This document shows, piece by piece, positions 1 through 64,000 of a stretch of DNA of 64,000 bases. The DNA lies in the NCBI GenBank assembly GCA_035548155.1, contig DASZUD010000231.1:5986-69985 (forward strand), read 5' to 3'. This DNA comes from Polyangia bacterium (GTDB lineage: Bacteria > Myxococcota_A > Polyangia > Fen-1088). A program made the translations under genes and the position numbers. Numbering within the stretch: position 1 is the first letter of the stretch; the number at the start of each line of letters is the position of its first letter. Below the pieces are notes generated by a model that had not been told where the DNA came from, ran no database searches, and saw only the letters and a list, made by a program, of their open reading frames with translations.

Positions 1-408
1 GGCGCGGTCGACCACGCGCGTGCCGCGGTCCAGGCGGTTACCCTGCACGCGGACGACGTCGGCGCCGATCACGATCGCCTCCTCCGCCGTCTTGAACTTG
101 GCCTTGAGCTCGTTGACGACCGCGCCCGGGTTCTCCGTGGTGCGGACGGAGACGTGCGCGGGCAGGCGCTTCGGCAGTCGAATGCTGCCGTCGCTGACGA
201 TCGTCACGTCGACGTCGCGCAGGCGGGCGATCTGACGGAGGGTTCGGTCGATGACGCGAATGCCGCCGACGCGCATCTGCGCGCCTCGGGCCTGTTCGCG
301 GGTCGCAAGTAGAATCACGGGGACGATGGCCTCGGGTGACAAGCGTTGAACGAAACCGGGCACCTCGGCAGCCACCGCTCGGCTGATGGGGCTGACTCTT
401 TCGATCAT
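1..408 (-). CDS. Hypothetical protein, N-terminal part only. ATG at 408..406; the gene runs off the left window edge, so it has no stop and is absent from the ORF track.
   Basis: Manual minus-strand translation from 408 gives MIERVSPISRAVAAEVPGFVQRLSPEAIVPVILLATREQARGAQMRVGGIRVIDRTLRQIARLRDVDVTIVSDGS..., a non-low-complexity protein-like sequence. An AGGAGGG Shine-Dalgarno lies 6-12 nt upstream on the minus strand (plus 414..420). Function unknown. Confidence 0.35.
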   Translation of the reverse strand, partial: MIERVSPISRAVAAEVPGFVQRLSPEAIVPVILLATREQARGAQMRVGGIRVIDRTLRQIARLRDVDVTIVSDGSIRLPKRLPAHVSVRTTENPGAVVNELKAKFKTAEEAIVIGADVVRVQGNRLDRGTRVVDRA

Positions 409-512
409 GGGTACCACGCCCTCCTAAGAACCCTTCTCGAAAGGGTAGGCTGCTGACTGACTCCCAACCCGTTAATTACGGGGCTGGAGCATGACAGCGG
501 ATTGGCGCAGGC

Positions 513-1169
513 TCAAGCGCGAACGAGCGCCGTGATCGCGTTCTCGACCGCTCGTGGCAGCCTGTCAGAAACGTGACGCGCGAGCCGTGGGTGCTCCCAG
601 CGATCGTTGTCGATGATCACCTCGGCGCGGCGCACCGGATCGAAGGCCGCGCGGTAGAGGCGCTGCGCCGGGAAATAGCGATAGTTCATGCGATGTTCGA
701 CGACCTCGCGCGGTCGACCGCGCGCCATGTCGCGCGCGAGGATGCGCTGCCGCGCCACGTCCTCGCTCACCTCGAGCAGAAGCAGGGGCGCCGCCGCGGC
801 CGCGCGCGCGCGCAGCACGAAGACGCCCTCGAGCAGCGCAATCTGCGCCGCGCCAAACGTCAGCTCCTGCTCGCCGTCGACGACCTCGAGCGCGGCGTCG
901 AAGCGCGGAATGCGCGCGCTCGGCGCGCCGGCCAAAAATCGGACGAGGCACGCGTCGAGGGCAGCGAAGTCGTAGTACCGATCGTAATAGACGGCAGCTT
1001 CGTCGGCGTCCGCGGGCAACGGGCCGAGCGGGCGGCGAAAGTCGTCCACGCGGAACACGAACGCGGGCGCGCCGGTCTCCGCCTCGCAGGCCGCCGCGAC
1101 GGAGCGCGCGAACTGGGACTTGCCGCTGCCGTCGAGACCATCGACGGCCACCAGCGCGCGGGGCGTCAC
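513..1169 (-). CDS. P-loop nucleoside/nucleotide kinase-like protein (uridine kinase/PRK-like fold).
   Basis: An N-terminal Walker A motif VAVDGLDGSGKS starts at residue 6. Length is 218 aa. A 4-nt overlap with the upstream gene suggests translational coupling. Confidence 0.55.
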   Translation of the reverse strand: MTPRALVAVDGLDGSGKSQFARSVAAACEAETGAPAFVFRVDDFRRPLGPLPADADEAAVYYDRYYDFAALDACLVRFLAGAPSARIPRFDAALEVVDGEQELTFGAAQIALLEGVFVLRARAAAAAPLLLLEVSEDVARQRILARDMARGRPREVVEHRMNYRYFPAQRLYRAAFDPVRRAEVIIDNDRWEHPRLARHVSDRLPRAVENAITALVRA

Positions 1170-1987
1170 GGCACGGGCAGGCAGGGCGCCATCACGCGCA
1201 GCACCAGCTTGTGGCAGTGCCCGTTGCTGGCGGCGCTGCCGCGCGGCCGGAACAGATCCGGCTGGTTGTACTTGAAGGGCACCCCGTCACCGTTCGTCAC
1301 CGTGCAGCCGGCCTCGCGCATGATGACCTCGGGCGCGCACGTGTCCCACTCCTGCTCCGACGGCGAGAGGTTGAGGACGGCGTCGAGATCGCCGCGCGCG
1401 AGCGCGATGTGCTTCACCGAGGCGCCGAGGCGCACCGCCCTGTCCGCCATGCCGGCCGCCGCGAGGCACTTGCCGAGGCCGTCGTCGAGGTTGAGGCGCG
1501 AGACGCCGATCCGGATCTGGTTCGCCGCGCTCAGCGTCGAGGCCTTGAGCTGGCGCGTCTCGCCGCCGCGCTCCTCGAACGCGCCGCCGCCCTTCACGGC
1601 CCAGGCGAGCGAGCCCGCCACGGGCTGGAACACGACGCCCAGGACCGCCTCGTGATCGACGCTGAGGCCGACGTGGACGCAGAAGTCGCCCGTGCGCGCC
1701 ACGAAGTCGCGCGTGCCGTCGAGCGGGTCGACGATCCACACGCGCCGCTTGTCCAGCCGCGCCCGATCGTCGGGCGTCTCCTCCGTGAGGATCGCGTCGT
1801 CGGGGAAGCCTTCCGAGAGGCGCTTGATGATCGCGGCATTGGCCTCGAGATCGGCGGCCGTCACGGGCGACTTGTCCGCCTTCGTGCTGACGCCGATGTC
1901 GGGCCGCGCGTAGTGGCGCAGAATGATCTCGCCTGCCTCGCAGGCAGCGGCCTTGGCGACTTCGAGCTCCCGTTCGTACTGCGGCAC
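1166..1987 (-). CDS. Inositol monophosphatase / CysQ (3'(2'),5'-bisphosphate nucleotidase) family protein.
   Basis: Metal-binding motifs WIVDPLDGT and WDTCAPEVIMREAG are present. Length is 273 aa. Confidence 0.8.
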   Translation of the reverse strand: MPQYERELEVAKAAACEAGEIILRHYARPDIGVSTKADKSPVTAADLEANAAIIKRLSEGFPDDAILTEETPDDRARLDKRRVWIVDPLDGTRDFVARTGDFCVHVGLSVDHEAVLGVVFQPVAGSLAWAVKGGGAFEERGGETRQLKASTLSAANQIRIGVSRLNLDDGLGKCLAAAGMADRAVRLGASVKHIALARGDLDAVLNLSPSEQEWDTCAPEVIMREAGCTVTNGDGVPFKYNQPDLFRPRGSAASNGHCHKLVLRVMAPCLPVP

Positions 1988-2043
1988 GGACGCGGAGCCT
2001 ACCAGTTTGTCGGCGATCCCGCTCGCACGACGCTCGGATATCG

Positions 2044-2877
2044 TTGCGGTGGGCGCCCGCCGCGCCCCAGAATGGGGGCGTGTTCTCGGTCGCCTTCCTC
2101 AACGAGCTGCGGACCCTGGAGATCGAGCGGGTCGTGACCCACCTGCGCCCGGGCGCGCGCGTCCTCGAGGTCGGGGCCGGCACGGGGCGGCAAGCCGCCG
2201 AGCTGCGCGCGCGCGGCTTCGAGGTGGAGGCCATCGAGATCGCGGACTCGAACTACGCCGGCGACCGTGACTTCCCCATCACCAACTATGACGGCCGCCA
2301 CATCCCGTTCGGCGACGCGAGCTTCGACGTCGTCTTCTCGTCGAACGTGCTCGAGCACGTCCGCGACCAGGGGCAGATGCACGCCGAGATCAGGCGCGTG
2401 CTCAAGCCCGACGGCTATTGCGTGCACCTCATGCCGACCGGCGCTTGGCGCTTCTGGACGAGCGTCTCGGCCTTCCCCACGGCCTTCCAGAAGATCGCGG
2501 CGGCCGTGCGCGACGTGGGGCGGCCCGCCCCGTCGGCGGCGCGGCGTCTGCTGCGCGTCCTCGCCCTCCCGTTCGTCGCGCTCGGGTTCCTGCTGGGGCC
2601 CCTCTTCTTCCAGAACCGCCACGGCGAGCGCGGCACCCTCGTGAGCGAGCTGTGGCAATTCGGCCCGCGATGGTGGCGGCGCACCTTCGCGCGCCACGGC
2701 TTCGAGATCATCCGCGACGAGCCGCTCGGCCTCTTCTATACGGGCAACTTCTTCCTGGGCCGCTGGCTCTCGTTCTCAACCCGCGAGCGGTGGGCGCGGC
2801 GGCTCGGCAGCGCGTGTCACCTCTACGAGGTGAGGCCCGCTCGAGCCCCTGGCGCCAGCGGCTCGAGCGCGGCGTGA
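2044..2877 (+). CDS. Class I SAM-dependent methyltransferase.
   Basis: SAM-binding motif I VLEVGAGTGRQA and motif post-I DVVFSSNVLEH are present. It is divergent from the CysQ-like gene and 17 nt upstream of the next glycosyltransferase. Confidence 0.75.
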   Translation: MRWAPAAPQNGGVFSVAFLNELRTLEIERVVTHLRPGARVLEVGAGTGRQAAELRARGFEVEAIEIADSNYAGDRDFPITNYDGRHIPFGDASFDVVFSSNVLEHVRDQGQMHAEIRRVLKPDGYCVHLMPTGAWRFWTSVSAFPTAFQKIAAAVRDVGRPAPSAARRLLRVLALPFVALGFLLGPLFFQNRHGERGTLVSELWQFGPRWWRRTFARHGFEIIRDEPLGLFYTGNFFLGRWLSFSTRERWARRLGSACHLYEVRPARAPGASGSSAA

Positions 2878-2894
2878 TAGGGTCCCGCCCCCGG

Positions 2895-4034
2895 ATGGCC
2901 ACCCGCACACGCATCCTCTACTTGTCGCCCTCGCTCACGCAGGGAGGCGCCGAGCGCCACGTGGTCGAGCTGGTGCGCAACCTCGACGAAGCGACGTTCG
3001 AGCCCGCCATGTGCGTCGTGCGGCCCGGCATCCACTTCCGGGGCGAGCTCCCGCCCGGCGAGCCTCGCTACCTGCTGGGGCGGCGCCTCTTCACCCCAGG
3101 CGCGTTGCGGGGTGTCGTGCGCGCCATCGAGGATTTTCGTCCCGACGTGCTGCACGCCCACCTCAACGACGGCAATCTGCTGGGCCGGCTTGCCACGACC
3201 TTCACGAAGGTGCCGGCCGTCGTCACCTCCGTGCACCTCGACGAGATGAGCCCCCCGTACCGGATGCTCGAGCGCCTCATGTGGCGGCGGAGCGATCGCA
3301 TCGTCGCCGTATCGAGAGGCGTCAAAGACTTCCTCGTGGGTACGGTGGGGCTGCCGGACGAGCGCGTGCAGGTCGTGGTCAACGGCGTCGACCCGACGCG
3401 GTTCGTGCCGGGCGACGACCAGCGACGCGCCGCCGCGAGAGCGCGGTTCGACGTCGCGCCCGAGCGGCTCGTGGGCCTGATGCCGGCGCGCCTGTCGCGG
3501 CAGAAGAATCAGGAGCGTGTCGTCGAGGCGCTGGCCGAGCTCAAGACCCGCGGCCGCCTCCCGCCTGAATTCCTGCTGCTGCTGGCAGGTCGGAGCTCAT
3601 CGGAGTCCCTGGAGCGCAAGGTGCGCGGTCTCGTCGCCCAGGCGCGGCTCGACGAGCAGGTGCGGTTCCTCGGCCCGGTCAGCGAGATGCAAGAGCTCTA
3701 CTGGGCGTCGGACGTGCTGCTCATGCCATCGATCACGGAGGGCTCGTCGCTGGCGGCCTTCGAGGCCATGGCCGCTGGTCTCCCGGTGCTCATCAGCCGG
3801 CGCAGCAACAGCGACGGCGCCATCATCGACGGCGAACACGGCTGGCAGATCGCCGACAGCGACACGACGTCGATCGCGCGTGCCCTCACGGTCATCATCG
3901 AGACGCCCGGCGCGGAGCGCCTGCGCCTCGGCCGACAGGGACGCGCGCGCGTCGAGGGCCGCTACACCGTCGCGCGCGTCGCGCGGGACTTCGAGTCGCT
4001 CTATGGATCCGTGCTGCAGGCGGCGGGACGCTAG
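2895..4034 (+). CDS. Glycosyltransferase family 4 (GT-B fold).
   Basis: The track ORF 2418..4034 begins with an R/P-rich extension. The protein-like sequence starts at MATRTRILYLSPSLTQGGAERHV (ATG 2895). The GT4 E-x7-E motif SITEGSSLAAFEAMAAG is present. Confidence 0.85.
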   Translation: MATRTRILYLSPSLTQGGAERHVVELVRNLDEATFEPAMCVVRPGIHFRGELPPGEPRYLLGRRLFTPGALRGVVRAIEDFRPDVLHAHLNDGNLLGRLATTFTKVPAVVTSVHLDEMSPPYRMLERLMWRRSDRIVAVSRGVKDFLVGTVGLPDERVQVVVNGVDPTRFVPGDDQRRAAARARFDVAPERLVGLMPARLSRQKNQERVVEALAELKTRGRLPPEFLLLLAGRSSSESLERKVRGLVAQARLDEQVRFLGPVSEMQELYWASDVLLMPSITEGSSLAAFEAMAAGLPVLISRRSNSDGAIIDGEHGWQIADSDTTSIARALTVIIETPGAERLRLGRQGRARVEGRYTVARVARDFESLYGSVLQAAGR

Positions 4035-4048
4035 ACGAACGCTGGACG

Positions 4049-5620
4049 CTAAGCGGCGTCCGGACCGCGGCCGCGTCGGCCGAACATCCGACGAACGAGG
4101 TTGAGGATGAAGCGGCGCTCTTCCTCTCCGGGCCGCAGCGCGAGCAGGGCGACGGGATAGATGACGAGGCCCGTGACGGCGACCAGCAGCACGCGCAGCT
4201 TCGGCTCGAGCGGGATGGCGCGCACGGCGAGCTCGCCCAAGAGCGCGATGCCAGCGGCCAGGAACGGCTTGAAGAAGGCGACGTTGAAGGGGTGCACGCG
4301 CTCGAGCACCCAGACCTGCACGACCAAGGTGCCGATGAGCACGGACGTCGACGTGAGGGAGGCGACGGCGGCGCCCGTGATGCCGTAGCGCGGGATGAGC
4401 AGCACGGAGAGCACGACGTTGGTCAGGGCCGCGACGAGGTTGTCCCACAGAAAGAGTCTCGAGCGCCCCGCCATGACGATGACGTACCCGGTGAGCCCGA
4501 GCACGCCGTTGACGACATGGCCGCAGACGAGCAGGCCCATCGCGGTCGCGCCCGACACGTACCCTGGCCCGTACAGCCAAAGCAGCGGTTCGCGCAGCGC
4601 GAGCAGCGTGAGCGCGATGGGCGCCGACGCCGACGCCACCCACCGGATCATGAGAGAGAGGTTGTAGCGCAGGCGCTCGCGGTCGCCCTGGTGCAGCGCC
4701 TCGGACATCATCGGCGCGGCGATGCTGTCGAAGGCGTAACGCAAGCCTGCCACGGAGCGCCCGAGCTCTTCGGAGGCCGCGAACACGGCGACGGAGCCCG
4801 CGCCCGCGTACGCGCTCAAGATGAAGACGTTCACGCGCTGGAGGATGCTGTTCAGGAACTCGGCGGCGCCGAGGGGCAGCGCGAACTTGATGAGGCCGCG
4901 GTGCGGTCGCGCGCGCAACGCCTCGCGCAGCCGACCGCGGCCGAGCACGGCGCTGGCGCCGACCCAAGCGAGGCCGAAGAGCAGCGTCGTCGACAAGCCG
5001 TGCGCGGCGGCGGCGCCGTAGACGTCCCGGCGAAAGTACCAGACGGCGAGCGTGATCCCGACCAGGAGGAACGGCTCGCAGATGCCGCGCACGAGGAGGT
5101 TCACACGCGTCACCTTGGCGGCCAACGTGGCCGCCATGAGCACGATGACCATCCCGCCCCCCAGGACCGTGGGCGCGAGCAGCGGCAACACCCCGCCGAA
5201 CGCCGTGTTGCCCCACAGGCGCACGAACAACGGCGCGCCGAGCGCGAGCCCGAGCGACAGCAAGAGCAACACGCCGCCCGAGAGGCGCAGCGCGCTGCCG
5301 AGCGCCTCGGTCTCCTCGCGCGTCTCACCCACGGCCCGGTGCGCGGCGACGAACTTCAGCATCGCCTTGTCGCCGCCGGCGATGCCGGCGCGCATCAACA
5401 CCTCGCAGAGATCCGCGCCCGTGCGGTAGACGCCGTAGGCGGTCTGACCGAACAAGCGCGCCACCAGCACGCGGTGCAGGGGCAAGAGGCCCTGGCCGAG
5501 CATGGCGAGGATCTGCGAAACGCCGCTGCGCGCGGCATGCGCGGCGTCCTCGGAGCGGCTCACCGGGGCGCGCGACGGAGCCGCGGGCGCGGCCCCGCCC
5601 GCGGCGTCGGGCTCGTTCAC
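4049..5620 (-). CDS. Polysaccharide biosynthesis protein, MOP-superfamily flippase (Wzx-like).
   Basis: The 523-aa protein has about 12 predicted hydrophobic helices and the typical polysaccharide-biosynthesis-protein architecture. Its start overlaps the stop of asnB by 4 nt. Confidence 0.8.
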   Translation of the reverse strand: MNEPDAAGGAAPAAPSRAPVSRSEDAAHAARSGVSQILAMLGQGLLPLHRVLVARLFGQTAYGVYRTGADLCEVLMRAGIAGGDKAMLKFVAAHRAVGETREETEALGSALRLSGGVLLLLSLGLALGAPLFVRLWGNTAFGGVLPLLAPTVLGGGMVIVLMAATLAAKVTRVNLLVRGICEPFLLVGITLAVWYFRRDVYGAAAAHGLSTTLLFGLAWVGASAVLGRGRLREALRARPHRGLIKFALPLGAAEFLNSILQRVNVFILSAYAGAGSVAVFAASEELGRSVAGLRYAFDSIAAPMMSEALHQGDRERLRYNLSLMIRWVASASAPIALTLLALREPLLWLYGPGYVSGATAMGLLVCGHVVNGVLGLTGYVIVMAGRSRLFLWDNLVAALTNVVLSVLLIPRYGITGAAVASLTSTSVLIGTLVVQVWVLERVHPFNVAFFKPFLAAGIALLGELAVRAIPLEPKLRVLLVAVTGLVIYPVALLALRPGEEERRFILNLVRRMFGRRGRGPDAA

Positions 5621-7581
5621 GACGCCCTCACGGCGCGCGCGGACATCGCCTCATGCTGGAGGCGCTCCGCCGTCGCGGCCACCTCGCGCGCGAACGCCGC
5701 CCGCCCGTCGCAGAGCTCGCGCTGCCACGTCTCGAGCACGATCAGGTTCCACAGGCGTTCACCGTGATCCTCGCCGGCGCGGTGGCGCTCCAGCAGATCC
5801 GCCACGGCCTCGGGTCGGAACAGGCCGCGGGCCCGCGCCGCGTCCGAGAGCAGCGTCTCGCGCGCGAAGCCGTAGAGGCGCCCGCGCAGCCAGGGCCCCG
5901 TCGGCAGCGAAAAGCCCTTCTTGCGCCGGTTCAGGATCTCGGACGGCACGAGGTCGGCGAACGCGCGCTTGAAGATGTGCTTGCCCTTGCCGGCGCGCAA
6001 CTTGAGCGGCCCGGGCAGCGCCGCGCCCAGCTCGACGACGTGGTGGTCGACGAGCGGCGCGCGTGCCTCGAGCGCGTGCGTCATGCTGGCGATGTCGACC
6101 TTCACGAGGATGTCGTCGGGCAGGTAGGTCTCGGCGTCGAGGTTCTGCAGGCGGCTCACGGTGTCCGTGGCGTGCGAGGCGCCGAGGTGCGCAGCGAACG
6201 ACTCGGCCGTCGCGTCGCGCGCGAACCGCTCGGCGAGCTCGGGTGTGTAGAGCGCGGCCTTCTCCTCGGCCGAGAAGTGGCAGATGAGGCGCAAGTAACG
6301 CGTGGCCTCGTCGGAGCCGAGGCGCGCGCCGAACTCGCGGATGGGGCGGCCCCCGCGGCCGGGCGCGGCGGCGAGGATCGCCGCGGCCCCGCGCGCGAGC
6401 GGCCCTGGGAGGCGGCGCAGCGTGTCGGCGAGGTGCGCCCAGACGTACCGCCGATACCCCCCGAACGCCTCGTCGCCCGCGTCGCCCGAGAGCGCGACCG
6501 TGACGTCGCGCCGGGTCATCTCGCACAGGTAGCGCGTAGGCACGGCCGACGTGTCGGCAAACGGCTCGCCGTGGTGCCGCACGATGCTGGGCAGGAGCCC
6601 CACCATGTCCGGCTCGACGACCAGCTCGTGGTGATCGGTGCGCCATCGCTCGGCGACGAGGCGCGCGTAAGGCAGCTCGTTGTCGAGGCGCCCGCCCTCC
6701 GAGAAGCCGACCGAGAACGTCTTGACCGGCTCGCCCATCGCGCGCGCCATGCACGCGACGACGATCGACGAATCGACACCACCCGACAGGAACGCGCCGA
6801 GCGGGACGTCCGACATGAGGCGCGAGCGCACGGCCTCTTCGACGGTCTCGCGCACGCGCCGCGCCGCCTCCTCCTCGGTGAGGTGCGCGAGCGTCGGCGC
6901 CGCCGAGAGCTGATAGTAGCGGCGCAAGACGGGCCGCTCGCCCGGGCGCACCTCGAGGGTGTGGCCCGCCGGCAGCTTGTTCACGCCCGCGTAGATCGTG
7001 CGCGGCGCCGGGACGTACTGCAGCGCCAGGTACGCGTCGAGCGCCTCCATCGAGATCGCCGTGGGCGTCCGTTCGTCGGCGATCAGCGCGCCCAGCTCCG
7101 ACGCGAACACGAACCCGTCGGCGCGTTCGCAATAGTAGAGGGGCTTCTCGCCGAAGCGATCGCGCGCGAGCAGCAGCGTCCCCTTGCGGGCGTCCCACAG
7201 CGCGAAGGCGAACATGCCGCGCAAGTGCTCGGGGACGCGCGCGCCGACCTCCTCATACAGGTGGGCGACGACCTCGGAGTCGCTGCCGCTCTTGAAGGTG
7301 TGCCCTTTGGCGACGAGGTCCCTCCGCAGCTCGGCGGGGTTGTAGATCTCGCCGTTGACGACGATGGCGATCTGGCCGTCCTCGTTCGTCATCGGCTGGC
7401 GGCCCGCGTCCGACAGATCGATGATCGAGAGGCGCCGGTGCGCGAGCGCGATCGGCCCCGCCTGGAAGAACCCGTGGCCGTCGGGCCCGCGGTGCACCAT
7501 GGCCGCCGCGAAGCGCTGGGCGGCGCCCGCGGGCGGCGCGGCGTCGAGGCGCGGCGCGAGCGCGCCCGCGATCCCACACAT
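5617..7581 (-). CDS. asnB: Asparagine synthase (glutamine-hydrolysing) family amidotransferase (AsnB/WbpS-like).
   Basis: An N-terminal MCGIAG nucleophile is present (glutaminase Cys2). The PP-loop FLSGGVDSSIVVA is present. Length is 654 aa. Confidence 0.9.
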   Translation of the reverse strand: MCGIAGALAPRLDAAPPAGAAQRFAAAMVHRGPDGHGFFQAGPIALAHRRLSIIDLSDAGRQPMTNEDGQIAIVVNGEIYNPAELRRDLVAKGHTFKSGSDSEVVAHLYEEVGARVPEHLRGMFAFALWDARKGTLLLARDRFGEKPLYYCERADGFVFASELGALIADERTPTAISMEALDAYLALQYVPAPRTIYAGVNKLPAGHTLEVRPGERPVLRRYYQLSAAPTLAHLTEEEAARRVRETVEEAVRSRLMSDVPLGAFLSGGVDSSIVVACMARAMGEPVKTFSVGFSEGGRLDNELPYARLVAERWRTDHHELVVEPDMVGLLPSIVRHHGEPFADTSAVPTRYLCEMTRRDVTVALSGDAGDEAFGGYRRYVWAHLADTLRRLPGPLARGAAAILAAAPGRGGRPIREFGARLGSDEATRYLRLICHFSAEEKAALYTPELAERFARDATAESFAAHLGASHATDTVSRLQNLDAETYLPDDILVKVDIASMTHALEARAPLVDHHVVELGAALPGPLKLRAGKGKHIFKRAFADLVPSEILNRRKKGFSLPTGPWLRGRLYGFARETLLSDAARARGLFRPEAVADLLERHRAGEDHGERLWNLIVLETWQRELCDGRAAFAREVAATAERLQHEAMSARAVRAS

Positions 7582-8915
7582 TAAGCGAGGCCTTTCGGCG
7601 ACGCGGGCCCCTGAGAGGGCCCCGCGCCCCCGGCGCTCGCTCCGCGCGGCAGAGCCTCGCTGCGCTCGGATGGGTCTGCCAATCCCTTTGCTGCGAGGAG
7701 GTCGTCGTAGAGGCGCACGGTCTCCTCGAGGATGCGCTCGACGCTGAAGGTCTCCGCGACGTGGGCGCGGCCGCGCGCGCCCATGGCGCGGCGCTCGTCA
7801 GGCCCTGCCGCCACCATGCGGGCCAGCGCCTCGGCCAGCGCGTCGTGGTCGAAGGTGGGCGCCTCGAACCCGCTCACGCCGTCGACGACGATGCGATCGA
7901 TGTTCGCGGCGTGCGACACGACGGCGGGCAGCCCGCAGGCGTGCGCCTCCAGGACGGCGTTCGGCAGGCCTTCGTACAGCGACGGCATCACCAGCGCGTC
8001 GGCCGCGTGATAGAGCGACAGCATCTCGCTGACGGTGCCCAGGAACCGCACGGCCTCCGTCAGCCCCAGGAGCTCGAGCACGCGCGGCAGCACCGCCGAG
8101 TAGACGCGATCGCGGTTGCGCCCCGCCAGCATAACGCGCACGTTCGCGGGCAGCCGGCCCGCGCGCCGCAGCCGGGCCAGCGCCAGCGCCAGCCCGATCT
8201 GATGCTTCTGCACGCCGACGCGCCCGGGAAGCAGCAGCGCGATCTCATTGGCGCCCAACCCCCACTTCGCGCGCGCCGCGGCTCGCTCGTCGTTGGTCGG
8301 CGGCCGGAAGCGCTCGAGGTCGATGAAGTTGTGCAGGAGCTGCACCTTCTCGGGCGCGACGCCCGCCAGCTCCACCAGCTCGCGGCGCACGCCCTCCGAG
8401 TTGGCGATGATCCGGTCGCTCTTCTGCGAGAGCCACTGCTCGGTGAGCAGGTGGACGACGTGCATGGCGCGGCTACGCACAGCCGTGACGACGACGGGCA
8501 CGGCCGCCCGCCGCGTCGCGAGGCGCGCCCAGAAGTTCGCCTTGTCGCGGTACGAGTGCAGGATGTCGGGCTTCTCTTCGCGCAGCACCTCGACGAGCTT
8601 GCGCAGCCCGCGCGGCCCCATGCGCCGCTCGCCCAGCACGTGGCGCGGCTCGCCGTCCGGCAGGTACTCGCGGTAATGGACGACGTCCTCGTAGAGGCAC
8701 AGCGTCGGCTCGAAGCGCGCCGGGAGCCGCGTCATGAGCTCGAGGATCTGCCGCTCTGCCCCGCCCTGCTGCAGGTTCGGGATGAAAAGAAGAACCTTGT
8801 GCCTTTTCGACGGGGCCTGGCTCGCCGCCGCTCGCGAACCGATCGACACCGGGTCCCCCTCGCTTCGCGCGGCCAAGCCGCGCTGCGCTCGCCCTTGATC
8901 CACGGCGCCGTTCAT
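7581..8915 (-). CDS. Glycosyltransferase family 4.
   Basis: The E-x7-E motif YEGLPNAVLEAHACGLP is present, with a GT-B N-domain KVLLFIPNLQQGGAERQ. The true start may lie 30-40 codons downstream of the ORF start. Confidence 0.85.
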   Translation of the reverse strand: MNGAVDQGRAQRGLAARSEGDPVSIGSRAAASQAPSKRHKVLLFIPNLQQGGAERQILELMTRLPARFEPTLCLYEDVVHYREYLPDGEPRHVLGERRMGPRGLRKLVEVLREEKPDILHSYRDKANFWARLATRRAAVPVVVTAVRSRAMHVVHLLTEQWLSQKSDRIIANSEGVRRELVELAGVAPEKVQLLHNFIDLERFRPPTNDERAAARAKWGLGANEIALLLPGRVGVQKHQIGLALALARLRRAGRLPANVRVMLAGRNRDRVYSAVLPRVLELLGLTEAVRFLGTVSEMLSLYHAADALVMPSLYEGLPNAVLEAHACGLPAVVSHAANIDRIVVDGVSGFEAPTFDHDALAEALARMVAAGPDERRAMGARGRAHVAETFSVERILEETVRLYDDLLAAKGLADPSERSEALPRGASAGGAGPSQGPASPKGLA

Positions 8916-9659
8916 TTACCACACGCCTTCTCGGAGGGCCTCCTCGGCGCGCTGCCGCTCTTCGGGCAGGTCGACCTCCAACCACCCGTGCCCGCTGATG
9001 TCGCGGCACAGGGGGGGCCGGTCGGTCGTCGCCAGGCGCGCCAGCACGCGCTCGACGTGAATGGCCCGCCCCTCTTCCGCGAGCGCGGCCTCGGCCGTCG
9101 CCCAATAGCGCGCCGCGGCCCCGGCCGGCACCTTCGACATGCCGACGTAGCCCGCGTCCCAAGTCTCGAGCGTCTTCGCGATGCGCCGCACCCGCCCGGC
9201 CTCGTCGCGCTCGACCTTCATGTCGTCCGCGCCCAGCGTCCGATCCGTATCGATGAACGCCGTGACTTCGCTGGCCGGCCTCTCGACGATCCCCGCAATG
9301 GCCGGCCTGTAGATGTGGTCGATGTTCATGACGAGCAGCTCGTCGGCGAGGTCGATGCGCGGGCGCGCCGTCATGAGCGAGACCAGGTTGCCGTCGCGAA
9401 AAGCCTCGTTCCGAACCAGCGTCACGCCGAGCGCGCGCCTGGCGATCTCGGCCTCGACGAGCTCGTAGCCATACCCGCCGACGACGATCACGTCGCGCGC
9501 CCCCGCGCGCTTCGCGAACCGCACGGCGTACGCCAGCAGCGGCTCTGCCCCGACGGTGATGAGCGCCTTCGGGATGCGCTCCGTGAGCTGCCCGAGCCGG
9601 CTGCCGAGCCCGGCCGCCAGCAGCACCGCCTGCATTCCCCCGTTCTTTGTCGAGCTCAC
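8916..9659 (-). CDS. Sugar-phosphate nucleotidyltransferase (NTP_transferase family).
   Basis: The signature MQAVLLAAGLGSRLG matches G-x-G-x-R-L. Length is about 240 aa. It lies immediately upstream of the GT4 gene. Confidence 0.75.
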   Translation of the reverse strand: MSSTKNGGMQAVLLAAGLGSRLGQLTERIPKALITVGAEPLLAYAVRFAKRAGARDVIVVGGYGYELVEAEIARRALGVTLVRNEAFRDGNLVSLMTARPRIDLADELLVMNIDHIYRPAIAGIVERPASEVTAFIDTDRTLGADDMKVERDEAGRVRRIAKTLETWDAGYVGMSKVPAGAAARYWATAEAALAEEGRAIHVERVLARLATTDRPPLCRDISGHGWLEVDLPEERQRAEEALREGVW

Positions 9660-9763
9660 GCGATGTTCCTACGTCGATTGGTCGAAGGCCGCGAGCGTAG
9701 CGCGGCTATGCCGCGCAGAGCGAGGGGGCCAGGGGCACGCGAGCGGCAGCGAGCCGGACCCCG

Positions 9764-10477
9764 TCAAAAAAGCTCAGGCAGCGCCGAGAAGCGCTTGATG
9801 ACGGGGAGGTGCGGGAAACGCAGCTGGAAGCGCTCGGACGAGAACGTCGTCGCGACGCCGACGAACGGGATCCCTTCGCGCTCGGCGATCTCGCCGTCGT
9901 GCAGCGAATCGCCGACGAACAGCATCTCCTGGCGGTCGAGCCCGAACTTGCGCGACGTCGCGTCGATGTGCGGGCGCCCCTTGGCGAGGCCCTCGCCGAA
10001 GCCGAGCACGAGATCGAACGGAAAGCCGGCGTTGCGCGCGAACGTCTCGACGTTGCGCGTGCCGTTGTTCGACGAGACGGCGATGCGCACGCCCATCTCG
10101 CGCATGCGCTCGAGCGCGCGCCGCGTGTCCTGCGGCATGCGGATGAGATCGCACCGCTCGGGCTTGCGGCCCTCGAACAGATCGGACGCGCCCGCGTTCC
10201 GCGGATCGCCCGGGTAGATCTCCTCGAGCTGCTTGACGAACGGCAGGCCGCACGTCGCGAGGTACAGCTCGCGCGCGAGCATGCGCGGCGTGCCGTAGGT
10301 CGACTCCATCACCTCGGTCGCGAGGTCGGCCAGCGTCGGCATGCTGTCGATCAGCGTGCCGTCCAGGTCGCACAGCAGCACGCGCGGCAGCGGGAGGCGC
10401 CCAAGGGCGCGCGCCGGGGCAAGGCCGGGGCTGAAGCTGGGTAAGCTCGACTTGGTGACGACGGGGAAGCCTGACAT
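9764..10477 (-). CDS. HAD-superfamily hydrolase (phosphatase).
   Basis: HAD motif I LLCDLDGTLIDS is present, with motif IV-like FVGDSLHDGEIA. The start is chosen at MSGFPVVT inside the track ORF 9764..10537. Confidence 0.7.
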   Translation of the reverse strand: MSGFPVVTKSSLPSFSPGLAPARALGRLPLPRVLLCDLDGTLIDSMPTLADLATEVMESTYGTPRMLARELYLATCGLPFVKQLEEIYPGDPRNAGASDLFEGRKPERCDLIRMPQDTRRALERMREMGVRIAVSSNNGTRNVETFARNAGFPFDLVLGFGEGLAKGRPHIDATSRKFGLDRQEMLFVGDSLHDGEIAEREGIPFVGVATTFSSERFQLRFPHLPVIKRFSALPELF

Positions 10478-10678
10478 GACGGATCCCCCTCCGAGCAAGG
10501 GACACGCCACCGCGATCGGCGCTCTAAGTGTTTGCAATCATTCGGACGCCGGGCTGGCGACGGTGTCGGTGTTCAACCTTCGACACCCGCCTGGTGGTGG
10601 GTTTTCACCACCGGCTACCCGACCCACCCGAGCTGCCCCGAGACGGACAACGCTCCCCCCAGGGGCCGGGCGCCTGAC

Positions 10679-12082
10679 CTAGGCGCCGACGATCAAAATG
10701 AAGCGCCAGTTCTGGGCCTCGATGCCGTAGCCGGCGTCGAAGCCGACGAGCGGGACCGCGACCGAGCGCAGGAAGAAACGGAGACCGCCGCCCACGTCGT
10801 TGTGGATGCTCTGGCTCCACGAAAAGCCGTACTTGTTGTCGGCGGGGAACACGCGCATGTCCACCGTGGGCCGCGTGTAGTGATCCATGCCGCCGAAGTC
10901 GGTCGGCACCTCGCGGAACCACAGCGCCTGCACGTCGTAGAACGCGAGCGCGCGGAAATCGAGCGAGCCGATCGAAAAGAGCGGGAAGTGGTACTCGACC
11001 TTGCCGCCGACCTGCGAGTCACCGCGGAACTGCTGGTACAGATAGCCGCGCAGGTTCGGGCCGCCCGCGGTGTTCTCCGCCCAAAACGGCAGATCATGGC
11101 CGAAGGTCGCGCCCACGAGATAGATCAGGTTGTGCGACTTGAAGAACCGGATGCCGTGCTCCCAGCTGGCGCCGGCGCGCCAGTAGGTGAAGTCACTCTT
11201 GAACGTCGGGCTCGCGTAGTCGAACCCGAGGCTGAACGCCTCGCCGCGCATGACGGCGAACTCGCGCCCGCGAAAGTCGAACGTCAGTGAGGCGCGCCCG
11301 ATGCCCGCCAGCCCCCCGTTGGTGAGGGACGGCTCGGGCGCACCAGTCTCGGGGTTGAACGCGCCCTCGTTGTTGAAGTTCTCGAGGTGCCACGCCACCT
11401 GCGTCTTCACGCGTCTCCACCAGGCGATGCCGGCCACCAACTCGAAGCCGTACGAGAAGAGGTGCTGCTCGGAGAGCTCGGCCGGATCGGCGAGCGAGAT
11501 CTGGCCTCCGGGACCCGTCCCGTAGTTCTGGTACTCGGGGATGACCTGCTTCTGCACGAGGCCCTGCGCCTGCCAGTAGAGCCAGCTCCCGAACAGCGAC
11601 GGATCGCGGTAGGCGAGGAGGGCGCCCGAGTCGACGGTGGCGACGCGACCGCCGATCGCGAGCTGCTTGCCGCGCCCGAACAGGTTGCCGTGCACGAACA
11701 AGACGCCCAGCGACTTGTTGTTCGCCGACCACGAGCCCGTGGGGACCGGGGCCCACGGAAACTTGTCTTTCACGGAGACATTCACGCGAACGCCCGCGCC
11801 ATTCGGCTCCCACCAGACGTTGACGTCCGAGAAGAGGCCCGTCGTGTTGAGACGCTCGCGCACCTTGTCGAGGGTGTCCGCCTCGAGGATGTCGCCGTTG
11901 GAGATGCCGGCGATCGAGCGGACGGTGGCCTCTTCGGTGCGCTGGTTGTCGAGGATACGCACGTCGGTGATGGTCTCGCCGATCGCGAGGGCGCGCCCGG
12001 GCGCTGCGCAAAGGCCGATCAGCACCAAGACGACTGCGAGCCCGACGGACCGGGCACGCGACGTCAAGCCAAGCTCGGTCAT
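10679..12082 (-). CDS. Omp85-family outer-membrane beta-barrel protein with a single POTRA domain.
   Basis: A signal peptide MTELGLTSRARSVGLAVVLVLIGLCAAPGRALA is present. The POTRA-like segment reads ITDVRILDNQRTEEATVRSIAGISNGDILEADTLDKVRERLNTTGLFSDVNV. Beyond it lies an aromatic/Gly-rich, beta-barrel-like sequence. Confidence 0.7.
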   Translation of the reverse strand: MTELGLTSRARSVGLAVVLVLIGLCAAPGRALAIGETITDVRILDNQRTEEATVRSIAGISNGDILEADTLDKVRERLNTTGLFSDVNVWWEPNGAGVRVNVSVKDKFPWAPVPTGSWSANNKSLGVLFVHGNLFGRGKQLAIGGRVATVDSGALLAYRDPSLFGSWLYWQAQGLVQKQVIPEYQNYGTGPGGQISLADPAELSEQHLFSYGFELVAGIAWWRRVKTQVAWHLENFNNEGAFNPETGAPEPSLTNGGLAGIGRASLTFDFRGREFAVMRGEAFSLGFDYASPTFKSDFTYWRAGASWEHGIRFFKSHNLIYLVGATFGHDLPFWAENTAGGPNLRGYLYQQFRGDSQVGGKVEYHFPLFSIGSLDFRALAFYDVQALWFREVPTDFGGMDHYTRPTVDMRVFPADNKYGFSWSQSIHNDVGGGLRFFLRSVAVPLVGFDAGYGIEAQNWRFILIVGA

Positions 12083-12276
12083 GCGGCAAGCATATCGGCG
12101 CCGCGAGCATTCGTAAATGCTCGCTCTGCCCTGCGCGAGCACTTGTCGCTCCTTGTGGGACTTGTGTCACATCCCACATGCGACGGCGATCTCGCTCGCT
12201 TCGCGCGCCCTAAGGGCGGCGCGGGCCGCGAATACACCTCCCGTCGCGGAAAATTGCTGGTAATTTTGGCGGGCCC

Positions 12277-14781
12277 ATGGCGTCCCCCGACTCGGCACGA
12301 AGTGACCGGTACCACAGGTGGGTGACGAAGCATCCGGTGCTCGTCCTCTTGATCGCGACGCTCGTGGCGGCGGGAGGCGCGTTCCTCGCGTCGAAGCTGC
12401 GGCTCAAGACGGCGTTCGTCGAGCTCCTGCCCAACAACGACCCCGGCGTCGTGGCCCTCGCGCGCACGCAGAAGCGCATCGGCGACCTCTCGCTGCTGCT
12501 CATCGGCGTGCGCTCGCCCGACCACGAAGCGAACCTGCGCTACGCCGAGGCGCTGACGCAGAAGCTGCGAGCGATGCCGGACCGCGTGGTGCAGCTCGCC
12601 GCCTACAACATCCGCGACGTCCGGAGCTTCTTCCAGAAGAACAAGTGGCTCTACGCCTCGGAGGACGACCTCGAGTCGATCCGCGACCGCCTGCGCAGCG
12701 AGATCAGCAAGCGCAAGAACCCGCTCTACGTCGCGCTCGGTGACGAAGAGTCGCTCGAGGACATGCAGAAGCGGCTCGCGGAGCACAAAGATCCCGTCGA
12801 GGAGCGCTTCCCGGGCGGCGTCTTCACGAGCAACAACGGCGAGTACGTTTGGATCGCCGCGCTGCCGCCGGGCGGCCTCTTCGCCGAGAACGCCGGCGAG
12901 GGCCTGTTCAAGGCCGCGCACCGGCTGATCGCCGAGCTGCCGCCCACGAGCTTCCATCCCGAGATGCGGGCCGAGGTCTCAGGGCCCATCGCGACGGCCA
13001 TCGCCAGCCGCGAGGCGGTCGAGCGCGACATCCTGTGGGTCACGGTGACCTGCCTCGTCGTGGTCGCGCTGTCGATCGGCGTCTATTTCCGCCGCCTGCG
13101 CGCGATCCCCCTCACGGGGGCCCCGGCCGTCGTGGGCGCGGCGCTGGCGTTCGGCGTGGCCCAGCTCGCGTTCGGCTACCTGAACTCGTCGACGGCGTTC
13201 CTCGGGTCGATCATCCTCGGTAACGGCATCAACTACGCGATCGTCGTCATGTCGCGCTACGAGGAGCAGCGCGCGCGCGGCGACAATGCGGACGCGGCGT
13301 TGCGCGCGGCGCTGGCCGGTACCTGGCGCGGCACGCTGGTGGCGTCGATCTGCGCGTCGGCGGCGTACGCCTCGCTGATGGTGACGAGCTTCCGCGGCTT
13401 TTATCAGTTCGGTGTCATGGGCGCCGTGGGCGCGCTGTTCTGCTGGGCCGCCTCGTACACGGTGCTGCCGGCGATGCTGGTCATCCTCGACCGGCGCGGC
13501 GGCGACGGCGCCCCGCGGGGGCGCGCGCCTCTGGACCTCGGGCCGCTGGCGCGGTTGCTCGGCCGCCACGGCGCGGCGGTCTCGGTCGTCGTGACGATCA
13601 TCGGCGCGGGCTCGCTGCTGGGCCTCACGCACTTTCTCAAAGACCCGTTCGAGTACGACTTCCGCCGGCTCAACGCGAAGCTGAACTCGACGAAAGAGGC
13701 CCAGGAGTTCGGCAAGAGCTTCGACAAGCTCTTCGGCCGGTGGCCGTCGCCCACCATCGTGCTCGCCGACTCGGTCGACGAGGTCGAAGACATCAAGCAG
13801 ACGATCCGGCGGCAAGACGCCGAGCAGGCGGCCCAGCGTCCCGATCCGAACGCGCCCGGCGCCAAGACCATCGGGCAGATCGTCACGATCTACGATCTCC
13901 TGCCCGGGACGCCCGAGGTGCAGCAGCGGAAGCTGGCGCTGATCGCCGACATCGACAAGCTGAAGCACGACAAGTCGCTGGCGCTGCTGACACCGGACGA
14001 ACGGAAGAAGCTGGACCAGATCGACCCGCCGAACGATCTCCACGAGCTCAAGCCGATGGACTTGCCGGCGATCGCGCGCCGGCCGTTCTCCGAGGTCGAC
14101 GGCACCGTCGGCCGCGTCGTGCTCGTCTACCCGGTCGAGCAGGGCATCTCGGTGTGGAGCGGCCGCGATCTCTTGCGCATGGCCGGGGTGCTGCAGTTCC
14201 TGCACTTGCCCTCTGGCAAGGAGCTCGAGACGTCAGGCTCGGCCGTCGTGTTCGGTGCGATGATCCGCTCGATCCTGCACGACGGGCCCATCGCGACGAT
14301 CGTGTCGCTCGTGGCGGTCATCCTGCTGGTGCTCGCCACGATCCGGCCGCTGCGCGCGGCGCTGGTGGCCGTGGGCATCCTCCTCCTGGGGGTGGTGGTG
14401 ATGGTGGGCGGCGCGGGCTGGGCGCGCGTGCACGTGACCTTTCTCAACTTCATCGCGCTGCCGATCACGTTCGGCATCGGCGCCGAATACGTGCTGAACG
14501 TCGTGACGCGCTACCGCGAGGAGAAGGACATCCTGCGCGCCGTCATCTCGACGGGCGCGGCGGTCGCGCTGTGCTCGTGGACGACGATCGTCGGCTACGG
14601 CTCGCTGCTGGCGGCGCGCAACCAGGCGCTGCAGGGCTTCGGCGCCATGGCGATTCTGGGCGAGGTGGCGTGCCTCTCGGCGGCCATCGTCGCGCTGCCG
14701 GCGTTCATCATCTGGCGCCAGCAACGCCGGCGCAGCGCCGAGGTGCCCGCGCCAGCCAGCAGCGTCGACGCCGCGTCCTGA
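12277..14781 (+). CDS. MMPL/RND-superfamily exporter (sterol-sensing-domain type, HpnN-like).
   Basis: The 834-aa protein has two sets of transmembrane helices separated by large soluble loops. Its overall layout matches MMPL/RND transporters. Confidence 0.75.
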   Translation: MASPDSARSDRYHRWVTKHPVLVLLIATLVAAGGAFLASKLRLKTAFVELLPNNDPGVVALARTQKRIGDLSLLLIGVRSPDHEANLRYAEALTQKLRAMPDRVVQLAAYNIRDVRSFFQKNKWLYASEDDLESIRDRLRSEISKRKNPLYVALGDEESLEDMQKRLAEHKDPVEERFPGGVFTSNNGEYVWIAALPPGGLFAENAGEGLFKAAHRLIAELPPTSFHPEMRAEVSGPIATAIASREAVERDILWVTVTCLVVVALSIGVYFRRLRAIPLTGAPAVVGAALAFGVAQLAFGYLNSSTAFLGSIILGNGINYAIVVMSRYEEQRARGDNADAALRAALAGTWRGTLVASICASAAYASLMVTSFRGFYQFGVMGAVGALFCWAASYTVLPAMLVILDRRGGDGAPRGRAPLDLGPLARLLGRHGAAVSVVVTIIGAGSLLGLTHFLKDPFEYDFRRLNAKLNSTKEAQEFGKSFDKLFGRWPSPTIVLADSVDEVEDIKQTIRRQDAEQAAQRPDPNAPGAKTIGQIVTIYDLLPGTPEVQQRKLALIADIDKLKHDKSLALLTPDERKKLDQIDPPNDLHELKPMDLPAIARRPFSEVDGTVGRVVLVYPVEQGISVWSGRDLLRMAGVLQFLHLPSGKELETSGSAVVFGAMIRSILHDGPIATIVSLVAVILLVLATIRPLRAALVAVGILLLGVVVMVGGAGWARVHVTFLNFIALPITFGIGAEYVLNVVTRYREEKDILRAVISTGAAVALCSWTTIVGYGSLLAARNQALQGFGAMAILGEVACLSAAIVALPAFIIWRQQRRRSAEVPAPASSVDAAS

Positions 14782-14803
14782 TGACGCGCGGCGGTCGGGC
14801 GCC

Positions 14804-15037
14804 TCAGTGCCCGATTCGGTAGCGGATCACGCCTGACGTCATGAGGATCAGCACGATCCCGAATGCGAAGTGCACCAGGCCGAAGATGAGGTGATTGCGG
14901 CGCAGCTTGGCGCGGGCGGGCGTCTCCTCGGCGAGCTCGCGATCGGGGCGCCGGCGGCCCAGGAAGATGGCGCGCGCGAGACCGAAGACGGCCAGGAAAC
15001 CGCCCACGGCGTAGAAGAAAATCGGGGGCAGGCTCAT
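14804..15037 (-). CDS. Small membrane protein (77 aa, two transmembrane helices).
   Basis: Only the C-terminal 77 codons of track ORF 14804..15592 look coding (MSLPPIFFYAVGGFLAVFGL...). The upstream 185 codons are R-rich. The ATG overlaps the rny stop codon. Confidence 0.45.
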   Translation of the reverse strand: MSLPPIFFYAVGGFLAVFGLARAIFLGRRRPDRELAEETPARAKLRRNHLIFGLVHFAFGIVLILMTSGVIRYRIGH

Positions 15038-16602
15038 CAGCTGGCGACCTCCGTCGCTTTGAACTCGCGGATCACGGTGACCCGAATCTGCCCCGGAAAC
15101 CGCATCTCCTGCGAGATTTTTTTGGCGACCGCGCCGGAGAGATCCACGGCGCCCAAATCGTCGACGCGATCTTCCTGGACGTAGATGCGGACCTCGCGCC
15201 CGCCCTGAACGGCGTAGGCCTCGGTGATGCCGCGGAAGCCGCGCGTGATGCGCTCGAGGTCCTCGAGGCGCGAGTGGAAGCTCTCGTCCAGCTGGCGCCG
15301 CGCGCCGGGCCGCGCGCCCGACATCGCGTCGGCGGCGGCGACCAGGTACGCGTAGGCGCTCGCGAACGGCTCGTCGGTGTGGTGCGCCCCGATGGCGTTC
15401 GCGACGATCTCCGTCTCGCCGAGGCGGCGCGCGTAGTCGGCGCCGATGACGGCGTGCGATCCGTCGAGCTCGTGGGTGAGCGCCTTGCCGATGTCGTGCA
15501 TCAGCGCCGCGCGCCGCGCGACCTTGAGGTCGAGATCCAGCTCCTCGGCCATCATGCCGCACAGGAAGCCCGCCTCGATGGCGTGCTTCCATTGGTTTTG
15601 GGTGTAGCTGGTCCGGTAATTGAGGCGCCCGACGAGCCGCACGATCTCGGCGTGCGCGGGCGGGATCTCGAGGACGCGGAAGGCGCGGCGGCCGAGGTCG
15701 TCCAGCTCGATCTCGAGCTGTTTGCTGATCTCGCGCGCGAGCCGCGTCACCTCACCCGCGTCGGCGGCGAGGCGTGGGTTGCGCATCATGCGCGCGAGGC
15801 ACCGGCGCGCGACCTCGCGCCCGACGCCGTCGAGGCCCTCGAGGCGAACGGCGTCACCGGTCTCGACCAGCGACAGCGTCACGTTGGCGATGCCGCCGAT
15901 CGCCTGCAAGTTGGCGGCGCCGTCGCCGACGATCGCCTCGGGCTTCACCCCCGGCCCGAACGGGATGATCGAGTGGAGCCGCTCGGTGAGGTAGTGCCCG
16001 GAGAAGCGGCCCACGGCGATGCCCATCACGCGGTGAGCGTGGCGCGCCGCCTCGTCGACGGGCGCGTGCTCGGCGAGCCGCACCGTCTGCGCGGCGTGCA
16101 TGCGCGCGTCCTCGAGCTCGTTCTCGGCGATGGCGGCCCACACGTCCTCGGCCGTCTCGCCCGCCTCGCGCTCGAGCGCGGCGCGCGTGCCTTGCTGCAC
16201 GTCCAAGAGCTCCTTCCGAGCGCGCGCGAGCTCCGCCTCCAGGTCGGTGGCCCGCTTCCGTTGCGCCTCGGCCGCCTCGCGCGCCGCCGCGAGCCGCGTC
16301 GCCGATGCCGACAGCTCCGACTCGCGCCGCGCCAGCCGCCCCGCGATCGTGTCCAGCTCGGCCTCTCTCACCTGACAGAACGACTCGAACGCCGAGACGC
16401 GTGCCCGCCCCTCCTCGCGCCCCTCGACCTCGGCCGCGCGCAGCGTCTCTTTGCTCTCCTCGGCGCCGGCGGCCCGGATCGCGTCGGCGACGTGGCGCAC
16501 GCTGGCCGTCCACGCCTCCGCCTCGCGCAAGGCGATGCGCTTACCGAGCAAGACGCCCGCGGCGACGACGAAGAACAGGCCGACGATGGCCCCCAGCCAC
16601 AT
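15037..16602 (-). CDS. rny: Ribonuclease Y.
   Basis: An N-terminal transmembrane helix and a coiled coil are present, followed by a KH domain. The HD domain carries LMHDIGKALTHE. Length is 521 aa. Confidence 0.9.
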   Translation of the reverse strand: MWLGAIVGLFFVVAAGVLLGKRIALREAEAWTASVRHVADAIRAAGAEESKETLRAAEVEGREEGRARVSAFESFCQVREAELDTIAGRLARRESELSASATRLAAAREAAEAQRKRATDLEAELARARKELLDVQQGTRAALEREAGETAEDVWAAIAENELEDARMHAAQTVRLAEHAPVDEAARHAHRVMGIAVGRFSGHYLTERLHSIIPFGPGVKPEAIVGDGAANLQAIGGIANVTLSLVETGDAVRLEGLDGVGREVARRCLARMMRNPRLAADAGEVTRLAREISKQLEIELDDLGRRAFRVLEIPPAHAEIVRLVGRLNYRTSYTQNQWKHAIEAGFLCGMMAEELDLDLKVARRAALMHDIGKALTHELDGSHAVIGADYARRLGETEIVANAIGAHHTDEPFASAYAYLVAAADAMSGARPGARRQLDESFHSRLEDLERITRGFRGITEAYAVQGGREVRIYVQEDRVDDLGAVDLSGAVAKKISQEMRFPGQIRVTVIREFKATEVAS

Positions 16603-16720
16603 GGCCCGTACTCTACCAGACGCCCCTCACCGGGCCCCCTCCCCCGCGAGCAAAGGAGCGCGAATCAGGTCCTACCTCCCTGCGCCGAAGCAAGCGAAGC
16701 GAGCGGGTTCATTGACGGGA

Positions 16721-16739
16721 GGCGCGGCTTCGCCGCGCC
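16721..16739 (-). terminator. GC-rich hairpin ggcgcggc-ttc-gccgcgcc downstream of the giant TPR gene. A second hairpin ggggcc-aacag-ggcccc lies at 16787..16803.
   Basis: The perfect 8-bp stem is seen in the sequence. It sits 80-100 nt after the 16822 stop on the minus strand. No U-tract follows, so it is a weak intrinsic terminator or a processing hairpin. Confidence 0.3.
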
Positions 16740-16821
16740 GGCTCACCTTCCGAGAAGCGCCGGGGAGGGCCCGCGGGAGTCGCGGAGGGGCCAACAGGCC
16801 CCTTCCGCGAAGCGAGCGCCG

Positions 16822-27360
<10,539 letters not shown>

Positions 27361-27518
27361 TGAGCTCCTCCAGATATCGGATCGGATCGGCGCTGACGCG
27401 CAGACGAGACGAACTACCGTTCGGTGAACGAACGAATCACGCTCGAGACAACTGCGAGAAAGACGGGGAGTGACGCCACTGCTGCGGGGGGATCGCTTCG
27501 CTCTAAACCTGCGAAACG

Positions 27519-27550
27519 GGGTAGAAAATCGGGAAGAAATTTATATCACG
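27519..27550 (-). promoter_or_regulatory. AT-rich island (gtagaaaatcgggaagaaatttatatcacg) inside the 492-nt intergenic region upstream of the giant TPR gene. On the minus strand it contains TATAAAT.
   Basis: It is a local AT spike in a ~70% GC background. The minus-strand hexamer is -10-like. No clean -35 was found. Confidence 0.25.
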
Positions 27551-27852
27551 CGCCATCGTCGCGAAGAACACGAAAACTTGACCCGGAAGGCGGTCTCGCG
27601 CGTCGCCAGCGACCCGTTCGAGCCCGTTGCCATCTCTCGCACACCATCCCACCGCGTGCTTCTGCAGAGGGACCCCGGAGCCGTGAGCATCGCCGGCCCC
27701 TTCTTCAAGGTCCGGACCACGCAAACTCACGAACGAGTCCTTCTCGCCAGGAGCTCGACCGCGATCGCCGTCCCCCAAAGCAAAACAGCCAGGCCCGCGA
27801 GGACCTGGCTGGTTGGGGTGCCCGACGGCGCGCGCGGCGCCCGAGCGACTGA

Positions 27853-28767
27853 CTACGGCCCGGACAGGGCGTAGAGCTTGTCGTTCGCCGCCTTGACGTA
27901 GTTCCCGTCGGCGGCCTTCCCGCTGTTCGTGACGAACTTCTGCAGGTACTCGCGCGCCTTGTCCTTCTGGTCGTTGCCGTGGGCCTCGTCGTACCAGTCG
28001 GAGTAGGCCATGCCCGCGTTGTAGAGGGCGTCGAACAACTCGGGGTCGAGGTCGATGGCCTTCTTGAACTCGGCCGTCGCCTGCTCGTACTGCTTGAGGT
28101 TCTTGAGCGCGAGCCCGTAGCCGTTGTGGCACTCGCCGTCGTCTTCCTTGGCCGTCACGCAGCCCTGAAAGACCTGCGCCGCCTCCTTGTTGAAGTCGTA
28201 GTCGAGGTACAGGTACCCGAGGGCGACGTACGACTTCGAGAAGCGCGGGTTCGCCTCGATGGCGCTGCGGAGGGCGTCGTCCGCCTCCTTTGGGTGATCG
28301 AGGACCTTGCGCACGAGGCCGAGGCGCCACCACGCCTTGAACAGCTTCGCGTCGGCCGACGTGGCCGCCGCGAACGCCTTCTCGGCCTGGTCGAGCTTCT
28401 TCTGCTCGAAGTACGCCTCGCCGAGGTCGTACTGGTAGTTGGCGTTGTTGGGCGTGTGGGCCACGGCCTGCTCGAACGACTCGATGGCCTTGTCCCACTT
28501 GCGCTGCTTCTGGAAGACCTTCCCGAGGTTGTAGTACGCGATGTCGTACGTCGGATCGGTCTGGATCGCCTGCTTGAGGTCCTTCTCCGCCGAGTCGTAG
28601 AGGTTGTTCTTGAACTCGTCGGCGCCCTTGTTGGCGAGCTCGATGGCCTTGATGCGCTCCTGGCTGCAGGTGAAGCCTTCGCAGGCCGGGAGCACGAAGC
28701 CGATCGCCAGGACGATCGCCTGAGGGGTCAGCAGTCGACTGAACGTCTTCGACTTGGACATGGTCAC
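27853..28767 (-). CDS. TPR-repeat lipoprotein (AgmV/GltH-like).
   Basis: A lipobox LPAC follows a signal peptide. TPR repeats are present (YYNLGKVF, YQYDLGEAY). Its start overlaps the stop of the FHA gene by 4 nt. Confidence 0.8.
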   Translation of the reverse strand: MTMSKSKTFSRLLTPQAIVLAIGFVLPACEGFTCSQERIKAIELANKGADEFKNNLYDSAEKDLKQAIQTDPTYDIAYYNLGKVFQKQRKWDKAIESFEQAVAHTPNNANYQYDLGEAYFEQKKLDQAEKAFAAATSADAKLFKAWWRLGLVRKVLDHPKEADDALRSAIEANPRFSKSYVALGYLYLDYDFNKEAAQVFQGCVTAKEDDGECHNGYGLALKNLKQYEQATAEFKKAIDLDPELFDALYNAGMAYSDWYDEAHGNDQKDKAREYLQKFVTNSGKAADGNYVKAANDKLYALSGP

Positions 28768-30962
28768 TCTCCACCGCCCGCGGGCGTCAGGACGAACGGA
28801 TACGAGACGATGACGATACCGCCGCCGAGGGGCTTCGGGAACTCCCAGCGACGAACCGCCTGCACCGTGCAGTTCTCGACGCGGGCGTTGCCCATCGTCG
28901 AGTTCTGGAGGACCGAAGCGATGACCTGACCGGACGCCGCGATGGTGAACTGCACCATGATGCGGCCGCCGAGGTCGGGCTTCTTCGTGAGCTCCTGCTC
29001 ATAGCAGTACTTCACCTCGTTGATGTGGCGGCGGATGATGCGGCGGATGATCTCCTTGTCGAGCGAGCCGCGCACGGCCGCCTGACCCGGGATGACGTCC
29101 GGCGCCTTCGCGCGACGGCCGCCGAGGCCGCCGGCGCCGCGGCCGTAGCCGCTGCCGTTGCCGCCGCCGCCGCCCTTGCCGATCGTCCCCAGGTTGCCGA
29201 GGCCGATCGTGCCCTCGCCCGTACCGCCGCCGCCCGAGCCCGTGCCGACCAGGCCGAGACCGCCGACGCCGTAGGCCTCGCCGATCTGGTTGCCGATGAG
29301 GCCGCCCAAGACGTCCTCCGCGTCGTTGCCCAGGGCCGAATCCCGTCCAAAGATGGACGCGATGTGCGAGCCCTCGTTCATCTTGAGGACGCCGAGGATG
29401 CCGGCGTTCTTCGCCTGCTCCTCAGCGAGCTTCTTGGCGAGGTGCGGATCGGGGTTGTCCTTCGGACCCTTGAGGCCGTAGAGACCCTCCTTGTTCTTGG
29501 AGGTCTTCTTGCCCATCTTGCCTTCTTCGCCCTTGTGGCGCTTGCCCTTGCCGCCCTGCTCCTCGTTCTTCTTCGACTTGAGCCACTCGGGGATGTCCTC
29601 TTCCTTCTCCTCCGGCGGCTTGATGAGGAACTTCACGAAGCGGTTGTCGGAGTTGAAGAGGTCGAGCGAGAGCGACTTCGGGTCCGGCGGGACCGAGAAG
29701 ATCATGAGGAGGAACAGCAGCAGCGCGACGCTGGAGCCGACCGTGTAGATCTGCTCGTCCCACTTCCACGTGAGGAAGGGAACCTCGAGCGCGCGCGGGC
29801 GGTTCGTCGCCGAGACGAGGAACGTCGACTCGCCGCAGTCCAGCTTGGCGCGGGCGCCCTGGGGCAGCGAGAAGCTCGAGCCGCGCTGGGCGATGAACTG
29901 CTGCAGCGGGTAGAGCTGGTTGTCGACGTACACCTCGCCGGTCATGCGGGGGGTGACGTTGACCACGTAGTCGGCGCCCGTCGCCGCGACCAGCGGGTGC
30001 GAGGGCGAGGGCACGAACTCGGGCGACACCGGCGCGTCGACGCCCGAGTCGGAGCCGATGATGAAGTTCGGGCTGGTCTTGCCGCGGCGCTTGAGGCCCA
30101 TGTACGAGAGCGCGATGCCGGCGGCGAAGCCACCGAACACCAGAACGCCCGGAAGCGGCGAGCGCGTCTTCCACGTGAACGTCTTCGCCTCGTTGCCCGA
30201 CGCCGTCCACTGCTCATAGGCGGCCTTCTCGGCGCCGACGTCCATGGCCGTGGCGACGAACACGATGAGCGCGAGCGCGGCGGCGGCGATGCCGCCGTAC
30301 ATCATCGACGTGCCCTGGCCGTGCGTGCTCTTGCCCTCGGGGTTGAAGAGGTGGCGCGTGCCCGTGACGACGCCGCGGAAGACCGTCTGGACCTCCATGG
30401 CGCGCGAGCCGTCCATCACCTCGACGTCGGCGCTGCCGCCACCCATCGAGGCGCCGTAGCCGCCAGCACCGGGCGGGGGCGCGAAGCCGCCGCCAGCGGG
30501 CGCGGCCGCCGCGAAGGGCTGCGGAGCCGACGGCACGTAGCCGGGAGGCGGCGCGAAGCCACCGGGAGGCGGCGCGATGCCCAGGCTCGTCTTCTGGCCC
30601 ACACGAGGACCGGACGGAGGGGCGGCCGGCGGCGGCGTCAGCTGCGCGGCGGCGTCGAGGAACGTGACGCGCACGCGGCTGTCGCCGAACATGATCTCGT
30701 CGTTCGAGTTGAGCTTCGCCTTGCTGATGCGCTCGCCGTTGACCAGCGTGCCGCGCGTCGAGCCGAGGTCGATGATGTGGATCTCATCGGGCCCCGTGAC
30801 CTCGATGACGGCATGCATGCGCGACACCGTCTCGTCGTCGATCCGCAGGTGCGACGAGGCCAGCTTCCCGACCTTGATCACATCCTGAGCGAGGGTCTCT
30901 TCGCGAACGAGCGCGTCCCCCTTGTAGATCTCGAACTTGATGGGGACCTTCACGTCGGCCAT
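28764..30962 (-). CDS. FHA-domain protein with a TonB-C-like AgmX/PglI-type C-terminal domain (PglI/GltG-like).
   Basis: An N-terminal FHA domain is present (SRMHAVIEVTGPDEIHIIDLGSTRGTLVNGERI). A Pro-rich linker and one transmembrane segment follow. The C-terminus reads LDKEIIRRIIRRHINEVKYCYEQELTKKPDLGGRIMVQFTIAASGQV, typical of the myxobacterial AgmX/PglI C-terminal domain. Confidence 0.85.
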   Translation of the reverse strand: MADVKVPIKFEIYKGDALVREETLAQDVIKVGKLASSHLRIDDETVSRMHAVIEVTGPDEIHIIDLGSTRGTLVNGERISKAKLNSNDEIMFGDSRVRVTFLDAAAQLTPPPAAPPSGPRVGQKTSLGIAPPPGGFAPPPGYVPSAPQPFAAAAPAGGGFAPPPGAGGYGASMGGGSADVEVMDGSRAMEVQTVFRGVVTGTRHLFNPEGKSTHGQGTSMMYGGIAAAALALIVFVATAMDVGAEKAAYEQWTASGNEAKTFTWKTRSPLPGVLVFGGFAAGIALSYMGLKRRGKTSPNFIIGSDSGVDAPVSPEFVPSPSHPLVAATGADYVVNVTPRMTGEVYVDNQLYPLQQFIAQRGSSFSLPQGARAKLDCGESTFLVSATNRPRALEVPFLTWKWDEQIYTVGSSVALLLFLLMIFSVPPDPKSLSLDLFNSDNRFVKFLIKPPEEKEEDIPEWLKSKKNEEQGGKGKRHKGEEGKMGKKTSKNKEGLYGLKGPKDNPDPHLAKKLAEEQAKNAGILGVLKMNEGSHIASIFGRDSALGNDAEDVLGGLIGNQIGEAYGVGGLGLVGTGSGGGGTGEGTIGLGNLGTIGKGGGGGNGSGYGRGAGGLGGRRAKAPDVIPGQAAVRGSLDKEIIRRIIRRHINEVKYCYEQELTKKPDLGGRIMVQFTIAASGQVIASVLQNSTMGNARVENCTVQAVRRWEFPKPLGGGIVIVSYPFVLTPAGGGE

Positions 30963-31089
30963 GGGCGTGCTCCTCTAGGGTTGCTCGAACCTAGAAGTCG
31001 CTTCGAAGGGCCGTCGGATTCAGGTCCCACTCGTGGAGCCTCGAGAGGCGCCTCGACAACGGCGCGCCCGGAGGCCTCCAACGAGTCGC

Positions 31090-31126
31090 GGGGCGAGGCC
31101 CCGCGGGAGGGTTTGGGAACCCTCCC
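31090..31126 (-). other. Intercistronic stem-loops (ggggc-gag-gcccc and gggagggtt-tggg-aaccctccc) immediately after the GltF-like stop codon.
   Basis: Perfect 5-bp and 9-bp stems are seen in the sequence. They sit 13-49 nt downstream of the 31139 stop on the minus strand and 130 nt before the FHA gene. Confidence 0.3.
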
Positions 31127-31138
31127 AGGGTTCCCGTC

Positions 31139-31414
31139 CTAAACGTCTTCGAGAGACTTCAACATCTCGGGGATGAAATCTTTCCGGATCTCGATGAGGC
31201 TGGAGTGCTCCGTCTTCTTCAAGGAGTTGACCAGCTCGCCGTCGGGACGCTGCAGGTCGCCTTCGACCATGTCGTCCTCGAAGTCGTAGACGGTCTTCGC
31301 CTTGTACTGCACGCCGTCGTCGCCACCGCCGGCAGCCGGCTTGTCAGCTGCGAAGGCGCGGCCAGAGGAAACCCCGACGAGTCCGAGAAGAGCCATTCCA
31401 ATGATGAGCTTCAT
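31139..31414 (-). CDS. Small secreted protein (91 aa, GltF-like by position).
   Basis: A signal peptide MKLIIGMALLGLVGVSSGRAFA is present, followed by an acidic mature region. Its position between the AglT-like and PglI-like genes is the same as gltF. Confidence 0.6.
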   Translation of the reverse strand: MKLIIGMALLGLVGVSSGRAFAADKPAAGGGDDGVQYKAKTVYDFEDDMVEGDLQRPDGELVNSLKKTEHSSLIEIRKDFIPEMLKSLEDV

Positions 31415-31613
31415 GTCGCTTCTCCTTGCGGGGAACCTGACGGCGGGTATTCAGACAACCGACAGGCTCTCCAGTTCCGAAGAATCTTACTCCGGTGAAC
31501 TTTTTTTTCTCAGCTGGGCCGATATTACCGACGAGAGCGCTGGCTTCGCCAGCGTGGCGATGCGTCAAGCCGACCGGGTGGGGGCGGCGGGAGGACCTTA
31601 GGCCCCCCTGCCC

Positions 31614-33356
31614 TCACTTCTTCTTGCCCTTCTTCTTGCCGCCGCCGTCGGCCGGAGCCGAGGCGCCGTCAGTCCCAGGAGCGGCCGGTGCAGTGGCAGC
31701 AGGCGGCTCGGTGCCGGGCTTGGCGTCGCCACCGGCTTTGGCCTTCTCGGCAGCGGCCTTGTCGGCTGCCTCCTGGGCCTCCTGCTTCTTCATCTGCTCT
31801 TCCATCTGCTTCTGCTGCTCTTCGGCCTTCTTCTGCATCTCCTCGGCCTCGGCCTGCATCTTCGCGGCCTCGTCGAGGGCGACGTAGATCTCGTCGATGT
31901 CCTTGATGCGCTTCTCGGCGTCGCGCTTGAGGCCATCGGGCGTCGAGCCGGTCGCGTGCGAGAGGAACTGGCGGTAGTAGTCCTGCGCCTGGTGCAGCGC
32001 CGGCTTCTGGCCGTCCTTGTAGTCCTGATACAGCAGCCCGAGGTTGTAGTAGCTCGACGGGTTCGCCGAATCGAGCTTCTGCGCCGCCTTGTACTGCGAT
32101 TCGGCGTCGTCGATCTTCTTGTTGCCGCGCAGCGCGACGCCGAGGCCGATCGCGGCCTCGTAGTTCTTCGGCTGCATCTTCAGGGCCTCGCGGAAGTTCT
32201 CCTCGGCAGTGCCGTAGTCGCGGTTGTTGAGCGACAGGGCCGCCAGGTTGAGGCGCGCCTCGGCCAGCGTCGGATCCAGCGCGACCGCGTCCTTGAACTG
32301 CTTGATCGCGGGGCTGATGTTCTTCTTCTTCAGCTCGACGAGGCCCAGCGTGTTGTGCACCACGGCGAGCTGCTTCTTCATCTCGGGGGTGACGCCCGTG
32401 CCGGCCTCGCGCACGTCGACCGACTTCACGCCGGGCTCGTCGCCTTCCTTCTCCTTGCCCTTCCCCTTCGCGCCCTTGCCCTTCCCCTTGCCCTTTCCGT
32501 CCTCGGCGTCGCCGCCCGGCTGCTTCTCTTCCTCGAACTTGCCGGTCGCGATCTCGTCCGCCTTCTTGATGGCCTGGTTGCCGACCAGCTTGGCCATCTC
32601 GAGCATGTTCATGTCGTAGTAGATGAACGCCAGCGTCGAGAACGCCTGCAGGTTGTTGCTGTCGATCGCGAGGACCGTGCGCAGGTTGCTGACCGCTTGC
32701 TGGACGTACTGCTTCTTCTCGTCCGGGCCCGCGCGGCGCGCCTTGTCGCGAAGGATCTGCGCCAGGTTGTTGCGCGCCTCGACCGTGTGCAGCGGATCGA
32801 CGTCGATCGCGCGCATGAAGTACGACTCCGCCTTGCCGGTGTCGCCGTTCTTCCAGGCGACGTAACCCAGGTTCGCGATCGCCGGCCCGTACTTGGGCAT
32901 CTTCTCCCAGATCGAGATGGCGTCGTCCTCTTTGCCGCACTCGGCGAGCACGGCGCCCTGGTTGAAGCGCGCCTCGACGAGGGCCGGGTTCTCGTCGGCC
33001 GCGTTCTTGAACGCGTTCGCGACGCTGCGGCACTCCGAGCCCGAGAGCCCGCCCGACTTCTTGGCTTCGAGGTACTGCTTCGTCGCCTTCTCGAAGTCGG
33101 CGCGCGCGTCGGCGCTGATCTGGCGCTTGGCCTCCTTCGGGATGATCTCGGACGCGTTCGGCTTGTTCTCACCGCCGATGAGGCCGTCTTCGCCTCCCGC
33201 CGACTGCGAAGACGGGATCTGCGTCGAGCCGCAGGCCGAGAGGGTCAGGGCCAGGCCGAGGGCCAGGCCCGACATTCCCGCGGACTGCCCGAGGCGCGTG
33301 GGGAGCAGGTTCTTCTTCATCGTGTTCTCCACCTGGGTCCTCATGGCGACGCTCAC
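31614..33356 (-). CDS. TPR-repeat lipoprotein with a C-terminal Lys/Glu-rich coiled coil (AglT/GltE-like).
   Basis: A lipoprotein signal (LALTLSAC) is present, with several TPR units and a basic KKKGKKK tail. The track start is GTG at 33356, overlapping the upstream stop in an ATGA-like arrangement. An ATG alternative lies at 33320 (MKKNLLP). Confidence 0.8.
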   Translation of the reverse strand: MSVAMRTQVENTMKKNLLPTRLGQSAGMSGLALGLALTLSACGSTQIPSSQSAGGEDGLIGGENKPNASEIIPKEAKRQISADARADFEKATKQYLEAKKSGGLSGSECRSVANAFKNAADENPALVEARFNQGAVLAECGKEDDAISIWEKMPKYGPAIANLGYVAWKNGDTGKAESYFMRAIDVDPLHTVEARNNLAQILRDKARRAGPDEKKQYVQQAVSNLRTVLAIDSNNLQAFSTLAFIYYDMNMLEMAKLVGNQAIKKADEIATGKFEEEKQPGGDAEDGKGKGKGKGAKGKGKEKEGDEPGVKSVDVREAGTGVTPEMKKQLAVVHNTLGLVELKKKNISPAIKQFKDAVALDPTLAEARLNLAALSLNNRDYGTAEENFREALKMQPKNYEAAIGLGVALRGNKKIDDAESQYKAAQKLDSANPSSYYNLGLLYQDYKDGQKPALHQAQDYYRQFLSHATGSTPDGLKRDAEKRIKDIDEIYVALDEAAKMQAEAEEMQKKAEEQQKQMEEQMKKQEAQEAADKAAAEKAKAGGDAKPGTEPPAATAPAAPGTDGASAPADGGGKKKGKKK

Positions 33357-36300
33357 TTGCCCTTACCCGCCGAGACGGTCTCCGACAGCTCCGGGATGAC
33401 CGGCGTCGGCGACATGTTCGTCGAGACGTAGCCAGCCTCGGGCTTGACCTCCGAGGAGAGCGGGTACTCGGACGGCTTCATCTGGTTCAGCTCGCGCTCG
33501 CAGAGGCGCGACCACTCGTTGTACCAGGACTGCTCCGTCGCCGCTTTGAGGCACTTCTCGAACCCGTCGACGGCCTTCGACTCGATCGGTTCGGCCTTGT
33601 CTTCGAGCGCGTCGCAGAAGATCTGGCGAGGCTGATTGCCCCACTCGTCCTGCTCCTTGAGGTCCTTCGGAATCTCGGCCGTGTACAGCTGGCCGGCGAA
33701 GTCGCTGTAGATCTGGCCGACGCGCGCCGCGGACGCGATCGTCCACTGGGCCTGCTTCATGCCGAACACGTCGAGGTACTGCGTGCGCGCCTTCTCGAGG
33801 GCCTTGGCCTTCTCGTCCAGGTAGGCCGTGAACTTCTTGCCCGACTCTTCGGCCTTCTTCTTCTTCGCGGCCGCCTTCTTGGGCGTGTCGTAGGACGACG
33901 GCTGCTGGAAGTCGAGGCCCTCCGGAAACTTGATGCGGAGGAAGTTCTCGTACGACGACTCGGCCAGGTAGAACGCCGAGCCCGCGACGGCGTAGGCCGC
34001 GAGCCCCGCCCGCGCCTCGACGTCCTTGCCCGTGATCTTCGAGGCCGCGGCGCCCTTGTTCCAGATCTTGAGGACGGCCTGGAAGTGCTCCTGCGCCTTC
34101 GACGCCTGTGCCTTGCTGCGGTCGAAGAGGTTGATCTTCGACTTGGTCGGAGGGCCGCACTGCGTGCGCGACTTTTCGTGCAGCTTCTTGCCCTTCTTCA
34201 GCTTCTTGTTGAGGTCGGCGAGGACCTTCTGGCGGCCCGTCGCCGAGACGCGCTTGACCTCGAGGCAGGCGCCGTCTTCCGAAGCCTTCGGGCACGACGC
34301 CTTCCAGGCCATCTCGCCCAGCTTGAAGTGCGCGAGGATCTGACGATCGGGGCCGCCCTGCGCGCCCCACGTCTTGAGATAGCTCTCGAGGTGCTTGGCC
34401 AGCTCGTCCTTGCGGCCGTCCTTCTCGTAGACGTCGCCCATCTGGAAGTACACGCCGGCTGCGTCCTGCGGCTTGCGCTTGCCGTAGAAGTCGACGAACG
34501 ACTTCATATCGGTCAGGGCGCGGTCGCCCTCGCCCAGGCCGATGCGGAACGTCGTCGCGTTGCCGAGCGCGTCCGTGGCCTTCTTCTCACCCGGGAACTT
34601 CTTGGCGAAGTCCTCGTAGTAGTCCGACGCCTTCGAGTAGTAGGCGAGCTGGTGGTACCCGGCGGCCACGCGGAAGAGCGCCTTCTGCGCCAGCGGATCC
34701 TTCTCGTGATCCTTGATGAGCTGGAGGCGCGCCTTCAGCGCCTGGCCGACGAGGTGCGCATTCTGGAAGCACTGGCCGGCGTTCCAGAGGCGCTCCGCGT
34801 GCTTCGGGTGTTCGGGCAGCGACTCGGCCGCGGCCAGCATCGAACGGCCGCACTCCTTGTAGTTGTGCAGCTTCTCGAACTCGTGGCCTTCCATGTCGTA
34901 CGTGTCCGAGCGCAGCGAGATCATCTGCTTGCCGAACTCGGGATCCTTCATGAGGCACTGCTTGTCGAGGAACTTGTCGACGTTCTCGACGACCTCCTTC
35001 GTCTTCCCGAGCGCGTTGAGCGAGTCGAGGAGGAGGTTGGCCGAGTAGATCGCGAGCTCGTCGTCACAGTGCTTGTCGACGATCTCCTGAAAGAGCGGCG
35101 CGGCCTCCGCGAAGTGGTTGTACTCGTAGAAGATGCGCGCGCGACGGTACATGATCGTGACCGTCTCCTTCGCGTCGGGCACGTACTTCAGGTACGTGTC
35201 GAACGCGTTGATCATCTTCTGCTGGTACTCGGGGATCTTCAGCGGCTCGAGCTTCGTGCTCTGCTGGCCGTTTTCCTTCTTGTCGTTGCGCGACGCCTCG
35301 ACCTGATCCTTCTGCTCGTGGTCGTCGACGTTCAGGGCGTTCTTCCACGCGAGCACGGCCGCGTAGGCGGCGTCCTTCACGTACTTGCCCTTCGGGTTCA
35401 TCTCCACGACCTTCGTGTACTGCTCGGCGGCGTCCTTCCAATTCTCGAGCGTCCACAAGAGCTCCCCGTAGTAGAAGCCCATGTCGTAGGCGTCCTTGTC
35501 CTGCGGGAAGTGGTCGAGGAAGACCTTGTACACGTACTTGTCGAGCGCGTACGTGTCGCTGTTCTTCGTGCGCTGGGCTTCCTTGTGCCAGATGAGCGCC
35601 AGCTCCTTGGCCGTGTCGTGGAAGGAGTTACGGCACTCCTCCATCTGGTCCTTCTTCACGCCGCCCTTCATCTCGCCGACCTTGTCGTAGACGGCGCCGA
35701 GGCGTTCGATCTCCTGGACCTGATCCTTCTTCGTGCCCGCCGAAAGCGTGTTGCGGACGATCTTGTTTTGCCACTCGCAGATGCGCGGCGAGTCCATGTT
35801 CATGGAGATCACCTTGCGGTACACGCGCGTCGAGTCGCCGAACTGGCCCTGCTCCCAGTAGAGCTCGGCCAGGCCTTCCATCATCTTCGGCGCGAAGTCG
35901 CCGCCCACGCGCTGGAAGAACTCCCAGGCCTTGTCCGGGCCGCCGACGTGGGCGTACGCCTTGACGATGTCCTTCTTCGCTTCCTTCTCGAGCGACTTGG
36001 CCTGGTTCGCGTTCACGTTGGCGCGGTGCTCCTGCACCATGCGCACGACGCCGACGAACGTCTCGAGGGCGGTCTTGTAGTCGCCCTGGTTCACGTAGCA
36101 CCACCCCTTCTTGTAGACGGCGTAGGGGTAGACGCTGGACTTCGGGAACTGCTCGACCTTCTCGTAGAACTTGAGGGCCGCGTCCATCTCGGCCTTGTCG
36201 AAGTAGAACTCGGCGAACGACAGGTAGGCGTCCGGGATGTACTTCGAGTTCGGGTAGTCCTTGATGAGGCGGAGGAAGAACTCGCGCGCCTGGTCCTCCT

Positions 36301-36916
36301 TCTTCACCGAGGTGAGGAGGTAGGCGAGCTTGAAGAGCACCTCATCCATGCGCTCGTACTTCTTGAACTTGGTCGCCTGGACGTACGACTTGACGGCCTC
36401 GAGCAGCCACTTCTGCTGGTCGCTCTCGTACTTCTTCTGCTGGTTCTGAAGAGTCGCCTTCTGCGCGGGCGGCGCGTCGAAGATCTTCTGATCGAGCGCG
36501 CGCGCCTGGTTGAAGTTGTAGCGCTGCTTCTCCGCGTAGAGCTCGGCGAGGCGGAAGTGGAAGTCCGGCTTCTGCGGATCGTCGTCCTGCGTGACCTGGA
36601 TGAGGCGACGCATCTTGATGATCTGCGCGTCGACCAGCTTCTGGATCTCGCCCTGCTTCTGGAAGATGAACTGGTCGACCGTGATGGTCGGGCCCGTCTC
36701 CTTCTGCTTCGGCGGCGGAGCCTGAGGCTTCGTCAGGTTCGTCTGCTGAACGCCCTGGACCTCCTTCTCCTGCTTCTGGTAGCGAGCCTTGCCGCTGTTT
36801 GCCGGCGTCGTCTGTTCACCGCCCGCGGCCAGCGCCATCGACGGCGAGGCGACCGTCAAGGTCGCCGTCAGCGCGAGCGCGCAAGTCCGCAGGGTGGACC
36901 GGAGCTGGTGCTTCAT
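33353..36916 (-). CDS. Large secreted TPR protein of 1187 aa (AgmU/GltD-like).
   Basis: Track ORF 33353..37180 has an R/P-rich 88-codon extension. The start is chosen at MKHQLRSTLRTCALALTATLTVASPSMALA (signal peptide). TPR-like repeats run throughout. Its size and first-in-operon position match agmU. Confidence 0.85.
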   Translation of the reverse strand: MKHQLRSTLRTCALALTATLTVASPSMALAAGGEQTTPANSGKARYQKQEKEVQGVQQTNLTKPQAPPPKQKETGPTITVDQFIFQKQGEIQKLVDAQIIKMRRLIQVTQDDDPQKPDFHFRLAELYAEKQRYNFNQARALDQKIFDAPPAQKATLQNQQKKYESDQQKWLLEAVKSYVQATKFKKYERMDEVLFKLAYLLTSVKKEDQAREFFLRLIKDYPNSKYIPDAYLSFAEFYFDKAEMDAALKFYEKVEQFPKSSVYPYAVYKKGWCYVNQGDYKTALETFVGVVRMVQEHRANVNANQAKSLEKEAKKDIVKAYAHVGGPDKAWEFFQRVGGDFAPKMMEGLAELYWEQGQFGDSTRVYRKVISMNMDSPRICEWQNKIVRNTLSAGTKKDQVQEIERLGAVYDKVGEMKGGVKKDQMEECRNSFHDTAKELALIWHKEAQRTKNSDTYALDKYVYKVFLDHFPQDKDAYDMGFYYGELLWTLENWKDAAEQYTKVVEMNPKGKYVKDAAYAAVLAWKNALNVDDHEQKDQVEASRNDKKENGQQSTKLEPLKIPEYQQKMINAFDTYLKYVPDAKETVTIMYRRARIFYEYNHFAEAAPLFQEIVDKHCDDELAIYSANLLLDSLNALGKTKEVVENVDKFLDKQCLMKDPEFGKQMISLRSDTYDMEGHEFEKLHNYKECGRSMLAAAESLPEHPKHAERLWNAGQCFQNAHLVGQALKARLQLIKDHEKDPLAQKALFRVAAGYHQLAYYSKASDYYEDFAKKFPGEKKATDALGNATTFRIGLGEGDRALTDMKSFVDFYGKRKPQDAAGVYFQMGDVYEKDGRKDELAKHLESYLKTWGAQGGPDRQILAHFKLGEMAWKASCPKASEDGACLEVKRVSATGRQKVLADLNKKLKKGKKLHEKSRTQCGPPTKSKINLFDRSKAQASKAQEHFQAVLKIWNKGAAASKITGKDVEARAGLAAYAVAGSAFYLAESSYENFLRIKFPEGLDFQQPSSYDTPKKAAAKKKKAEESGKKFTAYLDEKAKALEKARTQYLDVFGMKQAQWTIASAARVGQIYSDFAGQLYTAEIPKDLKEQDEWGNQPRQIFCDALEDKAEPIESKAVDGFEKCLKAATEQSWYNEWSRLCERELNQMKPSEYPLSSEVKPEAGYVSTNMSPTPVIPELSETVSAGKGK

Positions 36917-36974
36917 CGTTCGATTCTCCACGGATGATTTCTCCACGGTGAAGGACATCGCCTGACTGCTGACG

Positions 36975-38672
36975 CTACGGAGTGACCGCGGGAGCGGCCT
37001 CGGGAGCCGCGGCCGGCGCCGCCGCCTCGCCCGTCGCCGGCGCGCCCTCGGGCGCGTTGCGCGCGCACTTGTTGGCGATGCGGACGCGGTAATAGCCGAG
37101 CTCGTCGCGCCAGTACTCGCCCGTGAACGGCCACATCTGGTGCTCGTCGTCGACGCGGATCTCCTCGGAGCGCTTGCCACCGCCGCCCTGCACGATCTGC
37201 TGCTCCTGGATGACCTCCTGCTCGAGGGCGCCCTTCTGGCCCTGCAGGATTTCGTACTCGATCTTGATCACGCGCTTGATGAGCTGCGCGAGCTCGTCCG
37301 TGAGGCGGATGATGCGGCGGCGCGCCAGATCACCGGCCTCGTTCACCGCGAGCGACCGCTGCAGCGTCAGGTCGGCGAAGACCGTTTGCGCGATGTTCGT
37401 CGACTTCCAGGCCGGCTCGGCCTTGTCGTGCTGCTTGAGCTCGCGATCGAGCTCGTCGACGTACTGGAAGCGCTTGACGAGGCTCATGTCCCCGAGGACG
37501 CCGCGCGCAGCGCGCTCGACCTGCTCCGGCAGGCCCGACGTGCCCTTGCGGATCTTGACGGCCGTCTCGTAGAGCGCGGCGTTGTCCGTCTCCGACATCA
37601 CGAGCTTCTTGAGCTCGGTGAAGACCTGGGGATAGACGGCGTTGAACTCGTCGATTGATTCCTCGGCGCGATCGTAGAGGCAGTTATAGAAGTAGATCGT
37701 CGCCTTGACCGAGAGGCCCTCGGCCACCGACTCGGGCTTGATCGTGTTCTCGAAGTACGGCGCCTGGATCGTGTGGATGTTGCCGAGCGCCTTCGAGTAG
37801 CCCTTCTGCTTGAGCATGAAGTTCGCCCACGACGACTCGAAGAGGCTGTTCGCCCAGTCGTAAGAATCAGGCGAGACCTTGTCGAAGTACTTCGCGGCCA
37901 GCTCGAACTGGCCCGTCGAGTAGAACGTGCGCGCGAGCGACAGGTTCGCGAGATCCTCGAACGGCTTGATCTCGGGCTTCGTGCTCTCGGCCGAGGCGCG
38001 GAGGACCTCCTTGAACGAGTCGACGGCGGGCTTCGCCTGGTACTCGCGGACGTGCGTCGCGCCCTCGAACAGCTTCGCCTGGACGTAGAACTCGCTCGAG
38101 GTCGGCACGGCGCCGAACAGCTCGACGGCCTCCTTGAAGCTGCCCTTCTGATAGTAGTACTTGCCGAGCAGGAAGTAGAGCTCGTCCTTCACCTGCTCGA
38201 GCGCGGGCTGATCGAGCTCCGCGCGGTTGTACTTACCGATCTTCTCGAGGATGCCCGTCGAGTCGGGGAGCTTGCGCGACAGCGACGCGAGCCACTTCAG
38301 CGTCGCGTTGTAGTAGGCGTGCGACGGGCCCTTCTGGACGATGCGGTCGAAGTACGACAGCGACGCCGAGTAGAACTTCATGTTGTAGAGGGCCTTGCCC
38401 ATCCAGAACTCGGCCTTCTGCTTGTTCGCCTCGGTGTCGCCGGACTCGCCTTCGACGACCTTGTTGAGCTCGATCGAGGCGGAGTAATAGTCCTCGCCAT
38501 CGTAGAGCTTGAACGCGCGCTCGAGGACCTTCGACGGCTGATCGCCCGTGGGCGCAGCCTCCGGTTGGAAGTCCTTCGAGGGAGCCGTCTTCTTTTTCTT
38601 CGCCAGCGCCACCTGCGTGGAGAGGCAAAGGGACGTCATGAGGACGATGCCGACTGCGCGCTTTCGGCTCAT
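36975..38672 (-). CDS. Secreted helical-repeat (TPR-like) protein of 565 aa, encoded first in the Glt-like cluster.
   Basis: A signal peptide MSRKRAVGIVLMTSLCLSTQVALA is present. The body is Tyr/Leu-rich helical repeats. It lies 58 nt upstream of the AgmU-like gene on the same strand. Confidence 0.75.
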   Translation of the reverse strand: MSRKRAVGIVLMTSLCLSTQVALAKKKKTAPSKDFQPEAAPTGDQPSKVLERAFKLYDGEDYYSASIELNKVVEGESGDTEANKQKAEFWMGKALYNMKFYSASLSYFDRIVQKGPSHAYYNATLKWLASLSRKLPDSTGILEKIGKYNRAELDQPALEQVKDELYFLLGKYYYQKGSFKEAVELFGAVPTSSEFYVQAKLFEGATHVREYQAKPAVDSFKEVLRASAESTKPEIKPFEDLANLSLARTFYSTGQFELAAKYFDKVSPDSYDWANSLFESSWANFMLKQKGYSKALGNIHTIQAPYFENTIKPESVAEGLSVKATIYFYNCLYDRAEESIDEFNAVYPQVFTELKKLVMSETDNAALYETAVKIRKGTSGLPEQVERAARGVLGDMSLVKRFQYVDELDRELKQHDKAEPAWKSTNIAQTVFADLTLQRSLAVNEAGDLARRRIIRLTDELAQLIKRVIKIEYEILQGQKGALEQEVIQEQQIVQGGGGKRSEEIRVDDEHQMWPFTGEYWRDELGYYRVRIANKCARNAPEGAPATGEAAAPAAAPEAAPAVTP

Positions 38673-38857
38673 ACAGAAACCTCGCTTTGAGTGGCCGATG
38701 GGGGATGGACCCGGGGCGGAATAGCCGTTCGTGATCGGGGATCAGGTCAGGCAGTAAGGCTCTGCAAAGGACGATCAATAGATTCTTGGGGGACGTCCTT
38801 TAGTACTCGACGACGCGGTGACAACCCCCTACAGAGGAGTGTGACCGCGTGTAAAAG

Positions 38858-38902
38858 CACACCCTAAAACCGGGCCATGCTCGCAAAGCGCTTTAGGGGT
38901 GT
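38858..38902. promoter_or_regulatory. Long inverted repeat cacaccctaaa[N23]tttaggggtgt with an internal palindrome aaagcgcttt, in the divergent intergenic region upstream of the Glt-like cluster.
   Basis: It is seen in the sequence, 190-230 nt upstream of the 38672 start on the minus strand and 290 nt upstream of the plus-strand lipoprotein gene. Confidence 0.35.
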
Positions 38903-39189
38903 CAAGCGTGGAGTGACTCCGCTCGAGCGCTAATTCAGCCTTGAAAAATCGAGAGATCGAGCGACGGAAACGGACGGATGCGGACACGGATCGGCATCCC
39001 AAGGAAGCCTTGACAGGTATGGTCGGGTGGGTAACATGGCGCGGCCTCACGCCCCCGGCACAAACCAGCCGCGAAGCCCGAGTCGATTGCGAGCCGAACT
39101 TGTTTCAGAAGTCGTTTGAGTCGTCTCGCGGGAAGTTCCCAATCGACCGGCGGCGCGAAACGTCTCTCCCCCATGGGCAAGGAGCTCTC

Positions 39190-39669
39190 ATGACGTTGTC
39201 CCCCCGTTTTCTCTCGAAGCTCGCGGCGTTCGGTCCCTTCGCGCTCGCCGTCGTATTGGGGGGGGCGTTGATGACGAGCGGCTGCGAGGACAAGCACATC
39301 GGGCGCGTCTGCTCGCTCGACGTCCCCGACGCCAGCGTGTCTCAGACGGGCACGACCGCGACGTTCAACGGCCAGGCCGTCGAGTGCCCGACCCGCATCT
39401 GCGTCCTGCCGGCCGCCGAGAAGACCACGAACACGACCGCGCTGTGCTCGGCCTTCTGCTCGTCGGACGACGACTGCGACGGCGAGACCGGCAGCTCGAG
39501 CAGCACGCAGTGCAAGTCGGGCTTTGCGTGCGTCTACCCGACGACCGTCGGGTCCTTCTGCTGCCAGAAGATGTGCATCTGCAAAGACTTCATCGACACG
39601 ACGAGCAAGACGTTCCACGACAAGCCGGCCGCGTGCAACGCGCCGTCGACTTGCCAGAACGTGCACTGA
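39190..39669 (+). CDS. Cys-rich lipoprotein (159 aa).
   Basis: An AAGGAG Shine-Dalgarno sits 7 nt before ATG 39190. The start MTLSPRFLSKLAAFGPFALAVVLGGALMTSGC carries a lipobox. The mature protein contains 16 Cys. The track ORF starts earlier at 38941. Confidence 0.6.
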   Translation: MTLSPRFLSKLAAFGPFALAVVLGGALMTSGCEDKHIGRVCSLDVPDASVSQTGTTATFNGQAVECPTRICVLPAAEKTTNTTALCSAFCSSDDDCDGETGSSSSTQCKSGFACVYPTTVGSFCCQKMCICKDFIDTTSKTFHDKPAACNAPSTCQNVH

Positions 39670-39737
39670 CAGCTCGCTGCGCGGGAGGGGCTTCGCCGTC
39701 TCGCGGGCCCTTCCCCAAGTCCCCCCTGAGGTGAGCC

Positions 39738-39769
39738 GGGCCAGAGAGGCTGGCCCTCGCCGTTCTTGG
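39738..39769 (+). terminator. Candidate intrinsic terminator gggccag-agagg-ctggccc followed by TCGCCGTTCTTGG.
   Basis: It lies 69 nt downstream of the lipoprotein stop at 39669. It has a 7-bp GC stem and a moderately T-rich tail. Confidence 0.35.
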
Positions 39770-39842
39770 ACGCGCTCGCTGCGCGCGCTCCGACGGCCGC
39801 GACTTGCCGCGCGCTGTTCACGACGCGCGCGCTGGTGCTGAC

Positions 39843-39900
39843 GGAGACCGTTCGCGCGAACCGCTTTCGGTCTCCCTCTCCCCGGTGGGCGGGGAGAGGG
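39843..39900. terminator. Two adjacent strong hairpins between convergent genes. They are ggagaccg[ttcgcgcgaa ccgcttt]cggtctcc and ccctctcccc[ggtgggc]ggggagaggg.
   Basis: Perfect 8-bp and 10-bp inverted repeats are seen in the sequence. They lie between the lipoprotein (plus) and the YciI-like gene (minus, stop at 39925). Confidence 0.35.
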
Positions 39901-39924
39901 TCGGGACGTGAGGGGCGTGGGTGA

Positions 39925-40278
39925 CTACTGCGGGCCCGGCACGTAGATCTGGTGCAGCTCGCAGGTGCCTTCGCCGGCGACGGCGAGGAAGCGCCGGGAG
40001 AGCTCGATCACGGCCTCGCGCGAGGGAGCCTCGAGGATGGCGTAGCCGCCGAGGACCTCTTTGGCCTCGGCGAAGGGGCCGTCGACGACGGAGACCTTGC
40101 CCTGCGTCGACTTCACGATGAAGCCGTCGTGGCCGGAGTGCACGCCCTCGGTGGCGATGAGCCAACCCTCCTTCATGCCCTCCTCGACCAGCTTCGTCAT
40201 CTTGGCAATCATCTCGGGGTTGGGACCGCCGGTGTGAGACGGATCGGACGGGTGCGTGTAGATGCTGATGAATCGCAT
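39925..40278 (-). CDS. YciI-like (DGPF/YCII-related) small protein.
   Basis: The 117-aa protein starts at MRFISIYTHP. An AAGGAG Shine-Dalgarno lies upstream. The dimeric alpha+beta-barrel family pattern is present. Confidence 0.7.
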   Translation of the reverse strand: MRFISIYTHPSDPSHTGGPNPEMIAKMTKLVEEGMKEGWLIATEGVHSGHDGFIVKSTQGKVSVVDGPFAEAKEVLGGYAILEAPSREAVIELSRRFLAVAGEGTCELHQIYVPGPQ

Positions 40279-40348
40279 GGTGGAATCTCCTTTCTGAAGA
40301 GACGACGAACCACCCCCTGGCGAATCGACACGCCGGTCGCCTTTTCGC

Positions 40349-40780
40349 TCAGGCGACCTCGAAGGCGTTCGGCAGGTGCTCGACGACCGGCGCGGCGCGG
40401 CCCTCGGGATCGAAGATGACACCCACGACGTCGAAACGGTACCCGGCAACGGGAGGTGCCTTCTCCGCGGCGTCGGCCAGCTCGGACAGGTAGAGGCGCG
40501 CCGTGCGAATCACCTGGGCGCGCTTGTGCGGCGTGATCGACTCCAGCGGGTGGCCGAGGGTGTCGCCCGTCCGCGAACGCACCTCGACGAAGACGCACGT
40601 ACCCGCGTCGTCGGCGACGATGTCGAGCTCGCCCTCGGGGCGCCGCCAGTTTCGCGCGACGATGCGCATCCCGGCCGCCTCGAGGTGGGCGGCGGCGAGC
40701 TCCTCGGCTCGCTGGCCCGTGCTCGGGCGCGCGGCGAGCCGACCTGAAGCGCCCGGTCTATCCGAGCGCCAGGAGGACAC
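40349..40780 (-). CDS. YraN-family (UPF0102) predicted endonuclease.
   Basis: The motif GELDIVADD and a conserved acidic core are present. It has the usual position next to the rplS operon. Confidence 0.7.
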   Translation of the reverse strand: MSSWRSDRPGASGRLAARPSTGQRAEELAAAHLEAAGMRIVARNWRRPEGELDIVADDAGTCVFVEVRSRTGDTLGHPLESITPHKRAQVIRTARLYLSELADAAEKAPPVAGYRFDVVGVIFDPEGRAAPVVEHLPNAFEVA

Positions 40781-40813
40781 GGGAGGCTCCCCGAGGTGAG
40801 AAACGCGAGCGGC

Positions 40814-41221
40814 TTACGAAGCCGGCGCCGCGGCGGGCGCGGGAGCGGCAACCTCGTCCGAGGTGACCTTCTCCTTCTCGCCCTTGATGCGGGCCGCCTT
40901 GCCCTGCAGATCCCGCAGGTAGTTGAGGCGGGCGCGACGGACGTGACCCTTGGTCACGATCTCGATCTTCTCGATGCGCGACGTGTGCAGCGGGAAGATG
41001 CGCTCGACGCCGACGCCGTAGGAGATCTTGCGAACGGTGAACGACGCGCGCGACCCGCCACGGTGCTGGCCGATCACGACGCCCTCGAACACCTGCACGC
41101 GCTCCTTGTCGCCTTCCTTGATCAGCGTGTGAACGCGAACGCTGTCACCCGAACGAAACTCCGGGATGTCCTTGCGCCGATTGGCGCTCTCGATCTCACG
41201 CAGGAGGGCATGCTGGCTCAT
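40814..41221 (-). CDS. rplS: 50S ribosomal protein L19.
   Basis: The 135-aa basic protein carries an L19-like sequence ([29 protein letters not shown]). Its context downstream of trmD matches. Confidence 0.9.
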
Positions 41222-41344
41222 CGAAAACCTTCTCTCCGAAAGGGCCGTTATAACTAGTCGGACTCCCGCCCCGAGTCAAGGGCCCGGGTCAGGAAACCGC
41301 GATCGTCCCGCCCGGAGTCTTCGCGCGTCGCGGCGCCCGGCGTC

Positions 41345-42124
41345 TCACTTTTCGCCTGAACCTTCGTCTGAACCTTCGTCGAGCAGCCGCTGTTCGTCGG
41401 GCGAAAGCGGGTGCGCCGCCAGGAGGTCGGGGCGGCGCTCCAGCGTGCGGCGCAGCGATTCGCGTCGGCGCCAGCGCGCGACGGCCGCGTGATCGCCCGA
41501 GGAGAGGATCTCGGGAACCGCGTGGCCGTTCCACACGGGCGGGCGCGTCCACTGCGGGTACTCGAGGCGCGCCGCCGAGAACGATTCGTCCTCGGTCGAC
41601 ATCCCGCAGCCGAGCACGCCCGGCACGAGGCGCGCGACGGCCTCGACGACGCACGCCGCGGCGAGCTCGCCGCCCGCGAGCACGAAGTCACCCACGCTGA
41701 GCTGCTCGTGGCACAGCACCGAGCCGACGCGCTCGTCGACGCCCTCGTACCGGCCGCAGACGAGCAAGAGGCGCGGCATCGCGGCCAGCTCGCCCGCCCG
41801 CCGCTGGTCGAACGGCCGGCCCTGCGGCGTCAGCAGGATGCGGTGCGCAGGACCGCGCGCCGCCTCGATGGCCTCGATGGCCGCCGCGATGGGCTCGACG
41901 CGCATGATCATGCCGGGACCGCCGCCGTACGGCGTGTCGTCGACCTGGCGGTGACGGCCGGGCGCGAAGTCGCGCGGACTCGTGCGGTGCGCCGAGACCA
42001 GACCGGCGGCCATCGCCTTCCCGACCAGCGTCGCGCTGAGGAGACCGTCGAAGATCTCCGGGAACAACGTCACCAGCTCGAACTCGACGGCAGGCCGCTC
42101 CATCGCGGGACTAGCTTCAGTCAT
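41345..42124 (-). CDS. trmD: tRNA (guanine37-N1)-methyltransferase.
   Basis: The SPOUT motif YGGGPGM is present, with LTPQGRPFDQ. An alternative start lies at MERP (42103). Confidence 0.9.
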   Translation of the reverse strand: MTEASPAMERPAVEFELVTLFPEIFDGLLSATLVGKAMAAGLVSAHRTSPRDFAPGRHRQVDDTPYGGGPGMIMRVEPIAAAIEAIEAARGPAHRILLTPQGRPFDQRRAGELAAMPRLLLVCGRYEGVDERVGSVLCHEQLSVGDFVLAGGELAAACVVEAVARLVPGVLGCGMSTEDESFSAARLEYPQWTRPPVWNGHAVPEILSSGDHAAVARWRRRESLRRTLERRPDLLAAHPLSPDEQRLLDEGSDEGSGEK

Positions 42125-42650
42125 CGCTTTCCAAGCTCTCCCACGACACGACGACCTTGCGACCCGCCACGTCCATGGTCACGACGAACGCGGGGACCAG
42201 CGGGATGAGCTCTTCGGCGGGCGGCTCGCCCGCACCGCGCACGATCATGACGTCCTGCGCACCATTCCAGAACGTCGACTCGACGACGCCGAGCTCGCGG
42301 CCGCTCTCGTGCAGCACGCGACACCCCACGACGTCCTCGACGTAGAACTCGCCCGGGCCCAGCGGCGGCAGCGCCGAACGACGCGCGCGCACCTCGGCCA
42401 GCGTGAGCGCGGCGGCCGCCTCACGGCTGTCGACGCCCGCGAAGCGCACCAGGGCGCCGCCCTGCGCAGGCTTGAGCGTGACGACGGTGTACGCCTTCGT
42501 GACGCCGTCCTTGACCAGCAGGAGCTCGCGCAGCCCCTCGAAGGGGCGACCGTGCTGGTTGTGCGGGCGCAGCCACAGCTCACCGTGGACGCCGTGGGGC
42601 TTCCCGACGACGCCCAGCACGACCATCTCGGGGTCGTAGGCGCGCGTCAC
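42117..42650 (-). CDS. rimM: Ribosome maturation factor RimM.
   Basis: The segment GKPHGVHGELWLRPH and a PRC-barrel C-terminus are present. It sits between the KH gene and trmD. Confidence 0.85.
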   Translation of the reverse strand: MTRAYDPEMVVLGVVGKPHGVHGELWLRPHNQHGRPFEGLRELLLVKDGVTKAYTVVTLKPAQGGALVRFAGVDSREAAAALTLAEVRARRSALPPLGPGEFYVEDVVGCRVLHESGRELGVVESTFWNGAQDVMIVRGAGEPPAEELIPLVPAFVVTMDVAGRKVVVSWESLESDD

Positions 42651-42697
42651 GGACGACCCTCCGCGCTATTCCAAAGCCCGCGGCGCAGCCGCAGGCC

Positions 42698-42991
42698 TTA
42701 CTCCAAGATCTCGAGAATGACGCGGCGGCCGCTCTTCGCAGAGGCGGCCGACAGGATCGTGCGCAGGGCCTTCGCGGTCCGGCCCTGTTTGCCGATCACC
42801 TTCCCGAGGTCCTCTTCGGCGACCTTGAGCTCGAAGACGAGGGCGTCCGGCTCCTCGATCTCCTCGACCTCGACCTGCTCGGGGTGATCGACGAGGCCGC
42901 GCGCGAGGTAGTCGACGAGATCGCGCAGCGACGAGTCCCAAACGCTGGACGAATCGTCCTTGCGTCGGCCCTTCTCGACGGCGTCGCTCAT
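42698..42991 (-). CDS. KH-domain RNA-binding protein (UPF0109/YlqC-like).
   Basis: The segment LGKVIGKQGRTAKALRTI contains a GxxG KH loop. Length is 97 aa. It has the classic position between rpsP and rimM. Confidence 0.75.
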   Translation of the reverse strand: MSDAVEKGRRKDDSSSVWDSSLRDLVDYLARGLVDHPEQVEVEEIEEPDALVFELKVAEEDLGKVIGKQGRTAKALRTILSAASAKSGRRVILEILE

Positions 42992-43008
42992 AGACGTTCG
43001 ACGCCGGG

Positions 43009-43266
43009 CTACGAGGCCTTGGGAGCGTTGCGCTTCTGGCGGCGAAGGAGCTCGCCGACCGTCTGGCTGGGGAGCGCGCCCATCTTGAGCCAGTGCGCGA
43101 CGCGCTCTTCGTCGACGCGGAACTCGACCGGATCGCGAAGCGGATCGTAAACGCCGATCTGCTCGATGAAACGGCCGTCGCGCGGGCTGCGGCTGTCGGT
43201 GGCCACCACGCGGTAGAAAGGCACCTTCTTGCTGCCGGCCCGGGTCAGTCTGATCGTCACGGACAT
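43009..43266 (-). CDS. rpsP: 30S ribosomal protein S16.
   Basis: The start [42 protein letters not shown] matches S16. The track ORF extends 44 codons upstream to 43398. Confidence 0.85.
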
Positions 43267-43413
43267 AGTGTTTCCCTCGAAAAACGAGTCGCGAAAGCTA
43301 CCCGCGCCCCGGCGAGCTGTCAAGCTGCAAGCAAGTCGCGAGTCGCGGGCCGGGCGGCCAGTGACGCCGGCTTCGCCTGTCGGGGGCCCGTCTGACATGA
43401 TGCCGGCGCACGA

Positions 43414-45102
43414 ATGAGCTCGTCACACCCTTCCCGGTTCACGCTCTTGACCGCCGTCCTCCTTGCAGCGGGCGGCCTGATCGCGCTGGCGGCGCGCGGC
43501 ACGGCCGCCGCAGCCAAGGCAGGTTCCGCGAGCGAGCGTCGCTTCACCTTCTTTTACACGGCCGAGGCACACGGCGTCCTCGAGCCCTGCGGCTGCACGA
43601 GTGACCCGCTCGGCGACCTCGCGCGGTACGCGTCGGTCGTGCAGGCGGCGCGCAAGCAAGCGGGTGACGTGCTGCTCGTCGACGCGGGCGGGCTGTCGTA
43701 TCCCGAAGGTGGTGCGTCTCCGCGCGAGCGCGCCGGCAACGACCTGCGCGCGCGATTCCTAGCGGCCCAGCTGGGCAAGCTGGGGCTCGCCGCGACGGGC
43801 CTCGCGGACACGGATCTCGCGGCGGGCCCTTCGGCGGTACAACCGCCGCGGCTCGCGGCGAACCTGCCGGGCGCGCCGGAGCTCAAGCCGGCGGCGTCCG
43901 TGCTGCGCGCCGTGAACGGCGTGCGCGTCGGCGTCGTGGGCGTCGTGGATCCGGCCGTCGCGTCGAGCCTGAGCGTCAAGGCGGAGGATCCCGTCGTGGC
44001 GGCGCGGCGCGAGGCGGCCCGCCTGCGCCAGGCCGGCGCCGAGATCGTGATCGCGCTCGCGCCCGTCGACCGGCCGGTCGCGCGCCGGCTCGCGCGCGAC
44101 GCAGGCGTCGACTTCGTCGTGCTGGGACGCCAGGTGGGCGCCGGCTCGCCGCGCGCGGACGCCGTGGGCAGCGCGTTCATTCTCACTCCCGCCGACGAGC
44201 TGCAGAAGGTCGGGCGCGTCGACGTCGTCCTGCGCGGCGGACAGATCGTCGACGCGGGCGGCGCCGACGCGAACGAGCTGCGCAAGCTGGAGCTCGCGCG
44301 TGACCTCACGCGCATCGACGGCGAGCTGGCCGCGTGGTCGAAGCCGGGCGGCGGCGCGGGCGCCGACCCCAACTTCGTCGCCGCGAAGAAGAAGGAGCGT
44401 GACACGCTGGCGGCCGAGCGCGACAAGCTGAGCGCCGCGGCCTGGGCGCCGCCGGCGGCGGGTTCCTACTTCACCAACCGACTCGTCCCGCTGTCGCGCA
44501 GCCTGCCGAGAGACGCGGCGATCGCGTCGGCGATGCGCGCGCTCGACGCGCAGATCGGCAAGGTGAACCTGCGCGAGGCCGCGCCGCCGACGCCCGCCGA
44601 GCCGGGACGGCCTTTCTACGTCGGCATGGACAAGTGCGCCTCGTGCCACAAGCCGGCCGTCGCCTACTGGCGCACGACGGTGCACGCGCACGCGTGGAAA
44701 TCACTCACGGACGTGGGCAAGCAGGCCGACTACAAGTGCGTGAGCTGCCACGTCACGGGCTATGGCCAGGTGGGCGGCACGAGCCTCGGCCACACGCAGC
44801 ACTTCGAGAACGTCCAGTGCGAGAACTGCCACGGCCCCGGGTCGGACCACGTGGCGGGCAAGGGCCTCGAGGACCCGCCCGCGATCCAGCGGCAGGTGCC
44901 CTCGCCCGTTTGCACGAACTGCCACAACGAGCACCACTCCGACACGTTCAATTACAACGCCTACCTGCGCGACATCCTGGGCCCCGGCCACGGCGCGAAG
45001 GCCCGGGCCACGCTGGGCGACGGGCCGACGGGCCGGTCGCTGCGCTCGGCCGCCCTCTCGCGCGCGAAGGCGGCCGGCAAGGCGAGCCTGTCGAAGCTCT
45101 AG
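43414..45102 (+). CDS. Periplasmic fusion protein: an N-terminal ~430-aa uncharacterised domain fused to a C-terminal tetraheme cytochrome c.
   Basis: A signal peptide is present. Four CxxCH haem-binding motifs occur in the last 110 aa: CASCH, CVSCH, CENCH and CTNCH. Confidence 0.7.
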
Positions 45103-45103
45103 G

Positions 45104-46099
45104 CTAGGTCGCTAACGCCCCCGTGAGCAGCTGATCGAGCAGCGAGGGCTCGATGTTGCCGCCGCTCACGACGACGACGGTGCGCCGCCCGCGCACGGGC
45201 GAGGCGTCCTCGAGCAGCGCGGCGAGCGGCACGGCGGCCGAGGCCTCGCAGATCGTGCCGAGCGTCCGGTACGCGTAGGTGACCGCGCGGCGAATCGCGA
45301 CCTCGCTGACGAGCGCGATCTCGGGGCAGTAGTCGCTCGCCATGCGGAAGGTCCGCTCGCTCACCGGGCCCTCGAGCCCCTCGGCCAACGTCGCGCCGCC
45401 CTCGTAGGTCGTGAAGGGGCGACCTTCGTCGAGCGAGCGGCGCATCGCGCAGCTCGCCTCGGGCGAGGCGCCGAAGAGCTTGATGCCGCGCGGGACCACC
45501 TCGACGCCCACGCCGCCGGCGAGGCCGCCGCCACCGACGGGCACGACGATCGCCTGCACGTCGGGGAGCTGCGCCAGGATCTCGCGCGCGAGCAAGCCGC
45601 CGTTGCCGGCGATCACGTGGTCGTCGTCGAAAGGTGACACGAAGACGACGTCGGCGGCCTCGGCGGCGCGACGCGCGGCGGCCTCGGCCTCGGCGTAGGT
45701 CGCGCCTGCGATCTCGACCTTGGCGCCCAGCGCGGCGATGCCGGCGCGCTTCACCTCCGGCGTCGGTGCCGGCACGAACACCGTGGCGGCGAGGCCGAAC
45801 GATCGGGCGGCGAGCGCGATGCCCAGGCCGTGGTTGCCGGCCGACGCCGCGACGACGCGCTTCGGCGTGCCGCCCGCGGCCTCGATCGCGAGCGCGGCCA
45901 GGCGCGCCGCGGCGCCGCGCAGCTTGAACGAGCCCGTGCGCTGCAGGTTCTCGAGCTTGAGCCACACGTCGGCGCCCGTGCGGCGGCCCAGCGCCGGCGC
46001 GGGCACGAGCGGCGTCACGCGCGCGAGGCGGCGCACGCGCTCGGCGACCGCGCCGCCCGTCACCTCACGCCAGATCTCGGGATCGAACAGCCGCTCCAT
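45104..46099 (-). CDS. PLP-dependent threonine/serine dehydratase-like enzyme (tryptophan-synthase-beta fold).
   Basis: The Lys-containing segment SFKLRGAA and the glycine loop GGGGLAGG are present. The start is chosen at MERLF (46099) to avoid a 5' overlap with divergent nadA. The track ORF extends to 46186. Confidence 0.7.
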   Translation of the reverse strand: MERLFDPEIWREVTGGAVAERVRRLARVTPLVPAPALGRRTGADVWLKLENLQRTGSFKLRGAAARLAALAIEAAGGTPKRVVAASAGNHGLGIALAARSFGLAATVFVPAPTPEVKRAGIAALGAKVEIAGATYAEAEAAARRAAEAADVVFVSPFDDDHVIAGNGGLLAREILAQLPDVQAIVVPVGGGGLAGGVGVEVVPRGIKLFGASPEASCAMRRSLDEGRPFTTYEGGATLAEGLEGPVSERTFRMASDYCPEIALVSEVAIRRAVTYAYRTLGTICEASAAVPLAALLEDASPVRGRRTVVVVSGGNIEPSLLDQLLTGALAT

Positions 46100-46154
46100 G
46101 GCGGCGGAAGCTAGCACGTCGACGGCGCGCGCCGGGCGCGGTAAACGATAGGGA

Positions 46155-47258
46155 ATGCCGTCGCCGCAGGTCACGCCTCTCGTCACGATCGAGCGCCTCG
46201 TGCGCGGCGGTCACGTCGCCGCCGAAGCGGCGGCCCGCACCGAATTCCTCTGGGACGAGATCCGCCGCCTCAAGCGCGAGAAGAACGCCTTCATCCCCGC
46301 GCACAACTACCAGGTGCCCGAGGTGCAGGCGATCGCCGACACGGTGGGCGACAGCTTCGAGCTGGCGGTGCGCGCGCGCGATCTCGACGCGCGCCTGGTC
46401 GTCTTCTGCGGCGTGCGCTTCATGGCCGAGGGCTGTTACACGCTGGCGCCCCAGCGCCCCGTGTACCTGCCCAACCTGCGCGCGCTCTGCTCGCTGGCGG
46501 AGGTGGACGCCGACGACGTCGCCGAGCGACAGGAGTTCCTGCGCGCAGCCGGCCGCAAGTTCGCGACCATGACGTACGTCAACACATACGCCGACGTGAA
46601 GGCGCTCTCGGACACCTGCTGCACGAGCTCGAACGCGGCGCGCATCGCCGGCAAGCTGGGCGCTCCCGACATCCTCTTCGTGCCCGATCAGAACCTGGCC
46701 TATCAGGTGGCGCTGAAGACGCGGCGGATGTACCTGCCGCCGCCCGAGCCGAACAAGTTCCACCCGAGGGAGTACGCCGACATGATCGAGCCGCTCATTC
46801 GCGAAGGGGAGCGGCAGGGCCTCGAGGGCAACGTGTTCGCGTGGGAGGGCGCGTGCCACGTGCACCACCAGATGACGCCCGCCGACGTCACGAAGATCCG
46901 GCGCGAGGATCCGGATGCCGTCGTGATCGTGCACGGCGAGGTGCGGCCGGAGCTGCAGGAGCTGGCCGACGAGGTGCTGTCCACGTCGCAGATGGCGAAG
47001 TTCGTCGAGGCGCACCCGGAGAAGAATCGCTACGCGATCCTCACCGAGTGCGGCCTCGTCGTGCGGATGGAGCTGGACCACCCGGACAAGCAGTTCTACA
47101 AGCCGTGCCGCCTGTGCCAGTACATGAAGGCGACGGATCTCGAGAACGTGTACACCACGCTGCGCGACGAGCCGCCCGAGCAGCGCATCACCGTGCCCGA
47201 GGACGTGCGCGCCGGCGCCGCGCGCGCGATGATGCGCATGATCGAGCTCGCGGCTTAG
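46155..47258 (+). CDS. nadA: Quinolinate synthase A.
   Basis: NadA-like segments IPAHNYQVPEVQAIAD and VVIVHGE are present. Length is 367 aa. Confidence 0.85.
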   Translation: MPSPQVTPLVTIERLVRGGHVAAEAAARTEFLWDEIRRLKREKNAFIPAHNYQVPEVQAIADTVGDSFELAVRARDLDARLVVFCGVRFMAEGCYTLAPQRPVYLPNLRALCSLAEVDADDVAERQEFLRAAGRKFATMTYVNTYADVKALSDTCCTSSNAARIAGKLGAPDILFVPDQNLAYQVALKTRRMYLPPPEPNKFHPREYADMIEPLIREGERQGLEGNVFAWEGACHVHHQMTPADVTKIRREDPDAVVIVHGEVRPELQELADEVLSTSQMAKFVEAHPEKNRYAILTECGLVVRMELDHPDKQFYKPCRLCQYMKATDLENVYTTLRDEPPEQRITVPEDVRAGAARAMMRMIELAA

Positions 47259-47356
47259 GCGTCAGCCGCGCGGTTTCCTTCTACGAATACGAAACGGCGC
47301 CGCGGCGATACGCCGCGGCCTCGACGGCGCGTGGCGGGGCGCGCTCGAGCCGAGCG

Positions 47357-48235
47357 TCAGAGCGTCGTCGCGCTCGGTGCGCAGCCCGGCGGCTGTTGCG
47401 CGCACGCGCAGCTGCGGCAGCCGTTCGGCCCCGTGCGGAAGCCGTATGGACAGGCCTTGCAGAGGATGTTCAGGCCTGCGCACGTGGCTGCGGACAGGCA
47501 CCCGCAGGTCTGGCAGCCGTTGGCGTCCAGCGCGTAACCCTCCGCGCAGCTGGTGGCGCACGACACGGCCGGGCAGCTCCCAGGCGTCGTGCCCGCGGGG
47601 CAGGTCGCGGGCGGCTTGCACGTGCACGTCGCGCAGCCGCCCTCGTCGGCGACGTCGCCGTTCGCGCACGTCGAGGGGTCGCAGCGCAGCGCCGGACACT
47701 TGCAGGTGGGCGGCTGCCACGCGCACTTGCCGTCCGTGTTCCGGGCGCAGCCGCCGCCGACGATCGTCCCCGTCGGACAGTACGGCGCCGCGAATGGCGG
47801 CGGTGGACCGCAATCGTCCGTCGTGCACGCTGGCGGCGGGTTGCACTCGCAAGTCGGGCAGCCGTTGGCATCCAGCACGTTGCCGTACTGGCAGAAGATG
47901 TCGCAGACCGGGCCGCACGCGCCCCCGGTGCCGCCCTTCCCGCCCGCTCCCTTCGTGCCGGCGGTCCCCGTCGTTCCCGCGCTGCCGGTCGTGCCGCCGC
48001 TGCCCGCCGCGCCGGTCGTGCCGCCGCTGCCCGCCACTCCCGTCGTGCCACCGCCGCCGGCAGACCCGCTCGTGCCACCGCTGCCCGCGGCACCCGTGCC
48101 GCCCGTCGTGCCGGCCGCTCCGCCGTCGTGGCCCGCGCGTCCCGACGCGCCGCCGTCCGGGCTCAACGTGACGGAGCCACAGCCCAGCAGAACGACGGCC
48201 AGCGCGAGCGCCAGGCGCGAGCGAAGCGCGATCAT
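47357..48235 (-). CDS. Cys-rich lipoprotein with a Gly/Thr-rich repeat linker (paralogue A).
   Basis: The start MIALRSRLALALAVVLLGCGS carries a lipobox. A ~110-aa (G/T/A/S)-rich linker follows. The ~160-aa C-terminal domain has 30 Cys with repeated NGC[PQR]TC.C motifs. An ATGA overlap joins it to the upstream paralogue. Confidence 0.65.
   Translation of the reverse strand: MIALRSRLALALAVVLLGCGSVTLSPDGGASGRAGHDGGAAGTTGGTGAAGSGGTSGSAGGGGTTGVAGSGGTTGAAGSGGTTGSAGTTGTAGTKGAGGKGGTGGACGPVCDIFCQYGNVLDANGCPTCECNPPPACTTDDCGPPPPFAAPYCPTGTIVGGGCARNTDGKCAWQPPTCKCPALRCDPSTCANGDVADEGGCATCTCKPPATCPAGTTPGSCPAVSCATSCAEGYALDANGCQTCGCLSAATCAGLNILCKACPYGFRTGPNGCRSCACAQQPPGCAPSATTL
47940..48135. repeat. Degenerate 18-nt periodic repeats inside paralogue A (Gly/Thr/Ala linker).
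   Basis: Imperfect iterations of c.gt.gtgcc.cc.ctgcc run through 47940-48135. Confidence 0.55.
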
Positions 48236-49062
48236 TGCGTGGCGACCGGTGTGCACGTGCACGTGGGGCAGCCAGTCGCCTCCGGCTGCGCGGCCGCCGC
48301 CGTCACGGGGCACGCGATGAGCGGACAAGCGAGCACCGGACACGGCACGCACGTCGGACCCTGCCAGACGCAGACGCCGTCCGTTCCGCGCTTGCACACG
48401 GCCGGATTCACCTGACCGCTCTTGCAGATAGGATAGGCGTAGTCGGGCTCGGGACCGCACTCGGACGGGGTGCACGCCCCGCCGGTTCCACCGGCGCCCG
48501 TCGTTCCACCGGCGCCCGTCGTCCCACCGGCGCCCGTCGTCCCACCGGCGCCCGTCGTTCCGCCGGCGCCCGTCGTTCCGCCCGCGCCGCCGGCGCCGCC
48601 CGCCCCGCCGGCGCCGCCCGTACCGCCCGTTCCCTTCGTGCCGGCAGCGCCCGTCCCGCCTTGGCCACCGCTGCCGCCAGCACCACCTGTCCCCGTCGTG
48701 CCACCGGTGCCCTTGGTCCCCGCGGTGCCGGTCGATCCGCCGGTGCCGGCGCCACCGGAAGACCCCGCGGCGCCCGTCGTGCCAGCGCCGCCTGCTGCGC
48801 CCGTTGATCCCGCGACGCCGCCGTCCGAGCCGCTGGCGCCCGAGACGTGCCCGCCGGTCCCCGCCGATCCGCTGGCGTTCGTGCCGCCGCTTCCACCGCC
48901 GCCGTCCGCCGTCACGCTGACCGAGCCGCAGCCCGCCACCGCGACGACGAGAGCGAACGTCAACGAAGCCAAAGAGAGGCGAAGCATCATGGGCGGCGCT
49001 CCTTCACGAGAGGCATGGGGAGAACCCTGCCATTCTGCATTCAGCGTGCCGCCACTGATCAA
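48232..49062 (-). CDS. Cys-rich lipoprotein with a Gly/Thr-rich repeat linker (paralogue B).
   Basis: A lipobox VAGCGS is present. The linker carries (TTGAGG)5 encoded by 18-nt DNA tandem repeats. A C-terminal Cys-rich domain with GCPTCTC follows. The track ORF starts with a TTG at 49062. An ATG alternative (MMLRLS) lies about 24 codons downstream. Confidence 0.65.
   Translation of the reverse strand: MISGGTLNAEWQGSPHASREGAPPMMLRLSLASLTFALVVAVAGCGSVSVTADGGGGSGGTNASGSAGTGGHVSGASGSDGGVAGSTGAAGGAGTTGAAGSSGGAGTGGSTGTAGTKGTGGTTGTGGAGGSGGQGGTGAAGTKGTGGTGGAGGAGGAGGAGGTTGAGGTTGAGGTTGAGGTTGAGGTTGAGGTGGACTPSECGPEPDYAYPICKSGQVNPAVCKRGTDGVCVWQGPTCVPCPVLACPLIACPVTAAAAQPEATGCPTCTCTPVATQ
48485..48580. repeat. 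Tandem 18-nt direct repeats, about 5 copies of accggcgcccgtcgttcc read on the plus strand, inside paralogue B. They encode the Thr-Thr-Gly-Ala-Gly-Gly repeats.
   Basis: The repeats are visible directly in the sequence at 48481-48580. Their period is 18 nt with few mismatches. Confidence 0.8.
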
Positions 49063-49206
49063 GTTTTGTGCGGCGGATCGTCGCTTACCCGCGTGCCTCG
49101 ACGCGTCGGCGCCTCAGAAAACCGAGGCCGCCGCGACGAGCCCTGAAACGCACCCCGGCGGCGGATGGAGGCGCCGCACGTACATCGGCGCCCTTCGCGG
49201 GAAAGA

Positions 49207-50565
49207 TCAGGAGGCGACGATCTCGGCGGCCAGATCGTACTCGGCCGAGTGCGTGACGCGCGCCGAGAGCAGCGTCCCCGGCGCGGGTGGCGCCGCGTCG
49301 CCGGCGCCCTCGGGGAACGACAGGTACACCTGACCGTCGATCTCGGGCGCCTGACCTTCGTGGCGGCCCATGAGCAGGTACTCGGACTCGTCGGACGCGC
49401 CCTCGACCAGGACCTCGATCGTCTTGCCGCGCATCGCGCGCAGCTTCTTCTTCGAGATCTCGCGCTGGATGCGGAGGAGCTCGCGGCGGCGCGCGTCCAC
49501 CTCCTTCTGCGGTACGCGTTTCGGCAGCAGGGCCGCCACGGTGCCTTCCTCGCGCGAGAAATTGAAAACGCCGACGCGATCGAGTTCGGCCTCACGCACG
49601 AAGTCGCACAGGCGCTGGAACGCCTCCTCGGTCTCGCCCGGGTGGCCGACGATGAACGTCGTCCGCAGCGTCACGCCCGGCACGCGGGCGCGCACGCGCT
49701 CGCACAGATCGCGCACCTGCTTTTCACCGTAGCCGCGACGCATCGCCTTGAGCACGTCGCTGTCGAGGTGCTGGATCGGCACGTCGAGGTACTTCGCGAC
49801 GCGCGCCTCGCCGGCCATCACGTCGAGCAGCTCGTTCGTGCACGCCGTCGGATACGCGTAGTGCAGACGGATCCAGCGCAGGCCCTCGACGCCGCCCAGC
49901 CCGCGCAGCAGCGAGGCCAAATTCGGCGCGCCGGGCTCCTTCGCGCCGGGAAGGTCCGTGCCGTACGTCGTGAGGTCCTGCGCGACGAGACAGATCTCCT
50001 TCGTGCCGGCCGTCGCGAGCGCGCGAGCCTCGCGCACGACCGACTCGGGATCGCGGCTGCGCTGCGGACCGCGCAGCTTGGGGATGATGCAGAACGCGCA
50101 CGGGCGATCGCAGCCTTCGGCGATCTTCACGTACGCCGTGTGCGTCGCCATCGACGGCTGTCGCGGCGCGATGTCGTCGTAGAGGTAGCGCGGCGTCTCG
50201 GCGACGCGCACGCGGCGCTCGGCCCCGCTGATCGCCTCGTTGATGGCGCCCACCTCGTCCGTGCCGAGGAATTCGTCCACCTCGGGCATCTCGTCGGCGA
50301 GCTCTTTCGGGTACCGCTGTGAGAGGCACCCGGTCACCACGAGGCGCTGGCACTTGCCGCCCTCCTTGTGGCGCGCCATCTCGAGGATGGCGTCGATCGA
50401 CTCTTGCTTGGCTTCGCCGATGAAGCCGCAGGTGTTCACCACGATCACCTCGGCGTCCTCGGCGGCTGCCACGATCGAGTGACCGGCGCCCGTGGCATGC
50501 CCGAGCATGACCTCGGTGTCGACGCGGTTTTTCGGGCAGCCGAGCGAAACGAAATGGACGTTCAT
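49207..50565 (-). CDS. rimO: Ribosomal protein S12 methylthiotransferase (MiaB-like radical-SAM family).
   Basis: The start is MNVHFVSLGCPKN. The radical-SAM motif CDRPCAFC and a C-terminal TRAM domain are present. Confidence 0.85.
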   Translation of the reverse strand: MNVHFVSLGCPKNRVDTEVMLGHATGAGHSIVAAAEDAEVIVVNTCGFIGEAKQESIDAILEMARHKEGGKCQRLVVTGCLSQRYPKELADEMPEVDEFLGTDEVGAINEAISGAERRVRVAETPRYLYDDIAPRQPSMATHTAYVKIAEGCDRPCAFCIIPKLRGPQRSRDPESVVREARALATAGTKEICLVAQDLTTYGTDLPGAKEPGAPNLASLLRGLGGVEGLRWIRLHYAYPTACTNELLDVMAGEARVAKYLDVPIQHLDSDVLKAMRRGYGEKQVRDLCERVRARVPGVTLRTTFIVGHPGETEEAFQRLCDFVREAELDRVGVFNFSREEGTVAALLPKRVPQKEVDARRRELLRIQREISKKKLRAMRGKTIEVLVEGASDESEYLLMGRHEGQAPEIDGQVYLSFPEGAGDAAPPAPGTLLSARVTHSAEYDLAAEIVAS

Positions 50566-50671
50566 TTGATGAAGGGGCGGCAGCTTAGCAGATGCGCCCG
50601 CGGCGAACGAACGGGCGCTCGGGGCCCCGCGAACACCAGCCGGCACGCCGCGTTACGGGCCTGAACGCTCC

Positions 50672-51736
50672 TCAGGGGAACGCGAACACGTCGCGCTCGC
50701 CGAACTGCTTGACCAGCACCGTGACGTACTGCCGGACGACGTCGCGGCGCGCGACGACGGCGCGGATCTCGGCGGGCGTGAGGATCTCGTAGGGCGTCCC
50801 GGTCTCCTCGGACAGCACGCGCTCGAGCGTCGGCACGCTGATGCGGTCGAGCGCCTGGTAGGTCCCTCGCGAGAACCGCTGCGTCCGCATGAGCGCGTCG
50901 CGAGCCTTCGTTTTGCCCGTGGGCTCGACGTAGAAGGACATCGTGTTGTCCATGTAGTAGAGCTGCTTGCCGTCGGGCGACATCTTCATGTTGCCGCCCG
51001 AGAGGCGGTCCGGGTTGTCCGTGAGGAAGTCGAACACGACCAGGTCCGAGAGCTGGGCGGCCATGTCGCGCTTGTCGGCGGGAATGGCCTGGCCCAAGGA
51101 CAGCCAGGTCTGCGCGAGGCGCTGCCCCTCGGGCGTGTCGAACCCGGAGTCCTTGATGACGGGGATCCAGTAGGAAGCCGTGCCGACGGTCTTGCCGCCG
51201 GGGCCGAAGATCGTCTCGGCCTCGATGCGCGGGATCAGCGGGACGCTCTCGGGGTGAAGGTGGCTCAGCAGCTCGTCGTGCGCGACGACGCGCGGCGCGG
51301 CCGGGGGCACGGCGTTGAGCCCCAGCAGACGGTTCAGCCGGTACGCCGCCACCTCCTTGCGCGGGATCGTCTGCAGGTTCGTCTGGTTCGGCTTCCAGGC
51401 CGCGCGCGAGCCGTCGGCGAACTCGATGCGGAACGACAGCGACGACCCGCCGTGGTTCACCTTGAACCGCACGATGGGCAGCGTGCGCACGCGCTGGAGC
51501 AGGAGCTCGTCGGACATGCCCAGGAACGTGCCGGCCGCCTCGAGCGCGATCACGGGATCGGGCAGCGCCGACAGATCCTTGCGCGCGGACAGCGGCGCGG
51601 GCCCTTGGGCCTCGCGCGCGCGCGCCGCCAGCACCGCGCGCGCGCCGTGCGAAAGGCGCATGATCCCCCAGCCGCCGCTGCCCAGCACCGCTGCGGCGAT
51701 CGTCAGCTCGGCGAAGATGAGCCCCGGGAGACGCAC
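50672..51736 (-). CDS. Membrane-anchored protein with a Fam20/four-jointed-like atypical kinase motif.
   Basis: An N-terminal transmembrane helix is present. The motif VVFDFLTDNPDRLSGGN resembles the FDFL..N.DRH catalytic segment of the Fam20/FJX1 secretory-kinase family. Confidence 0.55.
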   Translation of the reverse strand: MRLPGLIFAELTIAAAVLGSGGWGIMRLSHGARAVLAARAREAQGPAPLSARKDLSALPDPVIALEAAGTFLGMSDELLLQRVRTLPIVRFKVNHGGSSLSFRIEFADGSRAAWKPNQTNLQTIPRKEVAAYRLNRLLGLNAVPPAAPRVVAHDELLSHLHPESVPLIPRIEAETIFGPGGKTVGTASYWIPVIKDSGFDTPEGQRLAQTWLSLGQAIPADKRDMAAQLSDLVVFDFLTDNPDRLSGGNMKMSPDGKQLYYMDNTMSFYVEPTGKTKARDALMRTQRFSRGTYQALDRISVPTLERVLSEETGTPYEILTPAEIRAVVARRDVVRQYVTVLVKQFGERDVFAFP

Positions 51737-51833
51737 GCGGCCGTCATTTTATCGCAGAAAACGCGGCAATTCTCGCGCGTTGACCAAGCTCCCCGCTCGA
51801 CATCCGGCGCGAAAGGGTTACGTTAGGGCACTC

Positions 51834-52037
51834 ATGTCGACGTCTCCCGCGTTCGTCTGCTCCATGTGCAGAAAGCCCATCGCCGTCGGGGCCAAGGTCA
51901 TCAAGTGTTCGGTCAGCACGTGCAACTCCGGCCGCGTGAAGCTGGTCTTCTGCTCGGCCTCCTGCTGGGACAGCCACCTGCCCAATGCCCGCCATCGCAG
52001 CGCCTACTTCGTCGAAGAGATCGCTCGCCGCGAATGA
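51834..52037 (+). CDS. Zn-ribbon miniprotein (67 aa).
   Basis: The protein MSTSPAFVCSMCRKPIAVGAKVIKCSVSTCNSGRVKLVFCSASCWDSH has two Cys pairs (CxxC...CxxC). It forms the tail of track ORF 51315..52037. Confidence 0.4.
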   Translation: MSTSPAFVCSMCRKPIAVGAKVIKCSVSTCNSGRVKLVFCSASCWDSHLPNARHRSAYFVEEIARRE

Positions 52038-53132
52038 CTAGGGAGACGCCGCGACGGCGTCCTCGAGCGCGTTCGCGATCGTGCCCTTGCGCGTGAAGCC
52101 CACGAAGGTTCCACGTACGGCGCCGTCCTTGCCGATGATGATCATGGTGGGCAGCGAGCGGACCTTGTAGAGGCCGTTGATCTCGCCCTCGTCGATGCCG
52201 ACGGGGTACGGGACGTCGTGCTCGCGCAGGAAGGCGCGCAGGGCCTCGGGCTCGATGCCGCCGTCGGAGTTGATGCCCAGGAACGTCACGCCCCGACCGC
52301 TCCATTCGGCGTGAAGCTCGTGCAGCGTGGGCAGCATCGCCAGGCACGGCGGGCACCACGTGGCCCAGAAATCGAGCACGACCACCTGCCCGCGCAGCGC
52401 CGCGAGCGAGATCTCCCCCGGCTGACCGTCGGCGCGAGCGAGCGTGAACCGCGGCGCCGCCTGGCCGCTGCGCACGGGCAGGAGCGCGCGCAGGTGCCGC
52501 GCCGACCACACGAGGTTGCCGGCCAGCGCCACGGCGGCGACGCCCGCGACGGCGAGGCCCGCGAGGCGCGCGCGGCGGCCCGGCGAGACGATCACCGGCG
52601 CCGGGAACGTGCCGGTGCGCCGGCGCGCCACGATGATCGCGCACACGAACGCCGGCAGCGTCACGGCGATCGCGCCGGCGCGCGCGCCCCAGACCGGCCA
52701 CGGGCGCGCGCCCGTGAGCTCCTCGACGACGCGGAACGCGCTGGTCGCGGCGAACCAGGGCGCGTAGCAGGCGGCGCCGAGCTCGAGGTCGCGCGACGAG
52801 TCGCGGCGCGCACCCGCGAGCAGCGTGATCGCGACGGAAGCCGGCAGCACGACCCAGGCCGCGGCGACGATCTCGTTCGCCGCGACGGAGACGACGCGCA
52901 AGAGCGCGTCCATGCTGGGCGCCGACAGCCCCAGCAGCGCCTCGAACAGCAGCGGAAAGCGGAACGTCACCGTCGCCAGCGCGACCAGCCAGATCGCGTC
53001 GTGGAGCCCGCCGCCCTGACGATCGATGCGCTCGAGCGCCGCGCGCGGCGCCAGCAGGATCTGCCCCACGCGCCCCAGCAGCCCGCGCAGCGGCTGGCGG
53101 GGCGGGGCGGCGGTGGCGGTCTCGTCGGCCAT
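52038..53132 (-). CDS. Membrane-anchored TlpA/ResA-like thiol:disulfide oxidoreductase.
   Basis: The start is chosen at MADETATAAPP. About 220 aa form a polytopic membrane domain. The periplasmic thioredoxin fold carries WATWCPPC. The R-rich 5' extension of the track ORF is rejected. Confidence 0.75.
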   Translation of the reverse strand: MADETATAAPPRQPLRGLLGRVGQILLAPRAALERIDRQGGGLHDAIWLVALATVTFRFPLLFEALLGLSAPSMDALLRVVSVAANEIVAAAWVVLPASVAITLLAGARRDSSRDLELGAACYAPWFAATSAFRVVEELTGARPWPVWGARAGAIAVTLPAFVCAIIVARRRTGTFPAPVIVSPGRRARLAGLAVAGVAAVALAGNLVWSARHLRALLPVRSGQAAPRFTLARADGQPGEISLAALRGQVVVLDFWATWCPPCLAMLPTLHELHAEWSGRGVTFLGINSDGGIEPEALRAFLREHDVPYPVGIDEGEINGLYKVRSLPTMIIIGKDGAVRGTFVGFTRKGTIANALEDAVAASP

Positions 53133-53140
53133 GGTCGTCG

Positions 53141-53920
53141 CTACCGGTTGCGCTCGTAGATGAGCGCCAGGCCCTGGAGCGTGAGCATGTCGTCGCACTC
53201 CTGGATCGTGCGCGTCTCCTTGGCGATGAGCGGCGCCAAGCCGCCCGTGCCGACGACGCGCGGCGAGAAGTCCACCTCGGCCTTGATGCGATCGACGATC
53301 GCGTCGACGAGGCCGGCGTAGCCGAAGACGAGGCCTGCCTGGATGCTGGCGACGGTGTTGCGCCCCACGGCGGCGCGCGGCCTCGCGATCTCGACGCGCG
53401 GGAGCTTCGCCGTCGCCGAGAAGAGCGCGTCGGACGACACCATCACGCCGGGCGCGATCACGCCGCCCGCGTACTCGCCGCGGGCCGTGACGACGTCGAA
53501 GGTCGTCGCCGTGCCGAAGTCGACGACGATCGCGCCGCCCGGCCAACGCTTGTACGCCGCGACGGCGTTGACGATGCGGTCGGCGCCCACCTCGCGCGGG
53601 TTCTCGTAGAGGATCGGCATGCCGGTCTTCGTGCCGGGCCCCACGACGAGCGGCTCCACCTCGAGGTGCTTGCGGCAGAGCAGCTCGATCGGGAAGAGCA
53701 CGGGCGGCACGACCGACGACACGGCGACGGCGGTCACGGCGCGCATCTCGAGGCTCGCGAGACGGAACAGCTCGGACAGGAGCGCCGCGTACTCGTCCGC
53801 CGTGCGCGACGCTCGCGTCTCGATGCGCCAGTCGGCCCGCAAGGCTCCCACGCCGCCGGGCCCCAGCTCAAACAGCCCGAAGGCGAGGTTCGTGTTCCCG
53901 ATGTCGATGGCGAGGAGCAT
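53141..53920 (-). CDS. coaX: Type III pantothenate kinase.
   Basis: The start MLLAIDIGNTNLAFGLF is the ASKHA phosphate-1 motif. Length is about 259 aa. Confidence 0.85.
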   Translation of the reverse strand: MLLAIDIGNTNLAFGLFELGPGGVGALRADWRIETRASRTADEYAALLSELFRLASLEMRAVTAVAVSSVVPPVLFPIELLCRKHLEVEPLVVGPGTKTGMPILYENPREVGADRIVNAVAAYKRWPGGAIVVDFGTATTFDVVTARGEYAGGVIAPGVMVSSDALFSATAKLPRVEIARPRAAVGRNTVASIQAGLVFGYAGLVDAIVDRIKAEVDFSPRVVGTGGLAPLIAKETRTIQECDDMLTLQGLALIYERNR

Positions 53921-53950
53921 GGAGCGGCCCATAGGCTAACATGCCGGGCG

Positions 53951-55615
53951 ATGGCCTCCGGTGCGGCATCGAGCCTTTCGCCTCGCAAGAGCGGGCCCGT
54001 CCTGACGCTCGCGCTCCTGACCGGGTTCGCGATCTGCGTCTTCCTGGCGTTCTGGCTGATCGACTACTTCGTCCTCGATTCGGCGCACCGCAACCCGGGT
54101 GGGCCGTTCGCGCAGCTCTTCGACTACGACGCCGAGACGATGCAGAACGCGCTGGGCAGCCTGGCGCAGGTGATCGCGGCCGTTCTGGGCATCGCCATCA
54201 CGGTCGTCTCGATCGTCGTGCAGCTCGCGGCGAACCGGTACACGTCGCGCGTCACGGACATGTTCTTCCACGACCGCACGAACCTGTTCGTCATGGGGTT
54301 CTTCGTGATCGCGTGCATCGAGGCGCTGTGGGTCAGCTTCGGCATCGGGAAGGACTACGTGCCGCAGGCCACGGTGACGGCCGCGCTGGTCATGGCGACG
54401 GCCAGCCTGCTGGTCCTCGTGCCCTACTTCGCGTACGTGTTCGACTTCCTCGACCCCGAGAAGGTGATCGCGCGGCTCGGCAAGCAGACGCTCGAGAGCG
54501 CGGCGCCGCGCAAGCGCGTCCCTGACGCAGAGGCGAAGGGCGCCGCGCTCGAGGCGCGGCAGATGCGCGCCGTGGGCGGGCTCGAGCAGCTCGCGGGGAT
54601 CGCCATGAACGCGCTCGCGCAGAAGGAGAAGACGATCGCGACCGACGCCACCGTGGCGCTGCGCACCGTGCTGGTCGACTACCTGCCCGAGAAGCAGGGC
54701 CTCGGCTCGGCGTGGTTCGTCCTCGGGCGCGCGCTGCGCGCCCACCCCGACTTCGTGGCCATGGCGCCCGAGTCGCTGGACGAGCTGGCGAGCGAGCGCA
54801 CCTGGCTCGAGTGGATGGGCCTGCGCCAGATCCGCGAGGTGTTCTCCGAGGCGCTGAAGACCCTGCCCGAGATGACGCACGTCGTGGCCATAGACACCCG
54901 CTACGTGGGCGAGGCGGCGATCGACGCGCGCGATCGCGAGGTGCTGGCGCTGACGACCAAGTTCATGAACACGTACCTGCGCGCCGCGCTGAACGCGCGC
55001 GACGTGCGCACGGCCTACAACGTGCTGCACCAGTACCGGCAGCTCGCCGAGGCGATGCTGCGCGCGCCGGCGACGACCGCCCCATGGTTGAGCGCCGCGC
55101 TGGAAGAGGTGGCCGGCCACTTCAAGTACTACGCGCAGCTGGCGCACGCGCAGGGCCTGGGCTTCGTCACCGAGACGGCCGCGTACGATCTGTGCACGCT
55201 GTGCGAGGAGGCGTGCGAGCGCTTCGCGCCGTCACACGACCGGCTGCTGGCGATCTTCCTGGAGATCGACAAGGAGGCGGAGACGTCGGCCGAGGAGAAG
55301 GCGCTGCGCGGCGTGCGCAAGGCGCAGGCGAAGCTGGCGACGTTCTACCTCCTGCGCGGGCACGCGGCGTACGCGCGCGCGATCTACGAGGACATGGCCC
55401 AGGAGTCGGCCGAGCGGCTGCGCTCGATCCGCGACGAGCTGCTCGGGATCACGTCGAAGCACTTCTGGGAGGTCGTCGACCGCGGGACGAACTTCGACTA
55501 CATCGACGACGCGCGCAAAGAGAAGCTGCGCGAGTTCTTTTCCCAGTTCGAGTCGCTCTCCAAGCTCCCGCCGCGCGAGCGCGGGACCGGGCCGTACCGG
55601 CTCACCTCGCCCTGA
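53951..55615 (+). CDS. Uncharacterised membrane protein (about 5 transmembrane helices plus a large cytoplasmic domain).
   Basis: The start is chosen at MASGAASSLSPRKSGPVLTLALLTGFAICVFLAF (ATG 53951). The track ORF begins at 53666 with an R/H-rich extension. Confidence 0.6.
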   Translation: MASGAASSLSPRKSGPVLTLALLTGFAICVFLAFWLIDYFVLDSAHRNPGGPFAQLFDYDAETMQNALGSLAQVIAAVLGIAITVVSIVVQLAANRYTSRVTDMFFHDRTNLFVMGFFVIACIEALWVSFGIGKDYVPQATVTAALVMATASLLVLVPYFAYVFDFLDPEKVIARLGKQTLESAAPRKRVPDAEAKGAALEARQMRAVGGLEQLAGIAMNALAQKEKTIATDATVALRTVLVDYLPEKQGLGSAWFVLGRALRAHPDFVAMAPESLDELASERTWLEWMGLRQIREVFSEALKTLPEMTHVVAIDTRYVGEAAIDARDREVLALTTKFMNTYLRAALNARDVRTAYNVLHQYRQLAEAMLRAPATTAPWLSAALEEVAGHFKYYAQLAHAQGLGFVTETAAYDLCTLCEEACERFAPSHDRLLAIFLEIDKEAETSAEEKALRGVRKAQAKLATFYLLRGHAAYARAIYEDMAQESAERLRSIRDELLGITSKHFWEVVDRGTNFDYIDDARKEKLREFFSQFESLSKLPPRERGTGPYRLTSP

Positions 55616-55666
55616 CCGCCACGTCAGCTCCGCCCCGCGATCGGAGAGAGCCGGGGGGCGGGGGCG

Positions 55667-57613
55667 CTAGAACTCGATCTGCGCCCCAATCTCCACGACC
55701 CGGTTCGCCGGGATCGCGAAGAACTCGGACGCCGAGCGGGCGTTGCGCGACAAGAAACGGAACAGCGCGCGCCGCCACGGCGCGAAGGCCTTGCCGGCCA
55801 CGGTGGGCGTGACTATCGTCTCGCGCCCCACGTAGAAGCTGGTGTCCGCGATGTCGAGCTCGAGGCCCTTCTTCTTCAGGGCGCGCAGCACCTCCATCGC
55901 GTCGGGGCTCTGCATGAAGCCGTAGTGGGCCGTCACGCCCCAGAAGCCGAGGCCGAAGTCCTTCATGTGAACGATCTCGTCGGGCGCGATCTCGGGCACG
56001 GCGTCGGTGACGATCGACAGCAGCACGACCTTCTGGTGGATGGACCTGTTGTGCTTGAAGTGGCGCAACAAGACGCTGGGCGTCCCGCGCCTCACCGACG
56101 TGAGGAACACGGCCGTGCCCGAGACGCGGTGCGGGTTGTAGACGCGCAGGTCCTCGAGGAACGCCTCGAGCGGAAGTGAGTCGGCGTCGAGCCGCGCCGC
56201 CAGGCGCGCGCGGCCGGACTTCCAGGTCGTCATCACGGTGAACACGGCCGAGGCGACCAGCAGCGGGAACCAGCCGCCGTTGGCGATTTTCGCCGAGCAC
56301 GCCGCGAAGAACGAGAGATCGAACACCAGCAGCGCGCAAAGCAGCGCGTCGGCCTTCGCGTGGCTCCAGCCCCAGGCGCGCCGCGCGTGCGCCGCGAAGA
56401 GGATCGACGTGATGCCCATCGTGCCCGTGACGGCAATGCCGTACGCCGCCGCGAGGCGCCCCGACTCTTGGAACGCCAGGACCAGCACGACGCACGCCCC
56501 CATCAGCAGCCAGTTCACCTCGGGGATGTAGATCTGCCCTTCGGTGCGCGCCGAGGTGTGCACGACGGTGACGCGCGGCAAGTAGCCGAGCTGGACCGCC
56601 TGGCGCGTCAGTGAGAACACGCCCGAGATCAGCGCCTGCGACGCCACCACCGTGGCCGCCGTGGCGAGCGCCACCATCGGGATCAGCAGCGGCGCCGGCA
56701 CCATCGCGTAGAAGGGACTCTCGGCCGCGGCCGGCTTCAGCAGCAGGAGCGCGCCCTGCCCGAAGTAGTTGAGCAGCAGCGCGGGGAACACGCAGGCCAG
56801 CCACGCGCGCCGGATCGCGGGCGTGCCGAAGTGCCCCATGTCGGCGTAGAGCGCCTCGCCGCCCGTCACGCACAAGACGACCGACCCCAGCACGAGGAAG
56901 CCATGGCCGCCGTGCCGGGCGAAGAAGCGGGCCGCGTGCATCGGGTTCACGGCGCGGAGAATTTCGGGCGCCCGCGCGATCCACGGCACGCCGACGGCGG
57001 CGATCGCGACGAACCACGCCAGCGTCACGGGCGCAAACACCGTGGCGATGCCGCTGGTCCCGCGCTTTTGCACCCAGAACAGCGCCACGAGGATGAGGCA
57101 CGTCAGCGGAACGACCAGCGAATGGAACGCCGACGTCGCGACCTCGAGGCCTTCCACGGCGGACAGCACCGAGATCGCGGGCGTGATGACGCCGTCGCCG
57201 TACAGCAGCGCCGCGCCGAACAGGCCCAGCAGCACGAGGCGCGGCGTCCAGCGTCCGCCCTTGCTGGGCTTTCCATCCTTCGGGCGCGCCACCAGCGCCA
57301 TCAGCGCCAGCACGCCGCCTTCGCCGTCGTTGTCGGCGCGCATGACGAAGTAGAGGTACTTGATCGTGACGACGAACGTCAGCGACCAGAAGATCAGCGA
57401 CACCAGCCCGAGCACGTTCGCCGGGGCGGGCGCGACGCCGTGGGGCATCGTCACGCACTCCTTCACGGCGTAGAGCGGCGACGTGCCGATGTCGCCGTAG
57501 ACGATCCCCAGCGCCCCGAAGGCGAGCTTCGCCAGCGACGAGGGCGCGTGGTGCGCCTGCGTGTGCGACGCGGTGACGCGCTCCGGAGCGCCGACCGCGC
57601 CCGACGTCACCAC
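55667..57613 (-). CDS. kup: KUP/HAK/KT-family potassium transporter.
   Basis: The signature GALGIVYGDIGTSPLY is present. About 12 transmembrane helices are followed by a C-terminal cytoplasmic domain. There is no in-frame ATG near the N-terminus. The start is probably GTG in the VVV run around 57613-57616. The start is uncertain. Confidence 0.8.
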   Translation of the reverse strand: MVTSGAVGAPERVTASHTQAHHAPSSLAKLAFGALGIVYGDIGTSPLYAVKECVTMPHGVAPAPANVLGLVSLIFWSLTFVVTIKYLYFVMRADNDGEGGVLALMALVARPKDGKPSKGGRWTPRLVLLGLFGAALLYGDGVITPAISVLSAVEGLEVATSAFHSLVVPLTCLILVALFWVQKRGTSGIATVFAPVTLAWFVAIAAVGVPWIARAPEILRAVNPMHAARFFARHGGHGFLVLGSVVLCVTGGEALYADMGHFGTPAIRRAWLACVFPALLLNYFGQGALLLLKPAAAESPFYAMVPAPLLIPMVALATAATVVASQALISGVFSLTRQAVQLGYLPRVTVVHTSARTEGQIYIPEVNWLLMGACVVLVLAFQESGRLAAAYGIAVTGTMGITSILFAAHARRAWGWSHAKADALLCALLVFDLSFFAACSAKIANGGWFPLLVASAVFTVMTTWKSGRARLAARLDADSLPLEAFLEDLRVYNPHRVSGTAVFLTSVRRGTPSVLLRHFKHNRSIHQKVVLLSIVTDAVPEIAPDEIVHMKDFGLGFWGVTAHYGFMQSPDAMEVLRALKKKGLELDIADTSFYVGRETIVTPTVAGKAFAPWRRALFRFLSRNARSASEFFAIPANRVVEIGAQIEF

Positions 57614-57814
57614 GACCCCGACCTCACCGCCTCCGTCCGTCAGGGGACGTCTCCGAGAGCGAGCGCGATCGAGACTGGCGACGACATCGACGCTCCGTCG
57701 AGCGGAGCAACGCCACACTACGGGGCGTTTGTTACGTCCGGGTTTCAGACGCAACGAGACTCGGTTAACTCGCGCGCTTGACGCCAAGGCGCTCCCCCCT
57801 TCACCATTCTGCCC

Positions 57815-58483
57815 ATGCGCATTCGCTCGTTGACCATGGTGGCGTCCGTCGTGGCCGCGCTCGCGGCGGGCTGCGGCGGGGGCCTCAAGTACCGCATCGA
57901 CGACGGCGCGCTGGACGCGGTGCCGGCCGGCGATCGGCAGGGCGTGTTCGCCGCGCAGAACGATCTCGAGGTGGCCAAGAGCGAGGAGCGCACGGCAGAC
58001 TCGCAGCTCGAGGCGTGGAAGCGCGACCGCGACATCGCCGTCGCAGAGCGCGACCAGGCCAACCTGGAGATCGAGAAGGCCAACGCCGCGCAGGAGAGCG
58101 CGATCCAGCAGCGCAACGAAAACCTCGCGAACGCCGCGCACCACAACCGGGAAGCCGCGGACCTCGGCGTCAAGGTGGCCGAGCAGAAGCTCGAGTGGCT
58201 CGACGACAAGAAGGATTGGCTGAAGGCGACGCGCGACGCCGCCGAGGCGCACGTCGCCGCGGCCCAGGCGAAGGTCGAATTCGAGAAGGCCAAGCTCGCC
58301 CAGCAGAAGGGCATCAAGCCCGACGGCGACTTCTCGGTGGGCAACTACGAGGATCAGTGGAAGGACCGCGACGAGGACTGGCAGTCGGCCAAGAAGAAGG
58401 CCGCGTCAGCCGAGAAGGACGCGAAGAGCTCCGAGAAGAAGTGGCAGGACCTCGCGGCGGCGCACCAGAAGATGAAGGGCTGA
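57815..58483 (+). CDS. Coiled-coil lipoprotein (222 aa).
   Basis: A lipobox LAAGCGGG is present. The mature protein is Lys/Glu/Ala-rich and helical. Confidence 0.55.
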   Translation: MRIRSLTMVASVVAALAAGCGGGLKYRIDDGALDAVPAGDRQGVFAAQNDLEVAKSEERTADSQLEAWKRDRDIAVAERDQANLEIEKANAAQESAIQQRNENLANAAHHNREAADLGVKVAEQKLEWLDDKKDWLKATRDAAEAHVAAAQAKVEFEKAKLAQQKGIKPDGDFSVGNYEDQWKDRDEDWQSAKKKAASAEKDAKSSEKKWQDLAAAHQKMKG

Positions 58484-58639
58484 TCGTGAGCGTCGAGAAC
58501 GACCAGATGCTCGGCGCGGGCTCGTTCCTCGCGCCCTGACGGGTCCTTCTACCAAATGCTCTGGGCGAACTGCTCGCCCGCGCGTCGCCGCAGGCCGCCA
58601 CGCAACGCCCGCGATCCACGACGTGATACCTTGGTTTCG

Positions 58640-59989
58640 ATGTCGAATCACAACCGTTCGTGGGTCGTTGCCATGGTCTCGCTCGCAACGGTCGGAGCCC
58701 TCGCCTGCACGAGCGGCGGCAAGGTTCAAACCGGGGCGGCAGGCGTGTCGGGCAGCCAGGCGGGCACGAGCGGCGGCGCCGGCACGGGCACCGCGGGCAC
58801 CGCAGGGACGTCGGGCAGCGGCGGCACCTCGTCGGCCGCCGGTGACGGCGGCGGCGGCTCGGGCTCGGCGGCGGGCACCTCCGGCGGAGGCGGCAGCTCG
58901 GACACCGCGGGAACCAGCGGCGGCGGCGGCAGCTCGGCCACGGCTGGCACCAGCGGCGGCGGCGGCTCGGGCGGGCCCACCGACGGCGGCGCAGGGTCCG
59001 GGGTCGTCGATGCGCCCGTCAGCGACGGCGGCGCCAACGGCGTGACCGCGCCCGGCATCGGCGAAGATTCTCCTCGGCCGCCGAAGCCGACGATCGGCAT
59101 GTACAGCGGGAAGCCCCAGCGCGACATCACCTTCACGGCCGCCTCGCTGGATCCGATGGCGAACGCGGGCCACCAGGGCGAGAGCCAGCATGGGCGCTTC
59201 GACAGCTCGAAGCCGACGAAGTGGAAGCTCATCGTGCTGCTGCCGGGCATCGGCGGCGGCCCGGGGCTCGGCACCAGCGGGTGGATCGCCTCCCGCGGCT
59301 ACCACGAGTTCGACGTGGCCTACCAGAGCAGCATTCCCGGCGCGCCCAACAAGCCGGACCCGCGCGCGATCGATCCGGCGACCGTCGGGAACACGCGCAT
59401 GAACCAGTTCGACGGCAAGGGCCGCGTGCCCTCGTGCGGAGACGACAACTGCACGGCCAACGTGCAGGTCACGCGCGCGAACTCGATCGAAGAGCGCGTC
59501 ATGCGCGGCATCAAGCACCTGGCCCAGGTCGACCCGATGGGCGGTTGGGACTGGTACCTGAACCCCGACGGCACCGTGCGCTGGAGCGACTGCGGCTTCT
59601 TCGGCTACTCGTACGGCGCGACGCACGCCGCGGTCATCAGCGTGTACGTGCGCCTCGGCCTGGTGGTCGTCGGCTCGGGCCCGTGGAACGAGGGGCACCC
59701 CGAGGCGACGTGGATCCGCACGGCCTCGGCGACGCCGGGCTCGCGTGCGTACGCGATCTTCGGGAAGATGGACGGCCGCTACATGGACTACACGAACGAG
59801 ACGAAGATGCTCGGCTGGCCGGGCCCCTACCCGTTCGAGATCAAGACCAGCACGCACGGCCTGCTGACGGACCCGGCCCCCTGGTACATGGGCTCGCACA
59901 GCATCCTCGTCGACGACCAGGGCCACACCGAGTTCTGCGCGACCGACTACTCGCAGTGCCTCTACGCGTTCGACGGCGCCGGCCAGTAG
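58640..59989 (+). CDS. Lipoprotein with a Gly/Ser/Thr-rich linker and an alpha/beta-hydrolase-like catalytic domain.
   Basis: The start is MSNHNRSWVVAMVSLATVGALAC. The nucleophile-elbow-like motif GYSYG is present. The track ORF starts at 58556. Confidence 0.6.
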   Translation: MSNHNRSWVVAMVSLATVGALACTSGGKVQTGAAGVSGSQAGTSGGAGTGTAGTAGTSGSGGTSSAAGDGGGGSGSAAGTSGGGGSSDTAGTSGGGGSSATAGTSGGGGSGGPTDGGAGSGVVDAPVSDGGANGVTAPGIGEDSPRPPKPTIGMYSGKPQRDITFTAASLDPMANAGHQGESQHGRFDSSKPTKWKLIVLLPGIGGGPGLGTSGWIASRGYHEFDVAYQSSIPGAPNKPDPRAIDPATVGNTRMNQFDGKGRVPSCGDDNCTANVQVTRANSIEERVMRGIKHLAQVDPMGGWDWYLNPDGTVRWSDCGFFGYSYGATHAAVISVYVRLGLVVVGSGPWNEGHPEATWIRTASATPGSRAYAIFGKMDGRYMDYTNETKMLGWPGPYPFEIKTSTHGLLTDPAPWYMGSHSILVDDQGHTEFCATDYSQCLYAFDGAGQ

Positions 59990-60084
59990 CGCCGTAGCGC
60001 GACGCGCAACCTTGCGCTGGTAACGGCCCAGGGGCTGATCTACTCTCGGGGGACCGGTGGTGAACCGGGAAGTATGGGGAATCC

Positions 60085-61725
60085 TTGAGTACGAGCGGAA
60101 CAGGCGGTCGCGACGCCCTGCTCGCCGACGCCGTCGCCCAGCATGAGGCGGAGGTCGCGGCGGCCGAGGCGCAGCCTTCGGAGCCGATGGGCGCGCCCGA
60201 AACGCCGCGCATCCTCGTCGTCGACGACGAGAAGGTCATTCGCGAGATCCTCGCGGACTTCCTCAACATGGAAGGCTACGTCGTCCACACGGTCGAGGAC
60301 GGCGTCGAGGCCCTGAAGGAGCTGCACCGCCGCAGCTACAACCTGGTCATCTCGGACCTGAAGATGCCCAACATGGGCGGCCTCGAGCTGATCCAGAAGA
60401 TCACCGAGGAGAGCCTGCCCGTGCTGACCGTCATCATGACGGGCTTCGGCACCGTCGAGACGGCGATCGAGGCGATGAAGCGCGGCGCCTACGACTACAT
60501 CCTCAAGCCGTTCAAGGTCGAGGAGGTCATGCACATCGTGCAGCGGGGGCTGGACCGCCAGCGCCTGCAGCACGAGAACATCCGCCTCAAGGACGCGCTG
60601 TCGATCTACAAGATCAGCGAGGCGATCGCGACGTCGCTCAACGTCGACACCGTGCTCGATCTCGTGCTCGACGCCACCATCGACACCGTCGACGCCGACG
60701 TCGTCAGCCTGCTGCTCGAGGATCCGCACCACGAGGGCCGCTTCACCGAGCGCATGCGCAAGGTCTCGCAGCGCCACGAGCCGTCGATCGAGGCACCCGC
60801 GCTGAACCTGGAAGAGGTGATCCCGCTCTTCAAGGACGACCGTCCCCTGCTGGTGCACGGCAGCCGATCGTACCGCTTCCTCGCGTCGCCGCCCGATCTC
60901 GAGCGCCGGCTCGTCTCGTTCTGCAGCATCCCGCTGAAGCTGAAGAGCCGCATCATCGGCATGCTGAACGCGTACAGCTACACGCGCGGCAACAAGTTCT
61001 CCGAGGGCCAGCGCAAGATGCTGTACGTGCTGGCCAGCCGCGCGGCCTTCTCGATCGAGAACGCGCGTCTGTACGAGAACCTCGTCGACGCGAACAAGGA
61101 TCTCACCCTCGCGAACATCTCGCTCGAGGAGAACTTCAAGCAGACGATCATCGGCTTCGCCCACGCGCTGGAAGAGTCGGACCGCTACACGCGCGGCCAC
61201 TCGGAGCGCGTGGCGACCTACGCGCGCCTCATCGCCATTGGCCTCAAGATGACCCAGGGCGACATCGATACGGTCGTCAAGGTGGGCCTGATGCACGACG
61301 TCGGCAAGATCGGCATCCGCAACGACAAGCTCAACAAGCCGGGCAAGCTGACGCCCGAAGAGCTGGCCATGTTCCGGTCGCACCCCGCGAAGGGCAAGCG
61401 CATCCTCGAGCCCATCCCGTTCATGCGCGACATCGTGCCGGGCTGTTATTGCCACCACGAGGCGTGGGACGGCTCGGGCTACCCGCAGGGCCTCATGGGC
61501 GACCACATCCCGCTCATCGGCCGCATCGTCGCCATCGCCGACGCCTACGACGCCATGACGAGCGACCGCGCCTACCGCAAGGCGCTGCCGCACGACATCG
61601 CCTGCGGCGAGATCGAGCGCTGCATCGGCGCGCAGTTCGACCCCGAGATCGTCCCCGTGTTCCTGGCGCAGATCGAGGAGTACCGGCGGCTCGAGGCCAG
61701 CGCCGGCCACCTGATCCCGCGCTGA
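60085..61725 (+). CDS. Response regulator with REC, GAF and HD-GYP domains (predicted c-di-GMP phosphodiesterase).
   Basis: The receiver domain carries ILVVDDE, a phospho-acceptor in LVISDLKMP and a conserved Lys in ILKPF. A GAF-like middle region follows. The HD-GYP segments are GLMHDVGK and HHEAWDGSGYP. Confidence 0.85.
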   Translation: MSTSGTGGRDALLADAVAQHEAEVAAAEAQPSEPMGAPETPRILVVDDEKVIREILADFLNMEGYVVHTVEDGVEALKELHRRSYNLVISDLKMPNMGGLELIQKITEESLPVLTVIMTGFGTVETAIEAMKRGAYDYILKPFKVEEVMHIVQRGLDRQRLQHENIRLKDALSIYKISEAIATSLNVDTVLDLVLDATIDTVDADVVSLLLEDPHHEGRFTERMRKVSQRHEPSIEAPALNLEEVIPLFKDDRPLLVHGSRSYRFLASPPDLERRLVSFCSIPLKLKSRIIGMLNAYSYTRGNKFSEGQRKMLYVLASRAAFSIENARLYENLVDANKDLTLANISLEENFKQTIIGFAHALEESDRYTRGHSERVATYARLIAIGLKMTQGDIDTVVKVGLMHDVGKIGIRNDKLNKPGKLTPEELAMFRSHPAKGKRILEPIPFMRDIVPGCYCHHEAWDGSGYPQGLMGDHIPLIGRIVAIADAYDAMTSDRAYRKALPHDIACGEIERCIGAQFDPEIVPVFLAQIEEYRRLEASAGHLIPR

Positions 61726-61793
61726 GCCGGTCCGGCCGGTGCGCGATGTCACTGGCGCGCACTCGCAAAGTTGACCGATAATGGGGCCGCGCC

Positions 61794-62714
61794 ATGCGTA
61801 CCCTGCGCCACCTGCTCCTACCTCTCTTCTTGGTGTCGGTCCTGGTCCCGGCTGCGGCGGCTCCCGCGCGCGCCGCGGATGAATCGACGGCCGCGCAAGC
61901 GCGCGAGCACTACCAGAAGGGCACGTCGTACTACGACCTCGGCAAGTACACCGAGGCCATCCACGAGTTCGAGGCGGCCTACGAGCTGAAGAACGACCCC
62001 GCGCTGCTGTACAACCTGGCGCAGTCGAACCGGCTGGCCGGGAACCCGGAGCAGGCGCTGCGCTTCTACCGGACGTACCTGCGCTACGTGCCCAAGGCGC
62101 CGAACCGCGCCGAGATCGACGACCGCATCAAGCAGCTCGAGACGCTGGTGAACCAGAAGAACGCCGCGCAGACGACGCCGCCCAACCAGACGATCCCGCC
62201 GGGCGGCAACGCGCAACCGCCGGTGACCACGGCGCCGCCGGCCGCGACGACGCCCGTCGAGCCCGTGCAGCCGGCCGCGCCGCCGCCGGGAGCGCCTCCT
62301 GCGGCGCCTCCGCCCGAGTACGTCGCGCCCGCGCCGGGGACGCCGACGGTGTACGCGCCCCCGCCCCAGATCCCCGACGACCACCACACGATGATCCGCG
62401 CGGGCGCGATCGTCGCGGGCGTGGGCGCCGGGCTCTTCGTCATCGGCGCGATCTACGGCGGAGCCGCCGTAGGCGCGGCCAACGACGTCAACGACACCGC
62501 GAACAAGGGCGGCACGTTCGACCCGAAGGTCGAGCAACGCGGCAAGAACTACCAGAAAGCCGAGGCGGCATTCATGACTCTGGGCGTGCTCACGGCCGCG
62601 ACGGGCGGCGTGCTGTTCTTCTACGGGCGCCACGCGGCCGCGCAAGAACGCGCGTCGCTGACGCCGGTCGCCTCGTCGACGGGCGGGGGCCTGTCGCTGC
62701 GGGTGACGTTCTGA
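61794..62714 (+). CDS. Secreted TPR protein with a Pro-rich linker and a C-terminal hydrophobic anchor.
   Basis: A signal peptide (LVPAAAAPARAAD) is present, with TPR units (YYDLGKYTEAIHEFEAAYEL). A Pro/Ala/Thr-rich spacer and a C-terminal transmembrane segment follow. Confidence 0.65.
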   Translation: MRTLRHLLLPLFLVSVLVPAAAAPARAADESTAAQAREHYQKGTSYYDLGKYTEAIHEFEAAYELKNDPALLYNLAQSNRLAGNPEQALRFYRTYLRYVPKAPNRAEIDDRIKQLETLVNQKNAAQTTPPNQTIPPGGNAQPPVTTAPPAATTPVEPVQPAAPPPGAPPAAPPPEYVAPAPGTPTVYAPPPQIPDDHHTMIRAGAIVAGVGAGLFVIGAIYGGAAVGAANDVNDTANKGGTFDPKVEQRGKNYQKAEAAFMTLGVLTAATGGVLFFYGRHAAAQERASLTPVASSTGGGLSLRVTF

Positions 62715-63412
62715 TGCGCTCTCTGACGAAAGCGGGGCTCGTCGGCGCCTTCCTCCTGGCGGCGGCGCGCTGCACCTACTCGCCCGACTTCGACTCGGGC
62801 AAGCTGCACTGCTCGTCGAATCAGCTTTGCCCGGACGGGTACTCCTGCGACACGGCGTCGAACCTCTGCAACAAGAAGAGCGGGACGACCGGCGCCGCCG
62901 GGACCACGGGCGCCGCCGGGACCACCGGCGCCGCCGGGACCACGGGCGCCGCCGGGACCACCGGCGCCGGTGGCGCCACTTGCGCGGGAACCTGCACGGT
63001 CACCATCCAGGGCACGCTGAAGAACGACCTCGGCCCCAACCCCGACGGCAAGTTCCTCGGCCAGTGGTTCTACCAATCGGGCAGCAGCCAGACGACGGCC
63101 TGCACCGACGGCTCGAGCCGAACGCTCGACCTCGCGAACGACTACGTCCAGGTGTCGAAGACCAACGGCAACCTCGTCGCCAGCTACTTCTGCAACTGGG
63201 TCATGAACGAGAGCGGCAGCACCGCGACGATCAAACCGGGCCAGATGTGCTCGCGCAACACGACCGACCAGGCCTCCGGCGCGGTGACGATGTTCACGTG
63301 GAAAGGCACGACGTTCACGTTCACGACGCTGGACGGGAAGGCCGCGACGCTGAACGCGTCCATCACCGCCCAGTACTACGACGACCCCGTGAAGACCGGC
63401 TGCAAACCGTGA
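62714..63412 (+). CDS. Lipoprotein with a (TTGAAG)5 repeat linker, related to the 47.3-49.1 kb family.
   Basis: The start overlaps the upstream stop (TGATG). The N-terminus carries a lipobox (LLAAARC) and a Cys-rich segment. The repeat TTGAAGTTGAAG... is encoded by 18-nt DNA repeats. Confidence 0.6.
   Translation: MRSLTKAGLVGAFLLAAARCTYSPDFDSGKLHCSSNQLCPDGYSCDTASNLCNKKSGTTGAAGTTGAAGTTGAAGTTGAAGTTGAGGATCAGTCTVTIQGTLKNDLGPNPDGKFLGQWFYQSGSSQTTACTDGSSRTLDLANDYVQVSKTNGNLVASYFCNWVMNESGSTATIKPGQMCSRNTTDQASGAVTMFTWKGTTFTFTTLDGKAATLNASITAQYYDDPVKTGCKP
62885..62978. repeat. Tandem 18-nt direct repeats, 5 copies of accacgggcgccgccggg (or its accaccggc variant), inside CDS 62714..63412. They encode (TTGAAG)5.
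   Basis: The repeats are visible directly in the sequence and are near-perfect. Confidence 0.8.
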
Positions 63413-63470
63413 CGATCTCCGACACTTGGGCGCTGGTAGCGCCCGGGTGTTTCCCGTATAAAGGACGGTC

Positions 63471-64000
63471 ATGAGCGCGGACGGCGCAGCCCCCTTCTCC
63501 GGCAACAGACTCCCGATCGCCATCGAGGAGGAGATGAAGTCGGCGTTCATGGATTACGCCATGAGCGTCATCGTCTCGCGCGCCCTCCCGGACGTGCGCG
63601 ACGGCTTGAAGCCGGTCCACCGCCGCATCCTCTACACGCAGCAGCAGATGAACAACGTGTGGAACCGCGCGTACATCAAATGCGCGCGCGTCGTCGGGGA
63701 CGTCCTCGGCAAGTTCCACCCGCACGGCGACACGGCCGCCTATGACGCCCTCGTGCGCCTCGCGCAGGACTTCGCGATGCGCTACATGCTGGTCGACGGC
63801 CAGGGCAACTTCGGCTCGATTGATGGTGATCCGCCGGCCGCCTATCGCTACACCGAGTGCCGCATGCGCAAGATCGGCGGCGAGCTGCTGGCCGACATCG
63901 AGAAGGAGACCGTCGACTTCCAGCCGAACTACGACGACAAGGAGGTCGAGCCGACCGTCCTGCCGGCGCGGTTCCCCAACCTGCTGGTGAACGGCGCGGC
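63471..64000 (+). CDS. gyrA: DNA gyrase subunit A, N-terminal 176 codons. The gene continues past the window end.
   Basis: Manual translation from ATG 63471 gives [55 protein letters not shown]...[16 protein letters not shown], a canonical GyrA N-terminus. It is absent from the track because it has no stop. Confidence 0.9.

Follow-up and report, generated by a model that had tools for sequence, protein, structure and literature searches.

The question raised by this locus of an uncultured myxobacterium (Polyangia) is whether the glycan genes, the nucleotidyltransferase-phosphatase pair and the Omp85-like barrel encoded side by side at positions 2044-12082 belong to one surface polysaccharide pathway, as a sequence-only reading had suggested. 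Genes in the window (the complete 64-kb stretch of DNA analysed) were called by GC3 frame analysis and by searches with Pfam and NCBIfam models; the letters at each gene junction were inspected, and the region was compared with 86 related loci. All genes listed before were recovered at their positions; the interpretation was borne out in part, and the true unit reaches further to the left (1-1987) and to the right, where it includes an RND transporter gene (12277-14781). In our main reading, to which we assign a probability of about 0.55, the region is a composite of an Omp85-RND pair, a Kennedy-type head-group operon and a mosaic glycan cassette.

A conserved operon of probable head-group enzymes

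In orthologous loci, the genes recur in the order RNase Y, RND (divergent), Omp85, HAD, NTP-transferase, variable block, IMPase, kinase and c8. The HAD-superfamily phosphatase (9764-10477, minus strand; HAD_2, E = 1.4e-14), the gene call of which was confirmed independently (237 aa), matched AlnB and phosphoglycolate-phosphatase-like proteins in the PDB and is the first gene of an operon with a putative sigma54-type promoter: a -24/-12 promoter-like element, TGGCGTGTCCCTTGCT (10494-10509, minus strand), ends 16 nt upstream of its ATG. The leader would then measure just about 7 nt, which speaks against a functional promoter. In 44 of 44 loci, however, an element of this type preceded the HAD gene by no more than 80 nt (exact TGGC-N7-TTGC in 32; one mismatch, with GG and GC kept, in the other 12), at a background of 0.047 matches per kb per strand and three matches only in the 64-kb window.

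The second gene (8916-9635, alternative GTG start at 9659, minus strand; NTP_transf_3) belongs to a family whose profile found IPCT (2xme, 5.3e-16), IPCT/DIPPS (4mnd, 1.9e-15) and LicC (1jyk, 4.3e-15) as best PDB matches, and by these homologies its product is a COG1213-type cytidylyltransferase of the LicC/IPCT kind. Of the activated-sugar or alditol-phosphate branch formerly suggested for this enzyme and the HAD phosphatase, the alcohol-phosphate version is thus upheld by the solved relatives, while the sugar-nucleotide version is not. Beyond the variable block follow an IMPase/CysQ-family phosphatase (1166-1987, minus strand; PF00459, E = 1.7e-53), for which both the best NCBIfam model (CysQ, 170.7 bits, cut-off 228.8) and the IMPase models (82 bits) stayed below cut-off, and orfX (513-1169, minus strand), which overlaps the phosphatase gene stop by 4 nt. 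The latter codes for a 218-aa P-loop kinase of the PRK/uridine-kinase type (GC3 = 0.86; Pfam AAA_33, E = 1.3e-7; PDB matches 1rz3 and uridine kinase; homologues recorded as PF00485 PRK) and is kept beside the IMPase-family gene and c8 in 12 loci. The gene c8 (1-417, minus strand) is truncated by the window start, so that only the N-terminal 139 aa of a CDP-alcohol phosphotransferase of AF2299/DIPPS type are represented and the catalytic membrane domain falls outside. Its assignment is based on the full-length orthologues of the closest relatives (L002 and L020; 76-79% identity by tblastn), which carry the complete motif LDGCDGELAR-x8-G-x3-D-x3-D, on profile matches of the family to AF2299 (4o6m, 2.6e-24) and to the DIPPS half of 4mnd (1.6e-16), and on PF01066, present in all 120 best homologues.

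This backbone is maintained where glycan genes are missing: five relatives retain Omp85, HAD and NTP-transferase but lack GT4, AsnB and Wzx genes there, and in several relatives the five genes from HAD to c8 make up a single tight operon. The IMPase gene directly follows the NTP-transferase gene in the compact loci L037, L024, L029, L028 and L034; in the first three, which are free of glycan genes, NTP-transferase, IMPase, kinase and c8 are contiguous, with overlaps of 0-4 nt. In L063 and L086, HAD, NTP-transferase and c8 are fused and adjoined by a PAP2_C/SMS-like enzyme, an LtaS/EptA-type sulfatase-fold enzyme and LPG_synthase_TM. Since the backbone is conserved without glycan genes, the NTP-transferase and the HAD phosphatase are assigned to a Kennedy-type, possibly inositol-type, head-group pathway; the conserved operon probably makes a CDP-activated phospho-alcohol head group. 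The IMPase-kinase-c8 trio also stands alone in L083 and L084, far from HAD, NTP-transferase and Omp85, so the two halves of the operon may be pathways in their own right.

The best solved relatives of the NTP-transferase and c8 are the Archaeoglobus fulgidus IPCT/DIPPS (AF0263, 4mnd; IPCT 2xme) and its paralogue AF2299 (4o6m). The two systems share a COG1213-type cytidylyltransferase, a CDP-alcohol phosphotransferase with an N-terminal cytoplasmic domain and an adjacent IMPase-family phosphatase; in contrast, the genes studied here are split instead of fused, are joined by a PRK-like kinase and a HAD phosphatase, enclose glycan genes, have lipid-modifying neighbours in relatives and occur in a mesophilic-type myxobacterial lineage. 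[quoted passage not shown] By family only, the operon also resembles the putative inositol-lipid cluster of Bacteroidetes such as Bacteroides vulgatus and Prevotella (Heaver et al. 2022, PMC9246714), which combines the same three families (NTP-transferase, likewise phosphocholine-cytidylyltransferase-like, CDP-alcohol transferase and HAD) and has an LPG-synthase-like gene nearby, as have relatives of the present locus. That cluster adjoins MIPS, unlike the present locus, which in turn adds an IMPase-family gene, a kinase, a glycan cassette, the sigma54-type promoter and Omp85/RND. Ceramide phosphoinositol is made by M. xanthus (PMC9246714), and CDP-glycerate for a sphingolipid head group is made by a COG1213 cytidylyltransferase (PMC12275187).

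A mosaic glycan cassette

In the window, 6.9 kb of glycan-type genes lie between the cytidylyltransferase and the IMPase-family phosphatase. On the minus strand, GT4b (7581-8915; Pfam) is followed by a glutamine-hydrolysing AsnB-type amidotransferase (5617-7581; Asn_synthase PF00733, E = 9e-100, plus GATase_7) with an intact N-terminal Cys2 and orthologues of 76-87% identity in relatives, and by a Wzx-like flippase of the MOP superfamily (4049-5620; PF01943, 40 bits, cut-off 28.2); a SAM-dependent methyltransferase (2044-2877; Methyltransf_11, E = 9.8e-19), without an orthologue cluster among the 86 loci, and GT4a (2874/2895-4034; Glycos_transf_1 and Glyco_transf_4) are encoded on the plus strand. 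GT4a starts either at GTG 2874, in a GTGA overlap with the methyltransferase stop, or at ATG 2895. The coupling of the AsnB paralogue to the flippase, claimed before, is substantiated by the 4-nt stop-start overlap (GTGA) read in the sequence. As judged from the junctions, GT4b is translationally coupled upstream to the cytidylyltransferase, whose stop abuts its start, and downstream to AsnB (1-nt overlap, TAATG). With the first three cassette genes coupled in this way to the cytidylyltransferase, glycan and head-group genes would be co-expressed.

The two GT4 enzymes are 38% identical over their full length, and both had TIGR03088 ('stp2') as best NCBIfam model (136-139 bits, cut-off 409); as the matches to solved structures (MshA, PimB', GlgM and others) are equally weak, no acceptor can be assigned. 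XrtA/PEP-CTERM exopolysaccharide loci typically combine GT4 and AsnB with a MOP flippase, and the best family matches, TIGR03088 and TIGR03108 (597.7 bits for AsnB, cut-off 816.9), also belong to these loci; unlike in these systems, exosortase or PEP-CTERM genes are absent from the window and all scores are below cut-off.

The exopolysaccharide-type matches speak for, and the low scores and missing exosortase against, a tentative alternative, i.e. an ordinary Wzx/Wzy locus in split form, in which the cassette builds an undecaprenyl-diphosphate repeat unit, priming, Wzy and Wza/Wzc functions are encoded elsewhere, and HAD, NTP-transferase, IMPase, c8, Omp85 and RND are mere flanks of a recombination hot spot, comparable to the conserved genes that flank O-antigen loci. 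Indeed, cassette genes vary in content, order and orientation between loci and are missing from some genomes, other versions hold Rml and epimerase genes, and myxobacterial polysaccharide pathways are known to be spread over several loci. Synteny covers the entire region and takes in housekeeping genes, e.g. RNase Y and SecA. Most of the synteny among the compared loci comes from one lineage, which also keeps RNase Y and a giant TPR gene; shared ancestry thus inflates the apparent linkage, which weakens the composite reading. However, a census of 49 variable-region clusters from about 40 loci (methyltransferases, GT4, Rml enzymes, sulfatases, GT-C) revealed no priming transferase, Wzy, Wza or Wzc family with at least two members, and Pfam scans of every GC3-supported ORF in the 64-kb window detected no Wza, Wzc, Wzy, ABC exporter or priming phosphoglycosyl transferase, so that the lack of Wzy/Wza/Wzc noted earlier holds across the entire window. 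The coupling of GT4, AsnB and Wzx to the cytidylyltransferase under a shared sigma54-type promoter argues for co-function rather than mere adjacency.

The Omp85 barrel and its divergent RND partner

The Omp85 gene (10679-12082, minus strand; PF01103, 48.4 bits; PF07244, 25.6 bits) encodes 467 aa including a signal peptide, for which the AlphaFold model (pLDDT 78.8) predicts one beta-alpha-alpha-beta-beta POTRA and 16 barrel strands. The 16-strand barrel, the POTRA domain and the lid-loop RGY are shared with BamA and TamA (top Foldseek matches, 1.3e-19 and 2.6e-17, respectively, at about 15% identity); however, the latter possess five or three POTRA domains, and an RND partner takes the place of a TamB/DUF490 neighbour. 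The BamA model scored 52 bits (cut-off 297) and no more than 685 of 1.84 billion clusters matched the protein; on the basis of these comparisons it represents a narrow, divergent subfamily and not an ordinary BamA or TamA paralogue. Myxobacteria carry several divergent, 'BamA-like' paralogues with 1-3 POTRA domains (Heinz & Lithgow 2014, PMC4104836).

Across a control region of 194 nt (12083-12276) with conserved blocks on both sides lies an HAE3/MMPL-type RND transporter gene (12277-14781, plus strand; MMPL, E = 6.6e-37), with HpnN (5khn, 3.3e-18) and MmpL4/5 as PDB matches and a score of 185.6 bits against the HpnN model (cut-off 751.85). The MMPL domain is common to the hopanoid exporter HpnN and to the mycobacterial glycolipid/siderophore exporters of the MmpL family, and both families transport lipids towards outer envelope layers. 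In contrast to these systems, no hopanoid or sterol genes are located nearby, and a conserved divergent Omp85 partner is present, whereas no paper pairing Omp85 with either family was found in the literature.

The Omp85 gene had been regarded as the end of the locus; it is instead the 5'-most gene on its own strand, upstream of HAD and separately promoted. Its ATG at 12082 and a sigma70-like element (TTTACG-N17-TATGCT) are kept over 34 loci, the 201-nt spacer to HAD holds the sigma54-type element, and relatives have genes on the opposite strand, or as much as 4.2 kb of additional genes, in between. On this sequence evidence, the separate promoters, the intervening genes and the compact relatives together indicate that Omp85 probably forms a transcription unit of its own, which goes against the earlier model; because no intrinsic terminator was detected downstream of it, read-through into HAD could occur.

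Could the barrel still deliver the product of the downstream genes? According to the earlier model, extended here by the divergent RND transporter, both proteins would deliver or assemble the glycoconjugate or glycolipid at the outer membrane, in place of Wza/Wzc. Apart from the lack of Wza, Wzc and Wzy in 64 kb, this agrees with the divergent neighbourhood of Omp85 and RND in 24 of 30 orthologous loci and in four distant loci without other synteny (L050, L051, L063, L073), with a HAD gene within 10 kb of Omp85 in 27/30 loci, and with the small size of the family and its distance from mainstream BamA/TamA. The subfamily also recurs beside RND, GT-C and LPG_synthase_TM genes, i.e. periplasmic glycosylation and lipid genes: a TMEM260-like GT-C is encoded directly upstream of Omp85 in 7-8 loci, LPG_synthase_TM and a PMT_2 GT-C share its operon in L063, and the neighbours of a recent Omp85 duplicate comprise LPG_synthase_TM, GT2, two GT-C genes and a second RND. 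A precedent for an Omp85 in lipid traffic is the lipid/OMP translocase TamAB (PMC12800296). Against this stand the different promoter classes of Omp85 and HAD, the opposite-strand genes between them in relatives, the compact loci that keep Omp85 without any glycan genes, and distant subfamily members in unrelated contexts (a POT transporter operon, a TrpB-like gene, a sigma54 activator). Moreover, known Omp85 proteins handle polypeptides, not glycans, and the lid-loop RGY and beta13 FYD signatures, which from BamA we take to be typical of insertases, are invariant. Delivery by Omp85 is therefore regarded as unlikely, whereas the divergence from ordinary BamA/TamA and the recurrent RND, GT-C and LPG_synthase_TM neighbours make a role in envelope glycoconjugates or lipids, e.g. 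in an envelope glycolipid, possible.

Proposed function of the composite region

That the conserved genes make a soluble osmolyte of the di-myo-inositol-phosphate type, unrelated to membranes or glycans, is very improbable: the closest solved relatives of the two key enzymes are indeed the two halves of the A. fulgidus IPCT/DIPPS, as would be expected from a split version of the hyperthermophile pathway (IPCT, DIPPS, IMPase), and an IMPase-family phosphatase is adjacent, but MIPS is missing nearby, c8 matches AF2299 better than DIPPS, the module in L086 and L063 is found together with flippase-like genes and enzymes for lipid head groups, and in the present locus its translation is coupled to that of glycan genes.

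In the composite reading, the first unit would consist of Omp85, under its sigma70-like promoter, and the divergent HpnN/MmpL-like RND transporter. The second, under the sigma54-type promoter, would have had the compact ancestral order HAD, cytidylyltransferase, IMPase-family phosphatase, PRK-like kinase and CDP-alcohol phosphotransferase. The cytidylyltransferase would convert an alcohol phosphate and CTP to a CDP-alcohol; inositol-1-phosphate is the favoured candidate for the substrate, ahead of phosphoglycerate, phosphocholine or glycerol phosphate. In the next step c8, the membrane transferase, would pass the phospho-alcohol on to a hydroxyl group, with a membrane lipid as the likeliest acceptor, and the phosphatases may supply the substrate or trim the product. 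The third unit, the mosaic glycan cassette, would have been inserted between cytidylyltransferase and phosphatase. The RND pump or Omp85 may deliver the product to the outer membrane; most economically, this product would be a glycoconjugate or glycolipid of the cell surface, variable between strains, which bears the phospho-alcohol head group or is assembled upon it.

Gene content and the variable cassette

Among the readings considered, the best supported is that a variable glycan cassette lies within a conserved Kennedy-type CDP-alcohol head-group operon and is co-transcribed with it. The G+C content of the window is approximately 70% and raw ORF lists are misleading; the gene set given here is based on third-position GC (GC3) analysis and on Pfam and NCBIfam scans. 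On the minus strand, the Omp85 gene (10679–12082) is followed by the genes of a HAD protein (9764–10477), an NTP_transf_3 protein (NTP-transferase; 8916–9635), the glycosyltransferase GT4b (7581–8915), AsnB (5617–7581) and a MOP/Wzx flippase (4049–5620); a second GT4 enzyme, GT4a (2874/2895–4034), a paralogue of GT4b with 38% identity, and a methyltransferase (2044–2877) are encoded on the plus strand, convergent to the minus-strand genes. The stop of the NTP-transferase gene directly abuts the GT4b start, GT4b and AsnB overlap by 1 nt, and AsnB and Wzx overlap by 4 nt (GTGA), all junctions being read from the sequence; the sequence-only reading, which had already reported the last of these overlaps, thus described the genes of the locus accurately. 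To the left of the locus as then delimited lie, on the minus strand, the genes of an IMPase/CysQ-family phosphatase (1166–1987) and of a 218-aa P-loop kinase (513–1169), the latter missing from that reading and overlapping the IMPase-family stop by 4 nt, as well as the first 139 codons of c8 (1–417), a predicted CDP-alcohol phosphotransferase gene of the AF2299/DIPPS type that is cut by the window edge. To the right, the gene of an MMPL/HAE3 RND transporter (12277–14781, plus strand) is arranged divergently. The weak best NCBIfam matches of the methyltransferase (2044–2877) and the NTP-transferase (8916–9635) include DVU_1556 and DVU_1551, two families from a single uncharacterised Desulfovibrio cluster; the scores lie well under the respective cut-offs.

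For comparison, 80 genome loci of relatives were fetched and six added later (L-numbers), and analysed by tblastn and clustering of GC3-supported ORFs; loci with an Omp85 identity of at least 55% were regarded as orthologous. Their order is giant TPR gene, RNase Y, RND (divergent), Omp85, HAD, NTP-transferase, a variable block, IMPase, kinase and c8. The RND gene is divergent and adjacent in 24 of the 30 orthologous loci and HAD is located at most 10 kb from Omp85 in 27, the three exceptions being a recent Omp85 duplicate. AsnB is present in 18/30, Wzx in 15/30 and GT4 in 21/30 loci, and their order and orientation vary from locus to locus. In three loci (L037, L024, L029) glycan genes are absent, and NTP-transferase, IMPase, kinase and c8 are contiguous with overlaps of 0–4 nt; in two others (L028, L034) the IMPase gene stands directly 3' of the NTP-transferase gene. 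These compact loci identify the 6.9 kb from 2044 to 8915 of the window as a mosaic cassette within what is otherwise a compact operon. It is not random; the class-1 AsnB orthologues are 76–87% identical, a conservation exceeding that of Omp85. The census of 49 other clusters of the variable region yielded methyltransferases, GT4 enzymes, Rml/epimerases, sulfatase-fold enzymes, GMC oxidoreductases, radical-SAM proteins and GT-C enzymes of the PMT_2 type. Families of priming transferases, Wzy, Wza or Wzc were not seen in two or more members.

Of a Wzx/Wzy pathway, the flippase was found in the window (PF01943, 40 bits at a cut-off of 28.2). No priming phosphoglycosyl transferase, Wzy, Wzc (PCP), Wza (OPX) or ABC exporter was detected among the GC3-supported ORFs of the 64 kb, which bears out the earlier remark that Wzy, Wzc and Wza are lacking. 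PDB homology was uninformative as to the acceptor of the GT4 enzymes. An XrtA/PEP-CTERM exopolysaccharide system is dismissed by the scores of the amidotransferase model TIGR03108 (597.7, below 816.9) and of the GT4 model TIGR03088 (135.8 and 139.3, below 409.05), and there is no exosortase in the window.

The rest of the window comprises housekeeping genes and a block of TPR/FHA proteins. The latter includes a run of very large TPR-repeat proteins (16822–38672, minus strand; 3512, 304, 580, about 1200 and 565 aa), together with a protein that carries an FHA domain (28764–30962); the gene of the 3512-aa protein shows synteny with the Omp85 region in the majority of relatives. A 77-aa ORF of high GC3 between the RND gene and RNase Y (14804–15037, minus strand) has an independently called equivalent of 79 aa in L081. 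A stretch of approximately 1.9 kb (47258–49207) is devoid of GC3-supported ORFs, has the highest G+C content of the window (approximately 0.75) and a strongly negative GC skew.

The conserved, probable head-group genes

The family profile of the NTP-transferase matched PDB entries 2xme (IPCT) at 5.3e-16 and 1jyk (LicC) at 4.3e-15, in line with COG1213 homology, and the IPCT half of 4mnd (IPCT/DIPPS) at 1.9e-15 over positions 1–232 of 237. With IPCT and LicC as its best solved relatives, the initial guess of an alcohol-phosphate branch proved to be a good one. By homology, the protein is a predicted member of the COG1213 class of alcohol-phosphate cytidylyltransferases (LicC, IPCT, CpgD, Cj1416), the known substrates of which are phosphocholine, inositol-1-P, phosphoglutamine and phosphoglycerate (PMC12275187). 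The c8 profile matched AF2299 at 2.6e-24 and the DIPPS half of 4mnd at 1.6e-16, and PF01066 was present in all 120 best c8 homologues, examined down to 51% identity. Only the N-terminal 139 aa are encoded in the window; the orthologues of L002 and L020 are 76–79% identical in this part and carry the complete motif D-x2-D-G-x2-A-R...G-x3-D-x3-D. In some relatives (L016, L018, L019, L028, L071, L072), two CDP-alcohol phosphotransferase paralogues flank the kinase, and the copy adjoining IMPase has a degenerate motif (DGCAG versus DGCDG, VGD versus VDD) that suggests an inactive or re-purposed subunit.

The kinase is of the PRK/uridine-kinase type (Walker A motif DGLDGSGKS), and the HAD protein resembles small-molecule phosphatases. 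The set of NTP-transferase, CDP-alcohol transferase and HAD resembles the Bacteroides/Prevotella cluster of Heaver et al., which has been proposed, still unproven, as a Kennedy-like inositol-lipid route in these genera (PMC9246714); ceramide phosphoinositol has been noted in M. xanthus (PMC9246714). Two caveats apply. The kinase adjoins c8 even in genomes devoid of the Omp85 and HAD genes (L083, L084), and the IMPase-kinase-c8 trio stands alone there, which weakens the assignment of all these genes to one pathway. As regards inositol, the IMPase-family protein is closer to CysQ according to NCBIfam, and no domain of myo-inositol-1-phosphate synthase (MIPS), an expected component of an inositol head-group pathway, was present in the window or among the conserved neighbours within 10 kb.

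In two more distant loci (L086, L063), HAD, NTP-transferase and c8 are fused into one unit that adjoins lipid head-group enzymes, i.e. PAP2_C/sphingomyelin-synthase-like, LtaS/EptA-type sulfatase-fold and LPG_synthase_TM proteins. Because of this neighbourhood, a membrane-lipid product is favoured over a soluble DIP-type solute. If the reading as a glycan cassette within a head-group operon were wrong, the locus would be nothing more than a variable polysaccharide cassette of the ordinary kind, set among conserved genes.

Promoters and transcription units

Omp85 and HAD are separated by a 201-nt spacer with, at 10509–10494, the sequence TGGCGTGTCCCTTGCT, a predicted sigma54-type -24/-12 element upstream of HAD with the canonical GG/GC register (judged by the pattern TGGCAC-N5-TTGC(A/T) with invariant GG and GC at a 12-nt register, upstream of a gene). 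An equivalent element precedes HAD at a distance of no more than 80 nt in 44 of 44 loci (32 exact, 12 with one mismatch), including those in which HAD does not adjoin Omp85; the background amounts to 0.047 per kb per strand, with three matches in the whole window. HAD, NTP-transferase, GT4b, AsnB and Wzx thus probably constitute one sigma54-type operon. The gap between HAD and NTP-transferase is 104 nt in the window and much shorter in relatives. The only terminator-like site in the operon spacers is a short GC hairpin with CTTTTTT over the HAD stop (9766–9788, minus strand); weak hairpins with a T-run of this kind are within chance expectation (6 found versus 4.8 expected).

A second, sigma70-like element, TTTACG-N17-TATGCT (within 12083–12130, minus strand), is conserved in the Omp85-RND spacer and stops 6 nt short of the Omp85 ATG (12082), whose assignment as the start codon it confirms. 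It became apparent only when 34 spacers were aligned; a sigma70 consensus scan of 1800–15200 found nothing. Its position implies a near-leaderless, presumably sigma70-type Omp85 transcript. A separate conserved block, CCTGGTAATTTT, precedes the RND ATG (12277) by approximately 10 nt. Opposite-strand genes are inserted between Omp85 and HAD in five loci (L003, L005, L015, L018, L068), and 4.2 kb with six genes separate the two in L081. According to these sequence data, Omp85 probably forms a transcription unit of its own. No intrinsic terminator was found after Omp85, where the spacer folds no better than shuffled sequences (z = -1.58), and a riboswitch or other known RNA is rejected for the spacers, in which Rfam had no match at E <= 1 (one chance match lies inside asnB); in the absence of a convincing terminator or Rfam element between Omp85 and HAD, read-through from Omp85 is possible. 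The sequence-only reading had taken Omp85 as the closing gene of a polysaccharide locus and as its possible exporter, a proposal that is supported neither by gene order nor by promoters or comparative content.

The Omp85 protein and its RND neighbour

The protein belongs to the Omp85 superfamily (PF01103, 48.4 bits at a cut-off of 24). Its N-terminus, MTELGLTSRARSVGLAVVLVLIGLCAAPGRALA-IGE, reads as a signal peptide, and the AlphaFold model (pLDDT 78.8) consists of one POTRA domain and a 16-strand barrel; the POTRA (PF07244, 25.6 bits at a cut-off of 21.3) is a single beta-alpha-alpha-beta-beta unit of residues 37–106. A Foldseek search retrieved BamA at 1.3e-19; the best structural matches were BamA and TamA, with approximately 15% identity and a TM-score of about 0.55, and the POTRA regions of BamA were barely detected by the sequence profile. 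Two-partner secretion (TpsB) is rejected, with one POTRA versus two and, in place of an adjacent TpsA substrate with a TPS domain, a nearby 3512-aa protein consisting purely of TPR repeats; TamA is rejected by one POTRA versus three and the missing TamB partner (no DUF490/AsmA-like gene in the window or beside Omp85 in the 86 loci), and BamA proper by one POTRA versus five and a TIGR03303 score of 52.1 bits versus a cut-off of 297.15. A phmmer search of 1.84 billion cluster representatives gave 685 matches at E <= 1e-3, 56 of them at E <= 1e-30, and all close homologues (63–78% identity) came from MAGs of uncultured Polyangia/Myxococcales. The protein represents a small, divergent subfamily that is neither mainstream BamA nor TamA; in myxobacteria, the occurrence of several divergent BamA paralogues that differ in the number of POTRA domains is already known (PMC4104836).

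The RND protein falls into the general MMPL/HAE3 class only (PF03176, 127.6 bits). The HpnN equivalog is rejected, TIGR03480 and NF052374 scoring 185.6 (below 751.85) and 105.1 (below 1100), and no hpn (hopanoid) genes are located near the RND gene. The protein is HpnN/MmpL-like; members of this class transport lipids and glycolipids outwards. The literature search found no relevant paper on a pairing of Omp85 with RND or HpnN proteins. Whether Omp85 is linked to glycoconjugates is addressed by indirect evidence in both directions. In favour of a link, the RND pairing persists in distant loci without any other shared feature (L050, L051, L063, L073). In L063, Omp85 is followed after a 15-nt gap by an LPG_synthase_TM protein and, with a 4-nt overlap, by a PMT_2 GT-C enzyme; in another subgroup, a TMEM260-like GT-C gene is located directly upstream in 7–8 loci. 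The recent Omp85 duplicate (L004, L011, L038) is nested within the main clade. This lineage-specific copy occurs in a three-component periplasmic glycosylation context: LPG_synthase_TM divergent from Omp85, a PMT_2 GT-C enzyme, another PMT_2 GT-C enzyme and a GT2-methyltransferase fusion on the opposite strand, and finally a second RND gene, whose product is 35% identical to that of the window.

Other settings run contrary to these: in one subgroup Omp85 shares its operon with genes of a POT peptide transporter and a prolyl oligopeptidase, in another it adjoins a sigma54 activator, and the compact loci keep Omp85 without any glycan genes, which counts against a link between Omp85 and the glycoconjugate. 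A looser envelope-glycolipid role of the Omp85/RND pair is a doubtful possibility. It is unlikely that Omp85 and the divergent RND protein constitute a module dedicated to the outer-membrane delivery of a myxobacterial surface glycolipid with an inositol-phosphate-like, CDP-alcohol-derived head group and a strain-variable, amidated glycan, and a product comparable to PIM or GIPC is correspondingly improbable; if this were true, a member of the Omp85 superfamily would take part in the export of lipids or glycolipids with no partner of the TamB type.

If the glycan cassette is indeed embedded in a head-group operon, an uncultured Polyangia lineage would make a surface glycoconjugate that is built on a Kennedy-type phospho-alcohol head group or carries one as a decoration, and would diversify this product by exchanging glycan cassettes at a single fixed position in a sigma54-controlled operon. 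The still-unconfirmed bacterial "CDP-inositol" route would be extended beyond Bacteroidetes, and the synthesis of inositol or sphingolipid head groups in myxobacteria would become accessible to genetics. Furthermore, a small, divergent Omp85 subfamily would be defined; its recurrent association with RND, GT-C and flippase-like genes would make a non-canonical role testable.

Follow-up and report, generated by a model that had tools for sequence, protein, structure and literature searches.

A GltG (PglI)-type protein with a predicted membrane hairpin in its second FHA fold, encoded in a glt-like operon of a Polyangia bacterium

Introduction

For bacterial gliding by focal adhesions, the Agl–Glt machine serves as the model, and its proposed coupler between motor and envelope is GltG (PglI). 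In Myxococcus xanthus, GltG interacts with the motor protein AglR in two-hybrid assays (PMC3169522, PMC11761067), and a published GltG model includes a central FHA domain, wrapping by GltD and six sites on GltI for the N-terminal FHA domain, here called FHA-N (PMC11761067). The requirement of GltG for gliding and its AglR interaction are known for M. xanthus only. Glt-like clusters of the same organism are functionally diverse, serving sporulation (Nfs) or unknown roles (G4 and G5) (PMC3169522). In Sorangium cellulosum So ce56, sce2914–2921 were assigned to glt genes by Luciano et al. (PMC3169522). Here we describe a gltG-like gene from an uncultured Polyangia lineage. The kind of protein is well known, and its form with three predicted transmembrane (TM) segments and a split FHA fold is an undescribed variant.

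The gene and its operon

The window analysed is a 64-kb stretch of DNA, in which the following genes lie in a row.

36975..38672, minus strand: gltC-like gene, 565 aa (NF033756 gliding_GltC, 301.7 bits, cutoff 450; position of sce2914)
33353..37180, minus strand: large TPR gene resembling gltD/agmU, up to 1275 aa (only TPR/YbgF/BamD-type matches)
31614..33356, minus strand: TPR lipoprotein gene resembling gltE/aglT, 580 aa (NF033758 gliding_GltE, 126.6 bits, cutoff 225)
31139..31414, minus strand: gltF/cglF, 91 aa (NF033764 gliding_CglF, 87.9 bits, cutoff 90)
28764..30962, minus strand: complete coding sequence of the GltG/PglI family, 732 aa plus stop (from the ORF list)
27853..28767, minus strand: TPR lipoprotein gene, about 300 aa (304) (TPR-family matches, N-terminal lipobox-like LPAC)
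16822..27360, minus strand: giant cytoplasmic TPR gene resembling gltI/agmK, 3512 aa (many TPR-family matches)

The ORF at 28764–30962 is a real gene, with a GC3 of 0.94 and a Shine–Dalgarno sequence (GAGGAG) upstream of its ATG. The top NCBIfam match of the 732-aa protein is NF033760 gliding_GltG (426.5 bits, 2e-127), below the equivalog cutoff of 650 bits. Scores of only 303 to 464 bits were obtained for ten divergent homologs, which come from Polyangia, Bradymonadia and unclassified Myxococcota MAGs, and among 150 library representatives no sequence attains the equivalog score. Since low scores are common to all tested non-Myxococcia homologs, they indicate a narrow model and not a different family. 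More than 1100 homologs of the protein were found.

The large gltD-like ORF overlaps the gltC-like gene, and its true start is therefore probably internal; its size and position agree with sce2915 (1289 aa) and with genes of 1189–1325 aa in related operons. The start of the 304-aa TPR lipoprotein gene overlaps or abuts the gltG stop. This gene occupies the position of gltH but encodes no β-barrel, and it is kept at the same place in all related operons examined. The gltI-like protein has a hydrophilic N-terminus without a signal peptide, and a counterpart gene of 3379–3997 aa lies downstream in divergent operons. The order gltC-D-E-F-G-(TPR)-gltI-like thus represents a conserved operon, found in close relatives as well as in Sandaracinaceae, Bradymonadia and a further Myxococcales MAG. 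It is also the order of S. cellulosum sce2914–2921 (Table S3, PMC3169522), with protein sizes of 568/1289/497/90/681/.../1774+2081 in S. cellulosum versus 565/1275/580/91/732/304/3512 here. A profile scan of the window ORFs detected no aglRQS, gltA/B/K, gltH or gltJ within the 64 kb.

A sequence-only reading had proposed a protein that joins FHA, membrane and TonB-C (AgmX–PglI tail) parts and belongs to a Glt-type envelope machine, and the best NCBIfam match, the GltC, GltE and CglF/GltF neighbours and the Sorangium gene order bear this out. We consider it likely that the gene product is an inner-membrane transducer of the GltG (PglI) type, working in a Glt-type envelope machine that resembles TolQR/ExbBD, taken with the docking steps proposed below; of this explanation, the order of the domains and the setting in the operon are the demonstrated part.

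The same family and mechanism might instead belong to an operon that drives another surface process, like the Nfs spore coat or the G4 and G5 clusters. The functional diversification of Glt-like clusters (PMC3169522) would allow this, as would the source of the sequence (a MAG lineage with no known phenotype), the lack of a gltH-type barrel gene and of a gltJ adjoining gltG, and the missed GltC, GltE and GltG equivalog cutoffs. However, the sub-cutoff scores are shared by the non-Myxococcia homologs mentioned above, hence the narrow models. S. cellulosum is a gliding organism. Our operon is syntenic with the very cluster of this species that was assigned to glt (PMC3169522), and a GltI-like giant TPR protein is present and conserved here, whereas GltI, GltJ and GltK are missing from Nfs clusters (PMC3169522). 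A non-gliding role therefore seems unlikely to us, and we keep to a transducer of a Glt-type machine. Apart from the features described in the next sections, among them the predicted three-TM, split-FHA form, the gene is what the family would lead one to expect in a lineage new to it.

A second FHA fold split by a predicted membrane hairpin

From the N-terminus, the protein consists of FHA-N, a Pro-rich tether, a split FHA fold, a TM helix (TM3), a periplasmic linker with a Gly-rich motif and, at the C-terminus, a TonB/TolA-type domain. The AF2 model is confident for FHA-N, aa 181–423 and aa 636–725.

30660..30941, minus strand: N-terminal FHA domain, aa 8–101, cytoplasmic (Pfam FHA, E=5.4e-17)
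30408..30653, minus strand: Pro/Ala/Gly-rich linker, aa 104–185, cytoplasmic (P 23%, A 21%, G 21%)
30342..30407, minus strand: strands β1–β2 of the central FHA-fold domain, aa 186–207 (AF2 strands 187–195 and 198–205, pLDDT >90)
30087..30323, minus strand: inserted two-helix hydrophobic hairpin, aa 214–292 (hydropathy, AF2, insertion relative to one-TM homologs)
29763..30074, minus strand: rest of the central FHA-fold (pseudo-FHA) domain, aa 297–400, cytoplasmic
29688..29762, minus strand: TM3, aa 401–425 (Kyte–Doolittle peak 2.15; AF2 helix 401–423)
29283..29687, minus strand: conserved periplasmic linker, aa 426–560 (mean identity 0.91–0.99 in 118 relatives)
29109..29282, minus strand: Gly-rich motif, aa 561–618 (mean identity 1.00; 97% of columns at least 95% identical)
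28788..29063, minus strand: AgmX/PglI C-terminal domain with a TonB/TolA-CTD fold, aa 634–725 (NF033768, 110.4 bits, cutoff 40)

The GltG/PglI family in the broad sense is represented by FHA-N, a membrane-proximal second FHA fold, the AgmX/PglI tail and the location in a glt operon. The single-TM, bitopic topology of the family is not matched; hydropathy and AF2 predict three TM-grade segments, where a single helix had been read from the sequence, and all three are AF2 helices with pLDDT >90. TM3 aligns with the sole TM segment of the one-TM homologs and is equivalent to the single TM helix of M. xanthus GltG. In these homologs the β1–β2 motif abuts β3 directly in the alignment, and relative to them the hairpin is an insertion of about 85–95 aa between β2 and β3. 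It consists of TM1 (about aa 222–242), a loop (243–270) and TM2 (about 271–291), followed by KRRGK. Pfam did not detect the central FHA domain, and hhalign placed it in register with the FHA-N of the same family but weakly (probability 14.5%, P=0.0019). The structural model thus predicts a second FHA domain that is cryptic in sequence and split by a membrane hairpin.

Among the 118 nearest family representatives, 51 (about 43%) have the hairpin. On a crude neighbour-joining tree the trait requires about 19 changes, versus 38 with shuffled labels, and its distribution is clustered but patchy. Orthologous operons of Polyangia and related lineages are thus predicted to carry either a one-TM or a three-TM, split-FHA GltG.

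It could be argued that the two inserted helices form a soluble or peripheral cytoplasmic hairpin and that the protein is bitopic like M. xanthus GltG. The first AF2 helix has 41 residues (214–254), which exceeds one bilayer crossing, the connecting loop carries four K/R and three D/E and is thus not depleted in positive charge, and the three-TM topology comes from hydropathy and AF2 only. On the other hand, the 19-residue Kyte–Doolittle peaks of TM1 (2.21) and TM2 (1.74) are comparable to that of TM3, and hydrophobicity is kept although the hairpin sequence varies (identity 0.56–0.65). The KRRGK directly after TM2 is consistent with the positive-inside rule, and an even number of crossings leaves both FHA halves in the cytoplasm and the tail in the periplasm. 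The second AF2 helix spans aa 270–292. We regard a non-spanning hairpin as improbable and favour a membrane-embedded one, which, we infer, may enlarge the intramembrane stator interface or anchor the pseudo-FHA domain against the membrane.

The N-terminal FHA domain

FHA-N had been recognized from the sequence, and it matches PF00498 with 62.4 bits (cutoff 20.7), is modelled with a pLDDT of 95–98 and has a Foldseek target TM-score of up to 0.89. The Pro-rich spacer noted behind it is also there. The sequence and length of this linker vary (mean identity 0.37 across 118 relatives; pLDDT <50), suggesting that a variable spacer role fits this cytoplasmic segment and not the Gly-rich tract discussed below.

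The phospho-threonine coupling that had been proposed for FHA-N fares less well. We compared the domain with the canonical phospho-threonine set, Gly-Arg, Ser-x-x-His and Asn (equivalents of Rad53 FHA1 R70, S85, H88 and N107). An alignment to GarA and DgcB FHA domains shows a non-canonical binding loop (GK33, S47-R48-x-H50 and S-T-R70-G-T), in which S47, R48 and H50 are retained, the Arg is replaced by Lys33 (G32-K33) and the Asn by Arg70. Lys33 and Arg70 are invariant in 118 close relatives. Among 54 divergent representatives bearing FHA-N, the Arg position is occupied by K in 24, R in 21, S in 8 and T in 1, and Asn is found at its position in none. The binding loop thus appears to be non-canonical across the family. 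Lys33 could contact a phosphate.

Myxobacteria encode many Ser/Thr kinases. A true phospho-threonine reader in FHA-N, with a Ser/Thr kinase and PP2C pair switching the transducer on and off, would be comparable to the action of PpkA/PppA through Fha1 in type VI secretion; such a pair could be unlinked, the FHA assignment is confident, Ser47, Arg48 and His50 are conserved, and Arg occupies its canonical position in about 39% of the divergent representatives. The rest of the evidence argues the other way. The canonical Arg is Lys33 here, 33 of the 54 have K, S or T in its place, and the peptide-contact Asn is absent from all of the 54. No STK or PP2C partner was detected nearby: a Pfam scan of essentially all high-GC3 ORFs found neither Pkinase nor PP2C in the 64-kb window, where the sole kinase-like signal is a sub-threshold Fam20C-like match at 50672–51736 (19.6 bits versus 26.8), and neither family occurs in the related operons examined. 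The M. xanthus model puts FHA-N on the six GltI sites without phosphorylation (PMC11761067), and the searchable literature holds no experimental report of GltG phospho-regulation. A phospho-threonine switch of this GltG-type protein is thus unsupported, and we think such a reader quite doubtful.

Of 44 FHA-N loci, 40 are followed downstream by a giant frame, and paralogs without FHA-N are orphans. The association of FHA-N with the giant TPR gene (Fisher p=3.6e-4) is discounted: the loci with FHA-N are close orthologs and not phylogenetically independent, and FHA-N is associated with the operon as a whole. By analogy with M. xanthus, FHA-N is most likely a protein-docking module for the giant GltI-like TPR scaffold and not a phospho-threonine sensor.

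The periplasmic segment and the C-terminal domain

The periplasmic linker (aa 426–560) contains the motif PPDPKSLSLD and the Lys-rich motif GGKGKRHKGEEGKMGKK, both conserved in divergent representatives, and has a low pLDDT as a monomer. The Gly-rich tract that follows was correctly spotted in the sequence. Its description as an unusual flexible spacer does not hold, since nearly all of the 150 representatives have a Gly-rich window, and no other segment of the protein is as conserved. Glycine positions are invariant across divergent representatives, and a 51-residue Gly-rich peptide is identical in 29 species-level loci, where 28% of codons differ synonymously. These alignments point to purifying selection at the protein level and suggest that the motif is a hallmark of the superfamily rather than a passive spacer. 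A DNA repeat as the cause of the tract was rejected: Tandem Repeats Finder gave only weak GCC/GGC periodicity, and the species differ at synonymous sites. According to the published model for M. xanthus, a GltG segment folds into a crevice of GltD (PMC11761067). By coordinate transfer, the Gly-rich motif is predicted to fall in this segment.

The C-terminal domain is a TonB-C-like AgmX/PglI domain, as had been expected. Foldseek matches it to the TonB/TolA CTD at a probability of 1.0, and Cys653 and Cys698 are invariant or near-invariant. A classical TonB protein was rejected in view of the glt operon, the two FHA domains and a Pfam TonB_C (PF03544) score below cutoff.

A proposed mechanism

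The partners are all assigned by transfer from M. xanthus, and for several of them the basis there is an AlphaFold model, not an experiment. By analogy, the TM region and the membrane-proximal pseudo-FHA domain would dock on the AglR5QS proton channel, like TolA/TonB on TolQR/ExbBD. In the periplasm, binding to GltD, a large TPR protein, may order the conserved segment with its Gly-rich motif. The TonB-like tail would bind GltD and GltF, thereby connecting motor work with the outer-membrane adhesin complex. In the cytoplasm, FHA-N would dock on the giant GltI-like TPR scaffold encoded two genes downstream.

More tentatively, with a true membrane hairpin GltG might no longer be a TolA-like bitopic transducer but a subunit with three helices, which would pack on the periphery of the AglR (TolQ/ExbB-like) pentamer or stand in for part of it, and the Gly-rich motif might be a specific folded element on GltD and not a linker. 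This is possible, though we lean against it; if true, it would be a structurally distinct way to couple a 5:2 motor to its output, in a widespread but undescribed form. Current structural models are built on M. xanthus alone, and they are constrained by the one-TM/three-TM variation, the Gly-rich conservation and the non-canonical FHA-N loop.

Comparison with known systems

We compared the protein with M. xanthus GltG (MXAN_4867) through the NCBIfam profile, the one-TM homologs and published coordinates. Both have an N-terminal FHA domain, a second membrane-proximal FHA fold, a TM helix, a tail like the TonB CTD and a long and conserved segment in the periplasm that includes a Gly-rich stretch (the 'abductin-like' annotation). 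In both, the gene follows gltF in a gltD-E-F-G operon, with gltI thereafter. M. xanthus GltG has 640 aa and one TM helix, whereas the protein here has 732 aa and three predicted TM helices because a hairpin of about 90 residues is inserted in the β2–β3 loop of the central FHA fold. The operon here also differs in having a TPR lipoprotein at the gltH position, gltC directly upstream of gltD and no adjacent gltJ.

The S. cellulosum homolog sce2918 shares the class Polyangia, the operon order and similar protein sizes. At 681 versus 732 aa, it is close to a one-TM Sandaracinaceae homolog (688 aa), and judging from this size it probably has no hairpin. NfsG (MXAN_3377, 682 aa) represents the closest GltG paralog family; it is an FHA/TonB-domain protein in an operon like gltA–H. 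The nfs clusters differ in having no gltI/J/K (PMC3169522), while the gltI-like gene of 3512 aa lies two genes downstream here.

In TolA and TonB there is a single TM helix, at the N-terminus, and cytoplasmic domains are lacking, unlike the two cytoplasmic FHA folds and three predicted TM helices here; their linkers are Pro-rich or helical, whereas the periplasmic linker here is Lys/Gly-rich and nearly invariant. The YscD/PrgH family of type III secretion and Fha1/TagH of type VI secretion likewise attach an FHA fold, by fusion or tethering, to an inner-membrane part of a machine that crosses the envelope, and the 732-aa protein matches Pfam Yop-YscD_cpl (43.5 bits, cutoff 33.2) and, weakly, TIGR03354 VI_FHA; their machinery is, however, unrelated to the glt system. 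Type VI Fha1 is a documented phospho-threonine reader, and YscD-type domains lack the phospho-threonine residues. The protein described here is intermediate between the two, keeping S-R-x-H with the canonical Arg and Asn replaced.

A probable Polyangia GltG ortholog in a Glt-type operon

We found that the open reading frame at 28764..30962 (-) is a genuine coding gene. It encodes 732 aa from an ATG that has a GAGGAG Shine-Dalgarno sequence 7 nt upstream, and its GC3 is 0.94 in a region of ~66% GC. Pfam places an FHA domain (FHA-N) at aa 30-93 (E=5.4e-17). The top NCBIfam match is gliding_GltG (NF033760), with 426.5 bits against a 650-bit equivalog cutoff that all ten tested non-Myxococcia homologs missed too. 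The C-terminal part matches the AgmX/PglI domain (NF033768, 110.4 bits vs cutoff 40) and tonB_Cterm (TIGR01352, 28.5 bits vs 27.1), and Pfam TonB_C is sub-threshold (18.2 bits vs 24.6). The domains proposed in the sequence-only reading are largely right, and both peptide strings quoted there occur in the protein; of its TonB-C/AgmX-PglI tail, the AgmX/PglI domain and a TonB-like fold hold, but a Pfam-level TonB_C does not. TIGR03901, suggested there as a check, has no match to the protein; we take this model to be something different, a myxobacterial C-terminal sorting signal.

FHA-N, a central FHA domain, the AgmX/PglI tail and the operon position, all features of the already well-known GltG/PglI family, are found here, and the single transmembrane helix (TMH) of the family is not. 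The protein belongs to the family in the broad sense and fits best as a GltG ortholog from Polyangia, in an undescribed variant with three predicted TM helices and a split FHA fold (3-TM/split-FHA). The family is very large: a word-indexed search gave >1100 matches, and clustering at 50% left 2003 representatives (E<=1e-30). The closest genomic relatives are without exception MAGs of uncultured Polyangia/Myxococcales from soils and fens; the top one reaches 97% identity in its best-matching segment.

Genes of the minus-strand operon, in order
(-), gltC-like, 565 aa, 302 bits to GltC
(-), large TPR gene at the position of gltD, up to 1275 aa, matches of TPR type only
(-), gltE-like, 580 aa, 127 bits
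(-), cglF/gltF, 91 aa, 87.9 bits vs cutoff 90
28764..30962 (-), gltG-like, 732 aa, NF033760 426.5 bits, NF033768 110.4 bits
27853-28767 (-), TPR lipoprotein, ~300 aa, TPR matches, lipobox-like LPAC, start abutting the gltG stop
(-), giant TPR protein, 3512 aa, many TPR matches, without signal peptide

Housekeeping genes flank this operon (rpsP-khpA-rimM-trmD-rplS upstream, RNase Y downstream), which also occurs in a ~79%-identical relative and in divergent Sandaracinaceae, Bradymonadia and one further Myxococcales MAG. A TPR lipoprotein of ~290-300 aa separates gltG from the giant TPR gene in every Polyangia/Bradymonadia operon examined (the window, L001, L081, L082 and L083). In the Bradymonadia operon (L082, 12018-13478), gltG and this lipoprotein gene have an additional 486-aa gene with a weak TonB_C match between them; it may encode a GltJ-like second transducer, and the window has no equivalent. 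Directly 3' of the gltF stop, the 176-nt gltF-gltG spacer contains a near-perfect stem-loop, GGGAACCCT-ggg-AGGGTTCCC (~31105-31140 (-)), which could attenuate transcription within the operon, stabilise the RNA or mark a processing site. The operon region (26000-40000) has a GC of 0.63-0.67 vs 0.69-0.75 in the flanks, with GC3 still ~0.94, probably reflecting Lys/Glu/Ala-rich TPR proteins and not foreign origin.

A hairpin splits the central FHA domain

Where one TM helix had been proposed, hydropathy and AlphaFold2 predict three. TM-grade segments lie at aa 222-242, 271-291 and 405-425 (KD 2.21, 1.74 and 2.15), and helices at 214-254, 270-292 and 401-423 have pLDDT >90 (149-sequence alignment) and recur in a second model of aa 181-732. 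In these models, aa 186-207 and 297-400 form a second, β-rich FHA-fold domain, undetected by Pfam. Foldseek by itself gave no significant match for it; aligned with the family's own FHA-N by hhalign, it is in register, weakly (P=0.0019). The domain itself is already known, since AlphaFold models place it just before the TMH in M. xanthus GltG (residues 190-329; PMC11761067). That text gives PDB 7zc8 as the reference for the central FHA, with 3gqs for the TonB-CTD; the two are apparently swapped, because our structure searches return 7zc8 as the FusB TonB-homolog CTD and 3gqs as the CT664 FHA domain.

In homologs with one TM helix (1-TM), β1-β2 ("R.VEV...V.HL..P") joins β3 ("F.IG") directly; in the 3-TM forms, 85-95 residues with two hydrophobic helices separate β2 from β3. 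The hairpin (aa 214-292) is, on this alignment, an insertion relative to the 1-TM forms. A KRRGK cluster directly follows TM2. With an even number of membrane crossings in the predicted hairpin, both FHA halves would stay cytoplasmic and the tail periplasmic. Of 118 representatives, 63 have no hairpin; of the 51 that do, 26 also bear FHA-N and 25 do not. Both forms share one operon context and are thus orthologous variants. The trait is clustered, yet ~19 changes are needed on a crude NJ tree. The literature that could be searched yielded no account of such a variant, and M. xanthus PglI is given with one TM (PMC3169522), in contrast to the three predicted here.

FHA-N and the phospho-Thr question

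It had been proposed that FHA-N reads phospho-Thr, so that a Ser/Thr kinase could regulate the protein. Compared with the FHA domains of GarA, OdhI and DgcB, FHA-N retains Ser47-Arg48-x-His50. Gly-Lys33 replaces the canonical Gly-Arg, and Arg70 stands where S-x-N-G-T has its canonical Asn. Both substitutions are invariant across 118 close relatives. In 54 divergent representatives with FHA-N, the residues at the Arg position are K24/R21/S8/T1; those at the Asn position are R, S, K, T, A, E, G or Q, with Asn in none. Neither Pkinase nor PP2C genes, the suggested partners, occur among the window ORFs or in the related operons examined. Phospho-Thr coupling is unsupported, though some binding may occur, since Lys33 could contact a phosphate.

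Docking of FHA-N on GltI has been predicted from AlphaFold models of M. xanthus (PMC11761067). A giant open frame follows FHA-N-bearing genes in 40/44 loci, and FHA-N-less paralogs are orphans without a glt operon. The exceptions are L027, L046, L047 and L052; fragmented GltG matches in the last three suggest frameshifted assemblies. The association is consistent with docking on GltI, and we count it as weak support because it is with the whole operon and not phylogenetically independent.

The sole kinase-like signal in the window is a 354-aa ORF ~20 kb from gltG (50672-51736 (-)) with a sub-threshold C-terminal match to Fam20C, a secretory-pathway kinase (19.6 bits vs 26.8, E=8e-4). Elsewhere, a short FHA-N-less paralog (P0127, 491 aa) has a Ser/Thr protein kinase gene on either side (582 and 624 aa; L085, 11491-16133). 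A response-regulator receiver/GAF/HD-GYP-type (HD_5) protein at 60085-61725 (+) may act in cyclic-di-GMP signalling.

The glycine-rich tract and the TonB-like tail

The glycine-rich tract had been read as an unusual flexible spacer. In nearly all 150 representatives, however, a 40-residue stretch at the corresponding place contains at least 40% Gly, and many Gly positions are invariant or almost so in divergent alignments. Across 118 full-length relatives (68-92% identical overall), mean identity is 1.00 for aa 561-618, 0.97 for the TonB-like tail, 0.80 for FHA-N and 0.37 for the cytoplasmic Pro-rich linker. The Lys-rich motif GGKGKRHKGEEGKMGKK is likewise conserved in these relatives and in the divergent alignment. 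A 51-residue Gly-rich peptide is identical across 29 species-level loci, with 28% (10-59%) of codons differing synonymously. This indicates protein-level purifying selection, as opposed to DNA identity or repeat expansion. The tract is nothing unusual in the family and does not behave as a free spacer; neither the spacer idea nor the regulatory interpretation is supported. Coordinate transfer through the NCBIfam profile would put the tract inside the segment before the TonB-CTD that matches M. xanthus GltG residues 428-543, which become ordered in a GltD crevice in the published model (PMC11761067).

The tail itself matches the TonB fold although Pfam is below cutoff. Two periplasmic cysteines, Cys653 (KYC653YE) and Cys698 (ENC698T; 28788-29063), are invariant or nearly so superfamily-wide, suggesting a conserved disulfide. 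Other proteins (P0201, P0222, P0198, P0257; locus L065, 10001-10620) share only the periplasmic module of Gly-rich tract and AgmX/PglI tail (70-83% identity), with unrelated N-termini. Two of them have VIT-like domain matches and no TM segment by hydropathy, and one such locus shares its MAG with a GltG ortholog. The module resembles a cassette that has been shuffled.

Proposed mechanism and comparison with known systems

The analysis shows the architecture, the folds, the pattern of conservation and the operon around the gene; the mechanism is inferred from M. xanthus, through AlphaFold models (PMC11761067) and a two-hybrid interaction of AglR with GltG (PMC3169522). By homology, the TM region would dock on the AglR5QS proton channel in TolA/TonB fashion, together with the pseudo-FHA (the central FHA domain) next to the membrane. 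The conserved periplasmic segment and TonB-like tail would bind GltD and GltF, passing motor work toward the outer-membrane complex, and FHA-N, via the variable Pro-rich linker, would tether the unit to a GltI-like scaffold. We suggest that the hairpin may widen the intramembrane stator interface or pin the pseudo-FHA to the membrane.

The likeness to TolA/TonB is seen in the fold and proposed for the function; the protein is not a sequence-level TonB. In the paralogous spore-coat system, the Nfs clusters lack gltI (PMC3169522); the operon here has a gltI-like gene and is thus not Nfs-type. M. xanthus has the gltH beta-barrel gene where the TPR lipoprotein gene stands here. The operon described here agrees in gene order, and closely in gene sizes, with Sorangium cellulosum sce2914-sce2921, which Luciano et al. 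assigned to gltC, D, E, F, G and I (PMC3169522); sce2919, the locus tag at the TPR-lipoprotein position, is absent from the published homolog table.

What the first reader, a model, noticed from the sequence alone, without database searches (positions are those of the whole stretch)
43414..45102. Tetraheme cytochrome c fused behind a large uncharacterised periplasmic domain
Four CxxCH motifs (CASCH, CVSCH, CENCH, CTNCH) cluster in the last ~110 residues of a 562-aa secreted protein. The first ~430 aa contain no haem motif. That N-terminal region begins [29 protein letters not shown] and has a metallophosphatase-like feel but no clear GDxHG. The protein may couple an unknown catalytic or binding domain to a short electron-transfer wire. 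It sits next to a TlpA-like membrane oxidoreductase region downstream, which fits periplasmic redox biology.
Basis: partly seen in the sequence, partly recalled or inferred. Interest (0 to 1): 0.55.

Follow-up and report, generated by a model that had tools for sequence, protein, structure and literature searches.

The report
Haem-wired Cys-Gly-Cys enzyme on dead nucleotidase fold
This gene encodes a periplasmic protein in which a 5'-nucleotidase-like fold has lost its metal site, carries an invariant Cys-Gly-Cys loop (Cys-Gly-selenocysteine in relatives) and is fused to a four-haem electron wire; the family is already catalogued but nobody has tested what it does.

Summary
ORF 43414-45102 (+) encodes 562 aa with four CxxCH motifs (C408, C442, C469, C500). 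They account for four of only five such motifs in all six frames of the window.

The canonical dimetal ligands are not conserved. The residues conserved in every one of 282 relatives include C59-G60-C61, in the loop after phosphatase motif I. Nine metagenomic relatives carry an in-frame TGA exactly at the C61 position and still read through to four haem motifs. C61 is therefore the Cys counterpart of a catalytic selenocysteine.

My best reading is a periplasmic (seleno)thiol:cytochrome c oxidoreductase whose substrate is unknown.

The claimed TlpA adjacency is wrong: that gene lies about 7 kb away, beyond six unrelated genes. The gene is a vertically inherited core gene of Polyangia, divergent from the rpsP operon in 43 of 80 related loci. 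It is a new Cys-type member of a known, experimentally uncharacterised family.

The parts
43414..45102 (+). Complete CDS, 562 aa: Cys-type UshA-like (seleno)protein family member with a C-terminal tetrahaem domain
   Evidence: ORF list. GC3 0.92. NF041198 E 1.6e-71, covering profile positions 4-519 of 519. 100% identical protein P0001 in NCBI.
43414..43524 (+). N-terminal signal-peptide-like segment (aa 1 to about 37); no lipobox cysteine, unlike many relatives
   Evidence: Sequence inspection. pLDDT 43-52 over residues 1-40. Many relatives have a Cys at the lipobox position.
43537..44253 (+). Degenerate 5'-nucleotidase-type metallophosphatase domain (aa 42 to about 280)
43582..43617 (+). Signature loop E57-P-C59-G-C61-T-S-D-P-L-G-D68; C59 codon at 43588-43590, C61 codon at 43594-43596. 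Proposed redox-active site
   Evidence: C59, G60 and C61 are conserved in 282 of 282 relatives. C61 aligns with an in-frame TGA in nine metagenomic relatives that score 300-617 bits on NF041198. The loop has pLDDT below 50.
44263..44436 (+). Long helical hairpin (aa 284-341) in place of the nucleotide-binding C-terminal domain of true 5'-nucleotidases
44611..45003 (+). Cytochrome c554-like tetrahaem domain (aa 400-530)
   Evidence: Pfam PF13435 E 2.6e-13, 51.1 bits against a cutoff of 20.8. c554 1bvb E 2e-9. Candidate distal histidines H424 and H479 are universal; H508 and H526 are conserved in Cys forms.
44635..44649 (+). Haem motif 1, CASCH (aa 408-412)
   Evidence: invariant in 217 of 217 relatives.
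44737..44751 (+). Haem motif 2, CVSCH (aa 442-446)
   Evidence: invariant.
44818..44832 (+). Haem motif 3, CENCH (aa 469-473)
   Evidence: invariant.
44911..44925 (+). Haem motif 4, CTNCH (aa 500-504)
   Evidence: invariant.
43267..43413 (.). Roughly 147-bp divergent intergenic region between this gene and rpsP; presumed promoter region, not tested
   Evidence: Sequence. The rpsP orientation and adjacency are conserved in 43 of 80 related genome loci.

Best explanation
The gene encodes a periplasmic, Cys-type member of the UshA-like (seleno)protein family. Its N-terminal domain keeps the 5'-nucleotidase/SoxB metallophosphatase fold but has lost the dimetal ligands and the nucleotide-binding C-terminal domain, so it is not a phosphoesterase. 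The loop directly after phosphatase motif I overhangs the active site in true 5'-nucleotidases. Here that loop carries an invariant Cys59-Gly-Cys61. I propose that this pair cycles between dithiol and disulfide (a selenenylsulfide in the Sec forms), with Cys61 as the attacking residue. I further propose that the two electrons are exchanged, one at a time, with the C-terminal c554-like tetrahaem domain and from there with the periplasmic cytochrome c pool. That would make the protein a (seleno)thiol:cytochrome c oxidoreductase.

Shown here: the fold, the loss of ligands, the invariance of C-G-C, the Sec/Cys equivalence at position 61, and the conserved four-haem module.

Inferred: redox cycling of the pair, electronic coupling to the haems, the direction of electron flow, and the substrate. 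My leading guess for the substrate is thiols or disulfides of envelope proteins or small molecules. Peroxide or inorganic S/Se species are alternatives.
For: 1. Architecture and family. NF041198 matches at E 1.6e-71 over the full profile. Distant relatives pass the cutoff with 283-314 bits, and NCBI names relatives 'UshA-like (seleno)protein'.
3. Loss of phosphatase chemistry. In 282 relatives no canonical ligand position is conserved. In this protein GD becomes G93, the N and H of GNHE become L130 and A131, the motif IV His becomes P217 and the motif V His becomes R239. No 5'-nucleotidase C-terminal domain is detected.
4. C59, G60 and C61 are conserved in 282 of 282 relatives.
5. Nine metagenomic relatives have TGA at exactly the C61 codon. 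Read-through gives proteins of 445-557 aa, each with four CxxCH. Three of them were scanned against NCBIfam and score 300-617 bits on NF041198. Six of the nine have a hairpin starting 13-16 nt after the UGA with a GGUCU loop. Selenoproteome surveys list the family motif as CxU. Sec/Cys interchange at one position is, from general knowledge, typical of catalytic redox residues.
6. The four haem motifs and four candidate distal histidines are conserved in this clade, which fits an all-bis-His electron wire.
7. Precedents. A CxC motif acts as an oxidising disulfide-relay site whose electrons end on cytochrome c in Mia40 CPC to Erv1 to cytochrome c (PMC3588022). A Sec plus Cys plus multihaem combination acts as a periplasmic reductase in MccSep (bioRxiv 10.1101/2025.11.18.688581).
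8. Neighbours in other clades are envelope-biogenesis genes, including a DsbA-like thioredoxin in three loci.
Against: There is no biochemical or genetic data for any family member. The C-G-C loop is the least confident part of the N-domain model (pLDDT below 50). No coordinates were available, so the Cys-to-haem distance could not be measured. AF2 also does not model haems, and the haem domain has pLDDT 47-78. No redox partner or substrate-related gene is consistently adjacent. In the window the gene stands alone between a ribosomal operon and a convergent PLP enzyme. This clade keeps E51 and H53 at the two motif I ligand positions and D90, which leaves room for a metal site that includes the cysteines. 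Sec is also used as a metal ligand in some enzymes, so Sec/Cys exchange does not by itself prove thiol-disulfide chemistry. The direction of electron flow is unknown.
Confidence: 0.55

Rival explanations
1. The two cysteines (Cys/Sec in relatives) are ligands of a new redox metal centre (Cu, Fe, Ni or similar) that replaced the ancestral dimetal site. Catalysis would occur at that metal, and the haems would feed or drain it.
For: The loop sits beside the former metal site. This clade retains E51 and H53 at the motif I ligand positions. Many Sec forms keep D-x-H, GD and the motif IV His. CxC motifs can chelate Cu(I), as in CCS domain III (PMC6383938). From general knowledge, Sec ligates metals in [NiFeSe] hydrogenase and formate dehydrogenase.
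Against: Across 282 relatives no former ligand position is conserved. The H53 position is mostly K, A, S or R, and the GD position is G, N, S or P. Apart from C-G-C, the only N-domain positions examined that never change in these relatives are G92 (282 of 282) and D134 (274 D and 8 E); G67 (281 of 282) and R71 come close, and these positions are not metal ligands in the 5'-nucleotidase fold. Two thiolates alone make a poor complete site.
Confidence: 0.18
2. The Cys/Sec loop works directly at one haem, as an axial ligand or active-site residue. This would resemble MccSep, TsdA or SoxAX, and the enzyme would transform inorganic sulfur or selenium species such as polysulfide, thiosulfate, sulfide or selenite.
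For: The MccSep precedent: a Cys-ligated haem plus a catalytic Sec reduces polysulfide. The domain is homologous to SoxB. In Sec forms one of the four candidate distal histidines (the H508 position) is absent, leaving a possibly open haem. From general knowledge, c554 itself has one five-coordinate haem.
Against: In this protein and its clade all four candidate distal histidines are conserved. No sox, dsr, psr or other sulfur genes are present in the window or in the 166 related loci examined. All of the 80 best-matching genome loci are Myxococcota (Polyangia, Bradymonadia) or bins labelled only Proteobacteria, Deltaproteobacteria or bacterium; from general knowledge these lineages are largely aerobic heterotrophs. 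There is no sequence relationship to MccSep/ExtKL (NF040886 scores 10.8 bits against a cutoff of 250).
Confidence: 0.15
3. The N-terminal domain is a non-catalytic binding or scaffold module, for example one that docks on envelope or peptidoglycan-remodelling proteins. The C-G-C would be structural, and the protein would be simply an anchored electron carrier.
Against: A purely structural vicinal CxC disulfide is strained and rare (general knowledge). A costly selenocysteine would not be maintained at a structural position. Absolute conservation of C-G-C while the rest of the domain diverges to about 25% identity points to catalysis.
Confidence: 0.08
4. The protein is still a working periplasmic nucleotidase or phosphoesterase that merely carries a cytochrome domain.
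For: The fold and family homology. One source annotates a relative as 2',3'-cyclic-nucleotide 2'-phosphodiesterase (P0307).
Against: GD, GNHE, the motif IV His and the motif V His are all replaced in this protein. There is no nucleoside-binding C-terminal domain. UshA, CpdB and NadN NCBIfam models score far below their cutoffs.
Confidence: 0.03

Closest known systems
NCBIfam NF041198, UshA-like (seleno)protein (PCGU family; 'COG0737 UshA-like, CxU' of selenoproteome surveys)
   Same: The match runs end to end: profile positions 4-519 of 519, E 1.6e-71. It shares the same P-C-G-(U/C) loop, the same C-terminal four CxxCH and the same helical linker. Relatives between this protein and the seed sequences form a continuum.
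   Different: Position 61 is Cys, not Sec. The score of 241.5 bits is below the 275-bit equivalog cutoff. The Polyangia clade has lost more ancestral ligands (P217 and R239 where many members keep His). It also has an extra conserved His (H508) and a roughly 35-aa C-terminal helical tail. The family has no experimentally known function.
5'-nucleotidase / UshA / CD73 N-terminal metallophosphatase domain
   Different: The dimetal ligands and catalytic His are not conserved. There is no C-terminal nucleotide-binding domain. A C-G-C loop has been inserted and a tetrahaem domain fused.
SoxB thiosulfohydrolase
   Different: TIGR04486 scores 16.4 bits against a cutoff of 550. There is no dimanganese site, no sox genes are nearby, and SoxB has no haems.
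Cytochrome c554 (CycA) of Nitrosomonas europaea, Pfam PF13435
   Same: Sequence similarity over the first three haem motifs (E 2e-9 to 1bvb; PF13435 51 bits). Four haems.
   Different: Here it is a fused C-terminal domain, with no hao or cM552 context. NF043010 scores 42 bits against a cutoff of 400.
MccSep (Geobacter multihaem cytochrome c selenoprotein, polysulfide reductase)
   Same: The concept: a periplasmic multihaem protein whose catalysis depends on a Sec plus a Cys.
   Different: No homology. MccSep has five haems, a Cys-ligated haem and an unrelated fold.
Mia40 (CPC) - Erv1 - cytochrome c disulfide relay; CCS domain III CXC
   Same: A vicinal CxC motif acts as the redox-active site, and the electrons are finally delivered to cytochrome c. 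CxC also serves for combined Cu and disulfide transfer.
   Different: The folds are unrelated and the system is eukaryotic. The relay is spread over separate proteins and uses FAD rather than covalently fused haems. This is an analogy only.

Membership tests
NCBIfam NF041198 UshA-like (seleno)protein | HMM score at or above the curated cutoff (275 bits) | tested here: not met
   241.5 bits, E 1.6e-71. Relatives P0231, P0245, P0244 and others, and three scanned Sec forms, pass with 283-617 bits.
NCBIfam NF041198 UshA-like (seleno)protein | Full-length architecture: UshA-like N-domain plus a C-terminal multihaem region | tested here: met
   The alignment covers protein residues 24-515 and profile positions 4-519 of 519.
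NCBIfam NF041198 UshA-like (seleno)protein | P-C-G-U motif, with Cys permitted in place of Sec | tested here: met
   P58-C59-G60-C61. The TGA of nine relatives aligns with C61.
NCBIfam NF041198 UshA-like (seleno)protein | Selenocysteine (in-frame UGA plus SECIS) | tested here: not met
   The codon at 43594-43596 encodes Cys; this is a Cys homologue.
5'-nucleotidase / UshA (COG0737, metallophosphatase) | Calcineurin-like phosphoesterase fold | tested here: met
5'-nucleotidase / UshA (COG0737, metallophosphatase) | Dimetal ligand motifs DxH, GD, GNH(E/D), H and GH | tested here: not met
   The corresponding positions are E51-x-H53, G93, L130/A131, P217 and R239. These positions are not conserved across 282 relatives.
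5'-nucleotidase / UshA (COG0737, metallophosphatase) | C-terminal nucleotide-binding domain (5_nucleotid_C) | tested here: not met
Cytochrome c554 family (Pfam PF13435) | Pfam score above the gathering threshold | tested here: met
   51.1 bits against a cutoff of 20.8, residues 407-474.
Cytochrome c554 family (Pfam PF13435) | Four covalent haems actually attached | not testable with these tools
   Four invariant CxxCH motifs. Haem attachment needs a haem stain or mass spectrometry. No ccm or ccs genes were seen among the window genes scanned.
Cytochrome c554 (NF043010, CycA of nitrifiers) | Equivalog score and partnership with hydroxylamine oxidoreductase | tested here: not met
   42.1 bits against a cutoff of 400. 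No hao in the window.
SoxB thiosulfohydrolase (TIGR04486) | Equivalog score, dimanganese site, sox operon | tested here: not met
   16.4 bits against a cutoff of 550. The ligands are lost. No sox neighbours.
MccSep / ExtKL multihaem selenoproteins (NF040886) | Sequence membership | tested here: not met
   10.8 bits against a cutoff of 250. PDB 9wt9 E 0.03, covering a haem motif only.

The most novel reading that the evidence does not exclude
The family could be a previously unrecognised class of periplasmic sulfhydryl oxidoreductase. In this reading a dead 5'-nucleotidase scaffold presents a strained Cys-Gly-Cys/Sec redox loop that is wired by four fused haems straight into the respiratory cytochrome c pool. 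It would be a bacterial, single-polypeptide analogue of the mitochondrial Mia40-Erv1-cytochrome c relay, serving oxidative folding or redox maintenance of envelope-assembly proteins. That role would explain three observations: its housekeeping, vertically inherited status in Polyangia; the recurrence in other clades of lytic transglycosylase, DsbA-like, LptD and secretin genes next to it; and the use of selenocysteine in some lineages.
Probability: 0.15. Interest if true: 0.78.

Novelty: new member of a known kind. Interest (0 to 1): 0.45.

Why it matters
The family is widespread. The N-domain alone finds 1,443 cluster representatives at 50% identity (E up to 0.001), and 487 pattern-matched stretches among GTDB species genomes encode relatives. 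It is conserved as a core gene across Polyangia and uses selenocysteine in some lineages, yet it has no assigned function. If the Cys/Sec loop is a haem-wired redox site, this would be a new way to connect thiol or selenol chemistry in the periplasm to the respiratory chain. It would also be a clear case of a hydrolase fold converted into a redox enzyme. The Cys form from cultivable relatives such as Nannocystis exedens DSM 71 (locus L033) offers an experimentally easier entry point than the selenoprotein forms. For genome annotation, the result shows that 'multiheme c-type cytochrome' under-describes this protein, and that the NF041198 cutoff excludes a large Cys-type clade with the same architecture.

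Tried and rejected
1. Single-sequence searches could not place the N-domain. Pfam hit only the haem region, and a single-sequence PDB search gave only c554 plus spurious D-Ala-D-Ala ligase matches. NCBIfam, a 36-sequence family profile and a structure model were needed.
2. TlpA linkage is rejected. The redoxin gene is about 7 kb away on the other strand. Its recurrence in relatives reflects general synteny.
3. I looked for a universal operon partner by clustering neighbours of 166 related loci. None exists; contexts are specific to each clade.
4. Apparent relatives without haem motifs (P0128, P0143) look like frameshifted translations of GC-rich DNA. I did not count them as a haem-less architecture.
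5. Folding of the SECIS-like hairpins gave energies no better than shuffled sequences (z from -2.6 to +0.5). Only their position and the shared GGUCU loop are suggestive.
6. Literature searches for any functional study of the family found only catalogue listings.
7. I could not extract model coordinates, so the Cys-to-haem distance, which would have discriminated between the mechanisms, remains unmeasured.
8. Weak TPR_CcmH_CycH hits in the giant TPR proteins are below cutoff and are not evidence for cytochrome maturation genes.

Full report
**Observation**

The ORF at 43414-45102 (+) is real: ATG start, 562 aa. Its third-position GC is 0.92, typical of true genes in this roughly 70% GC window. 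It contains CASCH, CVSCH, CENCH and CTNCH at residues 408, 442, 469 and 500. Only five CxxCH motifs occur in all six reading frames of the 64 kb window, and four of them are these. Apart from the eight haem cysteines, the protein has just two others, C59 and C61. An identical protein is recorded as 'multiheme c-type cytochrome [Polyangia bacterium]' (P0001), so the window comes from a Polyangia (Myxococcota) genome. The N-terminus looks like a Sec signal peptide by inspection. No lipobox cysteine is present, although many relatives have one.

**What the N-terminal region is**

Pfam sees only the haem part: PF13435 Cytochrome_C554, 51 bits, residues 407-474. A single-sequence PDB search sees only c554. 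NCBIfam matches the whole protein to NF041198, 'UshA-like (seleno)protein', model name UshA_like_PCGU. The match has E 1.6e-71 and covers profile positions 4-519 of 519. At 241.5 bits it falls below the curated cutoff of 275.

**Loss of the phosphatase site and the Cys-Gly-Cys loop**

The profile alignment to 2z1a places 'LEPCGC..GG-AR' opposite 'LEPVELTLSGEKTPVGGVAR'. This is the loop that directly follows phosphatase motif I. I aligned 282 family members: 119 close relatives, 154 distant ones and 9 Sec forms. None of the canonical ligand positions is conserved in that alignment.
- The motif I His is mostly K, A, S or R outside this clade.
- The GD aspartate is G93 here and N, D, S or P elsewhere.
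- The N and H of GNHE are L130 and A131.
- The motif IV His is P217.
- The motif V His is R239.

By contrast, C59, G60 and C61 are present in 282 of 282 sequences. Of the other N-domain positions I examined, G92 is also invariant and D134 is always acidic (274 D, 8 E). G67 (281 of 282) and R71 come close. These positions are not metal ligands in the 5'-nucleotidase fold. The C-G-C loop is the least confident stretch of the N-domain model (pLDDT below 50 for residues 58-60). That fits a mobile, exposed loop.

**Selenocysteine relatives**

Nine of the 80 metagenomic loci fetched with the family alignment have an in-frame TGA exactly where this protein has C61. They are L116, L117, L122, L148, L152, L154, L158, L160 and L162. 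The local motifs are EPCG-TGA, KPCG-TGA and similar. Reading through the TGA gives proteins of 445-557 aa, each with four C-terminal CxxCH motifs, which align in register with the query. I scanned three of them against NCBIfam, and they score 300, 330 and 617 bits on NF041198. In six of the nine, a hairpin begins 13-16 nt after the UGA and is capped by a GGUCU loop. The folding energies are not distinguishable from shuffled sequences. The resemblance to the E. coli fdhF SECIS loop is from my memory.

Selenoproteome surveys list the family as 'COG0737 UshA-like, CxU' without assigning a function (PMC2398784, PMC9312934, PMC13188914). C61 is therefore the Cys counterpart of a selenocysteine. In general knowledge, such positions are nearly always catalytic redox or nucleophilic residues.

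**Haem domain**

All four CxxCH motifs are invariant in 217 of 217 aligned relatives. Two further histidines, H424 and H479, are universal. H508 and H526 are conserved in the Cys forms, and H508 is absent from the Sec forms. In this clade, four candidate distal histidines for four haems fit an all-bis-His electron wire. Similarity to c554 covers the first three motifs.

**Genomic context**

Upstream and divergent lies rpsP-KH-rimM-trmD-rplS. Downstream and convergent is a PLP-dependent enzyme. It is followed by nadA, two Cys-rich lipoproteins, rimO and a Fam20-like gene. The TlpA-like redoxin (52038-53546, minus strand) comes only after those, about 7 kb away.

The divergent rpsP arrangement is kept in 43 of 80 related loci from species-representative genomes. 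These include Kofleriaceae, Nannocystis exedens and Polyangiaceae at 31-60% identity. The gene is therefore an old, vertically inherited core gene of Polyangia.

No partner is universal, but several recur within clades:
- An RlpA-like DPBB lytic transglycosylase directly downstream on the same strand in 29 loci.
- An SLT+LysM lytic transglycosylase in the same position, sometimes overlapping the stop codon, in 8 further loci.
- A Tat-type DUF362 protein plus a NapH-like polyferredoxin in some Polyangiaceae.
- A DsbA-like thioredoxin in three loci.
- DUF1573 before the gene and, after one unidentified gene, secretin, T2SSE and T2SSF, the full run being seen in three or four distant loci; DUF1573 precedes the gene in about nine.
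- LptD upstream of two Sec forms.

None of these is present in the window.

**Mechanism**

Five things are shown: a dead 5'-nucleotidase fold, an invariant C-G-C/U loop at the mouth of the former active site, a Sec/Cys switch at the second position, a conserved fused tetrahaem module, and periplasmic targeting (implied by c-type haem attachment).

I infer that the Cys59/Cys61 pair cycles between dithiol and disulfide, or selenenylsulfide in the Sec forms. Electrons would be exchanged through the four haems with the periplasmic cytochrome pool. That makes the protein a (seleno)thiol:cytochrome c oxidoreductase.

The substrate and the direction of electron flow are unknown. CxC motifs are known as oxidising relay sites whose electrons reach cytochrome c (Mia40 CPC to Erv1 to cytochrome c, PMC3588022). 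Sec plus Cys plus multihaem catalysis has a periplasmic precedent in MccSep. Because the neighbours are housekeeping and envelope-biogenesis genes, I lean towards protein or small-molecule thiol/disulfide substrates. Peroxides or inorganic S/Se species are alternatives.

The rivals are:
- a Cys/Sec-ligated metal centre;
- a Cys/Sec-haem active site for sulfur chemistry;
- a non-catalytic scaffold;
- a residual phosphoesterase, which the sequence largely excludes.

**Comparison and novelty**

The protein has the architecture and motif of NF041198 but fails its score cutoff and has Cys instead of Sec. It has the 5'-nucleotidase fold but fails that family's defining ligand motifs and lacks its C-terminal domain. 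It contains a c554-like module but is not CycA. It is a new Cys-type, Polyangia-clade member of a catalogued family that has not been characterised experimentally.

It ranks as moderately interesting. The underlying biochemistry is unknown and could be new, but the family itself is already on record, and nothing in this window adds functional context.

Noticed in passing
window 40814-43266 (minus strand) relative to 43414-45102; loci L001-L079: The cytochrome gene is divergently paired with the rpsP-KH-rimM-trmD-rplS operon in 43 of 80 related genome loci, down to about 31% protein identity. No ffh lies directly upstream of rpsP; the cytochrome gene occupies that side instead.
   Followed up: partly
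L010-L026, L044, L056, L067, L074, L079, L088-L121 (RlpA-like); L081, L082, L084, L085, L095, L096, L108, L112 (SLT+LysM): Two unrelated kinds of lytic transglycosylase gene sit immediately downstream of the homologue on the same strand: a DPBB/RlpA-like type in 29 loci and an SLT+LysM type in 8. An Amidase_3 gene is also nearby in L083 and L084. The window has no such gene. This may point to a functional link to cell-wall remodelling, but it is unexplained.
   Followed up: partly
L116, L117, L122, L148, L160, L162, 13-40 nt after the in-frame TGA: The putative SECIS hairpin has a GGUCU loop that coincides with the codons for the conserved L-G-G-L peptide (GGC GGT CTG). RNA and protein constraints may therefore overlap here.
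   Followed up: partly
window 47357-48475 and 48232-49062, minus strand: Two tandem predicted lipoproteins have long Gly/Thr/Ala-rich linkers and Cys-rich C-terminal regions. The first matches the Pfam Antistasin repeat (E 1.2e-19, three stretches), which from general knowledge is a leech-type protease-inhibitor module. The second has no Pfam hit.
   Followed up: no
window 16822-27360 minus strand (3512 aa); also 33353-37180, 31614-33356 and 36975-38672: A giant 3512-aa TPR-repeat protein and three further TPR proteins are clustered upstream, next to an FHA-domain protein at 28764-30962. The 565-aa TPR protein at 36975-38672 is syntenic in 28 related loci.
   Followed up: no
window 50672-51736, minus strand: A 354-aa protein gives a weak, sub-threshold match to the Fam20C Golgi casein kinase C-terminal domain (E 8e-4, 19.6 bits against a cutoff of 26.8). 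It is conserved in nine related loci.
   Followed up: no
window 52038-53546, minus strand: The TlpA/AhpC-TSA-like redoxin domain occupies only residues 360-493 of a 502-aa ORF. The roughly 350-aa N-terminal part has no Pfam match. The ORF start was not verified, and it overlaps coaX (53141-53932).
   Followed up: no
L038, L046, L053, L065 downstream of the homologue: In some Polyangiaceae the homologue is followed by a DUF362 protein with a twin-arginine-like N-terminus and a NapH-like membrane polyferredoxin (Fer4_5). This pair could be an electron-transfer partner module.
   Followed up: partly
L132-L164 (distant clade); L123, L130, L139; L152, L162: Other clade-specific neighbours: DUF1573 directly upstream in about nine loci, with secretin, T2SSE and T2SSF following the homologue after one unidentified gene in three or four of them (L141, L157, L164; partly L140); a DsbA-like thioredoxin downstream in three loci; and LptD plus an HU-like gene upstream of two Sec forms.
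   Followed up: partly
window about 3715, plus strand, frame 0: This is the only other CxxCH motif in the six-frame translation of the window. It lies in a stretch that my GC3 filter did not call as coding on the plus strand, so it is probably a chance occurrence.
   Followed up: no

Follow-up and report, generated by a model that had tools for sequence, protein, structure and literature searches.

A membrane-anchored Fam20-homologous protein, putatively an exported kinase, from Polyangia

The window, a 64,000-nucleotide stretch of DNA from a Polyangia bacterium (contig DASZUD010000231.1), encodes a protein of 354 amino acids (aa) with a domain that is homologous to the animal secretory-pathway kinases Fam20A, Fam20B, and Fam20C. 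Taken as a whole, the evidence makes it probable that this protein is a membrane-anchored, exported, and catalytically competent Fam20-homologous kinase of a family specific to the Myxococcota.

Most of the secreted phosphoproteome of animals is the work of Fam20 kinases, which also control the synthesis of proteoglycans. According to reviews, Fam20 occurs only in animals and its ancestral type is a glycan kinase like Fam20B (PMC7948968), and the family has been termed "Metazoa-specific" (PMC9758233). A full-text literature search found nothing that links Fam20 with myxobacteria, nor anything of the kind in PKL surveys; it also found no bacterial Fam20-like family, passing mention of bacterial PF06702 members elsewhere being possible, and NCBIfam holds no model for one. 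All copies are annotated as "hypothetical" and the full-text search returned no description of them. Some members bear a precomputed, automatic PF06702 tag, so the databases touch the family, yet nobody has described it.

An exported bacterial family of this kind would offer a prokaryotic outgroup for tracing the origin of secretory-pathway kinases, and as a minimal, disulfide-free version of the fold it could be produced in bacterial hosts. For bacteria that live socially and build matrices, it hints at an unstudied modification of the envelope, and it makes testable the assumption that no ATP-dependent phosphorylation takes place in the Gram-negative periplasm.

Gene, protein layout, and homology to Fam20

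The gene and the parts of its product are listed below.

50672..51736, minus strand: Fam20-like protein gene, GTG start, 354 aa, stop codon at 50672-50674
51662..51730, minus strand: transmembrane (TM) anchor, aa 3-25, from hydropathy; AF2 helix at aa 3-19
51707-51709, minus strand: conserved Glu E10 within the anchor helix, from alignments of close and mid-diversity homologues
51530..51661, minus strand: linker, aa 26-69, comprising an amphipathic helix rich in Arg (aa 24-43) and then a Pro/Ala-rich tether modelled with low confidence
50675..51529, minus strand: Fam20-like atypical kinase domain, aa 70-354, with N-lobe, C-lobe, and Fam20-type C-terminal helices
51440..51457, minus strand: Gly-rich loop, aa 94-99 (NHGGSS), which SGGTQL of Fam20C matches in the alignment (5yh3_C); G96 conserved in 94%
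51392..51394, minus strand: K115, putative ATP-binding beta3 Lys, in an FKP motif aligned with LFKP of Fam20C
51353..51355, minus strand: E128, canonical alphaC Glu, aligned with the Glu of NAE in Fam20C, equal to ceFam20 E218 (PMC5865150)
50990..51034, minus strand: catalytic loop FDFLTDNPDRLSGGN, aa 235-249, with D236, N241, D243 (putative base), R244, and N249
50948..50950, minus strand: D263 in YMDNTMSF, putative metal-binding Asp (DFG equivalent), aligned with HLDNGRGF of Fam20C

The reading frame was recovered as originally predicted, on the minus strand at 50672-51736 with a GTG start and 354 codons' worth of protein. A spurious ORF is ruled out by its GC3 of 0.96 against a GC2 of 0.47, as expected of coding sequence where the genome has 70% GC, by dN/dS values of 0.21-0.37 between the window gene and seven close orthologues, and by synteny. 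Nor is the gene a recent acquisition from an animal or an animal contaminant, given an identity of about 20%, the host-like GC3, and a syntenic position in 82 loci.

The Fam20-type motif that had drawn attention to the protein, LSDLVVFDFLTDNPDRLSGGNMKM, is present at aa 229-252 (nt 50981-51052), and the hydrophobic N-terminal TM helix claimed with it, LPGLIFAELTIAAAVLGSGGWGI, was found at aa 3-25. Within this helix, E10 is invariant in the close clade (alignment A1) and conserved in at least 90% of the mid-diversity set (alignment A3), which exceeds the needs of a passive anchor and suggests an intramembrane partner. The anchor motif R-L-x-x-x-[ILV]-x-x-E-L occurs in 175 of the 484 collected homologues. 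The linker that follows was modelled with a pLDDT of 57-73, and both its length and its sequence vary among homologues.

Taken alone, the window protein matches the Pfam Fam20C family (PF06702) with an E-value of 7.9e-4 and 19.6 bits, below the gathering cut-off of 26.8 bits, and a single-sequence search of the PDB gave weak matches solely to Fam20C, Fam20B, and Fam20A in two separate regions. A word-indexed search collected 803 relatives, of which the best 120 are 64-96% identical and all named "hypothetical protein", the named sources among these 120 being Polyangia MAGs. When HMMER was run exhaustively over 1.84 billion cluster representatives, 1091 clusters passed a threshold of E<=1e-3, of which 216 reached E<=1e-30. 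Bacterial homologues, which had been described as rare, are therefore not so, with 1091 clusters at 50% identity and 228 species genomes.

The homology becomes plain at the level of the profile. Alignment A2 comprises 100 full-length representatives that are 24-56% identical to the window protein, and its profile, when searched against all PDB sequences, retrieved human Fam20C (2.3e-25), zebrafish Fam20C (1.4e-22), Fam20A (2e-20), C. elegans Fam20 (1e-15), and Hydra Fam20 (1e-13). No significant PDB match was obtained outside Fam20, the next being PI4K-II alpha (PI4K2A) at an E-value of 0.1, and the Fam20 matches span the N-lobe (profile positions 80-166) as well as the C-lobe with the C-terminal helices (profile positions 218-355). 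The resemblance to Fam20 that had been read from the motif is thus real. When scanned singly, 49 of the 100 members match Pfam Fam20C (E<=0.01; best 3.9e-11), 30 match HipA_2, and five match FAM198.

AF2 produced a confident model from the same alignment (pLDDT 91.1, pTM 0.83, with the domain at aa 70-354 mostly above 95), and a narrow alignment gave a poor one (pLDDT 68). The Foldseek comparison of the model with the PDB, which the original prediction had proposed as a check, returned Fam20 chains as its 28 best matches (E 4e-14 to 7e-10), followed by PI4K-II. After Fam20, the fold ranking places PI4K-II alpha at 16.2, Helicobacter pylori CtkA at 14.3, and actin-fragmin kinase at 13.5, with CotH (11.6) and HipA (11.5) lower still. 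Solved Fam20 structures are the closest kinase-like folds, the C-terminal helical extension included, and a chance occurrence of the motif is ruled out by the profile and fold evidence together.

CotH is an atypical kinase of the Bacillus spore coat and a distant relative of Fam20C (PMC7821199). It resembles the window protein in being a bacterial atypical kinase, and it acts on proteins of an extracytoplasmic layer. The window protein did not match the CotH family, nor was its best structural hit a CotH-like fold; with Fam20 at the top of the ranking and CotH at 11.6, the window protein therefore lies much nearer to Fam20 than CotH does. In NCBIfam, the sole match of the window protein is TIGR03843 (SCO1664 family) at 29.7 bits, against a curated cut-off of 172.4. 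Likeness to this family is weak (28-30 bits), and 23 of 36 exported relatives match TIGR03843 with a best E-value of 3.5e-9, all far below 172.4 bits. HipA_2 (PF20613) shows similarly weak profile matches in the 30 relatives mentioned above. Within the kinase-like superfamily, the Fam20-like family, HipA/HipA_2, and the SCO1664 family fall into one branch.

Active site and differences from animal Fam20

The residues expected of a kinase active site are largely retained. Among the 100 diverse homologues, residue 115 is Lys in 84% and Arg in 14%, and residue 128 is Glu in 97% and Asp in 3%. The catalytic loop is conserved at D236 (100%), N241 (98%), D243 (98%), R244 (100%), and N249 (96%), and D263 (99%), W190 (100%), and R330 (100%) are equally constant. 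The check for putative catalytic and metal- or ATP-binding residues thus came out positive, with K115, E128, D243, N249, and D263 kept at 84-99%. HMMER aligns D243 with the Asp of NMDRHH in Fam20C, and its spacing of 20 residues from D263 equals that between the Asp residues of NMDRHH and HLDNGRGF. We take the Fam20C counterparts of D243 and D263 to be human D458 and D478. In Hydra Fam20, D299 is the catalytic base (PMC5865150).

The family shares with Fam20 the kinase-like fold, the Asp of N-x-D-R, the metal-binding Asp 20 residues on, the Lys of F-K-P, and the Glu of N-A-E. It differs in being bacterial (Myxococcota) rather than metazoan, at an identity of merely 17-21%, and the window protein is about 100 residues smaller and lacks the four conserved disulfides of Fam20, having no Cys at all; the domains of 51 of the 100 homologues are likewise free of Cys. 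The catalytic loop reads D-R-[LYF]-S-G-G-N in the bacterial family, in contrast to D-R-H-H-Y-E in Fam20, and its Asn is that of ordinary, lipid, and HipA kinases. Animal Fam20 activity prefers Mn2+ and is directed at S-x-E proteins in the case of Fam20C and at xylose in Gal-Xyl in the case of Fam20B; judged by alignment, the bacterial family has neither the sugar-pocket residues of the Kβ3-Kα3 loop of Fam20B nor the His of D-R-H.

Catalysis by Fam20 depends on an acidic residue of the Kβ3-Kα3 loop that forms a pair with the Lys, namely E306 in human, E213 in ceFam20, and D152 in Hydra (PMC5865150). The pseudokinase Fam20A carries Gln at the E306 position, which is part of the reason for its inactivity. 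The bacterial loop falls about 13 residues short of that of Fam20C and contains neither the E306 Glu nor the dimer-interface "Clash1" motif. It is 12 residues long in 96 of 100 members, the loop of the window protein, PNQTNLQTIPRK, has no acidic residue, and the alignment of 100 homologues revealed no conserved acidic position between K115 and E128. Given the loss of E306, the loss of the disulfides, and the retained Asn, we read the domain as a reduced, disulfide-free Fam20 fold that falls outside the animal family when this is strictly defined, and as a putatively active enzyme that would use the canonical Lys-Glu pair.

Export, proposed function, and rival readings

Evidence for export comes from the distant members of the family. 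A subgroup that is about 30-40% identical to the window protein, found in Sandaracinaceae, Polyangiaceae, and other Myxococcota MAGs, includes 61 Sec-type signal peptides ending in A-x-A (...A-S-A before Q-P) immediately ahead of the domain and 19 members with lipoboxes such as L-L-A-C-G; the rest are mostly gene calls that begin inside the signal peptide. In P0259, the domain is fused to an MFS transporter domain, with the last MFS helix followed by an Arg-rich loop, an extra TM helix, and then the domain, a layout predicted to place it opposite the cytoplasmic C-terminus of the transporter. The signal peptides, the lipoboxes, and this fusion with its extra helix argue that the family is exported. 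The extracytoplasmic location originally proposed thus holds at the family level, and the charges of the window protein itself are ambiguous.

In the mechanism that we favour, the window protein would be a single-pass protein tethered to the inner membrane by its TM helix, with its C-terminal 285 residues forming the kinase domain, and other members would be lipid-anchored through a lipobox or released through a cleavable Sec signal peptide. The kinase-like domain would face the periplasm. The Gly-rich loop (aa 94-99) and the pair K115-E128 would bind the nucleotide, Mn2+ or Mg2+ would be bound by N249 and D263, and D243 would deprotonate a hydroxyl on some component of the envelope, to which the phosphoryl group would then pass. 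Tentatively, the most likely substrate is a protein that is secreted or resides in the envelope, a glycan comes second as a possible one, and a lipid or other molecule accounts for the remainder. The analysis shows the homology, the fold, the conservation of residues, the export signals of relatives, and the synteny; kinase activity, the orientation of the window protein, the substrate, and the nucleotide source are all points that we infer.

The periplasm is generally held to be without ATP (PMC7595990), and because of this an exported kinase would have no obvious phosphate donor. It is a doubtful but consequential proposition that truly periplasmic or secreted Fam20-type kinases of Polyangia act on the envelope or matrix and form an ancient prokaryotic sister group, or the source, of the animal kinases. 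If it were true, these bacteria would supply a nucleotide phosphate donor to a supposedly ATP-free compartment, possibly by way of an associated transporter, an MFS protein being fused to one member and lying near another. Should the domain face the cytoplasm or be inactive, all that would remain of the finding is a new branch within the superfamily of kinase-like proteins.

A domain with the same fold and chemistry would be cytoplasmic, tethered to the inner membrane, if the TM-anchored clade were oriented N-out/C-in. The flanking charges of the window protein alone slightly favour this arrangement under the positive-inside rule: only "MR" stands ahead of the helix, aa 26-45 contain four Arg and have a net charge of +3, and the consensus of the close clade continues after the helix as ...GVRHLRAxLAAR. 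ATP, said to be missing from the periplasm, would also be at hand there. Against it, homologues with the same anchor motif often have acidic segments after the helix and then long Pro/Ala-rich tethers; P0125, P0136, P0147, and P0164, for instance, are acidic or neutral at this point before such tethers begin. Distant homologues moreover carry unambiguous cleavable signal peptides or lipoboxes immediately before the domain, the MFS fusion has the domain on the side opposite the C-terminus of the transporter, and a change of compartment within a family of homologous domains is rare. We therefore regard the cytoplasmic arrangement as unlikely, and an extracytoplasmic orientation of the window protein's domain as quite likely.

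The remaining readings concern the chemistry. A nucleotide binder that is not a classical kinase, be it a pseudokinase or scaffold like Fam20A or an enzyme of AMPylation (SelO), glutamylation (SidJ), or another reaction, would account for the missing counterpart of Fam20C E306, a residue that Fam20A has lost, thereby becoming a pseudokinase, and for the Arg at position 115 in 14% of members; an ATP-poor compartment speaks against high-turnover phosphorylation, and other chemistries on kinase folds are well documented (PMC10870513). The retention of Lys, alphaC Glu, catalytic Asp, loop Asn, and DFG-like Asp at 84-99% across members of 24-56% identity is, however, the pattern of an active phosphotransferase, and the canonical E128 can assume the ion-pair role as it does in ordinary kinases, which leaves this reading less probable than the cytoplasmic one. 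A lipid or small-molecule kinase resembling type II PI4K and acting on the head group of a membrane lipid is improbable. PI4K-II stands next to Fam20 in both profile and fold searches, at a profile E-value of 0.1, and its domain PF00454 was detected in one of 100 relatives (E 0.0013). PI4K-II enzymes (PI4K2A/B) are eukaryotic, cytosolic, and attached to membranes through palmitoylation, whereas the window protein has no Cys and many members of its family are soluble exported proteins. A HipA-like toxin kinase of a toxin-antitoxin module is effectively refuted by gene context and fold ranking and has next to no probability: no HipA_C or HipA_2 domain scoring above cut-off next to a HipB or HipS antitoxin was found, no HipB- or HipS-like neighbour was detected, the gene belongs to the core genome and is syntenic across 82 loci, the family is exported, and HipA is structurally far more distant than Fam20. 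An exported Fam20-homologous kinase remains the reading that we prefer.

Distribution and gene neighbourhood

A pattern scan in which a single genome stood for each species, and which used the mid-diversity alignment A3 and covers the window-type subfamily, detected relatives in 228 genomes, the best 80 of which are all Myxococcota MAGs. Across all subgroups, the named hits lie within Polyangia (Polyangia bacterium, Haliangium, Sandaracinaceae, and Polyangiaceae), and no other phylum occurs among these named hits, which are a minority of the sequences.

In the window, the gene is flanked on its own strand by the following genes.

52038..53132, minus strand: upstream TlpA/CcmG-like gene, with a multi-pass membrane domain fused to a thioredoxin domain (WCPPC); ATG at 53132
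49207..50646, minus strand: downstream rimO-like radical-SAM methylthiotransferase gene (Pfam UPF0004, Radical_SAM, TRAM)

The TlpA/CcmG-like product matches Pfam AhpC-TSA, Redoxin, and Thioredoxin_8, and its gene begins at 53132, 8 nt after coaX. The rimO gene begins 25 nt past the stop codon of the kinase-like gene, with which it is probably co-transcribed and to which it is probably unrelated in function; a functional link to RimO is unsupported, rimO being absent from 30 of 82 loci, which have nadA or other genes instead. A scan for promoters and terminators on both sides of the gene found no consensus element, so the operon structure is read from gap sizes only.

Among the 82 window-type loci, a TlpA/CcmG-like thioredoxin gene with a multi-pass membrane domain lies upstream on the same strand in 74, coaX is a neighbour in 69, rimO follows downstream in 52, DUF2254 is present in 52, nadA in 46, and a divergent 67-aa Cys-rich ORF stands between the TlpA-like gene and the kinase in 45. 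In Haliangium (46% identity), the TlpA-like gene likewise adjoins the kinase-like gene. The exported subgroup has a block of its own, seen in seven loci, in which Rsm22 (opposite strand), CcmC (PF01578), and an ORF of about 100 aa precede the kinase.

With TlpA/CcmG-like genes beside the window type and CcmC beside the exported type (in six of the seven loci), each subfamily is therefore flanked by a different gene of cytochrome c maturation type. This synteny may reflect a shared periplasmic function or merely inherited gene order, and we consider a functional link to the cytochrome c maturation-type genes rather unlikely. In the exported-subgroup block, an acyl-CoA dehydrogenase gene is sometimes found ahead of the kinase, and an ORF of about 115 aa and a gene for a HATPase_c protein of about 222 aa come after it.

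The TlpA/CcmG-like neighbour and a small cysteine-rich ORF

Directly upstream of the kinase gene lies a TlpA/CcmG-like gene, an arrangement found in 74 of the 82 loci and also in Haliangium. In its product, a WCPPC thioredoxin is fused to a multi-pass membrane domain that takes up approximately 220 amino acids at the N-terminus and has no Pfam match. The gene's start codon is the ATG at 53132. The two genes are separated by a 67-amino-acid ORF, divergent from the kinase gene.

52038-53132, minus strand: TlpA/CcmG-like thioredoxin with N-terminal multi-pass membrane domain
51834-52037, plus strand: 67-amino-acid Cys-rich ORF

The small ORF has the cysteine pattern CxxC-x11-C-x4-C-x10-C-x3-CWDSH and was found in 44-45 of the 82 related loci; it is conserved above its neighbours, given its identity of 83-95% and dN/dS of 0.06-0.13. 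Its only matches are weak ones to zf-FCS (E 0.018) and zf-MYND (E 0.046), and it has the appearance of a small protein, as yet unnamed, that binds zinc or another metal.

The membrane anchor and an MFS association

Mid-way along the N-terminal TM anchor of the kinase is a glutamate, E10 (51707-51709), that is invariant across the close clade and kept as far as Haliangiales in the motif R-L-x-x-x-[ILV]-x-x-E-L. Since a conserved glutamate is unusual in a simple anchor, E10 suggests an intramembrane interaction. Among the distant homologues, the family representative P0259 (759 amino acids) is a fusion in which an MFS transporter is followed by an extra TM helix and then by the Fam20-like domain; it was used as evidence on topology only. 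Haliangium carries an MFS gene two genes downstream of the kinase gene (L001 8455-9693), and this neighbour and the fusion together hint at a transported co-substrate.

Gene neighbours in the exported subgroup

In the signal-peptide/lipoprotein subgroup, a CcmC-like gene (PF01578, approximately 235 amino acids), followed by one or two tiny ORFs of approximately 100 and 41 amino acids, precedes the kinase gene in six of seven loci (L083-L087 and L089), approximately 1-2.5 kb upstream of the match. On the 3' side, five of the seven loci carry an ORF of approximately 115 amino acids and then an HATPase_c/HisKA-like protein of approximately 222 amino acids. These neighbours are possible partners or substrates.

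The wider block and other genes of the window

The window and Haliangium (L001 267-1847) each have a response regulator-GAF-HD(HD_5) gene within a few genes of coaX, which shows deep synteny of the entire block across Polyangia.

60085-61725, plus strand: response regulator-GAF-HD(HD_5) gene
48232-49062, minus strand: predicted lipoprotein, 276 amino acids
16822-38672, minus strand: run of TPR-repeat genes

The predicted lipoprotein has a Cys-rich C-terminus and a long stretch of low-complexity repeats rich in Gly, Thr and Ala (GTGGAGG..., TTGAGG five times), lacks a Pfam match, and is poorly conserved, being present in only four of the 82 loci. The TPR run, with a GC content of 0.63-0.67, lower than that of the rest of the window, contains a giant TPR protein of 3,512 amino acids (16822-27360), another of 1,275 amino acids, and a protein that has both an FHA and a YscD-like domain (28764-30962).
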